From the NCBI GenBank assembly GCA_002245135.1, contig NGBS01000878.1, forward strand, positions 1 through 64,000: a DNA stretch of 64,000 bases, written 5' to 3'. Each line of letters starts with the position of its first letter. Within the stretch, counting starts at the first letter, position 1. This stretch comes from Proteromonas lacertae (lineage: Eukaryota). Positions 1 through 64,000 of this stretch are shown here, one piece after another. The notes under the pieces are model-generated. The model saw only the letters and a list, made by a program, of their open reading frames with translations. It was not told the DNA's origin and made no database searches. The position numbers and the translations under genes are program-made.

Positions 1-34
1 TTCTTAACGTATATATATATATTTATATATAACA

Positions 35-816
35 ATGGGTAAATTTAAAGATTGGTTAAAAAAATCAAAAATTCTATCAAATGCAGCTAAGTTAATACCT
101 TTTGCTGGACAGCAATTGGTGATAGTATTGAGAATATGGGTTATGGTAGACGTAGAAGAAGAAGAACAGTTAGAAGAACAAGAAGAAGTAGTGTAAGAAG
201 AAGATGTCCTTTAAGAAGAAGAAAGACAAGTGCTATTACTTTAACTTGTAATTGCATAAAGGTTAAACAAGGAAGAAGAAAAGCTAGAAAAACAAGAAGA
301 ACTAGAAGACATAGATTTACTAGTGATGGTAGATTAATTAGATCAGCAGGTTTAGGTAGCTGGTTAAAAAAAGGAATAACAAAAGTTAAAGATTTTGTGA
401 CTTCTGACAAATTTAAAAATGGTATTGAAAAAGCAAAAGAGATTAACAGCACATTGAGAGAGAAGAAGTATATAAGCAATATAGCAAGAAAAGCTCGTAA
501 TGTTGCTAATACATTAGGTTTTGATAAAGTTGCTGATGTTGCTGATAAAGTATATAATACATCATCTAAATTCGGTTATGGTAAACAAAGAGTTAAAGGT
601 GGTTTAAGATATAAACAAAATGGTGCTGGTTTAAGAAAACTAATTGCAAGAAGAATGCCAGTTAGTAATGGTGCAGGTAAGAGAAGAAAACTAATTGCAA
701 GAAGTTTGCCAGTTAATAATGGTTTAACAAAACCATGTGGATTTAATAAAAAAGGTATTTATAATCCACAAGTTGATTTAGAAATTTTTTTAGCATACAG
801 TGTTAAACATAAATAA
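35..816 (+). CDS. Arg-rich virion core/membrane-active precursor-like protein (adenovirus pVII/pVI-like analogue); apparent 1-nt frameshift near 110
   Basis: ATG35 gives MGKFKDWLKKSKILSNAAKLIPFAG; a -1 shift at ~110 gives AIGDSIENMGYG-RRRRRR and joins ORF 136..816. The protein has poly-Arg blocks, GYG/GAG/GLG/VKGG sites, and the amphipathic segment GLGSWLKKGITKVKDF. Confidence 0.6.
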
Positions 817-858
817 TAAAAATTAAAAAATATTATTCATTCATAAAATTCTTATATA

Positions 859-893
<35 letters not shown>

Positions 894-896
894 AAA

Positions 897-1466
897 ATGA
901 ATAGTAATAAAAATCAAAAAGTAAAAATTACACGTGATTATTATCATAGTGATTCATCTGATGAAGATGATTATAATACACCATTAGCACAAGATATGAG
1001 TAAGACTGATAGAGAGATTGCAGAGTTATTATATAGGTTAAATAAAAATGAAGATGAATTGGTAAATGATAAATCTGAGTTTAATGAACTAGATGACATT
1101 GATAATAAAAATTATATACCAACAAGGCAATCAGTCAAAAAGAATATAAAATTAAGTGAAGAAGCTAGATTACAAAGAATTAAAAACTTAGAGAAAGCTA
1201 GAGCAACAAGAATGAAAAATTTATATGAGAAGAGAAGGAGAGAAAAAGCATTAGATAATTTGAATATTAAAGAGGTTGAAAAGGATTTAGATGTTGATGA
1301 GACATGTACTCTTGATACAATTAAAAAACCTGTTAATAAAAAGAAATGCATTAAAGTACCTGGTAGTGATGATCCATTTAGTATAGGTGATAAAAAAGAT
1401 GGTTTAGAACCAGTTCCAGAAGATGCTAAGATGCCTGGTGATGATGCAATATTACCAATATATTAA
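897..1466 (+). CDS. Element-encoded hypothetical protein with a basic helix (LSEEARLQRIKNLEKARATR)
   Basis: Intact intronless 189-aa ORF whose ATG is preceded by a (TA)n tract; it lies within the viral gene run. Confidence 0.7.
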   Translation: MNSNKNQKVKITRDYYHSDSSDEDDYNTPLAQDMSKTDREIAELLYRLNKNEDELVNDKSEFNELDDIDNKNYIPTRQSVKKNIKLSEEARLQRIKNLEKARATRMKNLYEKRRREKALDNLNIKEVEKDLDVDETCTLDTIKKPVNKKKCIKVPGSDDPFSIGDKKDGLEPVPEDAKMPGDDAILPIY

Positions 1467-1541
1467 TTTATTATAATATTTTTTATTATATGTTTTCTTA
1501 GTGGTTTTATATATATATATATACATATATACATATATAAT

Positions 1542-4500
1542 ATGAGTAATAAAAAATCAAAAAATAAGTTATCTAAAAAGATGACAAATTTATTAATGAA
1601 GAGAATATTAAAACGTATTAGACGTAGAGCAAAGGTGAAGAAGTTTAATAAACATGTTAAAACTAATAGTGAAGCAGAACTTATAAAGTATTATATGAAT
1701 AGTGTTGAAAGAAATAAAGCAAGAGAGGAAGCATTTAATGAATATAATCAAAAAGAATATATGCAAGGTGTAAATCAAAAAGAATTAATAATATGGATGA
1801 AGCAATGGAACATATTATCAATAATATTGAAAGATATAGAAATCCTGATTCAGATAGGCTAAAGAAAAATTTTGAAATGTATCAAGATGCAATTAGACAT
1901 GGAAAAGCAAGTGCTACAGATGCAGATAAATATTTAGGACCTATTGAACAATCAGTTATGATAGGTGATGAAATTTATCATCATGATCCTAACTTTGTTT
2001 ATACTAGAAATGCACATCATAAACCAGGTGATGATGTTTATAGAAGAGGTCCTCCAAAAAGAGCTTCGATATATTGACCTGATGATGGTGATGATGGAGA
2101 TAATGGAGGTGATGGAGGAAATCATAGAGTTAGAAATCCATTACCAGGACCAAATATACATGGTCCACCACAAGTACCAAATGATGGAAATATTCACATA
2201 GTTCAAGACGGTGGAGGTGATAATGGTGGTATAGTAGTGAACCCACCACCTAGAGTTCCACCTCCTAGAGGTGGTATAGTAGTGAACCCACCAGTATATA
2301 GACATCCTCCACATAGAGTAGTAATAGTTAACCCTCCACCTAGAGTTCCACCTCCTAATGTAGTAAACCCACCACCACCTAGTGGTGATGGTGGTGTTAG
2401 AATAGTTAACCCCCCGCCACCTATAGATGTACCATCTAGAGTACCTGTAGTGAATCGAATTCCTTTAGAACATAATCCATCATCACCAGTGTATGAACCA
2501 GCAAGAATAGTTAATCCACCAGGTATATCTGGAGGATTATCTATTCCAGAAAATAATGTTCCATTAATAGTTCCATCAAGAGATAGAAATTCAACAGATA
2601 ATATACCTTTACCTAACAGTAAACCATCATCACCTATTTATGAAAGAGAAAGAGAAAGAAGTGCATCACCAATACCAATTAATGATAATGATGATGGTGA
2701 GACAAGATATAATTTTAGACGTGAAAGAAATAGACCTAAAAGATATGAAGATGAATTTGTTGCTTATGATGGAACTACATATATTCATGAACCATCAAAT
2801 CGAGTATTAGAAAGTACTAGTCCTCAAATTTATGTAAATAAACCTCACAAGAAAAGAATATTATCTAAAATTACACCACATGAAAATATAAATCAATATA
2901 ATAGAAGATTATTAACTCAAAATAATTATGATGATATAGTAATTGAAGAACCACCTCCACCACTACCACCATTAGTAACAGATAATAGTACATCACCAAT
3001 ACCAGTTAATGATAATGATGATGGTGAGACAAGATATAATTTTAGACGTGAAAGAAATAGACCTAAAAGATATGAAGATGAATTTGTTGCTTATGATGGA
3101 ACTACATATATTCATGAACCATCAAATCGAGTATTAGAAAGTACTAGTCCTCAAATTTATGTAAATAAACCTCACAAGAAAAGAATATTATCTAAAATTA
3201 CACCACATGAAAATATAAATCAATATAATAGAAGATTATTAACTCAAAATAATTATGATGATGTAGTGATTGAAGAACCGCCTCCACCACCAGTAATAGA
3301 TAATAGTACATCACCTATTACAACAAAATTAAGAACAGTTAATGATACATCTAATATAAATTCATATGTAAGATCACCTAGGCATTTAAGAATTATAATG
3401 CCTTCTAGTAATGATATGCAATCATTAATAGTATCAATAAATGATAGAGCACAAAGATCATTGGTTAATAATGGAACAAGTAATTTATTATATGATAATA
3501 ATAATAATTTATCAATTCTTAACGATTCTACTGATTTTATAAATTCTAATAACCGTCATCTTAATATAAATATGGGAAATAATATAGATATTGATCCGCT
3601 ACCTCAAAGTAATGATAATGAAGAACATCAAAGAGAGATAGAAAATAGATTAAATGCTGAGATACAAGAGAGAGAAAGAATAGAACAAACTTGTAAAGAA
3701 TATTTAGCAGAAAGAGATAAAATTAGAAATACAATGGCTGATTATCAGAATCGAATATACAATATGACAGCAATAAATAATAATTTATTAAATAAAATAT
3801 CTTCTCTTGAACAAGAAACTGAATTACAAAATAAATATAATGCTTTAGCTGCTCATTATGAACATGTAAATAATCAATTAAATGAACTACAAAATAGATT
3901 AAATGTACCACATGTTAATAGTAGCACAAATACTATACCAGTTAGTGAAAATGATGAATCAACTAGTCCTATTCCATTAGATATAAATGATCAATCAACT
4001 AGTCCTATATCTATTTCATTAAATACTCAAGATGCATCAACGAATACAGATAAAAATTTAGGAAAAAGAATATCTGTTAAATCAAAACGATTAAATAATG
4101 ATGATTATATAGTTGATTGGAATAGTACAGGAAAATATAAAGATAAAAAAGGTGAAATAAAACTTATAATGAAAGATTCAAAATCAGATAAAAGAAGAAA
4201 TGTTTTACACAATAGAAGAAAAAATAAAAGATTAGATACAGTATCAACTAAATCAACGACAACACCTATTCAACAACCTCCGCCACCAACACCAGTACCT
4301 ATTCAACAACCACCACCACCAACACCAACACCGGCACCTATTCAACAACCATCACCACCAACAACAACACCAACACCACAAACACAAGTACAAGTTCCAC
4401 CATTAAATTTATCTAAAGTAGAAGAGTCAACTTCACCAATACAAAAAGCTAATACTTCTCAAGTACCTTCAATTAACATAAATGAAAAAGCTAAACAAAT

Positions 4501-5356
4501 GCTTAATAATTTCTTTCATGGTGCATCTAAAGCAACTGAAGTTATAAAAAATATGAGTCAAGGAACAGTTAATACTATATCAGATATATTTCATACAATA
4601 AAAAATGTTACGGAAACAGAAAAAAATGAATCAGAAATAAAGAAGAAACAAAAAGAATTGGAATTATTACAAGAAAAACGTGTAAGAGAAAAACGTGCAA
4701 GAGATGAAAGAGCAGCAAAAAGAGAAAGATTAAAAGAAATAAGATTAAGAGCAATTGAAGAGGCTGAAAAATCAGAGAGGAGAAGAAAAGTAGCACAAAT
4801 AAATGAACCACCTCCACCATTACCAGGAAGAGTATTAAGAAATAAAGATGAAAGACGTAAAAATTCGAAATATTATAATAATGATAATTTAGTTGATGCA
4901 AGTGGAAATGGAACATATAAAGATATTAATGGTAATGAAGTTACAATTACAATTGGTAAAAAAGTAAATAAACCTGTTAAGAATAAAAGAAGAAAGATAA
5001 ATATTACATTAAATAATGATAATAATAATAATCAACAAAATGAAGTACCAATTACAAATAATAATAATGAAGTACCAGTTGCTGTAACTGATAATGAAAA
5101 AGAAAAAGATTATGATGATGATCCAGATTCAATTATGGCTGTAGGCTATAATACATTTTATCGTCCTATTAGAGAAGATGCTGATATAAATAGACCACTT
5201 ACATCAAATGCAATTCACTTTAGAGATAATCGAGATAGAATTGATTACTTCCAAATGATTCAAAGTAATGGTATAGATCCTGCTAGAGCACGTTTAAGTG
5301 ATGCTGATTTAAATAGATATTATGAATGGCTTAATAGGTCACATAATAAAAAATAA
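1542..5356 (+). pseudogene. Large basic/Pro-rich/coiled-coil element protein split by a frameshift (~1780) and an in-frame TGA (2075-2077); disrupted or recoded
   Basis: ORF 1542..1862 overlaps ORF 1793..2077 at an A5 run. ORF 1793..2077 and the open frame 2078..5356 are in the same frame, separated by one TGA. The downstream ORF starts at GTG and has no nearby ATG. Confidence 0.6.
2664..3291 (+). repeat. Near-identical 327-bp (109-codon) tandem duplication inside the Pro-rich ORF
   Basis: The segment SPIP(I/V)NDNDDGETRYNFRR...YDD(I/V)VIEEPPPP occurs twice with offset 327 (for example 2705 and 3032) and very few mismatches. Confidence 0.95.
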
Positions 5357-5418
5357 TTGATATATTTATATTTTTTATTTAGACATATATATGATGTTTT
5401 ATATATAAATAACATAGA

Positions 5419-6582
5419 ATGAATGATTTACAACATAAAATTTATGAATTATATAAAGACTTTGGTTATTTAAATAAGAATGATTTCATAAATTTTAGTG
5501 TTGATGAATTATCATCAAAGTATTCAAAACCTGATATAACAAAAACTGCTAAAGAGTTAGTTGAATCAAAACCAGATTACCAAGTAGCAGTTAAAAAAAG
5601 AATAAATATTAAATATGAAATAGAAAAGATACCAGGTTCATATCAAATGGATATTATATTTTTTAATAATACAAAATTACCTTTTTTATTTATAATTGAA
5701 GTAGTTAGTAGAAAAGTGTGGATATATTATGTTAAAAGTAAAACTGAATCAAGCGTATTTCCAGTTTTTGAATCATGGTTTTATCAAGGTCTTAAACATG
5801 TTAATGAAAATGCTAGATTTGTAGGTTCTATTTTGATGGATCAAGAATCTGGTGTAATATATGGTAATAAGTTTTTGCAGCTATTTAATAAAAATAATAT
5901 TAGATTTATAATGAAAGATACTGATGAACATAATATAATGAAAATATTAGATAGCGCAGTAAGAACTATTAAAAATATGTTTTATAGATACTTGAATACT
6001 TTTGATGATAAAGAATTTGAAAAGTTAAATAATCTTAATGGTCTAATTGAAATAGTTAACACTGTAGTATTATATTATAATTCAAAACCACATAGCTCAC
6101 TTAATAATTATACACCAAATGAAGTACATGATGATTTTGAATTACAAGATTTGTTTTATAAAGAATCAAGACAAAGAAATAAAGAACGAAGATTAAAAGA
6201 TACTAAATTTGATAGAAATGAATATGTTAGAGTTAAAGAGAGAAGAAGAAATAAGTTAGATAAAAGTAGATATTTTAATGATAAAGTTTATATGATTGAT
6301 AAAAGAACACCTTTTTCTTACTCATTAAAGAATATAGATGGATCAATTCCTTCTGAATTTAATCCTAAAAACCTTGGTTTATTTAAATTTAAACCATATG
6401 AATTAAGAAAAATTAAAAATGCTATTAAAACAAAGGGTAGATTTAGGTTAAGTGCAATAAAAAGCATAAATTCAAACAAAAATGATAGTGATAAAAATGA
6501 TAAAGTAACATATATTGCACCTAAAAATATAAGAAAGAGTTCTTTTGGTAGAACTATAAGACCTAATTCAAAATATACATAA
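5419..6582 (+). CDS. Retroviral-type (rve) integrase, Polinton/Ginger-like
   Basis: Motifs YQMDII (D78), LMDQES (D141), ILDSAVRTIKN (D178) and YNSKPHSSLNNYTPNEV, followed by an SH3-like tail (F..NEYVRV...Y.LK...FKPYEL). No HHCC zinc finger or chromodomain. Confidence 0.92.
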   Translation: MNDLQHKIYELYKDFGYLNKNDFINFSVDELSSKYSKPDITKTAKELVESKPDYQVAVKKRINIKYEIEKIPGSYQMDIIFFNNTKLPFLFIIEVVSRKVWIYYVKSKTESSVFPVFESWFYQGLKHVNENARFVGSILMDQESGVIYGNKFLQLFNKNNIRFIMKDTDEHNIMKILDSAVRTIKNMFYRYLNTFDDKEFEKLNNLNGLIEIVNTVVLYYNSKPHSSLNNYTPNEVHDDFELQDLFYKESRQRNKERRLKDTKFDRNEYVRVKERRRNKLDKSRYFNDKVYMIDKRTPFSYSLKNIDGSIPSEFNPKNLGLFKFKPYELRKIKNAIKTKGRFRLSAIKSINSNKNDSDKNDKVTYIAPKNIRKSSFGRTIRPNSKYT

Positions 6583-6741
6583 AATAAAAAATTAAACTAA
6601 CTATATTATTTAATATTTTGATTTTATTAAAATAAGCTTGAAATCATCAAACATTTCATTAAAAAACGGTTTCTTTCGATTTTGAAATCATTTTTTATTT
6701 TCGACTTTCTCAACACCTTATTCAATATTTCTTTTTAAAAA

Positions 6742-8156
6742 ATGAGTGTACGTGTTAAACATACTTCACCTAGAGATAATGAAGATAATTCTTCATCAAA
6801 GACATTAAAAGTTGTTAAGAAGAGTATATAAATACATCATTAAATATATATAGATGAAAAGAAGACTCAACAAAATGAAGAAGCATTAGCACTACCTTCA
6901 TCATCGAATTCTAATCAAAAAACAGGTATCTATATATATATTATATTATATTATATTATATATACATAGCTTTTGTGCATAGATTTAACAGAAAAAGCAT
7001 TAACAGCTTAGATGTCAAAGAATGGATTAAAATTAGAAGTATTGCACAAAACATTATAAATTATTGTGATGATAAAATCAAATATATTCATTATAATAAC
7101 AGTCCAAGTTTATTATCCTTATCATCAGTAATTAGATATGCTAGTTCATTAAATTTATTCTTTGATGCAGTTGAAAAGAATCCTCAATACATAAATGGTG
7201 AGGTACTAAAAGATATTGATGAAGTCTTATTAATTAGCCCATATTCTCTAGGTGACAATTTTACAACTGATAATAAGTTATTAGGTGGTGTGAAAAGAAA
7301 AGCTAATATTGATGATGATGATGAAGATGATGATGGATGTATTAAACGCAGTAAAAGATGTAGAAAACTAACACCTAAATCAAATATTGGTGGTGAAAGC
7401 ATTAAAGTGCATAAAATAAATACTACTATCAAAAAGCCTTTAAAGTCTGAGAAGAATTTAGTTGATGATGCATTAAAAAATAAGGAGACTGATTGGATTA
7501 ATGATAATGATGTTTTTGAAGATTTTGATGATGATAATGAAGTTATCAAAATTAATGTATCAAAACCAAAGGTAAATATAAAAAAAGATAAAATTACACC
7601 AGTAGCTAAAGTTATTACTGATGAAACTAAAATTACACCACCAGCTAAAGTTATTATTAATAAAGATACATTAAAGGAAATGGAAGACAATATTAACAAT
7701 GATAAAGATTATTATTACAGCAAACATAATTGGGCTAATCCCAAAAAAATTATACAACCAACACTTAAACCGATATTACCTAAAGTGAATTATGAAATTG
7801 CTGAACCACCACCAATAGTTCATGAAAAACCAATTGTTAAAGAAATAGCACCATCATTACCACCTAAACCTTTAGTTAAGATTGCACCTAAACCTTATGG
7901 TACAATCATTAAAGACAATACTCCACCAGTTAAAGTTACACCACAAGATCAGTATGATGTCTTTAAAAAGAAGGTTGAATATCAAAATGAATTAGAAAAA
8001 CAAATTGCTTCATTGAAAAAGACATATGTGCAACAGTTAAGAGATGAAAACCCTAATCTCAAGTTTGATGATGATGGCAATATTGTTGATGTTGATATTG
8101 ATAATGATATTGATTTCAGTCCAGATGAAAGTATATTTGATGACTTTCTTAAATAA
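6742..8156 (+). CDS. Hypothetical Lys/Pro-rich protein, 3 exons
   Basis: ATG6742; removing GT-AG introns 6824-6853 (30 nt) and 6926-6969 (44 nt) joins in frame to ORF 6975..8156. Confidence 0.75.
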
Positions 8157-8322
8157 AAAAAAGTAATTAAAATACTTACTTCTATTTTGCTAAGTTATAC
8201 CTTATCTTTATATTAAAAAGGTAGTCTTTAAAGAATTGAATTATTATTTTTGTTTTTTATTTGGGAAAGATATATACATACATATTCATCTATTACATTA
8301 TAAAATATAACATATATATTAA

Positions 8323-8661
8323 TTAATTATTTTTCTTCTCATTCATATCTAAACTTATATCATCTAGTGATCTATTTGAATGAATTCTTGATACTTTTGG
8401 TGATGGTAGAGGCACTGTTCTTGACATAAATGTAGTCATAGGAACTGATGTACTTGGTGTTACTGGTTCATCTAATATTCTTGATATATCTTCTGGGCAA
8501 TGTCTTCGATATAAATAAACACCTATTTGTTTGATTTTATTTAATAACCATAAACCTAACAAAAATAATACTATATACATCTCATTTTTAAGTGAATCAA
8601 CTGTACTTGATACATCTTTCAAAGAATTCAATATAGATGTATTTGATGATTGATTCATCAT
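8323..8661 (-). CDS. Small single-pass membrane protein
   Basis: 112-aa ORF with the hydrophobic segment MYIVLFLLGLWLL followed by basic residues; a TA tract precedes the ATG. Confidence 0.6.
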   Translation of the reverse strand: MMNQSSNTSILNSLKDVSSTVDSLKNEMYIVLFLLGLWLLNKIKQIGVYLYRRHCPEDISRILDEPVTPSTSVPMTTFMSRTVPLPSPKVSRIHSNRSLDDISLDMNEKKNN

Positions 8662-8751
8662 ATATATAAATACACTTAAAAACTCTATTATATATTAGAG
8701 AGAAACCCAAATAGAAATAATGATTCAATATATATATATATTTAACAATTT

Positions 8752-9210
8752 TTATAATTGTATTTTATTAAGTTTATGAATATAATGTCTCATGCATTTC
8801 TTACATACATTATTCTTATATATTTTTAACTTAGATTTCATTTTTCTACATATAAAACATCTTATTTTATCGTCATCTTTTCTATGCTTATGTTTAGCTG
8901 AATATTTTGTTAAATTTTTATAGTATTTAAATAAGAATTTAAAACATACTTTACATAATGTAATTTCTTTTGATCTATACTCATTTTTAAAGAAACGAGC
9001 GCAATAACCACATTTAAATTTATCATCAGCATCAACTGATATGCTTCTAAGTTCATTCTGTTTTTTACTTCTATATTTTGCACCATAACATCTATTATAT
9101 TCTTTGCATTTATTACAAAGAATTGTAATTCTACCTCTATCATTCATAAAATCATTAATAGGCTTAATACATTCACATCTTTTACAGCGCTTTTTTTCAC
9201 TTGTATCCAT
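8752..9210 (-). CDS. Basic Cys-rich zinc-finger protein (three CxxC...CxxC units)
   Basis: CKRC..CNKC, CGYC..CKVC and CFIC..CKKC; intronless and Lys-rich, as in small viral DNA-binding proteins. Confidence 0.75.
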   Translation of the reverse strand: MDTSEKKRCKRCECIKPINDFMNDRGRITILCNKCKEYNRCYGAKYRSKKQNELRSISVDADDKFKCGYCARFFKNEYRSKEITLCKVCFKFLFKYYKNLTKYSAKHKHRKDDDKIRCFICRKMKSKLKIYKNNVCKKCMRHYIHKLNKIQL

Positions 9211-9296
9211 TTTTCTATTTTTATAAAAAAGAAAAAATAATGTAAAGAAAATTTATAATGAAAATCTTATCGAAAATTATAGTGTTGAAAAACACT

Positions 9297-9361
9297 TGTT
9301 ATTTTCGTTTATTTTATTGGTTTATGTTATTTTCGATTATTTTATTGGTTTATGTTATTTT
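9297..9361 (-). promoter_or_regulatory. 28-bp tandem repeat (x2.3), each full copy with a CCAAT box, upstream of the zinc-finger gene
   Basis: TGTTATTTTCG(T/A)TTATTTTATTGGTTTA at 9297 and 9325; ATTGG is CCAAT on the minus strand, ~110-140 nt upstream of ATG9210. Confidence 0.5.
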
Positions 9362-9579
9362 TATTAATTTTATATAGAAAAAATAAAAAAAACAATTCAA
9401 TCAATAGTAATAAGTGTTAATTATAACATTACTATATTTTTCTAATTAGTTTTTATCTTTTAATACCTTCTTAGTGATACTCTTTAACACTTTAGGATTT
9501 AATCTGTGCTTCTTCATCATTTTTTCTTCTAACTCTTGTTTTTTGAACATTGTATCATAATAACGCTGGAGGTCCATAG

Positions 9580-10119
9580 CTAGTGACATGTCACTAGCAA
9601 CTTTGAAATTGAGCTCTTCTCTTTCTGCCTTGGCTCTTCTTCTACCATCTCTGATCCTTTTACCTACTAAGCTTTCATTACGCAGCTTTTTGATTTCTTC
9701 GTAGGTTAAGGTATCAGATGAAGATGGTGGTGGTATTGGTGAATAACTATAAATAAATATATATATAAATAATATAAAATATACATTGGCGATTTTTCTT
9801 CTGCTTTTGGAGGTTCATCATTAGGATTATCGATTTTGATATATAAACGATATGGATTAAATGGATTAAAAGGACGACCAGTTACTGGTGCACCTAATAA
9901 AATTATATATATATCAGAGTAATAAATTATACTGATTCTACGTCTTTTAATACCTTTAGACTGATCCATTAATGCACATTTGGTACATATATCCCTAACT
10001 TTATGATTAGGTATGCTACTGATGTTTTTTAAGCGATTTTCAAAGTCTTTATCACTTTGAGTACTATTACTATCACTATCAGTATCAGTGTCTGATACAT
10101 ATATCACTTGATGACTCAT
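9580..10119 (-). CDS. Hypothetical protein, probably 3 exons; C-terminus possibly disrupted
   Basis: ATG10119 with candidate introns 9894-9932 and 9747-9784. The spliced frame stops at 9580, while an overlapping frame (RIRDGRRRAKAER...KDKN) runs on to 9446. Confidence 0.5.
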
Positions 10120-10166
10120 TATTTTTAAAATTAATTATTTTATGAAAATGTCAGGAAAATGCTGAA

Positions 10167-10445
10167 TGAACTCTAGATGCAAAATCAATTATATATCTAA
10201 ATTTTTATATTATTTAATGAATCATGATTCATTTGAGAATTTCTTGATGTTTTTGATGTATCTTTTATTATTAACAAAATATATATAAATATTAAAAAAA
10301 TATGTATATTAATCATCTCTACAGATTTATAGTGAGATGAATCAATTATAGAGTTTTTAGAATTTTTTAGTGAACCTCTAGATTTAGTGAACCTCTAGAT
10401 GTAGTGAGCTGTTCTACCCCCCAGCAGGGTAGTCATCTCTACAGA
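10167..10445. repeat. Repeat cluster, putative terminal/subterminal region of the element
   Basis: 17-bp tandem TTTAGTGAACCTCTAGA (10366, 10383); TGAACTCTAGA (10167); 13-bp direct repeat TCATCTCTACAGA (10313, 10433); hairpin CTACCC-N7-GGGTAG (10414-10432). Confidence 0.7.
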
Positions 10446-10659
10446 AAACCTTACGGATGATATATATAGAATGATTTAAAAATTGGAGAGTTTAATCGAT
10501 TAAAATTGACTACAAATTAGTAAAATTGTTTACAAATTGTATATAAATTGTTTATAAAATGTAACTAAAAACATTGATTTTACTGTAAATTGTTTATTTT
10601 AAAACTCTCTATGTTTTTTCTTTTCCTCTATTATATATAAGAATATACTTCAAACATAT

Positions 10660-13428
10660 TTGAATGATAAAATGAAAAAGAATTGTGGATTGAATAAGTC
10701 AATAAATATGGATGAACATATATCATACGGTTGTAGTTATTATGGTTTGATATTAAATGGTTTATGGAATTATGAAGTAATAGACGAAGATGAAAATGAA
10801 TTATTACTGTCAAATTACAGTGAAAATACCAAGAAGACAATTATTGAAATGAATAATCATTTATCTCAATTTTTATGTGGATATAGTGATTTAACAATTG
10901 ACAATAAAGAAAGAAAGTTATTGAATGAATATTTTAAAGGTGAAATGGAATTAATAACATCAACTATATGCATTGATTCAATTGAACAATCAATTGATGG
11001 AATTGATTATGATACTCATCTTCAAGAAGCATATAAAGCAAGGAATGATATGGAAAGTGCAATATATGATCTTCAACACGATTTAGAATTAATACAAGAT
11101 AAAAAATTCGTAGAAAAAGAGAATGAAGAGTTAAACAAAGTGATTGAACAATTGCACAATGATAAAGGTTTAAGAATATTACATGCAGTAAAAGAATTTC
11201 AGAGTGATTTCTATAAGAAATGGGAAGAAAAGAAAGAATCAAGATTACATTTAGCAATGCAATTATGGTATAGTCAATTATATATATATTTTTTATTTGT
11301 AATAGTGAATTATCTATTACTGCATATCCTAAAGAAAGATCAGAATATGAAAGTAAATTGAATGAATTGAAAAGTCTAGATATAAAGAAAGATCCAATGT
11401 CTAAATATATCATAACATGCAATGTATTATAGATTATATAATAGCCTTATAGAATATGATTAGTAAGAAGAAAAAGATATTAGAAGATTTGAAGACTTTA
11501 GTGTATATAATGAATATATAACTCATTAGTACTGAATACATTAAAGTAATTTCCTCATCAAATGTATTAAATGATGTGTTTAATACTTTGAATCCTAAAC
11601 TCACAGAATTAGTGAAAATAATATCAACAGAGAATTTAAATACTATTTATACAAAGCGTAACGTTATAGAAGGAATATTCACAAAATATAATACTTCAAT
11701 TATAAAAGATTTGTATATTGTTGATAATTAGTATATGTAATAGAAATATTAGATTAAACAAATGTAGTTCTTTGGGAAATGATGTAGTTGATATATCTGC
11801 TTTAGTTAAAGATATTGAAACATTAAAATCATACATAAATGGAGAAAAACTTGAAAAATCTCCAAATGGACTAAAGTATGTTTTTGATGAATATAAAGTA
11901 TGATAGTATCTTTAAAAATATTAATGTATAGAAAATAAATAGTGATTATATTAAAATGAAGAGAGAAATAACTAAAAAATTAAGAGAATTTAAGTATATT
12001 TGTTATTTTATAACATATAGACAATCAATACTAGATGAGATAAAACAAATTGATCAACCAATTCCAAAAGAAATAGAGGAATTGAAAACAACAATAGAGA
12101 AAGTAGAAATAGCTGAGAATATTGATCTTCCTGAATGTAAGAATAAAATTACTCAGTTGGGAAATCCTTATGCAATAGTTGTTAAAAAATATGAAAGTGA
12201 ATTGAATGTATATAATTCATAAATATTAATGAAATAGGAAAAGAAAAATATGTTAAAAAAAGAATTGGATGTTTGTGTTATTAAAGATATTAAAGATTCA
12301 TATTTAGGTACTGTTACTACTTTAACATGTGAATCAAGTTTACTACCATTATGTAATGGTATTAAAGTATAATAAATTGCTGTATTAAACAAATAGATAC
12401 TAAACGAAACTAAATGTAATTATTTAAATGAAATGAAAAGTAAGATGAATGGGTTGATGTATTTTTTAATGTTTTATTATTTGAATAGAAAAGATATTAA
12501 AGAAAATGTAAAAGAAATAGAAGAATCAGATAAACAAGTTTTAGATGAAGGAGATAAAGATATTAACAATAGAATAATAGTATCTGAAGAATTATGTAAT
12601 ACATATACTAGGTTTTATTTGAAGTGACAAATAAATATAAAAACAAATATATAGAAAGAATAAAAGAACTGAATAAGAAATTAAATGAAGTTGATAATAA
12701 AGATCAACAACTGACAGAATTATTGAATAAATCAAAAGAGAATCTTGAAAAAATCAATGAAACTAATCTATATGGTGTAGTAATTGAATGTAATGTATTT
12801 TGTATTTATTATTTTTATAAATATAGAAATTGAATGATGAAATAGAAAGAGTAAAGAAAATGAATGATGAATTTATTAAAAGCTATTTGTATTTATTATT
12901 ACTTTTAAGTTTATTAAATAGAGTTAAATATCAAGTATTGTATGACAGAATTAAAGATAATAAAAAATCTTTTAAAATACCTATAAGTCAATTTATTATG
13001 ATGTTTGATGTATTAAATAGTAATTTGTCTAACCTAAGAGTTGATGTTTATTGTAAGAAAGTTGAAAAAGCATACAATAATGTAATTAAAAATATGAAAA
13101 AGAAGATAAAAGAAAAGAAGTATAATTAATTACATTTATAAATAATAGTTCAAATTTTGATTTATCAAATAAGAAAGATGAAGAAATAGTAACTCTTTAC
13201 TTAAATCCACCTCATCCACCATCTCAACCAGAACAGAATAAAGCACCAACTAATGATTCAACAAGTGTTAATACAGAACAACCACCTCCTCCTTCTACAC
13301 AGCTAGATGATAAAGATACAAAGAAACTTCCTTCTGCACAACAATCTCCTAATAATGCTAATCTTCCTATTCCTGTGAATGATATAGAATTTAAAGAAGA
13401 ATTAATTTTCCTTCCATCCTCAAAGTAA
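10660..13428 (+). CDS. Multi-exon coiled-coil protein with Pro-rich C-terminus; 5' end uncertain
   Basis: A chain of same-strand ORF pieces joined by many short GT-AG introns; the last exon PPHPPSQPEQ...FLPSSK ends at TAA 13426-13428. Confidence 0.65.
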
Positions 13429-13522
13429 TATATTTTTATGATAGTTGTGTTGTTAATCACATTTTTTTTATATCAAACAATATTAAATAACAAACAATCA
13501 TAAAAAAATAAAAAATCTTCAA

Positions 13523-16500
13523 TTATCTCAACATAAATTCACCTAAACCAAAATTAATCGCTGTTAATAACTTCTGCTTCAACACTTCTTCATCTTCATA
13601 ACTAGGTAAATCCAAATGAAAGAAACAAGTATGAGCAACAGGTAAATTATCCAAACTTCCTTCTTTTCGAACTAATTTGAAAGTTCTTTTCCAAATCTTA
13701 AGAGGAGGTAATCTACTTCTTCCCCACACAAATCGAATAAACAAACTACGATAATCATCAGAAAAACCTTCCAATACTTTCCAGAATAATTTCACTGTTT
13801 TATTATTACATCCACCAGGCCAATTATGATATTCAGTTTTACTTTTTAACATCTCAATATCAACTGTTGCATTTCCACATACTAACAACTCTAATTGATC
13901 CCAATTCAATAATTTCAAAGCTCGGCTTGGGATTAACTGAGTTAAACCTTCTTCGATTGCTTCACAAGCATCATCAAACTCTTGTAATCGATATTCAATT
14001 GCTAAATCACAATATCTCATTCGATTGTCTAAACTTACTCGAATAGAACTTCCATTAGGGATTAATTCTATTACTTCATCATTACTGTTTGTTAAAGTAA
14101 ATGTTAAATCATTAAATCTTTCATAAAACATATTTTCAGCATCTTCTTGTTTATCATCAAAGTTTTCAATATCTTTTATAAATGTAATAAAACGATTATC
14201 AATATCTTTTAAATCAAATATATCAACTCGTCGATCAACTAAATACTTCCAGATAATTGAAGGGAAATAAAATGGTTTGAAATTCTGAGTTCTTAAAGAA
14301 ATTCCAATTAAATAACCAACTGTTTTAAACATTTCCATAGCTTCCACACTACAATGTTTTGGATTGGGAATATATTTATCAGTATTGAATTTATATCCTT
14401 CTTTATTATTTGCACATGGAATAAATAAGTCAATTATATCACTGAATAAGTCTTCCACACATCTTTCTAAAGCTTCTCGATAGATTCCACCCATATCTAT
14501 TCCATCTTCATTTTTAAATATTACTGTAAATAATACATTCTTTTCTTCATCCATTGGACATCTAAAATACTTTGGTTTGAAGATTTTTAATGAATTGTGA
14601 AACTATATATATAATATAATATTTATATTATTCATACTTGTGTAAACATACATTCACTACTTAATGCATCTAATGGTTTATTCAAACGATGTGACTTCTC
14701 CATACTTACAAATGCCAAATGATTGTTCAATTCAATTATTGTCTCATGTTCTGGTCGTTTTACTTCAGTTAACATTATACATTGTTGTAATACTTCTTCT
14801 TTTGTATGGATAAATATCAAAAATGAAATTTCACTCAATTTGTGACCTAATGATTGAGAATTTGTATCATTAATCAAATCAACCATATGGATTACTCTTT
14901 CTAGTTTTTTATTTAATAATAATATTATGGCATATCTTAACATCAATTCTTCATGACTTATATCTGATATTACATCATATCTTATTGAATAATCTTTAGA
15001 AAACTGTTTTGGAATATCTTTTGGTAACACTGACATATGATCACAATTCTATATATATATAATAATATAATAATATAATAATATATATACATTATATTTA
15101 CTTAAAATACTCATTGATATATAATCCATCAAACTGTAATCCATCTCATAATTCCATTTTCTCATTTTTACATAATTTGACTCAATTATTTCACTATTTA
15201 TCTCAAATTCACACAGTTTATGAGCTCTTATAAACAAATACAATGGAATATCATTCTCTTTATTATTAATACCTAAAATCAGTTGATTATATAAACACTC
15301 AGTTAAGAATATTACATCATTTGCACATTCATCTAATGGTTTATTATCACTGTCTTTATTCATCGATTCATTTATCATTTCTTCTGTAATATGATCGTGT
15401 TTATCTAATTGATTATTATAATAAGCATCAGCTAAAGATGCATAACATGTCATTTCCACTAATTCTGTTACTCGACGAGGTAAGAAAGAAGAAACATTCA
15501 ATTTATTGATATTTGTATTAGAATTAGTTGAAGTATGATTCTTCTCTTTTACATTCTTTTCCATGTAATTGAATATTGTCTTTCTCACTCCATTTAATTG
15601 GTTTAAATCAGGTTTATGATCTTCACTATATTTCTCTGGATTATTCAACATCAAAGTTAGTAAATTAATCACTTTGTGTTTATAAGGAGCTCCTCTTGCT
15701 CGAATGTATGAGACTAAAGAGTTAAAAACTTCTTCAGTAAAAATATTTGAACTTTCTAAAGCAATATTTTCGATTATTATGTAGTTCATTATCCAACATG
15801 ACCATTCTAAAGATCCTTCATTCAACATTGTTTCTTCATCGATTTGTGAGAGTGAGAATATTGGATAAGTAAAGAAATGATAACCATAAGCTGTATTATT
15901 CTCTTCATTTCCTGCTGATTTGAATGTAAAATATAATGTATCTCCTTTGATAATGAGTGGAGTAAAGTTGTTACTATCTCCTGAGTATTTTGCTATTACT
16001 TTTGAATATTCACTATCCTATAAAACAATATAATAAATATATAATATATAAAAATACTTCATAAAATGTTAATGCAGCATCTTGTTGATTAATTTTACAC
16101 TTGTTTCTAAATACAACCCATAATCCATGAGCATCTTTAATATAGACTTTATCTTTATAATAACAACGATAATAGTAAGGATGTAAACTACTTCGAGCTA
16201 CAGCTTGATCTATGGAAGTAGGTTTGACATTATTCATCAATTGTTTAATTGCATCATCAACAAATAGCTATACAAAAAAACGATAATAATAATATCATAA
16301 ATATACATCAAGAATAGATGAATTTGTTTCATTCAATAATGTCAATTTCATTATATTCTTCATCACTCTATTCACCATTAAAAACAATCTACCAGTTGTT
16401 GCATTTTTCTTCTTATTAGCCATAAACAGATTCTCTGTAGACATTAGCAATTGCAAATATTGAACAACATTTCTACCATCATCACTAATATGTCTTAAAG

Positions 16501-19500
16501 ACAAAGTTTCATTCTGTAAAGAATCATCCCAAACAGATAATAATGAAATTAACAGTATTCTACATAAATGCAAAAATGAGGAGTATAAATATTGTGATAA
16601 AACTCCATATAATTCTTCTGTACTTGCTATTCTATATCCTGCCCATTTTTCATGAATATTTAAGAATCTTGTTTCAAATTGTTCTATTCTTCTTGTTCCT
16701 GATTCAGTATCTAACAGCAATATACTTGATAAGTTCTCATTCTGTTTTAAGTATATTCCTGTCTTTCCATATAAGATATTCATATCTCCATAATTATGAT
16801 TAAATGTAACTAACATACCTGGTTTTAGTAAAACACATTTATTATCATTAAATGTAGTTGTAGGATTATTGGTATTGAGATTATTACAGATTTGGCATTT
16901 GTGATATCTCTTTGAGTTTATATATGAACATAATTGACAAGTCCAAGTATCTAAGGCTTGAGCTTCTACATCACTAGTTGCTTTGATGATTCTACACTCA
17001 AATATTTTACTAGTGTGAATATTATCAACAACTGTATCTTCAGTATCTTCAATTAATTCAACTTTGTGTTCTTCGATGTAAATATCGTCTAGAACTGCTT
17101 GATCAGATGAATCTACTATATATATATAAAATATTATTTATAAAAAGAAAAAAGATATATATAATAATATATACTCGTTCCTGTATAGAAATTTTCAGCT
17201 GACAAAAATGCATCTTCACTAATACCTTCTGAATAAATATATCCTTTATCAAACAGCAATGTAATTGTCTTTTCTTTATCATAATTCATCAACTTATAAG
17301 CATTTTCACACAAATGAAATGGTAAACCAACTTTCTTCGTGATTTCTCTTATTTCTTTTACTCTTGGAGTTTCAACATTGTTATTTCCATCAATTCCTCC
17401 ATTTGCTACAAATAAAACAGCATCTTCACTTGTTAACCAATCAATGGCTTCATCTCTATTTCCTTTCTTATATTCTAATGCTTTTTCACATAGTTTTACA
17501 TTGAATCCTAAATCAGCTAAATCTTTAGCTATTTTTCTTCTTTCTAGAATGGTTTTTGTTGTTTCATGACTTGGATTGTATAGTCTAATTCCACATTCAA
17601 AATCATATATTCTTAAATATAAAGTATCTATTTTGTATAACAAATCAGGTGTTGATATAAGATAAGGTAATGGACATGTGTTTATTGAAAGTGTTAGTAA
17701 TTCATTCATAAATCCAAAATGTATTAGAAATTCTACATTTTTCATATCAATTGCTAAATTCGTAAACATTCTAATAATTGATTCACCAATTTGTGCAGCA
17801 GTAGCAACAGAAGGTCCACACAATGGACACAACGGATCTGGAGGTACTTCAACATGTTCAATCTCATCAATTGCAGAATACATTATCAACTTAATATTCT
17901 GATACAAATCTTCATCTAATACTAGATTATTGGTAAATGGTATTTCATTAACAACACTCAATTTACATATTTCCACTGTATTTGAATGTAATGAACCATC
18001 AAACAATACATTTGCCTTTGGTTCACAGATTGTGTAGTTTATAATTGTTGCTACTGATTTTGGATTGACTGTTGCAGCAAATACACTTGAAGGAATTGTA
18101 TCATCTGAGACATTACTTGTTCCACTCAATTCAACTCTTGCACCAATACGAAATATATCTCTATGACCTCCTAAGAGATTAACAATTGACAGTAAAAACA
18201 TGGCTTGTGCATCGGAAAAATCATAACCTTCAGAAATGACATTTTCACCAAAGTAATTGATATATTGTAATAAAGGAGGTAATAAAGCTGATTTCCATTC
18301 AGAATTCTATTTAAATATTATATATATATATATATATATAAATATATACTTTCATAATATGTCTTAATGAATGAATAATTTCACTTTCTAATGATATAAT
18401 TCCAACTCCACATCCAAATCCTATTGGTTTATTGATATTATATTGGGATTTATCCAAGTATTTGAATATATCAGCAGCTGTTCTTTCATTATTCAACACA
18501 AATGAATATCTATTACTGTCTTCATTCTCTGCAGAATGTGTTGGTGATAATGCATCAGGTGTTAGTGTCTTTTCAAGTGGCAAATTATTCAGCGCAATTG
18601 TTTCAGCCAATAAATTCAAAAACATCGTTAGAGTGTATGGAATTTTGATGGAAGGAATAAAAGTAAGATGACAATATTCTGATTTTGATAATATTTCATC
18701 AACCACAGCACTAAATGAATTATAAAAGTAATATATATATAATAAATAATACGGCTTAAATGGTGGTAAAATAGTTCGAATGATTCTACATATCTTTCTT
18801 TGTGTTCTACAACTTGATTTTGCTAATAATGCAATTAAAAGTGGTAATATTTTCTTTATATGTGGAGATTTTGTTATATAATTTGTATCTTGAGATGTAC
18901 GACATAATACAGTGAGAAGTTTACAAAGTGAATCTTCTACAGCAATTAACTATATATATAATGATAATGAGTAAATATATACAACACCTGTATGATTCTT
19001 ATTGTTATATTTCTCTGAATCTAACACAGCTAGTAAATAATTATAACACTTATGTAATTCAATCTAAATAATAATAATAATAAACAATAAATACTTATAA
19101 TATATATATATATACTTTTATATATGAATAAATCACATTTTTCACATTAAACTCATATTCTTCTTCAATTTGGTAATATTTTTCAGCATTTTTTGGTATA
19201 TCATTATTCCTCTGGCTATCTTCAGTAAATATATAAGTTCCATTATTAAACACAGCTAAAGCAGCAAAACTAAAGCAATTCCAAGCATTTCCACGGATTT
19301 GTTTGTATTTATTCAACTGTTCAGACACTTTATTCAGATATTCAGCTGGAGAGTAATTCCCTTCATCACAAACTGTTATTTTCTTGTAAATTATTTTGAA
19401 GAATTCTGGTGATAGGAATTTCATATCAAAATAATTATAATCAAAGGTTAAAGATAAACTGATTAAATTACCCACTTCACTATCTAATAAATCATATTTA

Positions 19501-22420
19501 TATAGTGTTAATAAAGTATTTTCAACTTCATAAAATGCACTCTTTACTTCTAATAATTTATTATATGGAATAGATTCTAAGTTCTTCATGTAATGATGTC
19601 TAATTTCAGCTAATTCAACTTCTCCACTATCTAATTCACTATAAGTACACCATTCACATAAACCTTCTAAAGATGGCCAAAAGGAGAGTAGAATTGTTTG
19701 AATATTGAAGTTTATATGAATTGAATTTAATAGTTTTGAAAATTGTTTCAATCCGTTGATTTTATCTTCACATCTTTTAGTTCTTATTTCTATATAATTC
19801 TTCATCTTTGTAGCTGTAAATATTTGACACTATTTTTATATAATAACAATGATAGAAATATATATATATATATACATTCTTTAAATACAATAAACTTGCA
19901 CTACATATCTCATTTGTCACTGTAAAATCATGTTTTAATAAATCATATGAAGATCCAAATTGCATCATGAAATTGAGAGTATTTGTTATCTAAATAAAAT
20001 AAAATATAAAATATAATAATGAATATATATATATATATATACTAAATGTAAATACTGTTCATATGTTAATGGATCATCTGGTGATAATGCTGGTACAATA
20101 TTTGTCATTATTGCTGAACTTTGTCTTCTCTGCATTCTATCATAAGTAGTTGTATCTGCTTCTTCTGAATAAGCTGATTTCTTTATTCTTAAATGAATTC
20201 TTAACTCTAATAATGTTGAAATAATTTGAATTATATCTGGCGATGGAGTAAAAGAGTTTAATCCTTTTTCTTCTTCACCATATTTTGATTGAATTATTTT
20301 CTTAATTTCTTCATATTTATTAGTTTGTTTTAATAGAAATGCGAAATATAAATACTCTATTTCTGGTATTGTTGGTAATAGAAACAGCGCTTTATTCTTA
20401 ATATGAGGTTTAATGAAATTGATAAAATTGAATGTCATATTGTCTTTATTAGAAATAATATCATTGAAGATTGAATTTATTTTATCACTTTCTGAATCTA
20501 TACCTTTAATGAATAAAACTGACTTAAGATATTCGCCAAAATCTTCTTCTTCATCACTTTCAGCAATACTCTAAACAATAAAAAACAATATATATTATAC
20601 TTTTATTAATCTGGATGTAATTAAAGAAGTTAAATGTGATAATGAATATGATAAATCTAATAATTTATACTCTTTTGAATTAATATTTTCTTCATTACTT
20701 TTCAATTCTTCATATGATGAGATTGGTTTCTTTAAATTCTTGAAATTTCTTAAGAATTTATCATATCCTATACATAATTCCACTATTTCATCAATTAATA
20801 TTGTACATGGATATAAATTATCAACATATAAACACAAGCCTACTATCAAGCTTGGTAATAGTATAAATGAACTACTATTATCACAGAATAGTGACAATAA
20901 CAAATCCTGACTTATTTGGTTCATTGTTATTTCTGGTTTTATAAAGAAATTACATAATAATTTCAGTATAGTTATTGCATGTTGAAGTATTTCTTTTGTA
21001 TAAAAAATAAGACATTTGCTTCTTATTTCATTTGATGGATCTATAAATTATTAATATATATATAAATACCTGATAATGTATAACAAACTAAATAAAATTG
21101 ATACATCAACAATATATTATTTATCAACTTATCATTTGATTTGTTAATTTCAAATGGTTTTATTATACCAATTTCTAAACACATCTTCAAATGATTGATT
21201 AAGTCTTTGTCACATATTTCCATTATAATTCTTAAATTATTTTCATTATAAAAACCACAGGAATTATTTGGAAATATTGAAAGTAATACGTTTTCATCTA
21301 TTTTGAAGTGTTTCTTTTCTTTACTATTCTCTTCATTTAAATTAAATATTAAAAACCATTTTGAATGATTTATTACATAGTCATTCCAGTTAGAATATGA
21401 TGGTTTATTGATTGCTGCATTTCTACTTGAATAATTGATATGATTTGTAGGATGAACTCTAAATAAAAATATAATAAATAGAAACTTTAAAATATGATAT
21501 TTATATATATATATATATATATATTTATATACAATTCTACATCATAACAACCTTCACCTCCATAACGATAAGTATTAGTCTTTCCATTTCCATAATACCA
21601 TCTCACTCTTACACCTTTACCTGGTTCATTTTTCCAATTCTTTATTCCAACTACTACTCCATTTTTTCCACTACCTCCATCTTGTTCTTCCCATTTCCAA
21701 TCGATACTTCGTCTAACAATCATACCAACTGATAAAGGAGGATATATCACTATATTATAGAGATAATTGACAAATACAGTGTAATTCTTCCCTCTTTATA
21801 TCGCATAATGGACAATATATCATGTGATTACCTGGAATTAGTGAGATATGATTTTTTTTACAGATACATTCACTTGCACTACCGATATTGGCTAATTGAA
21901 GAGAATGATTGTTTAATTGACTTTGAAATATTAAACTATTGGAATATAGAAAGTAAATATACTTTTGTAAGTGGTTGAATACTACGCATTTTTGATCTAC
22001 GAAACGAATTGCTTCTATATTGCTTCTACTGCTAATTAAACATTTCTATTAACTATAGCAAAATTATAAATACTTGGATAAAGAAGTTTCTTAAGTAAGG
22101 AAGGGAGATAAGTCTGGAATCACCTACAGATATTAATTCATCCCAAAATCTAACACTATTCTCCCCTAGATAAATAACATATACAATAAAATCAATACAC
22201 TGATTTAGCTGTTTCTTATCAACTACAATGTCGCTATAACGAACAGTTGAAAATTCATCTCGAAGGAGGGATATAATAAATTTTGGATTACTAATGTTTA
22301 AAAGAATGTCTTTGATAAAATGTGGTTGATATCTCTCCTACATCTTAATATTTTTGAATATACCTTGTACCAAGCAGTTCCACCAACTTTATACTTCTGA
22401 TAATTTTTAAATTCATTCAT
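13523..22420 (-). CDS. Giant multi-exon HECT E3 ubiquitin ligase with MIB/HERC2, UBA-like and NZF/RanBP2 zinc-finger domains
   Basis: C-terminal HECT (GIDMGGIYRE...LPVAHTCFFHLDLPSY). MIB/HERC2 domain at ~21530-21740 (VRRSIDWKWEEQDGG...YRYG). UBA-like LADLGFNVKLCEKAL...AIDWL. Zinc finger WTCQLCSYIN...CQIC at ~16886-16945. Probable ATG at 22420. Confidence 0.9.
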
Positions 22421-22902
22421 TTCATTAAAATGATCGAAAAAAGAAAGAAATACAAACTAATGCTTGATCAAATTAATATAAAATACACATAATACTGTAT
22501 TGTAATGTATAACAACAATAGCCATTATTGAGTAAGAAAAAGAGAATAAAATAAATTCGAAGGAGATATGTTACAGTAATGGATTTATAATGAGATGTTA
22601 ATTATGAAGATTGGAAGATGATCATATTAATATGTTGAAAACAGAGGCAACTGAAGATAAATGCCTAATTTAGATGAATTAAAGATGATTTGATTTTATA
22701 AAGTATGAATAAGAGGTGAATGAATAGATTAATAATGATTTTAAAAAAGATTGAAAGATAAACATCCTAACTATTCTTTCTTTCTTGTAAATTATCTTGT
22801 GGATTGTATGATTATAACATATAATAAGAAATACAGAAAAATACATTAATAGAATACTATCCGTTACACAATTCGTTTTTTTAGTTTTTAAAAATTATAA
22901 AA

Positions 22903-25900
22903 ATGAGTGATATAGAGAATAATGAATTAAATGAGTCAAATGAAAATATAGATGATAGTGGCACAAATATATCTAACAACCTGGAAGGTAGTAGAGGTGA
23001 TAATGAAACAATGGAAGCAGATAATGAAAATAACAACCAAACTGAAAATCTAGATGATTCAGATTTATCTGAAAAGAAAGATAATGATGATAACTTAGAT
23101 GAGAACAATAATGACGAAGAAGGTAATAGTACAGAAGACAACCCTCCTGTTGATGTAAATGAAGGTGAAGAATCGACAGAATCACCAAATAAGGCTGAAG
23201 AATCTTTAGAAGAATCAGATGAAGGATATAATGATAATTTAGTTGGAGATATAATAAATGAGCATAATGATAAAATAGAAGAAAGTGGATTTGAATCATC
23301 TTTCGCTGATTCAATGACTCACACCAAATCTCCAATACATAAAAATCCAGAATTAGAGACAGTAAATGAAAATGAAGATAATAATACAAATGAAGAATCT
23401 GTAGAAACAACAAAAACAGAACCTGTTGAAGAAGCAAATGAAGAGAATGATGAAGAGAAAGAGGAGGAGAATGTAGAGAATGAAGAAGAAAAAGAGAATG
23501 AAAATAATGAAGAAAATATTGAAGAAGAGAAAGAAGAAGAATCAAAAGAGGAAGAAAATGTAGAGAATGAAAAAGAGAATGACAATAATGAAGAAACAGT
23601 TGAACAACCAACTGAAGAAACAAAAGAAGAAGAAGAGAATGAAGATAATAATGAAAATAACAATGATAATGATAAGAATGAAGAATCTGTAGAAACAACA
23701 AAAACAGAACCTGTTGAAGAAGCAAACGAAGAGAATGTAGAGAATGAAGAAGAAAAAGAGAATGAAAATAATGAAGAAAATATTGAAGAAGAGAAAGAAG
23801 AAGAATCAAAAGAGGAAGAAAATGTAGAGAATGAAAAAGAGAATGACAATAATGAAGAAACAGTTGAACAACCAACTGAAGAAACAAAAGAAGAAGAAGA
23901 GAATGAAGATAATAATGAAAATAACAATGATAATGATAAGAATGAAGAATCTGTAGAAACAACAAAAACAGAACCTGTTGAAGAAGCAAACGAAGAGAAA
24001 GATGAAGAGAAAGAGGAGGAAGAGAATGTAGAGAATAAAGAAGAGAATAATAGTGATGAAGAAACAAAAGAAGAAGAAGATAATGAAGAAGAAAGAAGAA
24101 GAAAAGAAGAAGAATCAGCTGTAAAAATTGAATCTTTATTTAGAGCTAAAAAAGCTCGAGAAGAAGTAGAAAGAATGAAAAGAGAAAAAGCTGAAGAAGA
24201 AAAGGATAAAGAAGATAATGAAAATGAAGATAATAATACAGAAGATAATGAAGAAACAGTTGAACAACCAACTGAAGAATCAAAAGAAAACAATGATGAA
24301 GAAACAAAAGAAGAAGACGAAAATAATGAAGAAGAAAGAAGAAGAAAAGAAGAAGAATCAGCTGTAAAAATTGAATCATTGTTTCGAGCTAAAAAAGCTC
24401 GAGAAGAAGTAGAAAGAATGAAAAGAGAAAAAGCTGAAGAAGAGTTAAGAAAATTAGAAGAAGAAGCTGCAGAAAGACAAAAGAAATGGGAAGAAGAAGA
24501 AGAAAAGGAAAGACAAGAAGAACTTAAAAGAAAAGAAGAAGAAAGACAAAAACAATTAGAAATAGAAAAAAGAGAAAAAGAAAAAGAAGAAAAAGAAAAG
24601 AAAAGATTTGAAGAGCTTGAAGCAAAGCTTAAACAAATTGAAGATGAGAATAATGAAGTAATCAATGAAAATAGAAATGGTATAAAACCAATATCGCCAA
24701 TAACAACTGTAGAAACACATATAATACAAGAAAAACCACCAATTACAAATAATGAAGAAGAAGAAGAAGAAGAAGAAATAATTCCAAAATCAAATCATAA
24801 ATCATCTAAAGTTGTTCCAATACCAAGTGATGATGTAGAACCAATAAAGAATCATCGAAGAAAGCAACCTGATAATATTAATGAAAATGATTCAATGGAA
24901 AGAGTTCCAAAAGCTAAAAGATATTATTCAACAAAAGATAGTCGAATTCCTCCCAAGAAAACAATTAGACCAGAAAATAGAAAAGTTGAAAAGTCTCCAG
25001 AAGAAGAAATTAGTTATAATGTTCAAAAACAAGGATTAAAGAGTGATAATAAAAGAAGATTCCAACCAGAACCAATAAGAAGTAGTAGAAATAATAAAGA
25101 TGAAAAATTACCAGCAATTACACCAAAGTCTAATGTATCTGCTGTAGATGCTCAAAAATTATTAGAAATAAAAGCAATGGATAGAAGAATGACTGATAAA
25201 ATAATAGCCAAATATGAAACAAAGATAAGTCAATTATACAGTAGAATCAAGACATTAGAAGATGAAAATACAAAGTTAAATAAAGATAGTGAAGATTATG
25301 TAAGAAAATGTAAAGAAGTATCATTACATCAAAGTAAACAATTACGTTTAGAACAAGAAGTAAACAGACAGCAAAAGACAATAGATGATTATGCAAATAG
25401 ATTAGAATCAACATTACAAGATAATAAGTTATTAGCTGATAAATATATGGTAGTGATGGAAGAAAATAAAACTTTGAAACAAAAATTACAGAAATTAAAA
25501 ATGAGATTAGATGGTAGTGGTTTATCAGGAAATCCAGTTCCAGCAGAACCAACCAATAATGAACAGAATTTACAATTAGAAATTGTTGAATTAAGAAAGA
25601 AACTCCAAGATGCAAAGAAAAAGATAAGAAACTTAAAAGAAATAAATGAAAATCAATTGAGTTATAATGCCAGTAGTAAAGGTGGTGAAGTAGATCGTTC
25701 TGTAGAAGATGAGTTAAAACATTTACAATATGAAAATGAGCAATTACGAAGAATAGTTGAAGAAGATCAGAAAGCAATGAAATCCTTCTTAAAAAGATCA
25801 GAAATGGAAGGCTATGGTGGTGATGTTGAAAAAAGTCCAATTATTAGAACAAGAACAAAAAAGAGTGGGAAAATTGTACCAGAGTCTTATACAGAAAAAA

Positions 25901-26112
25901 CTAAAAATTACTCAGTTTATGGTTATCCAAAGAAGAACAAAACTAAGAGAGGAATTCAACCTCGACAAGAACAGAATCAGTGTTATTTCCCAGCTTTGAA
26001 TAAGCAAGGTCCACATTATGTGAGTGGTAGTAAGAGTAGTAGTTATTTATATCCACCAAAAGTGAGGGATGAACCAATTGATTTTGAAGATGAAGATTAT
26101 CCTTTATATTAA
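22903..26112 (+). CDS. Intronless acidic-repeat and coiled-coil protein with two IQ-like motifs
   Basis: 1069-aa ORF with an E/N-rich repeat N-half, two copies of AVKIESLFRAKKAREEV, and a long C-terminal coiled coil. Confidence 0.85.
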   Translation: MSDIENNELNESNENIDDSGTNISNNLEGSRGDNETMEADNENNNQTENLDDSDLSEKKDNDDNLDENNNDEEGNSTEDNPPVDVNEGEESTESPNKAEESLEESDEGYNDNLVGDIINEHNDKIEESGFESSFADSMTHTKSPIHKNPELETVNENEDNNTNEESVETTKTEPVEEANEENDEEKEEENVENEEEKENENNEENIEEEKEEESKEEENVENEKENDNNEETVEQPTEETKEEEENEDNNENNNDNDKNEESVETTKTEPVEEANEENVENEEEKENENNEENIEEEKEEESKEEENVENEKENDNNEETVEQPTEETKEEEENEDNNENNNDNDKNEESVETTKTEPVEEANEEKDEEKEEEENVENKEENNSDEETKEEEDNEEERRRKEEESAVKIESLFRAKKAREEVERMKREKAEEEKDKEDNENEDNNTEDNEETVEQPTEESKENNDEETKEEDENNEEERRRKEEESAVKIESLFRAKKAREEVERMKREKAEEELRKLEEEAAERQKKWEEEEEKERQEELKRKEEERQKQLEIEKREKEKEEKEKKRFEELEAKLKQIEDENNEVINENRNGIKPISPITTVETHIIQEKPPITNNEEEEEEEEIIPKSNHKSSKVVPIPSDDVEPIKNHRRKQPDNINENDSMERVPKAKRYYSTKDSRIPPKKTIRPENRKVEKSPEEEISYNVQKQGLKSDNKRRFQPEPIRSSRNNKDEKLPAITPKSNVSAVDAQKLLEIKAMDRRMTDKIIAKYETKISQLYSRIKTLEDENTKLNKDSEDYVRKCKEVSLHQSKQLRLEQEVNRQQKTIDDYANRLESTLQDNKLLADKYMVVMEENKTLKQKLQKLKMRLDGSGLSGNPVPAEPTNNEQNLQLEIVELRKKLQDAKKKIRNLKEINENQLSYNASSKGGEVDRSVEDELKHLQYENEQLRRIVEEDQKAMKSFLKRSEMEGYGGDVEKSPIIRTRTKKSGKIVPESYTEKTKNYSVYGYPKKNKTKRGIQPRQEQNQCYFPALNKQGPHYVSGSKSSSYLYPPKVRDEPIDFEDEDYPLY
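23389..24442 (+). repeat. Internal coding tandem duplications
   Basis: NEESVETTKTEPVEEANEE starts at 23389, 23677 and 23941 in near-identical DNA; the IQ-like block is duplicated at ~24080-24200 and ~24325-24442. Confidence 0.9.
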
Positions 26113-26247
26113 ATAGTTAATAAGTTATATATTTTATTATGTTTTAAAATGTCTTATCTATATTTTTATTTTATTATAATGTTGAAAGGGTATGAAACAA
26201 AGAAAGATTTAAAAAATTACAAAATCTCACTTTTAAATTTTCTAAAT

Positions 26248-27534
26248 TTATACCAAAACCTCATCATAATCATTAACATAACTGATAAGTACAGGATAAT
26301 CAATACCAAGCTCAATATTGAGTTTTTCTTTGAAATGATTGAAATAGTGTCTTTCCTTAATATTTCCTAATAGTATAATATAAGATCCTTTAGATGTTAT
26401 ATCCAATATCTCAGTATGACTAAGTTCATCTGTTATTAATACATCAGCATGAATATATTGAAAAATTCTATATTTTGATTCACCACTACAAATAGCAATT
26501 TTACTAACTCTTCGAAGATCATTTGGTGGTTTCTAATGAGAATAATAAAAATAATGAAAATAATAAATGTATATAGATACTGCAATTTGAATATAATTAA
26601 TTCCATAATACTGTTTAATTCTATTCACTAAATCATCGATAGATATATCAGGAATAATATCACATATTCTTCCACATCCACAATCAATTTCTAGTTGATT
26701 TGGTTCAATAGGTTTTGGATTTATTCCACCTATTCCTATAGTTAACCAATCATTTACACCATTTACTACATTGTCACAACTTGTATGATGTATATATATT
26801 CCTATTCCATTAGTTATACAGTTTAATATTATTCTACCAATTCTATCTTCATAGTTAAGTTTTTTAATATCTGTTTTTATTAGTGGTTTATAACTCACAA
26901 TTATATACACTTTATTGTGAATTGCTTCATTCACTACTGAATCATTAATTTCATAAGTTAATAGAAGCTTGTAAGGAGGCTTGATGAGTAGTTGGGAAGG
27001 TTCTAGAATTAGTCCAACATTATCATCATCTTCACATAATTTGATTGGATGGGTTTTGTCCAAAGCTTTTAGTATCTTATTGACAGGTTCATTTTCTGAT
27101 ATTATTTTTGGCATTTTGTCAATTATTTCCCTCTTTACTGAATATATTGTACTTGATGGCACTTCATATCCTTCTGATAAAAGAAACATTTTCAAATCTT
27201 TAGCTGTAGCTTTTGGATTTGCCATTAAAATAGGTGTAATCTTATTAACAAGCGTTTTATGAGTTAGAATGCAACTACATCTCTTCCTTTCCACAGGTAT
27301 ATCACCAATTGAGTGGACATGCTTTTCCAATAGCAAAGTACACTTTACTTTGTCATCTTTATGTTTGCACATTAAACATTTGAATGGGCAACCCTTATAA
27401 TTGCAAGATATCTTAAATGAGTTGGCACTTCTTTTTATTGTAGGACGAAACAGATTATTCTCACCATATTCATCAACAGCTTTTCTTGCCTGATATTTGT
27501 TAAGGAATATAACACCTTGTTGCAAAACTGACAT
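26248..27534 (-). CDS. Fusion of a Mutator/MuDR-type (WRKY-GCM1-like) zinc DNA-binding domain to a degenerate NIF3/DUF34 domain; 2 exons
   Basis: N-terminus G.IF....AR.AV..Y...ISC...GCPF......LLEKH.H. C-terminus DNVGLILEP, LLTYE, VSYKP, IYIHHTSCD...GVNDWL; after the 48-nt intron 26533-26580 come IAICSG and ADVLITDELSH. Confidence 0.8.
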
Positions 27535-27571
27535 TCAAACAACTAGTCGTTTCAAGATAATCAATTTTGAA

Positions 27572-30500
27572 ATGGATTTCTCTTCTCAATTCTTGCTAAG
27601 TACTTATGAGCATTTGATAAACTGCATGGTAGAAAATATGACTCGCCTACCGAAAGTGAGTGAGCAACAAGTTGATATTTTTCTATCATGTCTTCCACAA
27701 ATTGATAAAAAGATGTATATATATAATCCATATCAAAATGTATAGAAATACTACAACAGAAATAGAGCTTGATAGAAGACAGTGTTGCGCTATATCTGCA
27801 GCACCTCGATTATTAGCATTAAAAGCTATTTGTGAGGATAAAATTTTTGAGCAAATAATCCATTACACTAGCCACTTCAGTTTGATCAAAATACACGATT
27901 CAAAAGTCAAAGAAGAATTTATCACAAGTTTTGTTCGAGTATAGCTCAATCATATATTCCAATAGAAAACGGTAAATTCTCTTCATTGTTGTAATAAAGA
28001 CCACATAAATCAGTATCTAGATACAGTATCTACTGTAATAAAGTATTTATTGGGTAGTTTAGAGGTATAAGTATTTATTTTTATTTTTTTTAGTCTGATC
28101 CAAGTGCTAAGAAGGTATTACTTTGCGTATTAAGTGGTTTAACTTCCAAATCAGATTCTTATGATTTTGATGTAGAGAAGTGGAAAGATTTACCGTTCCT
28201 CAATGAATTTATTAACAAATTGTTGAACAAAGCCATACCCAATCTTCATGATATCGCATCTAATCTACCAGAATCTAATTCTGTAATTCAAGATACTCCT
28301 AGAGCAGAATATACTAGTCCAGAAGGTGATTCAGACCAAACAGATCAAATGAACAATGAAGCAAATGATTCTCACAAGAATAAAACAGATTCAAAAAATG
28401 ATGAAATTGATTTACCTAAACATATAAGAGATGTTAAAGATTTCACTTCTTCATTAGGTCCTTCATTAGATATAAGTCAAAGGAGATCCAGTATGACAGG
28501 AACACTCTCTCATTTACAATTCAAAAATGTATTCGGTTCAGAAACACAATCTCTTATTAATCAAATGATGTTATTATTGAGTAGAATCGTACAATCCATT
28601 AATCAAACCTCATCTGAAGAAATCCCTGAAATTATTGCTCATTTAGATGGAATAGTCGAGCCTATGATAATGAGAGGTGCCAGTGTATTATTAACAGGTG
28701 CTTCACCCTTATTATTATCAATAACATTGAAATATCCAACAACATTGAAGAGAAAAGCATTAAAAATATTAACCAATAGATTAATCGGATCAATAAGACA
28801 GTGTAATAACTGTACTGCAATTAATGCATTATTACATTCAATTACTATGTTGACAGTGAAATATAATGATTTAATTATGGATTATGTGAAAGGAATATCA
28901 ACAATATATCAACATAATCCAAGTAATCCACAACTATTTCAAGGTATATAAATATAAATATATATATATATACTATTATTATTAATTTATAGAGTTTTGG
29001 AATAATAATCAAGTCAATATCTTATTCTTCAAATCCATTACTGAAATCATCAAAACTGAAATGAAACTATCTGATGATCAATCATACTTTAGTTCTGGAA
29101 GTAGAGAAATATTATTATCATTATATAATACATTTTATGATATTGAACAAAGAAAAATCACTTGTACAAATGAAGTATATTATAATATATTATTTATTTA
29201 TTTATTTATATATACATAGTATACTCATTTCTTACTAAAAATGGTTGGTTATATTGGTGCTAATGTAGGAAATGAAAGAGGAGTAATTACATTACTATCT
29301 ACCTTTGGTACTAAAGCAATCACAATGCAATATAAGAATCCATATCTTATTAGTTTATTACCTGAAATGGTTGCAATTGCATGTACATCACCACTGATCA
29401 ATGAGTCATCCAAGATATTTCATCACTTATTTGAACTATTAGATACTTCATTTAAAAAACAGTTGAATGAAGTAATAACAGTAATTTTCCAATGTATTCA
29501 TTATTGTTGTATCAATATTCAAGGAGATAAACAACGAGCTAATTTCACTAAAGTATTTCTCTCACAAGTAAAGAAGATTGCTTCTTCAAATTATGATAAA
29601 AAGAAAGTCGATGATTCGTTGAATAAATTGAGTGATTTATATGGTGGATTAATTCCATCATTATCATCACTTTCTAACTATTTCAACGGTTATTCCAAAC
29701 TTAATACAAACCTCTCTGAAGTGAAAGATGATGTAAATGAGAGTTTAGTAGAGTTATATCGAGATACTTGGTTTTATTTAGATATAATCCATATGATTAA
29801 TCCTAATAGTAAATGGGGTGGACATTTGTGGAATGAACTGGATATATTTGCATCAAATACCCCCATTTTAATTGATATATCTATTAATAATCAAGATTTA
29901 GAGACTAAATTAGCATGTAATGCGATATTAAGTCAAACAAAGAATGAATCTAATGAAATGATTATGAAAGAACATGCTTCAAAGATATTCAAAGATCTTT
30001 CTACTGATATTAACTCATTATCATATTATTCATTAGTTTATTTATTAACAATGTATATATATATATATTTATTATTATTTTTATTATTATTATTATTATA
30101 GATATAATGTTGAGAGTATGAGAACAACTTATACAGGTAATATCAAGCCAATATTTCAGTATATTCATTTTATTTTTTTATATTATATTATTTCAATAGT
30201 TATTTAATGGATAACAGTCTCTGTACACCCTCCTTCTTAAAATGTATAAATCAATTAGGAACAGAAATATTCATAGCCTTTGAAAGAAGTGGTAAATATA
30301 TAAAAGGTAGTGAAATTGATTATGATTTATTAACAGATGATATTCAATTCTTATTATCACTATGTGTACATGGATATGAATCTGTAAGGAAATTAGCCAA
30401 TCAAATGTTGTTCTTATTCTTAGATAAATTTCCAGAAATGAAATTCAAAAGAAAATGTGTTTGTACAATTTTAGAAATTTGTAATGCAATTTCTACAAAG

Positions 30501-33500
30501 TATGATGATTTATTATATGCACCACATATTCTAACACAAAAGATATATGTTCCTTCCTTACAAAGTCCATTAGATTTACCATCCAATAGAAATGTATTAA
30601 AAAATATAATGACACAAATGGAAAATATAGTAAATAAATGGTTGGTGAATGGGTTCGAACGCGCTCCTCAGAAGATGGCAATTTTATTAAATTCATTCAT
30701 TAATGTAATGCCTAAATCCACTCTTCCTGGTAATCATAACACTGGAATTGGTATTGGTACTTCATTATTAGCACAAAAGATATTAAATGGAAATATGAAT
30801 ATATTTGATTCATCCAATAATAATAATAACTCAATACCTTCTACAAATATATTTACAAAGATACATCATAGTAATTTGAATTGGTATATAGGTGAATTAG
30901 AACTGCAAGGTTATTATTTAGGATTATTAAGTAGTAAATTGCAATCACTGTATTTGAAAGGTGATGAACAACCTTTTCATACTATTACATTATCATTAAT
31001 TGATAAATATCAGAAATATTTAGAGAAATGTCATGATTATTTCACTCATCCAAATGTAGAATATAAGTATATATATATATATATATATTATATATAAATA
31101 GAAATCCTGATGAAATCAATAAATCTTTTCATCCATTAGTATTGAACTATCTTAGAAATAATAATCCACAAATAAGCAGAGAGTTGTTATCTTTAGAAGA
31201 GGAATATACTGATATACTATTAACTATCACATCATTATTATTAATTGAATCATCGAATGAAGTGAAGATAGAAAGTGCTGATACTTTGTTTTATATTGTT
31301 ACACATTTACCTACTTTATTATGGACGTATTTATATATTTATATATTTATATTTATATTATATAGTGATAATTCAGTCAAAATTGCATGTTTAGCTTGGA
31401 ATTGGATATTAACATTAACTACAAAAGGAGGAGTATATTTTCTTTATTATGTTTTTTGTATTATTTTATTTTTTATTAGGCGTTATTATGGAGTTATATC
31501 CTAACAGCATTCTGTTATACCAAACAAATACGAGTTGGTTTATTCTATGGTAAAAATCAAAAAGATAAATATAGCAGTTGGTATAAATGTAAAGATTCTG
31601 ACAATTTATTATTTTTTCCACCACAAGGTAATTACTATATTTATTCACCCGATTTCATCAGTAATGATACAGTAAATAACTATCCGTTTCAAAGAAATCC
31701 ATTCCCTCATTCTTATTGGATAGATTTTCTTAATGAAAATATTGAAGTGATGGTTAATCATTCACCAAACTTAGTATATTATTATTATTAATGTTATTTA
31801 GATTAATTCTGTATTTATCTGTTTCCACGAATTACTCAGTGATCCTTCAATGTTTTCTGAAGAAATAGAATCATTAGATACACGAGTATTACTCCTAGAA
31901 ACTGTGTTAAAAACAATGAAATTAACCACCTCCATCTCTATACCACTAGATACTTTATTATTATTGAAAGTATATTTGTGTGGTTTACATTTCTTCACCT
32001 TACCTGTTCAATTCTTCACTACAATATTAGAAAAATATGATTATTCAGTTAGTGATTATAAAACTCAGAATTTGTTGAATAAAATGATTAAATTGATTGA
32101 ATTATTAGAAGAAGTGAATGAGAAATGTCCAACTATAAGAGTCTCCAGTGTGGCTGATGTAAATCTTAATGCAGAAACTACTAGATTAGTATATAAATAT
32201 AGTTTATTTATTTCATTTTAATAGAGTTTTTATTTAGAAAATCTACAAACCATTCGTGATATGTTGGTGTTATTAATCAACAAAGAAATTGACCATTTAT
32301 ACAATTATTACAATCCCATTAATCTTCCACAGAAAGTAATACCAAATATTCAAAAGTATATGTTTTCATCTAAATCAAGTGTAATTGGTGAAAGACAGTG
32401 GAAATTGTATTGTAATTTATTCTATCAAATTGATCCATTATTGGCATTACAAGTACAAGAAAGATTGAAGATTAAAGTGTTTAAAAATGAAGTATATATA
32501 AATATTTATCATATTTTATAGTTGGTTCGAATTGTTCAGTTAAATCCAATGGAAGTATGTAATTACAGTACAATATCCTTGAAATATATAATCAAAAAGA
32601 ATATCCTCATTAGAAATGAGAAATTGTTAGTTAATTTATTATATTTCTCACCATCCTCCTTCCCTATTTTATTGAGATTATTATCACGTTGTACTCCAAA
32701 TTCATCTAAAGATATTCCATATTTTACAAACACATACATTGGTCATTATACTATTAGATCTTTATCTTACTTCTCACCTGATACTATATCATTCTATTTA
32801 CCACAATTAGTTCAATGTTTAAGATTTGATAAGTTAGGATTAATTAAAGATTATTTATATAAAGTATCAAAACAATCAATATTAGCATCACATCAATTAA
32901 TATGGAACTTGAAAGCAGAATCAAAGAGTGATGATGATTCATCTAATAAATCAACACCTACACATGGTTATTTAGATAAATTGATTGGACCAGATCCACT
33001 TCCAGCTTATGCTACAGTTATGATTGGAGATATTGAGATGTTATTATCACCAGAAGCTAAGGTATTATATGATGATGAATTTAATTATTTTGAATTATTG
33101 TCAGTTGTAAGTGCAAAATTGATTAAGGATGAACCATTGAAAAGATTTAAATTAATTAAAGATTATTTGAATGAAATAAAAAGTCAATTATCACTTGAAG
33201 ATAAGATTATTTATTTACCAACAAATCCTTATAAAAGGTTAGTAGAAGTTGTATATGAATCAGCTACTCCTATGCAAAGTGCTGCTAAAGCTCCATACTT
33301 TATATCATTTACAGTTGAAGATTTTGGTGGTCCAGATGCATGTTTAAAAACTAGTAAAGATTTAATCAACAAGAAAGTAGCTACAGCTGCAGAAGTGGAA
33401 AATCAAAGTTCAATGATGAAATATGTAGCTTTAACAAAGAATCTCAAGCAAAGAATTTCTTTAAAATCATCATCATCATCATCAAAGAATAGTCCAATGA

Positions 33501-34626
33501 AAAGAATGTCATTAAATGATTCAGTATTCTCTGAAAATGAAGTTGATAAGAATGATCCTACCTCTAAAAGTGGTAGTAATAATGCTGGTGGTAGTAGCAG
33601 TGAAGATGATTTCTTTACTGATACTGTCTTGAATCAGATTAATAAAGATAAAAAGAATAGAACTAAACAGATGAAAACATTCTTCCAAAAGTATATATAT
33701 ATATATTATTATGAAATAGGAATATGAAGAAATTAAAAAGTCACAATAAATCTAATAAACATAATAATAGTAATGACAACAATATCAATGAAGATGATGA
33801 TGAAGATGAAGATGATGAAGATAAGAAAACTAAAATGAGTGTTATTATGAAAGTGTATAATATAATATAATATACTTTTATATTTATAACAATAGAAATG
33901 ATGATTGTCGACAAGATTGTTTAGCATTACAATTCATAAATATAGTCAAAGTTATATTTGATAGTGTTGGCTTAGAATGTCCAGTTTTCCCATACAAAGT
34001 AATAGCCAATAGAACTGGTCCAAATCTAACCGTTGGAGGAATATTAGAAGCAGTACCCAATACAAAATCAAGAGATAATATTGGTAAAAACGGATATAAA
34101 ACTCTACTTGAATATTATAATTCAATATTTGGTAGAAGTGATGGAAAATCCTTCTTAAAATCTCAATCTAGATTTCTTAAGAGTTTAGCTGGTTATGCAG
34201 TTGTCTGCTTTTTATTATCTGTAAAAGATCGACATAATGGTAATTTATTGATTAATAACAAAGGCCATTTAATACATATTGATTTTGGATTTTTATTAGG
34301 AATTAGTCCAGGTGGTAATTTAGGATTTGAAACTGCAGCATTTAAGCTAAGTAATGAAATGTATGAATTATTAGGAAATAGTTTTGATTCTGATGAATTT
34401 ATTGAATTTAGTGAATTATGTATAAGATCATATTTAGCTGTGAGAAGTCATTACAATTCATTATTATATTTAGTATATATATATATATATGTAATTATTT
34501 ATTGATAGATTACCAGTATGGCAGATAGTGGTTTACCTTGTTTTGTAGATAAAACATTACTATTATTAAAACAAAGATTTCATCCTGAAATGACAGAAGA
34601 ACAAGCATCTAAATTTATGAAAGATA

Positions 34627-34662
<36 letters not shown>

Positions 34663-34767
34663 TTATAAATTGGTAATATAAATGTATAGATAATTGATGC
34701 TGTGAATAAATGGACAACTAATGTGTATGATGGAATTCAAAAATTACAAAATGATATTGCTTATTAA
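27572..34767 (+). CDS. PI4KA: Phosphatidylinositol 4-kinase alpha (STT4-like), multi-exon
   Basis: FYLPQLVQCLRFD (PIK helical), PMQSAAKAPY, DDCRQDCLALQ, KDRHNGNLL, HIDFGF, ISPGGNLGFETAAFKL, and a C-terminal YDGIQKLQNDIAY stop. Confidence 0.93.
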
Positions 34768-35151
34768 TACTAACATTATATTATTGTTTGGTTTTATTTT
34801 TATAACGTTGTTTTATTCACATATAAAAGTTTCTTACTAAAAAATGTCATTTTCTATTACAATATTTACACTACTTATGATGGGTTAAAGTATATTTACT
34901 GTTAATTAAGCAGCTGTATTTTATAATTATCCAAGATAACAGCTTACTAATGATGTAAAATCTCTTTATATATTTAAATATTTCTATAACAATAAGCATT
35001 CATAATTCATTTTCACTTACATATGTTGTAATCAAAAAATATAAAGTGTAAATGACAAATCTTTTGCAAACAAAAAATAGTATAGTTATATATAGTGTAA
35101 ATCTTTGATAATCAATTACTTTACACTAAATAAAGATTTAAAGATATTATC

Positions 35152-35369
35152 ATGCAATTCTCGCAAAGAAGTGATAAACAATCAGTTCCAGTCACTGAAC
35201 CATTTAATCCACCTAGTATACTTTCATTATAATTAGTTTAGAACCTGTGGCTTTAGAATGGGCTTGCACTAAGTGTGGCTGTAAGTGTATACAATTGGGA
35301 GGATCATGTCGATGTAACACCTCTTATGGTTGTACCAGATGTGGTTGTAAGACAGTGAAGAAATATTAA
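35152..35369 (+). CDS. 63-aa Cys-rich (metallothionein-like) microprotein, 2 exons; not in the ORF track
   Basis: ATG35152 plus the 26-nt intron 35216-35241 gives MQFSQRSDKQSVPVTEPFNPPKPVALEWACTKCGCKCIQLGGSCRCNTSYGCTRCGCKTVKKY; GC is locally elevated. Confidence 0.65.
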
Positions 35370-35559
35370 TTATACTTAATCACTAATTCTATGAAGAAAA
35401 TATAATTCATTTGATTGTATTTTGTGTTTATATTATTACATATTGATTGATTTAATCAATACGATATTTCATTTTATTCTGTGACACCATATACGATAAA
35501 AGTAATTATAACACAAAATATGTGATATATACTATCAAATAAATGCATTATTTTGTTTA

Positions 35560-36280
35560 TAAGATATAATTAATTTATCTAATTATTTGCTTTTAAAGTT
35601 AAATCAATTGGAATATCATCTCTATTTAGCAATACTTCTTCAATCTTTTTTCCTACTAACATCAAGTATAAATTCTATATTTTCAGCAGTAATACCGCAA
35701 TTATTTAAGAATTTACATTTTTAAAACTAATAGTATCTATACTATCATAAATAATGTAGTTTTTCAGTATTTTATACATGTCATCATCAATATCCCTAAT
35801 TGCAACACTTATAGTGGTGAATGAACCATCTTTCTCTATATATCCAAGAATGAAGCACATATCTTTATTTCATCATTTAATATGATAGGAATATTACATA
35901 TTGAACATACTATACTGTATATATCATTACTAAATAAGGATTTACTTTGAATTACCTCTTCCAAATCTCTCAAGTAATAATTTCTTTCCAATACGATAAA
36001 TTCACTACATTTTTTTATTTGATATACTTGAAAAGTATAAATGATAGAAATAAAACAATTTAACTAAAATGAGTTATCCTCTTGAAATTTTAATATCTAT
36101 TTTTCTTTTATTCCATACACATTTATTATATTAAACATTTTAATATCACTAACTTGTAGTGCAACAAATTCTACTTCACTAATACTCTTTTCTACTCTTT
36201 CTTTTATTTGCAATTGTATATTGTCATAAATACATTTGTATTATATAGCAACATTGAGGTTAATACATCATTTACAAACA
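35560..36280 (-). pseudogene. Possible decayed gene relic
   Basis: The minus strand reads as codon-like (VEKSISEVEFVALQVSDIK...) but has several in-frame TAA/TAG not clearly explained by introns. Confidence 0.25.
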
Positions 36281-36423
36281 ATTCATTTTTTCATAAAACA
36301 ATAAAACAAAGTAAATGAACATTTAATAGAATATAAAAATATAGTATTTCTAAACAACTAAATATGATAAAACTCAAAACTATACAAATGTAAATTATAC
36401 ACTCTATGAGGATGATACTATGA

Positions 36424-37423
36424 TCAATTACTAGAAGATGGCGGTAATAACACTTTATATGATGATGATTGGGTAGAGTTATATATTTCAGGCATTAGTG
36501 GTTGTTGTTGAGTTGGTTGATCGATATTCACTACATAACTACCTTTAGCTTGTTGTGGTTGTGGTTGGTTTTGAGGTAAAGGTGATGGTTGATTCATATT
36601 TATAGTATTTGTATTTGGAGGTGTTAAATCTACTGGAATTCCTTGAACTATGTTATAAAGTTGTTGTTGCTGATGCTGTGGTTGTTGTTGTAGCTGTTGA
36701 ATTTGAGCTAAAGGTATTCCACTCATTAATACACCATCAGTTGTAATAAAGTTAATCATTTCAATACCTCCTTGATTTGACAATCGATTTATATATGTAT
36801 TATTGAAATATGGATGATTGAAAAGACTTTTACCTTTAATAATTGAAATTAACTACATAATAGCAAAACATATAATATATACTGAAACAAAAATTATTAT
36901 TATAAATAATGAAATACTTACGTACAAGTATACATCAAAATTTTTATTCAAATAAAAATCACATATATCTCTATCGCTTATATCACCTTCTTCACATCTT
37001 CTTATTATATGTTCCTTTTCTGATGCTTTTATTGTCCACTTTATAATATAAAAAATCTAATCATAATAACGTATATTAGACAAATAATACTGACAGAACA
37101 ACTTCGCAAATACTGCATGACGTAAACTGTATATAAATAATAATGATTCATAATACAATATTCCATAATCCTTTTTCTTTATTGTTATAGCCAACAATAC
37201 CGCATATTGGAATTACAATTGATAGAAATGTTGATAAAACTGCCAGTTCAATAGCATAAGTAAAATAGGATATGATCATATTGGTTATAAACATTAACTA
37301 TTATAAAAATAAAAAAATACTGCTACTAAAATAGATAAACCTATTGACCATCTATATGTATTCTTCAAATCATCTGGTGGTTGTTGAGACTATAAATAAT
37401 AAATACAGCTATACTTCTTCCAT
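36424..37423 (-). CDS. Multi-exon membrane protein with Q/P-rich tail (paralogue 1)
   Basis: Micro-exon ATGGAAGAA and a 25-nt intron, then hydrophobic exons; the last exon GGIEMINFITTDGV...KVLLPPSSSN. Confidence 0.7.
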
Positions 37424-37644
37424 TAAAAACAAAAAAATAACAATTTGGGGAAATTTTGGTTGAAAATGTTTAAACAATTTCTGTTTTATCAGTTATACAG
37501 AGTAATTACTTCACTGATATAATTATATTTCATTTCATAACATGATATTCACACAAATAATTAACAAAACATAAAATTATAATATTTCCATACTATAAAA
37601 CAGATTATATTCTAACAAAGATGTTGATTTTAATGATATTCAAT

Positions 37645-38580
37645 TTAACTAGGGGATTTATTGTATTTTTCATTATTTGAAGGAGGTGGTAGTAGTACTT
37701 TTGATGAATCTGATTGACTAGAGTTATATACTTCAGGTATTAATGGTTGTGGATTAATATTAACTACATATGAATTTGGAGGGATTGGATCTGTAGGTAT
37801 AGCTTGAACTATATTATAAGGCTGTTGTGGTGGTAATTGTTGAGATGGTGAAGTAACTGGTATTCCACTCACAACTACACCATTAGCTGTAACAAATTGC
37901 ATCATTTCCATTCCTCCTTGATTTGTTGTATTTGATAATTGATCAATTGATATATAACCAAAATATGGATGATTAGTAATACTTCTTCCTTTATTACATG
38001 ATAAGAACTATTTATATAATAAGCTAATATATATATACTGAGAATATTATTATCATTATAGATAGGATTACACTTATATAGAAAAATACATAAAACCATT
38101 TACTACAATATAAATCACACAACTTAAATTTTGAATAATCTTCATCTCTTCTACATTTTTCTGCAGCATATTCTCGGAATAAAGACATTATTATCCAATT
38201 AAGAATATAAAAACTCTATAAAAATTATAGAAACATATTAATATACAGCTGCTACAATTTCACAGGCATTACAAAATGTAAACTACATTAAATAATATTA
38301 TATATATACAAATCCCCACAAACAACTATTTTTACTTCTTAAACTATAAACACCAAGTAAAGGGATAAATAATGATAATATTGAAGGTGGAAAAGAAAAA
38401 AAATCATCAGTCTTAGTATAGACTGAGATTATCAAATATATAACGAATGATAACTAACTTAAAATAAACTCATATACTGTAGTTAAAGCTGATAAACCTA
38501 TAGACCATTTGGATCTTATTTTAAAATCATCTGGTGGTTGTTGAGACTATAAATAATAAATACAGCTATACTTCTTCCAT
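37645..38580 (-). CDS. Multi-exon membrane protein with Q/P-rich tail (paralogue 2)
   Basis: Same start and first intron as paralogue 1; the last exon GGMEMMQFVTANGV...KVLLPPPSNN is clearly homologous. Confidence 0.7.
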
Positions 38581-38800
38581 TAAAAACAAAAAAATAACAA
38601 TTTGGGGAAATTTTGGTTGAAAATGTTTAAACAATTTCTGTTTTATCAGTTATTCAATGATTATAAACTATATTCATACATATATTGATTTATTTTGTTA
38701 TATTTTGTTTAAAATAGAAGGTTGTTTAGATGTCTATTTAGAGTGAAATTCATTTTAACAGAACAAAGCAAATACAATACATTATATATATCATTATTGT

Positions 38801-40445
38801 TTATAAAATAGGTTTACTGGATAATTTCTGGATTTTTTCTTTCACCTTCTGATACAACTTATAATCATCTTTTGCTCCTAGTAAATCCTCTCTCGTTGAA
38901 ACACTTCGGCCATTCTTCAATTCAAATTCTTCTTCATATTTCTTTAACCTTTCAGATATCTCTTTCTTCTGATTTATTAAATAATTGAATGTCTTTTTAT
39001 ATCTCATACATTGCTTCAAATGATCTCTATATACTTCTAATTTTCTTATAGGTAATCTATCTACACTTCCAGGCTATATAATATTATAAATTATATATAT
39101 ATATATATATACAGCACGATGATAATGTGCATAAAATACACTTTCATACTTATCTATTTCTTCATTTACTGATGTTTTCACTAACTCCATTTCTTTCATT
39201 TCCATTGATTTTAATTCATCATCTGTATAAAATGGAACATCACAATTTTCAATTGAATAACTAAATTTCTTTTTATTATTCGTATTACTATATTTTCTTA
39301 AACCATTTACTTGCTTGGAAGTACTTAAATGGTTTTGAATATTCAATGTTTTGACTATTTCGGATAGTTCAGGGTGTTGTTTTCTTACAATATAACCTCT
39401 ATATAAACATTGTATTTCAGTTGCAGCATTATCTATTCAAATATAAATTAAAAATTAAAATACTTGTGAGTGTTTTCTTTAATGAATTATATTGTCTATA
39501 AACATCTTTAATTGCGGAATAATCTCTTATTTTTTCAGGTTTATTTCCATATTCAGCTAAATAGATCTTTTCATATTCGTGAATTTGTTTCTTCAAGTGA
39601 TGATAATATTGTAATAGATCTCGAACTTCACTAATTCTACTCTTCTTTCCAGAAATATATATATAATAGAATGGTGAAATATTGCCTTGATAATCGATAA
39701 TTTCTTTCATTAAATGGGAGATTGTTTCATTGTGATGACATTTTATTGGTTTCTATTCATAAAAATAAAGACAAATCAATAAGATGATAATAAAACAAAA
39801 ACATACTTCAAATAATTCATCAAAATGATCTAGTAAATATTTTATGTACAATTTGATTGTTGGGATTCCTAACGAATGTTTTACACTCATAAATGCTCCT
39901 GATTTAGGTTTACAGATTATTGGGGCAAATTTGGTGATTAAACAATCACTATTTAAATCGTTATCTACTTTCTTAGAAGATAGTAATTTTATCATCTTCA
40001 ATATGGATTTCAGATATTCAAAACATCTATTATTATAATAAATACTTATTTATATAGAATTCATACCTTGGAGTCATGTGGCTTAAAAGATCTGACGTAG
40101 TATCTAATGTGGGAGCTACACTATTAAATATAATTAGATATACGAGATTTAGTTGTGCAATATTCGAAATCAATTAACGAACAAGGGAGAAGCTTTAGAA
40201 AATAGAGAAATACAGAAGCAACCATTCCTGGAGGACATTGATCTAACACAGACGTTATACCTGTTTATCTATTAACTACAATAATTATACCAGCTTCATA
40301 TTTTCTCATTACTTCTTGAATTTCTGAAGGATTTTCTTCTTCAAAGAATAACCTCGGATAAGTCTTGCCTAGTATATAGCGTTAGAAACAAAATACATCT
40401 CCCTGTCAAATACTTTATACATGTAGAGAACAGAGGGTTTATCAT
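38801..40445 (-). CDS. FAM13-like protein: degenerate RhoGAP domain plus C-terminal FAM13-type repeats
   Basis: INPLFSTCIKYL, YPRLFFEE, VASVFLYFLKLLPCSL and TKFAPIIC (RhoGAP-like). Repeats include LKKQIHEYEKIY...YGNKP...YRQYNSLK and LKKYEEEFELKNGR...YKLYQKVK. Confidence 0.75.
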
Positions 40446-40676
40446 TCAAAAATATAGACGTTTCAAGTATGTTGAGATTTATTTTTTATTACATCCCTAT
40501 TACAACACACTCTCTCATAGTGAAAATAATCAAAATATTTGTTAGATTGTATTATTGCACCTATCAAATAACATATTTAACTCATTCTATCACAAAATCA
40601 ATCAAAAATTATGCATTTGAATGTTATTTAGCCAACTACAACAGTTGTTAATATAATAAAATACATTAGGAATGCT

Positions 40677-41027
40677 CTACATTGATGTGTATTTAGTAAC
40701 TGCCTTTGTACCTTCTGATACAGCATGTTTTGATAATTCACCTGGTAATAATAGTCTAACTGATGTCTGAATTTCACGACTGGTTAATGTGGCTTTTCTG
40801 TTATATCTAGCTAAATGAACTGCTTCTTCAGCAAGTCTTTCAAAGGTATCGTTGACAAATGAATTCATAATTGACATAGCTCGCTTGCTAATACCAACAT
40901 CTGGATGCACCTGCTTTAAAACTTTGTATATATAGGATGAGTATGTCTCGATTCTCTTCTTCTTTCTATGAGCGTTATCAGACTTCTTTTTAGTGCTTTT
41001 CACACTCTTATTTGGAGTTTTTGCCAT
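40677..41027 (-). CDS. H2B: Histone H2B
   Basis: [21 protein letters not shown]...[30 protein letters not shown]. Confidence 0.98.
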
Positions 41028-41209
41028 TTGCTAGAGTTATATAAGCAAGAATATATACGATTTTAAGCGCCAAACAACTGCCAATAACTTCTTTCTAAAT
41101 TCTAAAAGATCAAAAATCATTCTATTCAAATCCTGCGATTTGATTGGACTAAATAAAAAGCGCGCCAAAAGTGTTTTATTAATTCATTCTATTTCTCACT
41201 CTATAGTTA
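41028..41209. promoter_or_regulatory. Bidirectional H2B/H2A promoter with E2F-like and CCAAT elements
   Basis: GCGCCAAA at 41067-41074 and GCGCGCCAAAA at 41160-41170 (reverse complement of TTTGGCGC); CCAAT at 41081 and ATTGG at 41143. Confidence 0.65.
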
Positions 41210-41632
41210 ATGTCAGGTAAAGGTAAAGGAGGAAGAGGTGGTAAAACAAGTGGTAAGACCATTTCAAGATCATCCAAGGCTGGACTTACATTCCCTGTAG
41301 GAAGAATCGCTAGATTGATGAGAAATGAACATGTAGCTGATCGTATTGGTGCTGGTGCTCCAGTTTATTTGGCGGCTGTGATTGAGTATTTAACTGCTGA
41401 GATTCTTGAATTAGCAGGAAACTCAGCCAAAGATAGTAAAAAATCTAGAATTATTCCACGTAATATTCAATTAGCAATAAGAAATGATGAAGAATTCGCT
41501 AAATTGTTTAATAATGTGACTATTGCAGGAGGAGGTACTTTACAGATGATCCATCAAGAATTATTAGCAAAGGGAAGTAAAGCAGCAGCTGATAGTGATA
41601 ATGAAACTGGTTCTGCTTCACAAGCTTACTAA
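41210..41632 (+). CDS. H2AX: Histone H2A with C-terminal SQAY (H2A.X-type)
   Basis: [15 protein letters not shown]...[25 protein letters not shown], with a terminal SQ-x-Phi motif. Confidence 0.9.
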
Positions 41633-41751
41633 TTATTTATTTAAATCTTTTTCTCTACATTTTTAATGTATATTTTAGGTTTCCTCCCATACACACATAC
41701 TTTTAATATTAACATAATTAGTCATAATACCAAATTCTTCATAAGAATTGT

Positions 41752-43037
41752 TTAATTATTAATTTTGTTATTAACATTCTTTTTATTCTTATCTAAAACT
41801 ACATCAACACCAACAGCTTCACTAACATTTTTAAATCCATCCTTTTGTAATAATGTAGCTAATTCTAACCTTATATGTGGAATTAGACCAGGTCCAGCAT
41901 ATACCATACTTGTATACACTTCAATAGCAGATGCACCAGCTCTAATCTTCTCATATGCATCTTCAGGACCCATAATACCTCCAACTCCTATAATTGGTAT
42001 TTGACCATTAGTATATTTATACATATCCTTTATACATGCTGTAGAAAGTGGTCCTAATGGCTTTCCACTTAATCCGCCATTCTCATTCACTACTTTGTTG
42101 GTGATATAGGATGGTCTTGATATTGTAGTGTTGCTAACTATCATACCATCAATGCCAACGTTTAATACAACATCAGCTATATCTCTTCTCTCCTCATCGG
42201 TAAGATCTGGTGCAATTTTCACAAAAATTGGTGGTCTTTGTCTTCGTGTCCAATCCATTTCATTTCTAGTATTAATAACATCTGTTAGAAGTGTTGATAA
42301 TTGCTCTTTTCTTTGAAAACTTCTTAAACCAGGAGTATTTGGACTGGATATATTAATTACCATGAAATCACTATATGGAGCCATTCTGATCATACCAACT
42401 TTATAATCATCGCTGGTATTAGGTGACTTTTTATTTTTACCAATATTAACACCTAATATTGCTGTATGATTTGGACTAGTGTAAAAATTCTTTAATCTGT
42501 CCAACACTACAGTCTGTCCAACACTATTAAAACCAAATCGATTAATAACAGCCAAATGTTCAGGTATTCTGAACATTCTTGGCTTTGGATTGCCTGGTTG
42601 TGGTAATGGAGTAACTGTACCAACTTCAATAAAACCAAATCCCAATTTCATAAAAGATCCCATTGCTTCGGCATTCTTATCTAATCCTGCAGCTAAACCA
42701 ACACAATTGGGGAATCTTAAACCACAGATTGTTGTACGTAAGATATCATTTGGCGGATCAAAATAAATTGGTGCTATTAATATAAGATTATAATGATTGT
42801 CTATACTTAAATTAAACTTACCAAGAAGAACAGCCATTCTATGTGCTACTTCAGGATTCATCCATCTCAGAAAACCAACAGAACTATTAGATATCTTCCA
42901 ATACATTGGTAATTTACGAATTGCTTCACTAGTGGATGCCACTGTGATTCCAGCACAGATTCCTACGCCAACAGCCTAGTATAATGTATTGGATATAATA
43001 CAAAGTAGCCAAATCTTCTAGGCCAACTCATAGGCAT
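41752..43037 (-). CDS. DHODH: Dihydroorotate dehydrogenase, class 2 (quinone-dependent)
   Basis: GLAAGLDKNAE, GTVTPLPQPGNPKPRMFR, NISSPNTPGLR, VKIAPD and GGLSGKP. ATG43037 plus a 26-nt intron gives an N-terminal targeting/TM segment; a probable 33-nt in-frame intron lies near 42773-42805. Confidence 0.96.
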
Positions 43038-43173
43038 TTTTTTAATTTTCAATTACAAAAATATATTCGTTTCGTTAATTTAAAATTTCTTTATTAACCA
43101 CAAACAAATACGTTAAATTTCACAAAATGTTAAACAAGATGGAAAAGAAAAAGAATAGTAACTAAAATTAAGG

Positions 43174-46100
43174 TCAAAATATATTTTCATTTATATCATT
43201 TTCAACATCATCATAATATACTGGACACACAATTTCATAATTTTCAGGATTTGAATAGTGTGTCTGTAGTAAATTCATAAACCTCATATTGGAAATAGCA
43301 AATATTTGTTCATCTTGTACAATTTCATTGTGATTCTATCAATATATAAAGCATATAATAAATTATTATTATTATTATACAATTTGTGGAGTGGCAGTAG
43401 TAGTAACAGTGTGTTGATTAGTCAAAATCGCTATATATTTATTCACTTCCATCTTCCAAGCTTCTTCTATTTCATTCCTCCATATTAACTCGCTTACTTC
43501 AACACTTGCCCTTGCCCAACTCTTTTCAGCGGCTTTCTTACCTTCTTCCGCTAAACAATATACAGATTTAGGCTATATATATATATATATATAAAGAATA
43601 AAATATAAATATACCCTTCTATCTCCTGAATTAAAAATCATCGCATTATCAAATACTCTATAAAAATCATTCACAAATTCACCATAACTATCATAAGATC
43701 GATTTTCCAACTTCTTTCTTATTTCCTGTAGACAAATTGGTTGTCTAATGATTAATTCATAAGTTGGATATTGTTTAACATCTACAGGAGTAGTAAAATC
43801 TGTATAATTTGGATCTTTTAATAATGGTGAAATTATACCTTTCAATACAGGATATTGCATTATTTTTCTATTGATAATATCATCTTCTCGTCGTTTTAAC
43901 GATGCAATTGCTCTTTCAGAATCGTAATAATACACTTCCAATAATTCAGTAAAAAATCTCTTCAAATGTACAAATCTCTTTTTATGTTCGTTGATTTGAT
44001 CTTCTGAAGCTCCAATAGGTGGATTGTCTATATTATATTCGATAAAAGAGGAAATATCATCAATAAATCCAGATAAATTATCATCATAATATTTTGTCTC
44101 AAATAATTTGCCTAAATCACCAAATCTTTGGTTTTGACTGATTTTTTTCTATTATTAAAATAAAATATAAACATAAATAATAATAATTATAGAACATACA
44201 TTGAAAAATTGTGTTTCTGCAGATACATATGGATGATGTAATATCTTTTTATAACATTTATAACAATCTTTAATATGTTGACGTCTTTTATATGTTTCTT
44301 CATCCAACTATAAATAATAGATAAATAGATATTAAAATAAAGAATACTTTCTTTCGAGGGTTATGAATACCATCTTCAACTGTTCTTGATGAATATACAG
44401 GTCTTCCTTCATATCTATTCAACTCATTCTCTAAATCAAATTCCAACTGTTTTGCTGCATTATAAATCACTTTATTATAAATATCATCTTTATAAAATGT
44501 TTTGGCATTTGATATAACTAATCTAATTTGATTTACAAATTCATTAAAGGTTTTATATTTTCCATCATTATATTTCTCTATTATTGTCTTTAAATCAATT
44601 GGATTAGATATTTTCTTCCTATATTCTGCCCAATCTTCAGGAATCTTACACATAAATGGAATACACGCTTTATATGTATATTGTACTTCTTTTAATTTCT
44701 CTAATATATTTAATAGTTCAGATTCATTAGTTGTTTCTGTTTGATAGTATGGATGTGAGGTTTTATATTCTGCATCAAGTGATTGGAATGCTTCTTTCAA
44801 TGTCATCGCTGCTATTCTCATATTACTAATCGATTTAGATTCTTCAGTATAATAAGCTAAACAATTATCAAATATTAAATTTACATCTCTAGCAAAGATT
44901 GGATATAGTTTATATTTCCTCAATTGACTCACTAATAATTGGAAATTCATTGCACGTTTAACCACCGTCGAATAACCAGGTAAACTCATTAATTTATTAT
45001 TGGGAGCTTTAAATTCACGATAAGGACGAGTTGGAAATGATGAATCTTGTAATATCCTCAATATTCTATCACATTCTTCATATGGAAGTAAACCGTTATT
45101 TCTTCTATTATTTTTACGTGGTTTATTATTTAGATTATTATTAGTTGAAAAATATGAATTTGTTACACTGTTATTATTATTATTATTAGAATGATTATTA
45201 ATTTTCCTCTTTTTTGTATTTTCCAATACAGTTGCAAATATATCCGTTGAATTATTTGAATTATTTTTCCTTTTTGTTTTTTTATTATATTTTGTTGTTG
45301 TTGTTGTTGAAGTATCTTCTTCATCACTATCTTCATTACTTTCATCTTCTTCTTCTTCATCGTCATCATCATCATCATCATCATTCCGGTTTTTGTTCTT
45401 TTTCCTACTCTTACGTCTACTTTTATAACTATTATTATTGCTAGCAATATTATAATTATTTGTAACAGATATATTTTCACTAACATCATTTACATCTACA
45501 TCAATTGTGTCAATATCAATTCCATCATCATCATCATCAATATCATTAGATATTTTATAATCATTATTATTACCTTCTTTGTTTGCTTTATAATTCTTAT
45601 ACAAAGTATCAATCTCTTTCAATTGAATCTGTGAATATTTAATCCATTTCTTTGATTCTTTATTATTTTGTTCTGTAGTGTAATACTTTATACAATTCTG
45701 AAATACTAATTGATAATCATTGACAAATTCTTCAATTGAATGATATTTATTAAATGTCAACTTAAACTATTTATAAATTTAATAAATAATATATATATAC
45801 GATAATATCTTCAAAAAGTATTGGATTATGAACAATTGCCTTATAATTTGGCACTAATTCCAATATTGATTTATACATATAAGCAGATAACAATGAACTT
45901 TTATCAATTTTCTTACTATAGATCATTTCTACCCATTCAAAACATCTCCATTTCTCTTTAAATGATGTTATATTGTAATATAACTTAGTGTATAATTCTT
46001 CTTCAAATGATTGGAGGAATGTAATAGCTGTTCGCCTTAGCTTCGCTATTTCATTGGTATAAATTGTGTTGAAAAATAGACAGTTATATGTTATATAACT

Positions 46101-46801
46101 CATGTCTTCTATAAAATCTTGTAGTTTGGAGTATTGATTATTATATATTTTATACTATTCAAAAATATAAATAAAAATGAAAGAATGTGTATTTTTATAC
46201 TTCAATAGATTTAATACACACCGGCTTTTTTATTCTTTCGTAATATATTGTATTAGAACGTGGAACAAATGTACTAAAGTTACGAGAATATGATTTTTGA
46301 GATGACAAGGAATTGATAATTCTAATGCAAGCTATCTTCTGATCATAAGATAGTGATGGCTTCTATTTATATATTATACATATGAATTACTATAAAATAC
46401 AACTATATTTGAGTATATTGACTGTTCTTTTTGCTTTTCCAGACATATACGGTCGAATTTATCTAAACCTTTTAAAAAATATATTAATAATTGTTCATTG
46501 TGATTTGGAGAAGAATTTGAATAAGATTGAATTGCTGTGAGGAATATACGCCGTGTCTTCCTTATAAAATCATCTACATTGGGGAATAAGCAAGAGTCCA
46601 AAGTGCTTCCTAACCGGATCTACAGATAGACATACAATTAAATACTTGTATTTGTTTATAATCTAAAAGATGATATTTTGACCGACTAGAATCACTTTCT
46701 TCTTTTGCCGCCCTCCATTGAAAGAATGTGTCAAATTCTGGCGAGTTCCAATCAAATGCCATAAATATTTCACTTATAGCATTATAATTGCTCTCCTGCA
46801 T
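43174..46801 (-). CDS. Multi-bromodomain (polybromo-like) chromatin protein, multi-exon
   Basis: Repeated bromodomain signatures (Y...I..P..L..I...Y....F..D..LIF.NC..YN/Y) in at least six segments, with an acidic/Asn-rich linker. Confidence 0.85.
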
Positions 46802-46971
46802 GGCTAGAAAATCGACATAATTAAAATCAAGCCTCAAGCTGGTTTTAAATGATTTTTTTAAGACGATATTGAGATATTTATTCCCTCATTTTATATTATT
46901 GGTTCTTAAAACTACCATATCACCAAGTACACAAAATATTAAGGAATAAATAGAGAAAAATCTAAAAAATT

Positions 46972-47787
46972 TTACAAAAGACGACAATATAGTACATATA
47001 AACATGCTAAACAAAAGCAGCAATATCCAAAAACCAACATATATTTATCATATGTATGTTGTTGCTAAATAGATAACAATAATCAGTATATATACATCTA
47101 TAGTAGCCAATAATTTGTCAGCTCTTTTTATATGTCCACTTATTGAATTTAAGCTATTATGATTTCTCTAATTTATATTACATTATACATATACTCTAAT
47201 CATTTCGCTATCTTCTGTCATTACTTCTCCAATACTACTAAATTTTGATACTTGTTCTTTTATTATATCTCTTGTATTTTTTAATGCTTTGGTTATAAAC
47301 TTGGCTGATTCTACATCAGATTTATCATTCTTTATTCTCTTCTTCAAACCAGGAGCTAAAATTTATTATTGATAAATAATACTATCAAGCAATATATTAT
47401 GTTGGGCAGTATATGATTGTTTAAATCTCTCTTGAGCTTTAAGAATTGCTCTTCTTGAAGCAGCTCTTAAAGTTGACAATTCATCTTCATGAAATTTTAA
47501 TTGTTCTAATTTTTGCATTCTTTCTGATTCATTTGTTATCTGGTTTGCTAACTACTTTTCAATATATGAAATATTTATGTATACTATAGTATTATCATCA
47601 ATTCCTTCTTTCAGTTGTTTTTCTTTCGTTTTAATTTCAAATATCAATTCATCCAACTAAAGAATATATCTTCAAATTTGCATACTTCTTCTTTATCTTC
47701 TTCTACATCTCGCTTGAAATCAGTTTTAGTTAACTTATTGATTAAATCTTGATAATCATATTCATATTGAGTGAGAAAATCAGACAT
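46972..47787 (-). CDS. SEC20: Sec20/BNIP1-like SNARE, multi-exon
   Basis: ITKALKNTRDIIKEQV...ADKLL coiled coil followed by a C-terminal TM segment DKYMLVFGYCCFCLACLYVLYCRLL; absent from the ORF track because of its introns. Confidence 0.7.
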
Positions 47788-47861
47788 TTTCTAAAAAGAA
47801 CTTCAAACTTAAAGCTTGTATTCTTTTTTTTCGGTTTTAGTTTTTGAGACATATAGACTAC

Positions 47862-49046
47862 ATGAAAGGTAGAGATCCATGTATATCTATATTGATTATT
47901 ATTTTTTATTTAGATTACAAAGCTGATCCGAATAAGATGTATTAGTGTTACTCTATCTCAATAAATAGGAAAAGACCTAACGTGACAACACAATATCAAG
48001 ATAAAAATGCTCCATTAGTTCCATCTCCCTTAAATCATTCATCCTTATTTACTCCTGTCTCATCAACTCATAAAGTATATTATCTCAATACTGATTTATT
48101 AGTCACCAAAATATTATACAACTCAATCAAGAAGTTCTAGATCACATAGTGCAGGACCAGTTAAATTGTATATATATTTTTTTTCAATTAATCACAATAT
48201 TAATATTAATTTAGTAATGAACAAATTACAAAGAAACCTCGTTTCAAATCTGCAGATATGGTAAGTCGTGCTAGACCACCTACTAGACAACCAAACGCAT
48301 TTCCACTGGGATTAGAGTCTCATCGACTGGAAAATGACAGATTAAGTCCAATAACTGAAAGTAATTCAACTTCGCCCATTAGACCACCCTCTAGACATCA
48401 ATATGGAAGAAAAGATGATCATCACAAAAAATCTTCGTATAATCACTTCAATTTATTATGTTTGTAGATTTCCTTTAGAAGCTGATGAAGGATTACAGTC
48501 ACTTCCACTCTCTAGTAATATACCAGTACAAATATATAGATCAACACTGTCAGATACAAAGAATGACATAGGAGGAGGAGTATAATAGAATATATAATAT
48601 ATAAACTAATAAATATATAGTCTCATTCACCATTTCAAAACAGAGAAAGTGGTACAGCACCGCTTAATTACAATTATGACATAATTGACAACATATATGA
48701 AAATGGCTTACCACCCACACAGCAAAGACCCAGAGGAATGTCTGTAGAAGATTGGAAACAACTCCGAGAAACAGATCGAGAATTAGCTGAATGGGAACAA
48801 TCTTTACATAGTCGATTAACTACATCGAGTTTTAATGATAATAGAAATAGTCGTGCAATTACTCCATCATCGCAACAATCACAACAATGTAGTTCATTTA
48901 CAAGGATAAAGAGTCCTTTGACAAATCATTCAACACATCATTCTAAAAAGACTAATGATTGTGTAGAAAGTGATTTCTCATCAAGTAGTGAAGATGAACT
49001 TGTAACTACTTTAGATCCAACGTTTCTGGGTTTATTTGCAAAGTAA
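47862..49046 (+). CDS. Multi-exon Ser/Pro/Arg-rich hypothetical protein
   Basis: ATG47862 with short GT-AG introns linking ORF pieces 48258.., 48403.. and 48738..49046. Confidence 0.6.
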
Positions 49047-49197
49047 ATAATGTTTTTTTGTAAATTAAATTGATTTATATATATTTGATTCAATGCATTT
49101 ATTTATTCAAATAAACAAATTAATAATTTATAAAATAATCGATATATATTATTATAGAAAAATATATGTAATAATGAATTCTATAACAAATTTGTAT

Positions 49198-52100
49198 TTA
49201 CATAATATAACCATCAACCACCACTTGATGTTTTCTTTTATATGATCTATAAACATAATACGATAAACCCACAATAAGTACAGCACCTAATAATCCACCA
49301 ATTACACCACCAGCTATTGCACCACCATTTGAACTTTTCTTCTCATATCGTTGATGAACAAAATATACAACACCAAATCTATTTCCTTTTTCTAATTCCT
49401 CTTCGATTGTTATTCTATTACCATTTCTACTACATTGAACTGGTTCTTCTACATCCACTGTTAATGAATTCTTCTTCTTAAAACAACTATATTTCATATT
49501 TTTATCATTCGTTTTTAATGGAATTTGTAGTTTTGTTTTTATATTACATTGTAATGGTTTATCTGTGTCAAAATATATTTGATAAGAATATTCAACATAA
49601 CTCTGTGGATTTTTAATAACAAATTCAGTTGGATATACAGATAGACTGATATTTATTAATTCATTACATTTTCTCATTGATTGTGAATCTTTTATATCTA
49701 AAACAATATTATCCATCGGTTGATTCAATTTGATTGTATTATTATTGAATATTGGTTCAAATGTAATTTTATCTGTATTATTTGAATAAATTGAGTGAAT
49801 ACCAGCTTCTAATAGCATTATTCCATTATCTAAATCGTTCAAATCAAATAAATCGAACAAAGATGACAATACAGTGTAATATGATTTGTAATTACTATCT
49901 TGTAATAATCTATTATTATTGTTATTAGTTCCTTCTACTGTTATTGTTGTTGTTGTTTTTACAATCGGTGTAGTAGTTGTTATTATTGTTGTATCATTAT
50001 CATGACTTGTAATATTATCTAAAATTGCAGTAACTAATAATTCACCAATATCTTCTTTATTTTCAATATCCTTAGCAATTATTAAGGATGATTTTACTGT
50101 CACATCTATATACTGTTTATTACTCAATAACGTAGGTAAAATATTCACATTCTCTTCAGGTCTTGATCTCATGATAGTCGTGAATAAATCTTGAATAAAT
50201 ATATTCTCTTTTAATGCTATTGTTGATAAGATTTCATTTAAATATAAACTCTTTGGAGTATCATCAATCATTTCTCCTACTACAGTTCCATTATAAGATT
50301 GAATAATTAATACTTCTAAAAAGTAATCAGTTTTTATCCATTTCTCTTCTCCATGTTTATAACATATAAAATAAGTAGTTTGTTCTTGTAACCATTGAAT
50401 TGTAAAGTGAATAAGTATATCATCAGGGAAAACAGTTAATTCAAATGGATAACCAGTATGTTCATTACAATCTTCAGTTTTTGAGAATAGAAATAAATCA
50501 TTACTTTCTATACCTTTACCTCTTATTTGTAAGTGTTTCTGTGAACTGATTAAACCATATATTGGAGCTATTAAGTTGATATAAGGATCAGTTCTAAATG
50601 TCATTTTCAACTCGGAGATTTCTTTATTTAGTCCAATTCCATTTTCATCAATTTCATAACAATATATATCATACCAAGTGAAGTATATTAAATCATCAAT
50701 CTTAAATGGAGTATAATTGTTCCTAATTATTTCTTTCTTATATTTTGTATTATTATTATATATATCTTCAACACTCGTTGGTGTAATATCTAAATAATGT
50801 ATTAATGGTAAGCAATAAACAGTAGCATCTGAGGAGGAATATAGTAACAATTCAATTGAATCAAAACTAGTACTTTGTAATGTAACTGTTAATTCAGGAT
50901 AAGGATTAGTAGTTCTAAAGTTCTGTTTATTGACATTCAAATCAGATTCATCTCCATTCTCAGTTTCAATTCCACAGTATAATGTATATTCCATTTCATT
51001 TAATAGGTTATTCACTGTAATTGAGACTGTTTTATTTATTTCTAATTCTTTCTTTGATTCGGATGATAGTAACTTCAAAGTAGTCCAACTTGGTTGAGAA
51101 TCATATATAATACGACTTAAACAGTAAATATATCCTTTCAATTCACTCTCTATTTCAACATCTACAGAATTTGGAGAAGGTTTGACTGATGTTATTGTCA
51201 TTGTTGGAATGATTAATGTTTTTGTTTTAAATGTCATATCTTTAATAGATGTTGATACAGATACTTCATTCATATTATAACCAGTACAATACACATTGTA
51301 TTCTGTCTCAGATTTAAGGGATGGAATTGTAATCTGAGTAATTTCATTGGCTGTTGTAACTGATAAAGGATCACTCGTTGTAAACTTTTCATCAAATTCT
51401 ATATTCGTCAATTGAGCTTTACACTTTATATAACCATCTTGACTTAATACAGCTGTAACTAATATACTTTGAGATAAAGGATTGACTTTTATATTAGTTA
51501 GTGTTGGTGCTGATGATGGTAATGTTGTAGTTGTAAAGTCTTTCTTTGATACTGCTGATTCTGTATTTACATTATCAACCATATGGCATTCTAATCTATA
51601 AGATGTAGAAGGTGTCAAGCCATATTCAAACTTTGTAAAATCAGATAACGAATGGATGGATGTATAATAATTTGTAGTAATTGCTTCATCATTACTATCA
51701 TACACTTGACATTGATAAATACCATTCATTGAGGCTTTTAATGTATATTTTATTGAATTACTAAATGGAGTAACTGATACTATGGTTATTGATGGTTTTG
51801 ATGCTGTTTTGATTGATAAATGTGTACTTTCTATAGTTTGTTTCATTTCCAAAGGTCTTTCACTGTATGAATAACCATTACAATATATATGATAATCAGT
51901 ATTGGATTCTAAACTACTAATTGTATAGGAACTTTCAACATCTTTCAATAATATAAAATCTAAATTAACAAAATGTGAATCTGTTGGGACTTTATTCTCT
52001 TTTAAAGCAATACATTCTATTAAAGCATCTCTTGTTGATTTTATATTTAATATAACTGAAATAGATGTTGTTGAATTTTGTTTAATTGTGAATTCAGGTG

Positions 52101-55100
52101 ATGAAGTGGTTGTATTTACTTGAAGTAATAATAATTGAGATGATAAACCTTCTTCGTTGATTATATTGTAATAAATATTGTAAGTTTCATTGTCTTTTAA
52201 TTTATCAAATTCACCTTCATATATTTTCATCATTTCAGTTGTTTTGGTTGTCCTATTAATTGAATAGATTTCTTCTTCTATTTCTGTACTATTACTATCT
52301 TTGTTATAATATTGAATATAAGGTAATGATGCAGATTGAATGTTAATCACCATTATTCCCATTTGATCACTTACTATTTTATATTTTATCAAACTATCAC
52401 TTACATCAGCTATTTGAATAGTAACCATTGGATAATCAGATGTTTTAATTGTCGTTAGTGTTGACTGAATGGGTAAACTGTAATTCTGATAATTGATTAA
52501 AAGACAATATAAATAATAATTCGTATTAGGCCATAAGTTATCAAAATTGAAATAATTTCCTTCATTTTGATTCACATTTTGTAATGATTTGAACATATCT
52601 CTTTTAGGAATATTCATACTATTTGATTCAATTATACAATCAATTATGTCAGTGTAATTCGTAATGACGTTAATATTAATCGTTGTTGTTGTTGTATTAC
52701 TATCAACTGATATTATTTCTGGGTTATTTGATGGTGTATATATTTCCAAATAAGTATCTTCAATTACATTCATCATTTTATTACCATATATATCAGTTGC
52801 ATAGAAATATAATAATCGATAAATATTAGGTTGAAAATGATTGTAATGATATAAATATGTCTTATTTGCTTCTTTCACTGTCAGTATCAAGTTTGGATTG
52901 CTGAGAAAATCATCTTCTGTTGGAATTATGTGAATATTATTATCAGTTGTTGTTGTTGTTGTTGTTGTTTCTTCATTCAATATTGTCTCATTATACACTA
53001 TAATATATATTAATCCAGGATAAGTCAATTTAAATCCAATAATAATATCATTCGTCTTACTTTCTAAGATTGAATAAGTTAAATTTGGATTATTCATTGT
53101 ATTGATTGATATGTATGAACTAATCATTGTTGAATAGGATATTTCTTGCATTATTGTATTCCAACCACCACAATAGATATAATACTGTGTCTTTGGCTTT
53201 AATCCAGTGATTGTATAATTAATTTTTGAATTGGAATAGACAAATATTGTATCTTCAGCTGTTGATGATGTGATTTGAGTCGGTACTTCGGTTTTCAAAC
53301 AAGCTACACATGAAATATAACCATCTACATTGGCTCTTAATGATAATGTCATATGGGAGGACTCTGTATCTTCCACTGTAATATTCGATAAGATTAATCG
53401 ACTGGATGAATATAAGGTTTGAGCTCTTAAATATTGCACTGCTTCTGTCTGAATTAATGGTTTGATTCTTCCATATAAATAAGTACAATAAATATCATAG
53501 ATTGTATTTGGTTTCAGTGATTCTATTGGTATATTAGCTGTATATAATAGAGTATCATCGTCTGTTATATTTGTATCTAAAATATAAACTATTTTATTAT
53601 TATCATTATCATAATTGATTATATAATCATTTGTCATTGTTTCACTATATTCTCTTATATATTGTTGTTGTTGTTGTTGTTGTATTGATGAAGAGGATGA
53701 TTCAAAATATAAACACTGTACTTCACCATATCCATTATATAACATATTCAGTATTAATGAATTATATCCGTTACTCAATAAATCTATATCAAAATACACT
53801 GTACTATTTGTCTCAACTGTATTTTCATAAGTTACAACACCTGAACTAAATGTATTATTTCCTATCATAATTGTGAATAAGCAATGAATATAATAAGTTT
53901 CATCACTTGCTAATCCTCGAATTGGATAAATACCATCACTTACTGTATTATTTATGTAATTGATATTCTCAAATACACTCAAAGAAGCAGTTGGTGAAAC
54001 AATGGCAGTACAAGTGAAATTATAATCTCTAAATAATTGTGTATTTGTATAAACATCCATTCCTGTGTTATATACATTCACTTTATCTATTGAAAATTGT
54101 ATAGATGGTCTTTCATTCTCAAATATATAATTATTTTGTTCTTCAGTTGTTATAAAATCTAATGTCTCAACCTCACTTTGAGTATTATAATCATCTACTC
54201 CATAACAATATAATGTATATTTTGTATTTGGTTCTAAACCACTGGTATATTGATGTAATGGTATATTCTCCGTTATTGTTACTGGTATTGTCGTTCTGAT
54301 AGTTGGTTTATCTAACTCAGGAATATTTCGATAGGTATGATAACACCAGAATTTACCATTCATATTCATCTTCACTTTGTAATGGAATTGTTGAGCATAA
54401 GTCACATTTACAGCTTCCAACTCAATTATAGGTGGTGATGATAATTTCGCAGTTAAAAGTGAAGAAGTATCACTTATTAATCCATAATTATTAATACCAA
54501 TACAATATATATCTTTTTCATTATAATCAAATATATAAATATCAATATTGACTGATTTTGTTGTGTCATTTATAAATTCTGTGAATTTCCAATTGTTTGA
54601 TATTAATACATCACCTGAATCAACATAATTACATCGAATAATACCTAACTGATTCATTGAAACAGATATTTGAATATATGAAGTTGTTACTGAATATACT
54701 TCACTTATTGAAACTACAGGTTTGGATATATAAGTAGTATAATATTTCATATTATTTATTATATCCTTTTCACTTATATAAATATGATTTCCTGATTGTA
54801 TAAGACAATATATATAATATCTTGTATCAGATTCTAAGTTATTTATTACTATTGAATTACTAACACCTACTTCCACAAATGGTGCTGTAGCTTGTTTATT
54901 ATGATTTTTTATTGAATTATAAACATTACCATTATTTTCATTATTATAATTCATTACACTTTCAAAGGCAGAACATGTTAATGATAATGTCGGAGTTCCT
55001 CTTTCAGTTATTAGTGTATAGGATATAGTCAAAGAATCCATTGTACTTTCATCTTTAGATGATAAATATAATGATGGATTAATCAATGTTTCAAATGGAA

Positions 55101-58100
55101 ATACTTTCGTTCTTAACAAATTATTATATAATAAACAATAAGCATGATATTTAGTGTTTGGCTTGAGATTATTAATTGTTATTTGAGAGATGGTTGAACC
55201 TGTAATAATTGTCTGATAAATACCATCATTTCCATCTTCAAACTCTTCTATACCAGGAATAACGGATGGATCAAATGCTTTACACTTTAAAGTATCAGTT
55301 TGGAAGTAATTACTTGATAAATATACAGATATTGTTATTATTGCTTCATATTGTGATGATTCTACTGTTATTACATCAATATGACTATTTAATGGAATAC
55401 TATCAGTTGTAAATGAATAATATGTTTGTTGAATTGTAGTTTGAGTTGGTAGAATAGCATACTGTGAAATACCATGACTTTTACAATAGATATAATAATG
55501 AGTAGATGGTGATAAGTTAGTGAAGATATATAATGATGGTTTATCTTGATATAATATCTTATCGTTTGGTTTTATTGTTATATCATTTGGTATATCAGAT
55601 ACTGTATCAATTACACATTTTACTTGACCATTTAATGACAAAGTAGTGAAGAATGAAATAGCTGTAGACATAGGATTATAGAGTGATAATGTTAATATTG
55701 GTAGTGACAGTGTAGATACTATTTCATTATAGATAATACTCGTCAAATTGTCTTCATTGTAAGATACACAATATATTGATACTATTGATTCTGGATTTAA
55801 GCCATGAATAATAAAAGAACCATTTAATGATGAACTATCTATATAATTCTTACTTGATGATATTTCAGACGTTTGACAGTATAAATATTTACCACATTTT
55901 GTTGATTTAAACACTGCATAAGTTGATGATATTTCACTCATTGATCCTTCTAAAGGTGGTGGTTCTAACAGTGTTCTATCAATTACAAACAACTGCTTAT
56001 TTGGATCTAATATTGAATATCCATCAATACTAAGAATACAATATATTGAATAACTTGTGTTTGATGTTAAATGGGGAAATAATACTGAATAAGCCTCATT
56101 TTCTGTTATATTAAATGGTCCTTTAGAATAAGGTGATTTATAAATATCACTAAATTCTGGAATATTCTCATTTTTACCAGTATATAATCTACAATATAAT
56201 TCACAACTACCTTCAGATGTTACTTTTAAATCAATTTCATTATAATTGAATTTACTTTCTATTTCTGCATTTACATAACTCAATATTGTTATTACTTTAA
56301 TATTACTCATATAATAATTTACTGTATTATACACGAAACAACCAACATTATACCTTACATTAGCTGTTAAAGACTTAAATAATATTTCATAATTAACATC
56401 ATTATCATTTATTGCTTTCTCTACTGATGGATAATTACCATTTAATTTTTCTAAGTAATAGTTTGGATTTTCAATATTGATAGGTATTGCTACACAATAT
56501 AGATAATTATTCGTTAAAGATGTAATTTCTTCTTCTTTTTTGGTTATTTTTACTATGACTTTTGCTTCACTACTTGAATGGCTCTCTAATATAATACTAT
56601 CTACATTTGCTACATTATTCTTATCAACTAATGTTTTAAGCATTTCATTAATTTCGTAGAAATATTTATCCATTAATATTACACATTGGAAATATTGAAC
56701 TGCTTCAATATCTAATAGTTTATATTTCAATTCATTATTCTTATTGATTTCTTTTATATTAAATTCTTCTCCTTCTTTTAATACTTTATCAATAGAATAA
56801 TCCTCATTTTCATTCACTATACAATATACTTTTATCTCTTCCAATGGCTTTATTATTAATGATATATCTTTACTTACATCATTCACTGTTATCTTATACT
56901 CAGGTGGAGAAGGTTGAGTTGATGTTAATATTGGAATTTTTATTGATACTTGTAGACTGGCATAATAAATATCATCTTTATAATAATATGGCCAACAATA
57001 TAACTCGTTATTAACTACATAACTTGCTACAGTGTGTTTATCATGATATATTTTATTCATTTCATAATCAGCTCCTCCATGTGCATCTGGTAATGTATTA
57101 ATTAAACTATTCTTATATTCACAATATATATTATAATCGTAATTAGTCCCATAGAATTCAAACACTATTGTCTTATCATTATAATATAAGAAATTATCAG
57201 ATATTTTAACTATTGGGTATTTAGCTGTATTTGGAATAATTTTATATATTGTTATATCAGCTGCATTCAAATAGTAACACATCAAATATTGATGTAATGT
57301 TGAACCATAAAATCCAATAACCAAAGTCTTACTATCTTTCTTTGTAGCTTGATCAATTGTATATTTTTCAGTTTTTGAATCGAATAGTTTATTGTCATAT
57401 GTCAATATTGATGAAGTTATACATTTATATTCATCTGTAGCTGGCATTGTAGTTCTATTATCATTAATTGAATATGTTAAATTATAAGTTTTACTTCCAT
57501 CATAATACGTTGATACAATATCCAATGGAGTATAGAAGAATGTTCTATCAACTATTTCACTCTTTATATTTTCTTCATCTTTTCCTACACAACATAATCT
57601 ATTATTCTCATTTTGATTAGTGTATTTCAAATTCACATGTTTTTGTGTATCTTTCACTGTTATTTCGACATTTGCATCTCTATCTATATTTACTGTATCA
57701 CAATCACTTCTTATATCACAATATACACTACCTTTTCTATTCATTGTTACTTGAACGGACAATTCATCATTACTAATTGATATACTACTTTGAACAGTTA
57801 ATGATGGTTTTACTGGACTTAATATTTCTATATTCTTTTTTAATGTTGATATTGGTTCATACTCTACATTATTTGGATCAGTAATTGCATCATAACTAAA
57901 ACAATATAAAGTATAGTATCCTTTCACTAAATTATCAAATTGATATACAATTGGAAGTGATGCTGTAGTAAAATCTACTGAATGATCATGTGATGCAATT
58001 AATTCATTCACAGAGGGAGTTAAATAGAAAGCATCTTTTAATTTACAATATAATGTACCTTGAGTTACTGTTGTTGATGTTACTTCCATTTTTATATTTA

Positions 58101-60571
58101 CCTTATCAACTACTTCTACATTAGATGTTATATAACTATTTTGTTTCTGTTTAACAGTTAATTCAATTGCAGCTGGATTTAATAAATAATTCTTTTCGTT
58201 TGAATATAAACACTTCACTTTATAATTACCATGATCATTTCCAGCATCTAATGCTATTGAATATGCATTATCTTTATAAGGAACATCTATTTTAGTACCA
58301 GATGAATAAATATCATTGGTGGTAGGATCTGGATCTGCTGATCCATATGTTTTACAATGTAATAATCCTATCCAAGGAGCATTAACAGAGAATGTATATA
58401 ATCCATACGATATCATTGGAGTTAAGGTTAAACTATTACCATTATAATTAGGAATTGTGATTATCATTGGTTTATTAATTAAATATATCATATCACCTCC
58501 ACTTCCAGCTATAGTAGTAAATACTGAACAATAAAAGAATTCTTCACCATAAGGTGTAGATTTTTCATATGAAACTTCATTACTTTCTTTTAAACTAATT
58601 GTATCACCAAATGATAATGATTTAATACTAAATGAATTAGAATCAGTACTACTCACACAGACTCCTTCTATATCACTTTTAACTTTATCAAATATAATAA
58701 ATACACCATCATTCATTCGATACTTCATTGATATATTCATTTCTTTTTCTACATTCGGATTGGCAGGAATATTATTAATTATATGAATGAAATCATCATT
58801 TGTACAGATTATTAAACTATCACTATCACTCTTATATGAAACAATTTCTTCTATTGAAGTAGTAATATCATATTCTGTATAATCACTATCAAAAGTAATC
58901 TTTTTAATTTCCTTATCCAACATACACTTAGTTTTACCATTAGAAGCTGGAGTTAATGAAAAATGAATTTCATCTGGAGAAATAGTAATAAACTTAAATG
59001 CAATTGTGGTTGTAAATGATTTTGGCTCAATTTTTATCTCTTCATTCACTTCATTCTTAGCTTTACAGCAGATTGTTCCACTTGCAAAATAACTCAATTC
59101 AAATCGATTGATTCCAATAGTCATATCTATTAAATCACTATCAGCTATTGTAATAGTAGTACAATCTGTAGCACCAGTTGATTGACATTTTATTGTTCCA
59201 TTTATATTCGATTCTACTTCATACATTAACTTATCACCTAATATAAATAAACTATAACTATCTACACTACCTTCATCTGTAGACTTTATTATTGGGCCAA
59301 CCAATTTACTAGTTCCAATTTCATTCCAAACCATACACCAAATACTATATTCAGTAGAAGGTTTTAAGTTATTTTTTTTATTTTCAACATCATTCTCATC
59401 ATAATTTGATGTTAATGTTAAAGTATTAGGAGATGTAGATATTGCACTTTTTCTATTAAATATAGTCACATCAGGTGTTTTATTTTCTTTATTTAATAAT
59501 AAACATGTATAAGGAGAATCATCTATATTTGTATCAACTTTAATGACTATTCCATATGGTAATTGTTTAGTTTCAGGTTCTATCTTAATTGTTCGACTAA
59601 AGTACATTAATTTTGACATTACATCTGATAATCCATCATGTTTATCTTTAGCTACACAATACATAAAATAATCTTTATCTTTTTCAATTGTTAAAGTCAC
59701 CATCACAGACACATCTTTACGACAATCATATGCATTATTTACACTGATTATATCATTCGCAGATGGTGTTAATTCTATACTATTATCGATTATATCTTTA
59801 GATTTGGAATCACAAAATAATTTTCCATCTATATCTACAGCTACTTGACATTTTCCAGTATTTTCACCATCATCAGTACAGTAATCGATTAATAGATTAA
59901 TTGGAATAGTATTTAAGATATTTACATATGAATATATATTACTATCAGTATTAGTAGCTTCTAAAAGACATGATAATTTATAACTATTACCACTGGTGAG
60001 AGGATTTAATTGAAAATCTTTATCTATCACCATTCTTAGACCATCTACATCATTAAACGGAGTACGAGGTGGAAAATCTGCAGAAATGAACTCATGGTCA
60101 GATAAACCAATTACACAGGCTGCTTTACAACCATCACAACCAGTTGCAGGATCGCAAGTACAAGCTTCAATTTTGATTTCGAATGCGGAAGAAAAGGCTT
60201 TCACTGTTACCATATTGTCAAGAATTGTTGGAGGTTTACCTCCTGTTTTTATGGTTACCTTTTCATGTTGAAGATCATTGTGTGAAATGCTAGAAGTGCT
60301 ACAAACCACATTATAATTGGTATTGTATTTTAGAGATTTAAATTCAAAATCTTTAGAACTTGTAACTAACTCTGATGGGGAACAACTTTCAGATTCGATT
60401 GTACAACACACAAATCTGGTTTCTACAGACACAGTTACTTTTATTGATGTTGATGTACTGATCTTGTTTGTTATTTTGCCACTTACCAAAGTACACCATA
60501 CAAACAATAATAAAATTGATTTTACCTATTTATATATACATCACTCTAAAATATACATATTTAATATTCAT
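49198..60571 (-). CDS. Giant (~3780 aa) type I surface protein built of tandem ~100-aa Cys-containing FN3-like repeats
   Basis: A 15-nt exon (ATG60571) plus the 31-nt intron 60526-60556 gives signal peptide MNIKYVKSILLLFVWCTLVSG. More than 20 L.(P/S).T.Y..YC motifs follow, then TM GAIAGGVIGGLLGAVLIVGL and a short basic tail. Confidence 0.9.
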
Positions 60572-61511
60572 TTCTATAATTATTAAATTCTTAACAGAGA
60601 GAATTAACGAAAAAACAAAACAAAAAAAACTCAATTCAAACTTAGTTTGGATTTAATTCGTTATTTTTTTGATGTTTTTTGAATTTATAAGATAAATATA
60701 ATTGCAATTATCGTATGTGAAATGTATATTCACACAATTAAACATTTTGTTGAGTATATTACATGTTTTTGAAGTAATTATACATTTTCATCCCTTTTGA
60801 GAGACTTAAAGAATAATTGGATATTTATGTGTATATGTTATAGAAAGGGGAAATAAACGGAAAAAATAAAGAGTAGTTAAATGTTTTATAACTAAAACGT
60901 ATATTATGAATGATATATGGTTATTTGAGAATTAAAATTTATCTGATTATGAATGTCATTTTAAGTAAGAAATATAATTTGAGTATTATATTTTATAGCA
61001 AAAAGAATACAAATTATACATTTTGATCATTGTTTTGTTGATTTATTATTGTAGTGTCAGTAATTGATTGTTCTAATAACTGTTAATCATATCAACTTGT
61101 TTAATCGATCAACAAAATGAGTTTCAATTCTTACTTTTGATTTTTTTTTCGTTATTTATAGATATTTAAGAAAATAATTTGTTGTATATTAGAAATATAA
61201 GAAATAAACAGTTCGTATTTTTAGTATTGGGTTTATGAAAACAAATTTTAAAACACCATAAATTCAATTTTATAAAAAAGAAAGGAAATTATACTGTAAT
61301 TAATAGAATAGGTATTTCAGTAGTATATCTGTAAATAATACATACAGAATCACTTAGTATTTGTGTCTTTAAAAACACTCTCGAAATTAATTTTGTAGAT
61401 AGATATTGATAAGAATAATGATATCGATGTAAATATCAAAAGCTCGTTATTCTTTGAAAAATATCTCAAAATCTAGTAATGTCGTTTCATGTATGAAAAA
61501 AAAAGTGGGTA

Positions 61512-64000
61512 ATGAAAATATTTTGGAATCCCTATTCATTTTTATTTATCGTAAATGATAACAGCTTTAAATAGTTGTAACTGTCGTGATATCAATTTAT
61601 CAGAATGGACATATTGGAACATTCATATCACTACTGATAAACAATTTTATAAACCAAAAGAAACTGTTTATATAATGGGTTATGTAACAGATCATGCTAC
61701 TCATACTGTAACTACGTTACCTGAAAATAATAAAATTATAAAACGAAGAAGTGAGATAGTTAAAAGAATTACCTTTAGTTGATGATTGTACAACTGAGAC
61801 AGTGATAATATCATCAGAAAGTGGATTTGAATTGAAGAGTGAAGTATCATTGAAAGAAGGTAGTTTCATGTATAAATGGGATATTCCAGAAAATCAAAGT
61901 GGAGGTGAATATACAATAAAATGTGAAAAATATCCATGTAAAAGTCGAAAAATCAACATTCAAAACTATATTCAACCTCAATTTACACTTGATATAAAAT
62001 TTGATAAAGAAGGTTATAATGAGAATGATTTAGTGAGTGGAATTATTTCAACTGTAGAAAGAGGAAGTGGAGAAATACTGGTTGAAAGTTGTAAAATATA
62101 CAGTCGAATTGATGATGTAATAATAAGTGGAAAAAGTAAAATATTGGAAGGTAAAATACTCTTCGAATTACAATTACCTGAGAAGATAAAAGAAGAGAAA
62201 AACATTTCATTAACAGTGAAGATCTGGTATAATGGTATGATAGGAAGTTCATCTAAAACAATTCCAATTGTGAATGATGAAAATGAATTAGATATAAAAG
62301 TATATGTAGAAAGTAGTTTCTATTTAATCAGTAATGTTCATAATGTGATATATTATGAATGTTTATTAAAGAATGGAAATCCAGGTGATTTTGAAGGTGA
62401 AATAATAGATAAGACGAATAACAAACGAATAATGCCAATCAAAACATTTCATGAAGGTCGAGGTAAATCAATTCCATTTATTCCTCAAAGTGGTATAGAA
62501 TATGCTTTACATGTAATTCATCCAAAATGTAAAAATAACATGATAGATTTGCCAGAGTATAAATATATTATATTATGATATATAGAGTAACAGAAGGAGC
62601 AATAATTCATTCAAATCATAATAGTTATAACATTAATTCAATCGAAATAGAAGTAGAAAGAAGTAAAATAAAGGAATAAATACTTCATTGGATTATATTT
62701 AAAAGAGATTGAGATGGATTATCGAAAAGTAATATTCGATAAACGAATAGGAAAGATAAGATTCTGTCTGAATGAAAATGAAGTAAATTTGGGAGGAGTA
62801 TTTCGAGTGACATTATATACTGAAGATGAAATCCCAATAGCTGAAAGATTGATATATGTAAATCCAAGTCATTCGATAAATATTGATATAAAAGAAGATA
62901 AAAACAATTACAAACCTGGAGAAACAGTAGAATTAACAATTAATACATATAATGAGAATAGTTTACCAATTGATTGCAGTATATAATATATATTATTTAT
63001 AATATAATATTGATATTATTTATAGATGTAAGTGTATTAGTAGTTGATGAAGGAATATTGAATTTAGAAGAAAAGAGATTACAAAATCCATCTCTCCCAT
63101 TAATGATTTATGTGGAAAATGAAGTAGATCATATAGAAGACTGTGATAGTTATTTGAGTAAAGAATTGGAAGGCAATGAAGAAATAGATTTATTGTTAGG
63201 AACTCAAGGTTGGCGAAGATTTATCTATAAGAATGTATTTGGAATCTATGATAATGAGAATGAAAGTATATATTTAATAATCAATATTAATGTTTAATAG
63301 AAGAAATTGAAAAATATAAAAGAATAATTGGAAGATTTCGAATAAAAATGTGTAAGAAAAAGGGTTGCAAAAGGGTTGTAAAGCCAAGATTTTTAGAGTA
63401 AAACCTCCTGATGTTTATAATTTTTCCAAACCAAATGTAGATCAAAATTTACAATCAAAGAATATCATAGTAGAAAGAGAATATGCTTATGATAAAAAAG
63501 AAATAAAAATAAGAAATGATTTTAGAAGTACTTTATTTTGTGAGAATAGTATAAAATGTAATAAAGTCATAAGAATAAAATTCCAATTAAGTGATTCAAT
63601 TAGTAGTTATCGAGTTAGAGTAGAAGGATTTAAATTAAATGATTCAATATATGGAAGTAAAGATATAATAATTTATACTAATTTACCTTTTTATTTAAAT
63701 TGTATTCCTCCTGTTTATGTTTGTGATAAAGATGAAATTCATTTACCAGTAGTTGTAAATTTAAATCCTGATTTATGTAAATCTAAAATAATAAGATTAG
63801 TATTAGAAAGTGATGATGGTTTAAAATGTGAAAATTATGAATATGAATGGTATGAAAAGAAAACAAGTCATAAAGAAGTATTTAGAATAAAAGCTGAATA
63901 TTTGAAAGGAAAGAAATCTGTAAATAATGATGAAATGAAATTAGAGAATGAAAATGATGATATTTGTGAATCAAGAATAAAGATATTAGCTTATAATGAT
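61512..64000 (+). CDS. Alpha-2-macroglobulin-like protein (5' part; runs off the window); may carry frameshifts
   Basis: TTDKQFYKPKETV, DKNNYKPGETVEL, VLVVDEGIL, DLLLGTQGWRRF and RNDFRSTLF...FQLSDSISSYRV...PFYL match MG2/A2M_N/A2M motifs; host-type introns are present. Confidence 0.8.

Follow-up and report, generated by a model that had tools for sequence, protein, structure and literature searches.

Protist genomes commonly harbour Polinton-like viruses, which makes one further arm of such an element in itself ordinary. MELD viruses occur in non-animal eukaryotes, among them a Blastocystis MELD virus, and membrane-active and pX-like core proteins have been described for adintoviruses, as set out in parts of Starrett et al. 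(PMC8502044). In sections of Bellas et al. (PMC10120064), the Polinton-like viruses (PLVs) of protists are described as insertions of 15-30 kb that have terminal inverted repeats and carry an integrase of the rve or tyrosine-recombinase type; Table S1 of that paper gives 285 for Proteromonas in an unlabelled count column, and its ten Blastocystis rows are blank. PLVs of Proteromonas lacertae are noted, and PLV capsid genes are reported for the gut stramenopile Proteromonas, in passages of a preprint (bioRxiv 10.64898/2026.07.28.741278). Because such viruses have already been reported from gut stramenopiles, the kind of element treated here is already known. The words 'polinton' and 'integrase' are absent from a Blastocystis genome paper. 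Parts of the mavirus literature report that the mavirus protease cleaves GG/X and GY/G and that the mavirus integrase is present in virions (PMC6048507), and a section of the EMALE literature describes element-specific promoter motifs and insertions that often lie inside host genes (PMC8547959).

The DNA analysed here, referred to as the window, is a stretch of 64,000 nucleotides of P. lacertae (assembly GCA_002245135.1, contig NGBS01000878.1, positions 1 to 64,000). Its first part, from position 1 to about 10.2-10.6 kb, is likely to be one arm, the right-hand one, of a Polinton-like (MELD-type) DNA virus that has integrated here. That the stretch is an arm of a Polinton-like virus we regard as probable; the full proposal, in which a right-hand arm extending to 10.2-10.6 kb goes together with a packaged integrase, a cleavable core precursor and early and late gene classes, is evenly balanced in our judgement. 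The arm contains one intact retroviral-type integrase gene and seven genes without a known family, and the integrase is the sole arm gene named by Pfam, PHROGs and NCBIfam. Searches of the window with the same three collections returned no capsid, penton, ATPase, protease or replicase; the capsid, packaging, protease and replication genes would sit to the left of the window. What is established is the integrase, its missing HHCC finger, the conserved family of the basic protein ORF1, the cluster of repeats and, past it, the host genes. The initial annotation had also read this stretch as a Polinton/MELD arm; the fingerless integrase and the ORF1 family bear this out, but the window shows no virion or replication hallmark and the arm is not intronless throughout.

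Four co-oriented reading units on the + strand (35-816, 897-1466, 1542-5356 and 5419-6582) make up the left block:

35..816, + strand: ORF1, a basic protein rich in Arg and Lys, predicted to be the precursor of a virion core protein, its frame broken near base 110
897..1466, + strand: ORF2, a 189-aa charged orphan that sits behind a long (TA)n run
1542..5356, + strand: ORF3, a long Pro/Asn-rich low-complexity unit of about 1,270 codons
5419..6582, + strand: stand-alone rve (retroviral-type) integrase, intact, 387 aa, recognised by Pfam and Foldseek

No candidate introns were found in ORF1-3 or the integrase by a scan that returned many in the host part. The earlier claim of an intronless co-oriented run holds for these four units, but two of them, ORF1 and ORF3, are broken, and gene A, which is predicted to be spliced, had been omitted.

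The integrase was matched by the Pfam rve profile at E 2e-4, which is under the curated cut-off, and rve was detected in 12 of 17 aligned family members. D78 and D141 are invariant and the third acidic residue is likely D179. Comparison by Foldseek with retroviral integrases gave E about 1e-10. Retroviral Pol proteins headed the 50 matches listed, which means that Polintons are not distinguished by the fold; a MELD virus integrase ranked seventh (E 1.4e-8, 18% identity, the highest among these 50) and the mavirus integrase sixteenth (13% identity). An LTR retrotransposon or retrovirus Pol was rejected, as the integrase has its own ATG and stop and no reverse transcriptase family was found in neighbouring ORFs. 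Relatives numbered 1,863 at E<=0.001. The 152 examined were 131-539 aa long, that is, stand-alone or partial, and the HHCC pattern was present in none (0/152); the window integrase contains no cysteine at all. According to a section of PMC2836005, Ginger2 has an N-terminal H2C2 zinc finger and Polinton integrases are without it. The window thus holds an integration gene as in Polinton-like viruses, and its product, as in Polintoviricetes, is without an N-terminal H2C2 finger. On this point the initial annotation, which had named Ginger/TDD transposons as the grouping that would overturn its reading, was upheld, and the missing finger speaks against membership in Ginger2/TDD.

In a tree built by a quick method from 61 rows (the window, the related locus L001, P0001-4 and hits P0049-P0110 of at least 300 aa, leaving out shorter and lower-ranked hits), the nearest relatives of the integrase grouped in an unnamed clade. 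This tree includes no named reference rows, so the integrase cannot be placed relative to Polintons or Ginger; it agrees with the earlier suggestion of an undescribed lineage. L001, the only family locus fetched, lies on a 5.6-kb contig, where a distantly related integrase (hhalign 99.4%, E 2.5e-21) immediately follows the gene for a protein-primed DNA polymerase B (Pfam E 1.9e-10); no polymerase adjoins the window integrase, whose neighbours are ORF3 and gene A. Searches of viral contigs gave no relative for integrase alignments A1, A4, A6 and A7. The L001 integrase gave two 33-residue matches there (E 4e-4, L002 and L003), but seven window proteins tried against these produced no alignment. 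Metagenome contigs yielded one relative among 218 pattern matches.

ORF1 has four relatives at E 1e-59 to 3e-9 and a fifth by profile. The family is strongly basic (pI 10.7-11.8, K+R 22-30%) and its amphipathic helices have a hydrophobic moment of 0.5-0.7. Glycine accounts for 15 of the 48 invariant alignment columns, including GYG twice, GG and NG, and the two GYG motifs and GG, which are of a type cleaved by virophage proteases, are invariant in all five of five. The window copy shifts frame near base 110, whereas four relatives run uninterrupted from the same N-terminus. No match to ORF1 was found in Pfam or PDB and no ESM Atlas look-alike at 0.9, and its predicted structure has a pLDDT of 43. 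The core alignment A3 had no relative in viral contigs, and genome contigs were likewise empty for A3 and A2; taken with the profile searches, no sequence link of ORF1 to a named core protein was found. Composition and motifs nevertheless suggest that ORF1 may be a virion-core protein. The window copy has no match to the strict adenain consensus, and the extended consensus occurs at 2-4 sites per protein, which is not above shuffles (p 0.06-0.57) and is matched by host proteins too. The pattern G[YAS]G, which was chosen after the fact, is enriched (p 0.0005 for the window ORF1, 0.02-0.08 for relatives). The initial annotation had held that single-copy host orthologues of the flanking ORFs would speak against a virus; Pfam contains no family for ORF1, and the proteins related to it are unnamed Logan entries, which is in keeping with that reading.

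The integrase and ORF1 families showed matching cluster tiers. Near clusters of both have 99% internal identity, and their most frequent sequences occur on 35 and 46 contigs; the farther clusters have 15 and 17 members (89-100%), with longest contigs of 9,460 and 9,425 bp. From these tiers we infer that the two families travel together. Cluster look-ups gave no name for any integrase or ORF1 relative, and the lineage, judged by the close relatives of its integrase and core-like protein, appears to be unnamed. Six window proteins were absent from the cluster collection. In the literature searched there was no evident description of this lineage, and preprint supplements might list related elements.

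ORF2 gave weak PHROG matches of unknown function (best E 1e-3). ORF3 contains 10.6% Pro and 12.6% Asn and is interrupted by a frame break near 1790 and an in-frame TGA at 2075-2077, and so differs from the earlier description. It also carries an internal 327-bp duplication (2660-3290), the copies of which differ at 5 of 304 bases. Its part 2078-5353 matched no family in Pfam, PHROGs or NCBIfam, and in a leave-one-out codon test it scored -12, which is not element-like. True decay may explain the three frame breaks in the first 2.1 kb; a part of PMC10120064 states that where viral insertions in protists are multicopy, such breaks are often assembly artefacts.

Right of the integrase lie the following features:

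6742..8156, + strand: gene A, an orphan of 446 aa for which two GT-AG introns are predicted (6824-6853 and 6926-6969)
8323..8661, - strand: gene B, a 112-aa orphan with one hydrophobic, predicted membrane segment
8752..9210, - strand: gene C, an intronless 152-aa zinc-finger protein with six CxxC pairs
9297..9373, no strand: a 28-bp tandem repeat of 2.8 copies, upstream of gene C
9446..10119, - strand: gene D, a 198-aa orphan with two predicted introns (9894-9932 and 9747-9784) and a spliced frame without internal stop

Unspliced, gene A stops after 29 aa, and spliced it encodes 446 aa without a stop; its last exon matched no family in Pfam or NCBIfam. Residues 30-48 of gene B have a Kyte-Doolittle value of 1.63, and a short TA run (7) stands directly before its ATG. 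Look-alikes of gene C in the ESM Atlas at 0.92 were mostly viral clusters, a minority carrying a Stc1-domain label; this recognition is under the tool threshold and the viral resemblance is a weak lead. Convergent small ORFs had been described earlier, and these are present at 8323-8661, 8752-9210 and 9446-10119, the last being split by two predicted introns. Six arm genes are thus without candidate introns, and A and D, which are candidate members of the element, have two predicted introns each. The introns of A and D are of host type and their codon use is host-like (log-likelihood ratio -12 and -40), whereas the codon scores of B and C lean towards the element (+1.9 and +7.0).

The GC content of the arm (25-27%) shows no contrast with the host part (22-29%), and its CpG depletion agrees with that of the host part. 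GC3 was 0.05-0.12 in the left block, B and C compared with 0.12-0.17 in ten host stretches. A (TA)n run of at least 8 within 35 nt of the ATG was found in 4 of 8 element genes and 0 of 11 host genes (p 0.018), with the threshold and the host starts picked by eye and gene B (7) just under the threshold. The one unusual lead is a predicted two-tier layout, in which intronless genes behind (TA)n runs would stand beside spliced host-like genes.

At the right boundary, the following features were found:

10171..10445, no strand: short-repeat cluster (CTCTAGA/CTCTACAG), candidate terminal-repeat region
10486..10610, no strand: AAATTGT repeats in a weak imperfect inverted repeat, element end or promoter of the next gene
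10672..13129 (end approximate), + strand: first host-like, intron-rich gene, which starts with a short HSP70-like stretch

CTCTA[GC]A, a motif chosen after being seen, occurs five times in 10131-10460 against 0.07 expected from 11001-64000, and a 17-bp tandem lies at 10366-10407. The repeat cluster that had been noted beside host genes is therefore confirmed, with a motif count above chance and intron-rich host genes next to it. The inverted terminus that was also predicted did not appear within the window: no inverted copy of 10121-10670 was found elsewhere in it, and blastn gave short AT-rich matches only. Folding of 10300-10600 lent no support to a terminal hairpin (z -1.62, 7/100 shuffles). 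The HSP70 match of the gene at 10672 is weak (Pfam E 0.0012, profile 354-442, under cut-off; best PDB E 0.02), and this gene may have been cut by the insertion. Host genes beyond the arm, including a HECT ligase, DHODH and H2A, are intron-rich.

In the mechanism that we propose, the viral genome would be linear and 15-30 kb long, and the integrase would link its terminal repeats to host DNA, giving a short target duplication. Once the element is reactivated, transcription and splicing of the early host-like genes A and D, and probably also C, would be carried out through host RNA polymerase II. The late class would consist of the intronless genes behind (TA)n runs (ORF1-3, the integrase and probably B), whose products would enter the particle. 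A clan CE (adenain-like) protease would cut the ORF1 precursor at GY/G, GA/G and GG/X, releasing an Arg-rich peptide that condenses DNA and amphipathic peptides that act on membranes, so that ORF1 would unite in a single chain the counterparts of adenovirus pVII/pX and pVI. As in mavirus, the particle would also carry the integrase, which would insert the incoming genome.

Several other explanations were weighed against this arm. The same kind of virus might end at about 6.6 kb, in which case A-D would be orphan genes of the host or a separate insertion, and the repeats at 10.2-10.45 kb a host promoter region. The host-type introns, codon use and upstream sequence of A and D fit this, as does the unproven linkage of A-D to the integrase; however, B and C, on the far side of A, are intronless, low in GC3 and element-leaning in codon score, gene C weakly resembles viral zinc-finger clusters, and the only distinctive repeat cluster is at 10.17-10.45 kb, none having been found in 6560-6800. 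We consider this shorter arm unlikely. A capsid-less relative, either a transpoviron-like module or a Polinton-type transposon minus its morphogenesis genes, would move by its integrase and form no particles of its own; replication-integration modules of the transpoviron-like kind are described in part of bioRxiv 10.64898/2026.10.13.758929. The lack of a capsid gene in the window and the polymerase and integrase that alone are seen on the 5.6-kb contig of L001 accord with such an element, but a particle best accounts for a conserved basic protein that has amphipathic helices and Gly motifs of the protease type, and the ten kb in view, which contain no replicase, allow for a full-size genome, which makes this reading quite improbable.

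A misjoined or chimeric contig, with a free small virus or a giant virus fragment on host DNA, or an old giant-virus remnant with a captured integrase, would account for the concentration of frame breaks at the left window edge. It was given a low probability: GC and CpG depletion are as in the host part and the introns of A and D are in the host's style, which points to long residence in this nucleus. The lowest was given to a small cut-and-paste transposon (Ginger2/TDD-like or unnamed) with an integrase only, ORF1 then being a host basic chromatin protein. Integrase folds are common to transposons, there are weak IS481/IS30 matches (E about 0.01) and the integrase tree is without named reference rows; on the other side, there is no H2C2 finger, the integrase gene fits closely between ORF3 and A, none of the 25 longest inverted-repeat pairs listed flanks it, and ORF1-3 share its intronless, low-GC3, (TA)n-led style.

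Returning to the Polinton-like arm, its boldest form is an undescribed small integrating DNA virus lineage with a two-tier programme of spliced, host-like early genes and intronless late genes under (TA)n promoters and a joint DNA-condensing and membrane-lytic core precursor, which we put forward tentatively and hold to be doubtful. Sightings bearing on this undescribed lineage are so far confined to sequencing-run assemblies. Surveys based on capsids may miss a group with an integrase and a core-like protein of unnamed kin. Should A and D prove to be part of the element, some genes of a small virus of this group would depend on the host spliceosome, contradicting the working assumption that such viruses are intronless, and their regulatory genes would then escape the gene callers applied to them. 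A concrete test case for whether protist Polinton-like viruses have adenovirus-style cleavable core proteins is provided by ORF1.

Among known systems, Ginger2/TDD elements encode an integrase-like DDE transposase that groups near Polinton integrases and carries an N-terminal H2C2 zinc finger, as parts of PMC2836005 describe, whereas the window integrase is without any cysteine. Punuivirus, a latent giant virus of Chlamydomonas, has intron-bearing host-like genes set against viral-promoter genes, according to part of bioRxiv 10.64898/2026.10.09.758095; it is giant and has transcriptome evidence, whereas here the element is small and the tiers are predicted from sequence alone. Mavirus and EMALEs share with the window a stand-alone rve integrase, theirs being packaged, and their protease motifs GG/X and GY/G resemble the GG and GYG of ORF1 (sections of PMC8547959 and PMC6048507). 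The integrase here is only 13% identical to that of mavirus, no virophage capsid, penton, ATPase or protease was seen in the window, and EMALE genes are described in a section of PMC8547959 as having no introns and a GC content unlike the host, in contrast to the host-like GC and two predicted spliced genes of this arm. Protist PLVs, as treated in parts of PMC10120064, are defined by a capsid gene, which is absent from the window, and described as intronless; like the window, they have an integration gene, of the rve or tyrosine-recombinase type, and frame breaks are common in their assemblies. Compared with MELD viruses, the window is without a visible PolB, hexon, penton or adenain and has two predicted spliced genes. 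The MELD integrase is the most identical structural match among the 50 listed, yet only 18% identical, and in MELD viruses, as may be the case in the window, an rve integrase is joined to virion proteins that are unrecognisable by primary sequence (parts of PMC8502044).

The left end of the window comprises the following features, in which A–D are orphan genes to the right of the integrase:

35–6582 (+), four co-oriented units filling the span: ORF1 (core-like), ORF2, ORF3 and the integrase gene
6742–8156 (+), gene A, 446 aa, stop-free once two predicted host-type introns are removed
8323–8661 (−), gene B
8752–9210 (−), gene C, encoding a zinc-finger protein
9446–10119 (−), gene D, 198 aa, stop-free once two predicted host-type introns are removed
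10171–10445, repeat cluster with CTCTA[GC]A five times versus 0.07 expected
after this cluster and ahead of the 10672 gene, AAATTGT repeats
from 10672 (+), intron-rich gene with a weak HSP70-like stretch at its start

The initial annotation had described intronless co-oriented ORFs followed by convergent small ORFs; this layout was seen in part, but A and D are each stop-free only with two predicted introns removed. Its repeat cluster beside ordinary host genes was confirmed by the motif excess and the adjoining intron-rich gene. At 10603–10760 (+), approximately 40 residues are similar to the final part of the nucleotide-binding domain of HSP70 (E 0.0012 in Pfam, 0.02 in PDB), without the approximately 340 residues that should precede them; this host-like gene may have been cut by insertion of the element. 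The right end of the element lies somewhere within 10.13–10.67 kb, and one copy cannot fix it.

The integrase gene is intact. ORF1 has a frame change near base 110, the same N-terminus being in a single frame in four relatives, and ORF3 has a frame change near 1790 and an in-frame stop at 2075–2077. Such breaks, in or beside short single-base runs, may be assembly errors or decay; frame breaks caused by assembly errors are described as frequent where viral insertions occur in many copies (PMC10120064).

As a whole the window is eukaryotic: it uses the standard code, has a GC content of ~26% and numerous AT-rich GT-AG intron candidates of 27–67 nt, and includes such ordinary genes as those of a HECT ligase, dihydroorotate dehydrogenase and histone H2A. 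The H2A gene (41210–41632, +) is divergent from H2B (41027, −), with 183 bp between them. A NIF3/DUF34 domain (26533–27534, −; E 6e-26) is preceded by ~150 residues with faint MuDR DNA-binding (E 0.13) and HTH_psq (E 0.19) similarity, perhaps a transposon-derived fusion; a long PI4-kinase-like gene starts divergently, just 38 bp away from the start of this one. Also present are an acidic coiled-coil protein (22903–26112, +) whose gene contains 264 bp duplicated perfectly in tandem (23467–23999), a tandem pair of paralogous membrane-protein genes (36400–38700, −) with Gln/Pro-rich tails, and an alpha-2-macroglobulin-like gene (61760–64000, +; Pfam A2M E 0.009). A protein of ~3,780 aa (49198–60571, −), encoded almost entirely by a single exon and carrying a hydrophobic segment at its C-terminus, matched no Pfam family at E 0.01 and looks like a large surface protein.

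The Pfam rve match to the integrase was weak (E 2e-4); rve matched 12 of 17 family members. D78 and D141 were invariant across the 17 sequences, and D179, a site occupied by D or E in relatives, is likely the third acidic residue. The structure model (pLDDT 63) matched retroviral intasomes (E about 1e-10). Against the viral library the top matches were retroviral Pol proteins; a MELD virus integrase was at rank 7 (18% identity, the highest among the matches listed) and that of mavirus at rank 16. A profile search gave 1,863 relatives at E ≤ 0.001, with no named protein among those looked up, and a quick tree (61 rows) placed the integrase within a 14-row clade of unnamed proteins (SH-aLRT 100). 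The one locus fetched for the family, a 5.6-kb metagenome contig outside this clade, carries, within 2–5139 (+), a gene for a protein-primed DNA polymerase B whose end overlaps the beginning of an rve integrase gene, which is the Polinton pairing. Three basic 'R..R..P/K.RY/KY' stretches in ORF3 (2078–5356, +) are similar to the tails at the C-termini of the integrase and its relatives P0004/P0049, and may conceivably bind chromatin.

A simple transposon lying among host genes is highly improbable. The HHCC pattern was found in none of the 152 integrase relatives examined (131–539 aa), and the window integrase has zero cysteines. According to PMC2836005, an N-terminal H2C2 finger separates Ginger2 transposases, which have it, from Polinton integrases, which do not; Ginger2/TDD membership is thus excluded under that criterion, the defining zinc finger being absent. 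LTR-element membership likewise failed its defining test.

ORF1 has four relatives by single-sequence search and one more by profile, all unnamed Logan proteins. The family is basic (pI 10.7–11.8), with amphipathic helices and invariant GYG (twice), GG and NG. The cleavage sites reported for the mavirus protease are GG|X and GY|G, while the integrase of mavirus is packaged (PMC6048507); adomavirus LO6 is described as a cleaved core protein, proposed to be a pVI and pX fusion (bioRxiv 10.1101/341131). The window copy contains no strict adenain consensus, the extended consensus was not enriched versus shuffles (host proteins match as well), and no database match ties ORF1 to any named core protein; a virion core role is therefore one that we infer. 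The near and far clusters of the ORF1 and integrase families match, suggesting that the two may travel together.

Runs of (TA)n of 8–27 nt lie within 35 nt of the starts of ORF1–3 and the integrase; the run ahead of B is 7, and none of those ahead of A, C or D, or at the starts of 11 host genes, is longer than 7. Runs of at least 8 thus occur in 4/8 element genes versus 0/11 host genes (p 0.018, with a threshold chosen after viewing the data and the ORF1 upstream stretch taken one base early). GC3 was 0.05–0.12 in ORF1–3, the integrase, B and C, 0.14 in A, 0.23 in D and 0.12–0.17 in ten host stretches. Leave-one-out codon scores were above zero for ORF1, ORF2, the integrase, B and C, and below zero for ORF3, D, all ten host stretches and A (computed with one intron still included).

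Taking longer and shorter versions together, the element is probably a Polinton-like virus arm. An arm that includes A–D is about as likely as not; if B and C belong, A is nested in the element, since they lie beyond it. A two-tier programme, with early genes spliced and late genes intronless, can be proposed tentatively, as less likely than not, a split reported for punuivirus (bioRxiv 10.64898/2026.10.09.758095); the alternative is that A–D are host genes. An arm ending near the integrase is unlikely, a capsid-less relative of Polinton-like viruses quite unlikely, and a chimeric stretch or giant-virus fragment very unlikely.

In the way it works, the element is like the arm of a Polinton-like virus; actual membership is putative, as neither the capsid gene nor the ATPase gene that define the group was seen in the window. 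PLV capsid genes are reported in Proteromonas (bioRxiv 10.64898/2026.07.28.741278; PMC10120064 Table S1), and MELD viruses with an integrase and unrecognisable virion proteins are described from Blastocystis datasets (PMC8502044). Dinoflagellate elements are described as containing intron-generating transposons (PMC12166617). With their predicted introns, A and D differ from protist endogenous viruses (PMC10120064) and EMALEs (PMC8547959), both described in these sources as intronless.

Follow-up and report, generated by a model that had tools for sequence, protein, structure and literature searches.

The Pro-rich gene directly upstream of an integrase gene in the window, a 64,000-nucleotide stretch of Proteromonas lacertae contig NGBS01000878.1, encodes a YNFRR motif that resembles the chromatin-binding site in the Gag protein of prototype foamy virus (PFV) and, by analogy with that site, likely docks on the host H2A–H2B acidic patch. 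The region probably belongs to an endogenous DNA virus of the Polinton-like/MELD type that is integrated in a protist genome. Such an element would bear, on its low-complexity protein, an acidic-patch anchor that arose by convergence and that likely tethers the viral cores to chromatin, a reading we hold to be about an even call.

Table 1. Positions of the features discussed in the text
Feature	Position	Strand	Remark
Arg-rich basic ORF	35..816	+	Frame break near 110
Probable 5' part of Pro-rich gene	1542..2077	+	ATG 1542 behind TA-run; frame change within 1748–1862; TGA 2075–2077 in frame with ORF 2078
Pro-rich low-complexity ORF	2078..5356	+	1092-codon stop-to-stop frame; coiled-coil-like segments; first ATG 3398
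Dispersed S[TA]SPI / S-x-S-P repeats	2627..4441	+	2627, 2660, 2813, 2987, 3140, 3305, 3959, 3995, 4427; serine codons AGT and TCA
327-nt (109-codon) tandem duplication	2647..3273	+	Edges are S[TA]SPI-coding stretches
RYNFRRERNRPKRY copy 1	2705..2746	+	Y-N-[LF]-R-x5-P-x-R-Y; candidate acidic-patch anchor
RYNFRRERNRPKRY copy 2	3032..3073	+	Same nucleotides as copy 1
Segment A (KRISVKSKRLNNDD..VD...GKYKD)	4064..4153	+	Paralogue of segment B, not of YNFRR motif
Segment B (RVLRNKDERRKNSKYYNND..VD...GTYKD)	4829..4933	+	Paralogue of segment A
Predicted C-terminal helix-loop-helix unit of Pro-rich protein	5228..5344	+	pLDDT 75–82
rve-type integrase	5419..6582	+	387 aa; chromodomain absent; acidic triad D78, D141, D178 by position
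Integrase tail motif RTIRPNSKY (R-x3-P-x2-[RK]-[YF])	6550..6576	+	Kept in 4/6 clusters
Host H2B (putative target)	40677..41027	−	17/17 checked contact residues intact, H2B and H2A together
Host H2A (putative target)	41210..41632	+	See H2B

Duplication of the YNFRR motif and its match to foamy virus Gag

The sequence RYNFRRERNRPKRYE is encoded at both 2705–2749 and 3032–3076 inside the Pro-rich ORF, as the initial annotation had claimed, with Y-N-F-R beginning at 2708 and 3035. The two occurrences are not independent, however. Both lie inside one tandem duplication whose units are 97% identical over 300 nt and include 257 nt (2679–2935) without any difference, even at third codon positions, indicating a single motif that was duplicated once. 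The motif, which is flanked by acidic residues, contains the anchor features, with a Tyr at −3, a hydrophobic residue at −1 (Phe in place of Leu) and the anchoring Arg, as well as the distal Pro at +6, Arg at +8 and Tyr at +9. The last corresponds to PFV Y549, which reaches H3. PFV Gag contacts the nucleosome through Y537, L539, R540 and Y549 (PMC9040877), and Y537 and R540 are invariant (PMC6042332).

Aligned without gaps to the PFV 13-mer, the Pro-rich protein reached a top BLOSUM62 score of 34. Global and local shuffles got this far in 4 of 2000 cases each, compared to a best score of 22 and no YN[LF]R in 28 host ORFs (11,418 aa); because the PFV query was picked after the sequence had been seen, these figures overstate the significance. 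When the 108-aa repeat unit was compared with 24,736 Pfam families, Gag_spuma_C alone matched it (E 0.87, 10.8 bits). It was also the sole Pfam match for a 38-aa cut (E 0.029, 15.5 bits), and both matches lie under the curated cut-off of 25 bits. As a control, 2 of 46 38-mers, and also segment A, matched unrelated families at E up to 0.03. The whole Pro-rich ORF matched 0 Pfam families, Gag_spuma_N and Gag_FV_central among those absent; a true foamy Gag, by comparison, scores all three domains. IMG/VR, when scanned for the motif spacing with the codons restricted, returned six matches, only one of them a true foamy Gag, indicating that the spacing is rare and is kept in a second foamy Gag. The shuffle score, the sole Pfam match and the retained histone-touching residues thus bear out the resemblance to the PFV site that had been proposed, while a structural survey cautions that like sequences need not make like nucleosome contacts (PMC10606924).

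The motif could instead be a generic basic patch, such as an NLS, a nucleolar signal or a nucleic-acid binder, whose likeness to Gag arose by chance, was recognized post hoc and was doubled by neutral duplication. The sub-threshold Pfam scores, the chance matches in about 2 in 46 fragments and the five IMG/VR matches that are not foamy Gag are all consistent with this, as are the many basic stretches elsewhere in the Pro-rich protein. In plant NMCP1/CRWN, the RYNLRR sequence, with which RYNFRR of the window agrees at 5/6 positions, overlaps a working NLS, and the accessible part of that report shows it driving nuclear-periphery localization, not nucleosome binding (PMC3935212). A basic patch does not account for the match of the non-basic Y, N, P and Y at exact spacing, which only the few shuffles above equalled, or for a sole Pfam match to the very family that had been named in advance, and the setting is an integrating nuclear element. 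We regard a generic patch as somewhat unlikely, though a serious contender.

Integrase tail, segments A and B and STSPI repeats

The initial annotation had also listed two looser copies of the motif (segments A and B), an echo at the integrase tail and about eight S-T-S-P-I-like sites as possible means of cell-cycle phosphoregulation. Segments A and B are present, but they are paralogues of each other (alignment score 52, a value that 0 of 2000 shuffles reached), and neither has Y-N-[LF]-R; against the YNFRR segment they scored 19 and 21, values matched by 990 and 1198 of 2000 shuffles and so at chance level. The integrase does end in SSFGRTIRPNSKYT, and this tail is conserved, but it belongs to another motif class: its score against the YNFRR segment was 21, with 582 of 2000 shuffles as good, and the tail 13-mer falls outside the integrase's top six windows for the PFV motif. 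Across six clusters the tail motif was kept in four, absent in one and degenerate in one, and it occurs in both deep integrase branches, 2.3–2.4 changes per site apart. The tail was modeled as a low-confidence coil, and a C-terminal beta region is predicted. Integrase homologues P0004 and P0005 end in Y-x-T-R-S, with P0004 having RSGR in common with LANA, while the window integrase and P0001 are without the first Arg of this type of tail. P0001 and P0006–P0011, at 74% integrase identity, are encoded on contigs of up to 4.4 kb.

STSPI is a genuine protein-level repeat, with S[TA]SPI counted six times and S-x-S-P eight times. The phosphoregulation proposed for it fares less well, as the full CDK consensus [ST]P-x-[KR] has 0 sites in the Pro-rich protein against 1.6 expected. 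Plain [ST]P occurs 18 times against 12.2 expected (89 of 2000 shuffles), and minimal S/T-P phosphorylation sites are possible from the sequence.

These results bear on the annotation as first put forward, in which a multivalent tether is built from four or five related motifs, is controlled by cell-cycle phosphorylation and replaces the chromodomain. The missing chromodomain was confirmed, with no Chromo match in the window integrase or in 5/5 homologues. Two exact motif copies, the use of both serine codon families by the STSPI repeats, the NSKY common to segment B and the integrase tail, and the resemblance of PGRVLR, which opens segment B, to PGMRLR of LANA (LANA peptide, PMC10450195) also favor the full version. 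The array itself is not supported, because copies 1 and 2 represent one recent duplication and the two segments are not copies of the motif. With the tail also scoring no better than chance and full CDK sites lacking, the multivalent version is very unlikely.

The element and the Pro-rich reading frame

The integrase is of the rve type and of the Preplasmiviricota kind. Its nearest Atlas cluster is 90% viral, with Preplasmiviricota the commonest taxon, and a MELD-virus integrase is among its fold matches. It shares with the integrases of Polintons/Mavericks, adintoviruses and MELD viruses the rve core, the predicted C-terminal beta region, Preplasmiviricota neighbors and a pPolB-linked relative. 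However, by position the third residue of its acidic triad is Asp, and where adintovirus integrases carry a chromodomain (PMC8502044) the window integrase has a short basic tail motif instead. A metagenome scan for the integrase locus found one distant locus among 218 stretches, and the same scans were blank in viral contigs, prokaryote genomes and phages. PDB sequence searches (chains of at least 20 residues) with the YNFRR motif, the integrase and the tail profile were likewise blank. The window begins inside a gene cluster, and no capsid, packaging ATPase, protease or pPolB gene and no terminal inverted repeats were recognized within it; pPolB was seen only at a distant metagenomic locus (L001), adjoining an integrase relative. 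The Arg-rich ORF, blank in the homologous-locus scan, presumably encodes a virion core protein, a resemblance that we assume. TGTTTGTT, checked as a Blastocystis trait, occurred 4 times against 6.0 expected, and Blastocystis as host is not supported.

The Pro-rich gene copy in the window may be decayed. Upstream of the motifs its frame contains a frame break and an in-frame TGA and is without an ATG, the first ATG of the ORF lying downstream of both motifs, so the motifs would be translated only if both interruptions are bypassed or are assembly errors. Intron removal was considered for each. The TGA had nine in-frame GT-AG candidates, every one beginning GTGA or GTCC, and the frame break a single 35-nt candidate beginning GTGT; none was adopted, because they are unlike the GTAT-type introns at 6826–7000. 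Homologue searches with the Pro-rich protein, including 1.84 billion representatives, gave two matches, both Pro/Thr-rich noise. The protein combines coiled-coil-like segments with a disordered tail, and no DNA-binding or episome-binding domain could be assigned to it. Its C-terminal helices were considered as LEM/SAP-like and rejected (no Pfam match, best Z 3.8).

Proposed tethering to host chromatin

The window also contains the host H2A and H2B genes, which encode a complete set of the checked acidic-patch contact positions, counted from residue-numbering anchors that we take to be correct. In the mechanism we propose, the foamy-Gag-like motif, duplicated once, would bind this acidic patch, and the bound protein would anchor arriving viral cores or integration complexes on the nucleosomes of the host. 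Judging from the solved PFV and lamin A structures, the Tyr and Phe would be packed against H2A helix 2/H2B helix 1 and the E61/D90/E92 pocket would take up the first Arg, with the distal Tyr reaching H3. More tentatively, the motif may have arisen by convergence, the Pro-rich protein may travel with viral DNA, and the R-x3-P-x2-[RK]-[YF] tail of the integrase may be a separate second chromatin or nuclear-import signal.

Compared to PFV Gag (PDB 5MLU; Pfam PF20673), the window protein has the same Y-N-hydrophobic-R-x5-P-x-R-Y spacing, again in a disordered part of a protein whose gene lies upstream of that for an rve integrase. It differs in having Phe for L539, in the loss of P541, T543, Y544 and Q547, in its two copies and acidic flanks, and in the lack of a Gag N-terminal or central domain and of Gly-Arg boxes; it also belongs to a DNA-virus-like protist element and is a candidate binder by sequence. 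Lamin A and plant NMCP1/CRWN are likewise coiled-coil-containing proteins with the RYN[LF]R core in a disordered stretch, and the binding of lamin A to the acidic patch, made by the five residues YNLRS, has been structurally solved (PMC12527912). The window protein has no intermediate-filament rod or Ig fold, and it has an extra P-x-R-Y extension, common to PFV Gag. KSHV LANA and HCMV IE1 are similarly large low-complexity viral proteins with a short Arg-anchor motif, but no episome-binding domain could be assigned here. The CENP-C motif has an Arg anchor with an aromatic pair at +8/+9, whereas in the register we assume for it the window motif has a single aromatic at +8. Tal1 R892, considered as an instance of a YNFRR-type motif, was dropped, since the available portion of the text does not show it as one.

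Least probable, and in our view improbable, is that the protein does not carry the genome but acts on the host. As lamin A, herpesvirus IE1 or plant NMCP1 do, it would fill acidic patches or the nuclear periphery, and so loosen chromatin or give viral replication its position. The NMCP1-like core, the coiled-coil and disordered architecture, the lack of an assignable DNA-binding domain and the dispensability of the IE1 tether for productive infection (PMC9040877) favor this reading; a distal extension common to PFV Gag and not lamin A and a gene directly upstream of an integrase speak against it.

The tethering of viral cores can be extended to a broader and unlikely proposal, that chromodomain-less Polinton-like protist viruses independently evolved the foamy strategy. 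Here a disordered core-associated protein would sit on the acidic patch via YN[LF]R-x5-P-x-RY, the integrase-tail motif would engage the nucleosome at the integration step, and UGA-C read-through would yield the tether.

Viral acidic-patch tether structures have been reported for two herpesviruses and a foamy virus (PMC9040877). In the texts that it covered, outside subscription journals, a full-text literature search found no paper tying polintons to an arginine anchor. Since the candidate is 14 residues long and the window includes H2A and H2B of the host itself, the tether is testable by one peptide assay. Should the motif fail to bind, the locus would be a decayed element of an ordinary kind in which a tandem duplication took place. 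The finding bears on the way in which chromodomain-less Polinton-like viruses locate chromatin, and, if true, it would give the YN[LF]R anchor one more convergent origin besides those in PFV Gag and lamin A.

The motif in the Pro-rich protein

The Pro-rich protein encoded just upstream of the rve integrase contains RYNFRRERNRPKRYE twice. Both copies fall within one 327-nt tandem duplication, in which 257 bases are identical, synonymous sites included, and the few differences lie at the edges. The initial annotation was right that the motif is repeated, but since the duplication is near-identical the copies are not independent and the motif is counted once. S[TA]SPI-coding stretches bound the unit at either end and may have seeded the duplication.

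Scored against the chromatin-binding peptide in Gag of prototype foamy virus (PFV), GGYNLRPRTYQPQRYG (PMC12125541), the motif reached 34 at best, a value that 4 of 2000 global shuffles, and likewise 4 of 2000 local ones, attained when the second copy was excluded; the highest score among 28 host ORFs was 22. Gag_spuma_C was the sole Pfam family matched by the 108-aa unit (E 0.87) and by a 38-aa cut (E 0.029), both below the cut-off. As a control, 2 of 46 other 38-mers had a Pfam match at E up to 0.03, and segment A also matched (E 0.029). When 2.9 million viral contigs were scanned, with codon restriction, for the Y-N-[LF]-R-x5-P-x-R-Y spacing, a pattern set after both the window and PFV sequences had been seen, six matches emerged: one foamy Gag, one on a 166-kb contig where it is in frame within a long ORF, and four in frames of 25 codons or fewer. 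The spacing is thus rare, and a second foamy Gag retains it. Together, the score and the sole, sub-cut-off Pfam match place the proposed resemblance to foamy Gag above chance.

Segments A and B of the same ORF had been read as looser copies of the motif. Alignment with the YNFRR segment does not exceed chance for either one; they are 75% identical to each other over 59 nt (alignment score 52; 0 of 2000 shuffles as good) and, judged by sequence, are a second internal repeat separate from the motif. With one duplication and an unrelated repeat, a multivalent array is unsupported. Segment B starts with PGRVLR, which resembles LANA PGMRLR, a likeness we treat as a lead only.

S[TA]SPI occurs six times against 0.00 expected, two of the six being duplication partners. 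The serines of the S-x-S-P sites use all four AGT/TCA combinations, a mixture that suggests selection acting at the peptide level and not copying of DNA. The suggested cell-cycle (CDK) phosphoregulation finds no support, as the full [ST]P-x-[KR] consensus occurs at no site in the Pro-rich protein.

The integrase and its tail

No chromodomain match was found in the window integrase or in any of its five homologue clusters (P0001–P0005), confirming that this domain is missing. Adintovirus integrases, in contrast, have a chromodomain (PMC8502044), and mavirus-like integrases are said to have one (PMC8547959).

R-x3-P-x2-[RK]-[YF] forms the C-terminal end in four of six integrases (window, P0001, P0004 and P0005), is degenerate in P0003 and is absent from P0002; because the pattern was derived from the rows in which it was tested, shuffle counts are not p-values. 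The carriers are 2.3–2.4 changes per site apart, and P0002 falls between them with moderate support. LTR retrotransposons often have integrase tails of this kind, and the register presumably resembles CENP-C. What had been taken for an echo of the predicted anchor is, from the aligned tails, a conserved and separate motif. Integrase tails steer targeting and overlap NLSs (PMC11735389). A reading of the Tal1 site as another instance of this tail motif was dropped, since the text of that source does not show the two to be the same. P0003–P0005 carry a LANA/IE1-like hydrophobic-x-[TV]-R-S stretch, which the window integrase lacks. The P0004 C-terminus, TTRSGRVSRP, matches Pfam DUF4764 (E 0.01), a hint of a cellular family with the same tail motif.

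The gene cluster and its reading frames

The window has a GC content of 22–36% and dense genes with short GT-AG introns, and shows no enrichment of the Blastocystis marker TGTTTGTT. From ~10.6 kb onward it carries eukaryotic genes, among them a HECT ligase and the H2A/H2B pair. The host is probably a protist. Within the first 10 kb, a compact cluster of orphan ORFs surrounds the integrase, whose nearest Atlas cluster is 90% viral, with Preplasmiviricota the commonest group, and whose predicted model (mean pLDDT 57) matches retroviral and MELD-virus integrase folds. The single related locus found, on metagenome contig L001 (2–5139), encodes a protein-primed polymerase (pPolB) followed directly by an rve integrase with neither a chromodomain match nor the window-type tail motif. 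The cluster is likely a Polinton-like/MELD element; this is likely rather than proven because no capsid, ATPase, protease or polymerase gene was recognised in the window, whose start falls inside the cluster.

TA-runs of 4–13 units precede the ATGs at 35, ~898, 1542 and 5419, and none precedes those at 1793 and 3398. The frame breaks and TGA in the cluster are most simply read as decay or as a poorly polished repeat, whereas the 11.3-kb host ORF is intact. The UGA-C stop and the predicted stem-loop downstream (z −1.98; 10 of 200 shuffles) weakly hint at a read-through signal; UGA-C is possibly a plain nonsense change.

Coordinates of features in the window
Position	Strand	Feature	Observation
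35–816		Arg-rich ORF	Frame break near 110; amphipathic-looking SAGLGSWLKKG, repeated GYG/NGAG sites; presumably resembles adenovirus core and membrane-lytic proteins
1542		Likely start of the Pro-rich protein gene	Likely frame change within 1748–1862, then TGA at 2075
2075–2180		UGA-C and predicted stem-loop	
2078–5356		Pro-rich protein ORF	First ATG at 3398, downstream of both motif copies
2705, 3032		Motif copy starts	
4064, 4829		Segments A and B	
5419–6582		rve integrase	
5650–5952		Presumed catalytic positions	Asp at all three (D78, D141, D178), kept in 5/5 aligned rows
6742–8156		Gene after integrase	Short GT-AG introns of host type; viral or host origin both possible
8755–9252	−	166-codon ORF	Zinc-ribbon-like, with several CxxC pairs; no family in Pfam passed the cut-off
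10314–10450		Short direct repeats, small GC hairpin	Near apparent cluster end; may mark a terminus of the element, window has no partner end
40677–41632		Divergent host H2B/H2A pair	Every checked acidic-patch residue intact; usable as native target
49198–60525	−	Host ORF, 3775 codons	Rich in repeats, transmembrane-like segment at end; likely large surface protein

Predicted docking on the acidic patch

In PFV Gag, R540 inserts into the H2A E61/D90/E92 pocket, Y537 and L539 pack against H2A Y57/A60 and H2B V41/V45, and Y549 touches H3 (PMC9040877); foamy viruses show no variation at Y537 or R540 (PMC6042332). The window motif keeps the Y, N, R and distal P-x-R-Y, with F replacing L. Lamin A engages the same nucleosome surface through YNLRS (PMC12527912), and plant NMCP1 carries RYNLRR (PMC3935212). 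The host H2A/H2B contact positions are intact at all 17 checked. This differs from the situation in trypanosomes, whose nucleosomes show no binding of the PFV peptide (PMC10450195). Sequence likeness is no guarantee of nucleosome binding (PMC10606924), and we consider the chances of binding by the predicted anchor to be about even. By analogy with PFV, the motif would dock on the host H2A–H2B acidic patch. It is one credible candidate for such an anchor, present twice through a single duplication, and belongs to an orphan protein of what is likely a Polinton-like element.

Follow-up and report, generated by a model that had tools for sequence, protein, structure and literature searches.

Introduction

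Among transposase-derived host genes, the plant proteins FAR1/FHY3 and MUSTANG are domesticated Mutator elements (MULEs) that largely keep the transposase core, and SETMAR fuses the DNA-binding part of a transposase to a host domain. THAP is also a transposase-related DNA-binding domain. The yeast proteins Rcs1/Aft1 and Aft2 and the Candida protein Rbf1 are described as MULE-derived, stand-alone WRKY-GCM1 factors, and a fungal fusion of a WRKY-GCM1 domain to an isochorismatase has been proposed to act as a sensor (PMC1702500).

The universal DUF34/NIF3 family still lacks a settled molecular function; a role as metal chaperone or insertase has been proposed, and the human protein has been tied to co-repression (PMC8469502). 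The metal site is reported to consist of five His, one Asp and one Glu (PMC1779786, PMC8469502), with core motifs of three His, one Asp and one Glu (PMC4163360), and Tyr in place of the first His is the eukaryotic norm (PMC8469502). Family members form dimers and hexamers (toroids) via their NIF3 surfaces (PMC1779786). Two prokaryotic NIF3 proteins bind DNA in vitro (PMC4163360), and a NIF3 ring could therefore itself contribute to DNA binding. A survey of DUF34 lists 47 fusion classes; fusions with RING- or THAP-type zinc fingers are treated in its section 3.8, and the THAP-type finger is named among the notable eukaryotic fusions (PMC8469502).

In the present study we describe a gene of Proteromonas lacertae in which a zinc-finger module of DNA-binding type precedes a DUF34/NIF3 domain, a fusion architecture that is real, selected and apparently undescribed. 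Like the WRKY-GCM1 factors, its product carries the module without a transposase core and is apparently encoded by a single copy; unlike them, it has (i) a DUF34/NIF3 partner with a degraded metal site, (ii) a short Cys spacer together with HxH, (iii) a retained helix-turn-helix (HTH), (iv) a protist host lineage and (v) a PF03108 score below the cutoff. As in the fungal isochorismatase fusion, the module is joined to an enzyme-like fold that is a possible sensor. The gene would join FAR1/FHY3, MUSTANG and SETMAR as a transposase DNA-binding part turned host gene, but here the core is absent and the host domain is C-terminal. The RING/THAP–DUF34 fusions likewise join a zinc finger to DUF34, the finger class being different in our case. 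With the DUF34/NIF3 family (YbgI, YqfO 2gx8, SA1388, MJ0927/HcgD, NIF3L1) the protein shares a whole DUF34 domain, spread across both exons and free of a PII-like insert, and with eukaryotic DUF34 the Tyr for the first His and an Arg after the final Glu (PMC8469502). It departs from the family in having Lys216, Thr358 and Asn375 for His, Asp170 for an aromatic residue, and a DNA-binding-type module of 140 residues in front.

Results

Gene structure and genomic setting

The window analysed is a stretch of 64,000 nt (positions 1 to 64,000 of contig NGBS01000878.1, assembly GCA_002245135.1). It is AT-rich (GC 0.23-0.32 per 2 kb, about 26% overall), with short intergenic gaps and short introns (candidates mostly of 25-61 nt; 29/33 length classes), figures that agree exactly with neither human nor tortoise Blastocystis. 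The fusion gene, of which the window holds one copy, lies on the minus strand, with an ATG at 27534 and a TAA stop at 26250-26248; its spliced product of 412 aa contains no internal stop. Exon 1 (27534-26581) comprises 318 open codons, and exon 2 (26248-26532) encodes residues 319-412 followed by the TAA. The 48-nt GT-AG intron between them (26533-26580, phase 0, G+C at 7/48 bases) ends with an in-frame TAG. This intron is supported by related proteins (12 in all; see below), whose read-through tails reach the same exon-2 start in other frames. The tails imply an intron of 49 nt in 2/12 proteins and of 47 nt in another 2/12; 6/12 stop where a 51-nt intron would end, which possibly reflects that length, and the remaining 2/12 stop one codon after exon 1, so that the intron length is not deducible.

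Exon 1 encodes a putative zinc-finger module of WRKY-GCM1/MuDR-like type (residues 1-80; 27295-27534, minus strand), a three-helix HTH-like domain (residues 89-141; 27112-27270, minus strand) and the N-terminal DUF34/NIF3 part (residues 146-318; 26581-27099, minus strand); the C-terminal DUF34 part is encoded by exon 2. The original prediction had a Mutator-type zinc and helical module, lacking the DDE core, running into a NIF3 domain within a single exon. The junction indeed lies inside exon 1, with no stop, the whole gene having two exons. The DDE transposase core was not found either: the region that follows the module (residues 151-393) is DUF34 instead.

The neighbours of the fusion gene are a convergent gene 135 nt away and a divergent gene, whose likely ATG (27626) is separated from that of the fusion gene by a 91-nt intergenic gap (27535-27625) in which no terminal inverted repeat was found. 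This gap is likely a promoter shared by the two divergent genes. A PI3/PI4-kinase gene (27626-34505, plus strand) is probably arranged head-to-head with the fusion gene across these 91 nt; its PIK and kinase domains (32522-34502) are probably encoded by the divergent gene with the likely start at 27626. No long inverted repeat flanks the fusion gene, and no target-site duplication was seen: comparison of the upstream gap with the 3' flank or the junction gave neither direct matches of 8-10 nt nor inverted ones of 8-12 nt.

Relatives and selection

A search among 800 candidates yielded 14 matches, two of which, P0001 (89%) and P0002 (87%), span all of exon 1. Their clusters comprise 2 and 10 Logan proteins, respectively, i.e. 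12 in total, which are 84-89% identical and carry the same exon-1 fusion; all family counts of 13 given here refer to these proteins plus the window copy. In 13/13 sequences the junction is gap-free and the frame open, with the four predicted zinc ligands, YKP and HTSCD kept; M141 is likewise present in all of them. Scans of JGI metagenomes confirmed none of the pattern matches (0/389 and 0/118), and within the collections searched the fusion appears to be confined to this small clade.

Across the three lineages, the N-terminal module has 18 variable columns out of 142, whereas the NIF3 part of exon 1 has 40 out of 176 (p=0.028, Fisher test), and the zinc module has 9/90 variable columns (p=0.012); the pairwise contrasts are borderline (p 0.04-0.08). 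All 11 Cys and His of residues 1-142 are invariant across the three lineages. Conservative changes account for 10/11 substitutions in P0001 and 9/12 in P0002, vs about 3 expected, and neither count was reached in any of 1,000 neutral simulations, of which 672 and 702 acquired a stop; the model used was a simple one without transition bias, so this contrast is somewhat overstated. As the module varies less than the NIF3 part and its changes are conservative, we infer from the aligned proteins that it is translated and under protein-level selection. The expectation that the fusion would be found in relatives under purifying selection was thus borne out at the protein level.

The zinc module and its probable Mutator assignment

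The predicted C-x4-C...HxH motif is present in residues 44-74. C44-x4-C49-x22-H72-x-H74 follows a pattern seen nowhere else in the window's six frames; the same Cys/His pattern is rare in shuffled sequence, arising in 66/20,000 shuffles of residues 1-90. The four ligand positions, invariant in the family, have WRKY spacing; HxH with a short Cys spacer also fits that of classical WRKY domains, whose signature is absent from the module. Residues 1-85 are basic, with 17 K+R vs 8 D+E.

PF03108 (DBD_Tnp_Mut) is the only Pfam family matching residues 1-90 (15.7 bits, E 0.012). The scores obtained with this profile (12.5-15.7 bits, E 0.12-0.012) fall below the cutoff of 25, so the HMMER check suggested for DBD_Tnp_Mut did not give a passing match, and only 1/13 family members matched the profile at E<=1. 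In the ESM Atlas the top match (0.92, 177 shared features) was a eukaryotic cluster in which 16% of members carry PF03108 and Oomycota are commonest, followed by clusters of AFT, FAR1, ZSWIM3_N and HTH_FAR1. The best matches having a family share one family or clan (10/10), a result also obtained by a third of shuffled proteins; 4-10% of shuffled proteins reach 0.9, and we take the Atlas result as a lead.

Two AlphaFold models place a helix at residues 13-23, followed by strands, with Cys44 ending strand 2. This order of elements fits a fold of four strands preceded by a helix, but the pLDDT is <50 over residues 1-90; a helix ahead of strand 1 is shared by the MULE-type WRKY-GCM1 families (PMC1702500). 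Foldseek gave no match at E<=0.001 with either model, both being too poor over residues 1-90 for this result to count, and the VIA comparison, whose rows cover only residues 86-147, contained no WRKY, GCM1 or Aft2 chain. HMMER over 1.84 billion representatives returned two proteins at E<=0.001 (P0001 and P0027), neither of them a MULE transposase relative. A search with residues 1-145 gave 0/140 longer candidates at E<=1 and 0/1 shorter ones at E<=10, which is weak evidence only.

A Mutator origin of the N-terminal module is, in our judgement, likely, and it stops short of being proven because no MULE transposase was recovered. What supports the predicted MuDR/WRKY-GCM1 derivation is thus the motif together with the topology of the models and the Atlas matches; a passing Pfam score, a confident fold and a transposase homologue are not among its supports. 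Codons 1-142 have a GC3s of 0.23 vs 0.12 (p=0.006); foreign origin was rejected as a reading of this high value, given that values of 0.25 and 0.20 occur in the H2B gene and in codons 1-140 of another ORF, respectively.

The HTH-like region

Residues 91-140 are modelled as a confident three-helix bundle (pLDDT block means 71-92). VIA matched this region to HTH domains with Z 5-7, the first being the IstA transposase (Z 7.1, rmsd 2.5, 55 aligned), followed by ArgR (Z 6.9); Mos1, Tc3, SETMAR and Sleeping Beauty were also among the matches. Such Z-scores (<8) may reflect a common arrangement and not kinship. Weak sequence matches were obtained to the RED subdomain of Sleeping Beauty (phmmer, E 0.88) and to HTH_Tnp_Tc3_2 (E 0.21). 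The Tc1/mariner origin that these could suggest was rejected, because the HTH resembles numerous families to the same degree and the zinc module suggests MULE instead. P0027 matches the helical region with E 1.2e-5; it is a protein of 254 aa in which a short HTH repeat, similar to residues 98-140 of the fusion protein, is present three times.

The NIF3 domain and its lost metal ligands

PF01784 (DUF34) matched exon 1 with 91.6 bits (E 8e-26, residues 151-317) and exon 2 with 32.8 bits, both above the curated cutoff of 23.4 bits, as foreseen for the NIF3 Pfam check. The two matches jointly span profile positions 3-239 of 256, and the profile matches 13/13 family members. TIGR00486 scored 70.3 and 23 on the exons taken separately (cutoff 130.55). 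The best solved relative of the NIF3 part is PDB 2gx8 (E 8e-14). Matches to FecR_C, rSAM TrsS and 2gk4 were dismissed as chance. A second NIF3 gene was not found in the 64-kb window.

Alignment of the NIF3 part with 2gx8 and all 12 non-fusion homologues from the search among 800 candidates provided a map of its motifs. The YKP reported near 26887 is encoded at 26892-26884, with the Lys216 codon at 26889-26887. This Lys replaces the second His of HHP/YHP, present in 12/12 homologues, and YK stands in place of the HH/YH metal motif in 13/13 fusion sequences. Similarly, the GH-motif His of 12/12 homologues is Asn375 in the GNIKER sequence at 26367, confirming that this motif has no His; the C-terminal Hxx(x)E motif thus reads G-N375-I-K-E378 (followed by R, and preceded in exon 2 by TDELSHT), as seen in the window copy only. 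The spacing before E378 is one residue short, which is not a lesion, because it is also found in 2gx8, 3lnl and P0010. In place of the His after TG(E/D), found in 11/12 homologues, stands Thr358, whose preceding residue is a His, and the aromatic residue preceding DNVG (12/12 homologues) is Asp170. The HTxxD motif, in contrast, is kept as HTSCD at 26787 (H250-TSC-D254) in 13/13 fusion sequences, as predicted; H250, D254, E354, H357 and E378 are all retained in the window copy.

The ligand positions of the fusion protein are those that we take to correspond, by alignment and YbgI numbering, to the sites of the family. On this mapping the three core His positions are all non-His (Y215, K216 and N375), and a two-metal centre in the NIF3 part is therefore unlikely. 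The claim of a degenerate metal site holds for Lys216 and Asn375, which replace His; in YKP only the Lys counts as a loss, since Tyr is the normal eukaryotic state. H250, D254, E354, H357 and E378 could still bind one metal, which counts against a metal-dead reading.

Discussion

The reading that we favour, by a modest balance of probability, is that the fusion protein was domesticated within a restricted lineage as a DNA-binding regulator, its NIF3 part serving as a metal-dead scaffold. A 5' segment of a MULE, comprising the zinc domain and the HTH, would have come to lie in frame ahead of a NIF3 gene of the host, for which M141 is a plausible old start. C44, C49, H72 and H74 would bind Zn, and the basic first strand (RPTIKRS) together with the HTH would contact specific DNA. 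The NIF3 part would later have lost metal ligands, and with them the two-metal centre, while keeping its fold, and may still form dimers or a hexameric ring. Since family members form dimers and hexameric toroids, such a scaffold could present two to six DNA-binding heads, suited to spaced or inverted sites, and could recruit partners. In its most specific form, a hexameric, multivalent transcription factor with a transposase-derived head on a metal-dead NIF3 ring, the proposal is a good deal more doubtful. If true, it would provide the first natural DUF34 kept for a ring or partner-binding role after loss of the dinuclear site, and would make it possible to test directly whether NIF3 has a function in the eukaryotic nucleus that does not depend on metal.

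Some features could instead point to a metal- or ligand-sensing transcription factor, in which a retuned NIF3 pocket lets one metal or small molecule switch DNA binding, as in the MULE-derived yeast iron regulators Aft1/Aft2. The conservation of H250 and D254 in 13/13 sequences and the retention of E354, H357 and E378 in the window copy agree with it, as does the fixation of YKP in 13/13, which means that the Lys may itself be selected. There is moreover a reported link between DUF34 and metal handling (PMC8469502), an endogenous ligand is found in SA1388 (PMC1779786), and a sensor role has been proposed for the WRKY-isochorismatase fusion (PMC1702500). However, Y215, K216 and N375 are all non-His, the aromatic residue before DNVG is Asp, and a Lys at a ligand position would more likely fill the site than bind a cation; we regard a sensor as unlikely. 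Rather improbable, in our view, is a module that is a real DNA-binding domain but represses transposons by binding Mutator ends, or that derives from a host WRKY-type factor. The failure to recover a MULE transposase homologue would suit either version, and HxH with a short Cys spacer fits classical WRKY spacing too; yet both the N-terminal helix and the HTH behind it are of MULE type (PMC1702500; HTH_FAR1 cluster), the WRKY signature is absent, and the strong conservation argues against an arms race.

It is very improbable that no fusion protein is made in vivo, i.e. that translation from M141 yields a degenerate NIF3, while the frame upstream is what remains of a transposon, under DNA-level constraint in a shared promoter region. 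M141 does lie where a stand-alone NIF3 would start, in 13/13 sequences, but every lineage has the frame open and in register, the substitutions seen are conservative, no Cys or His varies, and conservation is higher in the module than in the NIF3 part.

The specific transcription factors of this protist lineage are poorly known, and the gene is a candidate transposon-derived regulator added there. A selected copy that lacks metal ligands and carries a DNA-binding-type module separates the metal and co-repression roles of DUF34, in a protein that is small and directly testable. Regarding novelty, a literature search on NIF3 with transposase, domestication, MuDR and fusion found no report of this architecture, and the passages of the DUF34 survey covered here name no MuDR or WRKY fusion (PMC8469502), while its full list of 226 sequences may bear on the question. 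The exact combination thus appears undescribed, as originally stated, but its novelty is somewhat lower than claimed, the THAP–DUF34 (PMC8469502) and WRKY-GCM1–isochorismatase (PMC1702500) proteins being precedents for the principle.

Other features of the window

Several further features were observed in the window. Positions 91-9250 are almost devoid of introns and contain an Arg-rich basic ORF (91-816), a proline-rich ORF of 1092 aa that includes an internal repeat (2078-5356) and, at 5413-6582, an rve-like integrase (PF00665 E 2e-4, which falls short of the cutoff; GC3s 0.08). This block resembles an integrated Polinton/Maverick-like element. A single-exon ORF on the plus strand (22903-26112) encodes an acidic, coiled-coil-like product of 1069 aa with internal repeats and no Pfam match. 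A stop-free ORF of 3775 aa on the minus strand (49198-60525) likely encodes a giant surface protein: its N-terminus is signal-like, a hydrophobic segment lies C-terminally, and no Pfam family matches at E<=0.001. A divergent H2B/H2A pair is located at 40677-41632; the H2A C-terminus is SQAY, which we take to be an H2A.X-like tail. Finally, the minus strand carries a large multi-exon gene for a HECT E3 ligase (13523-about 21800), with a PF00632 match of 238.7 bits at 13526-14602.
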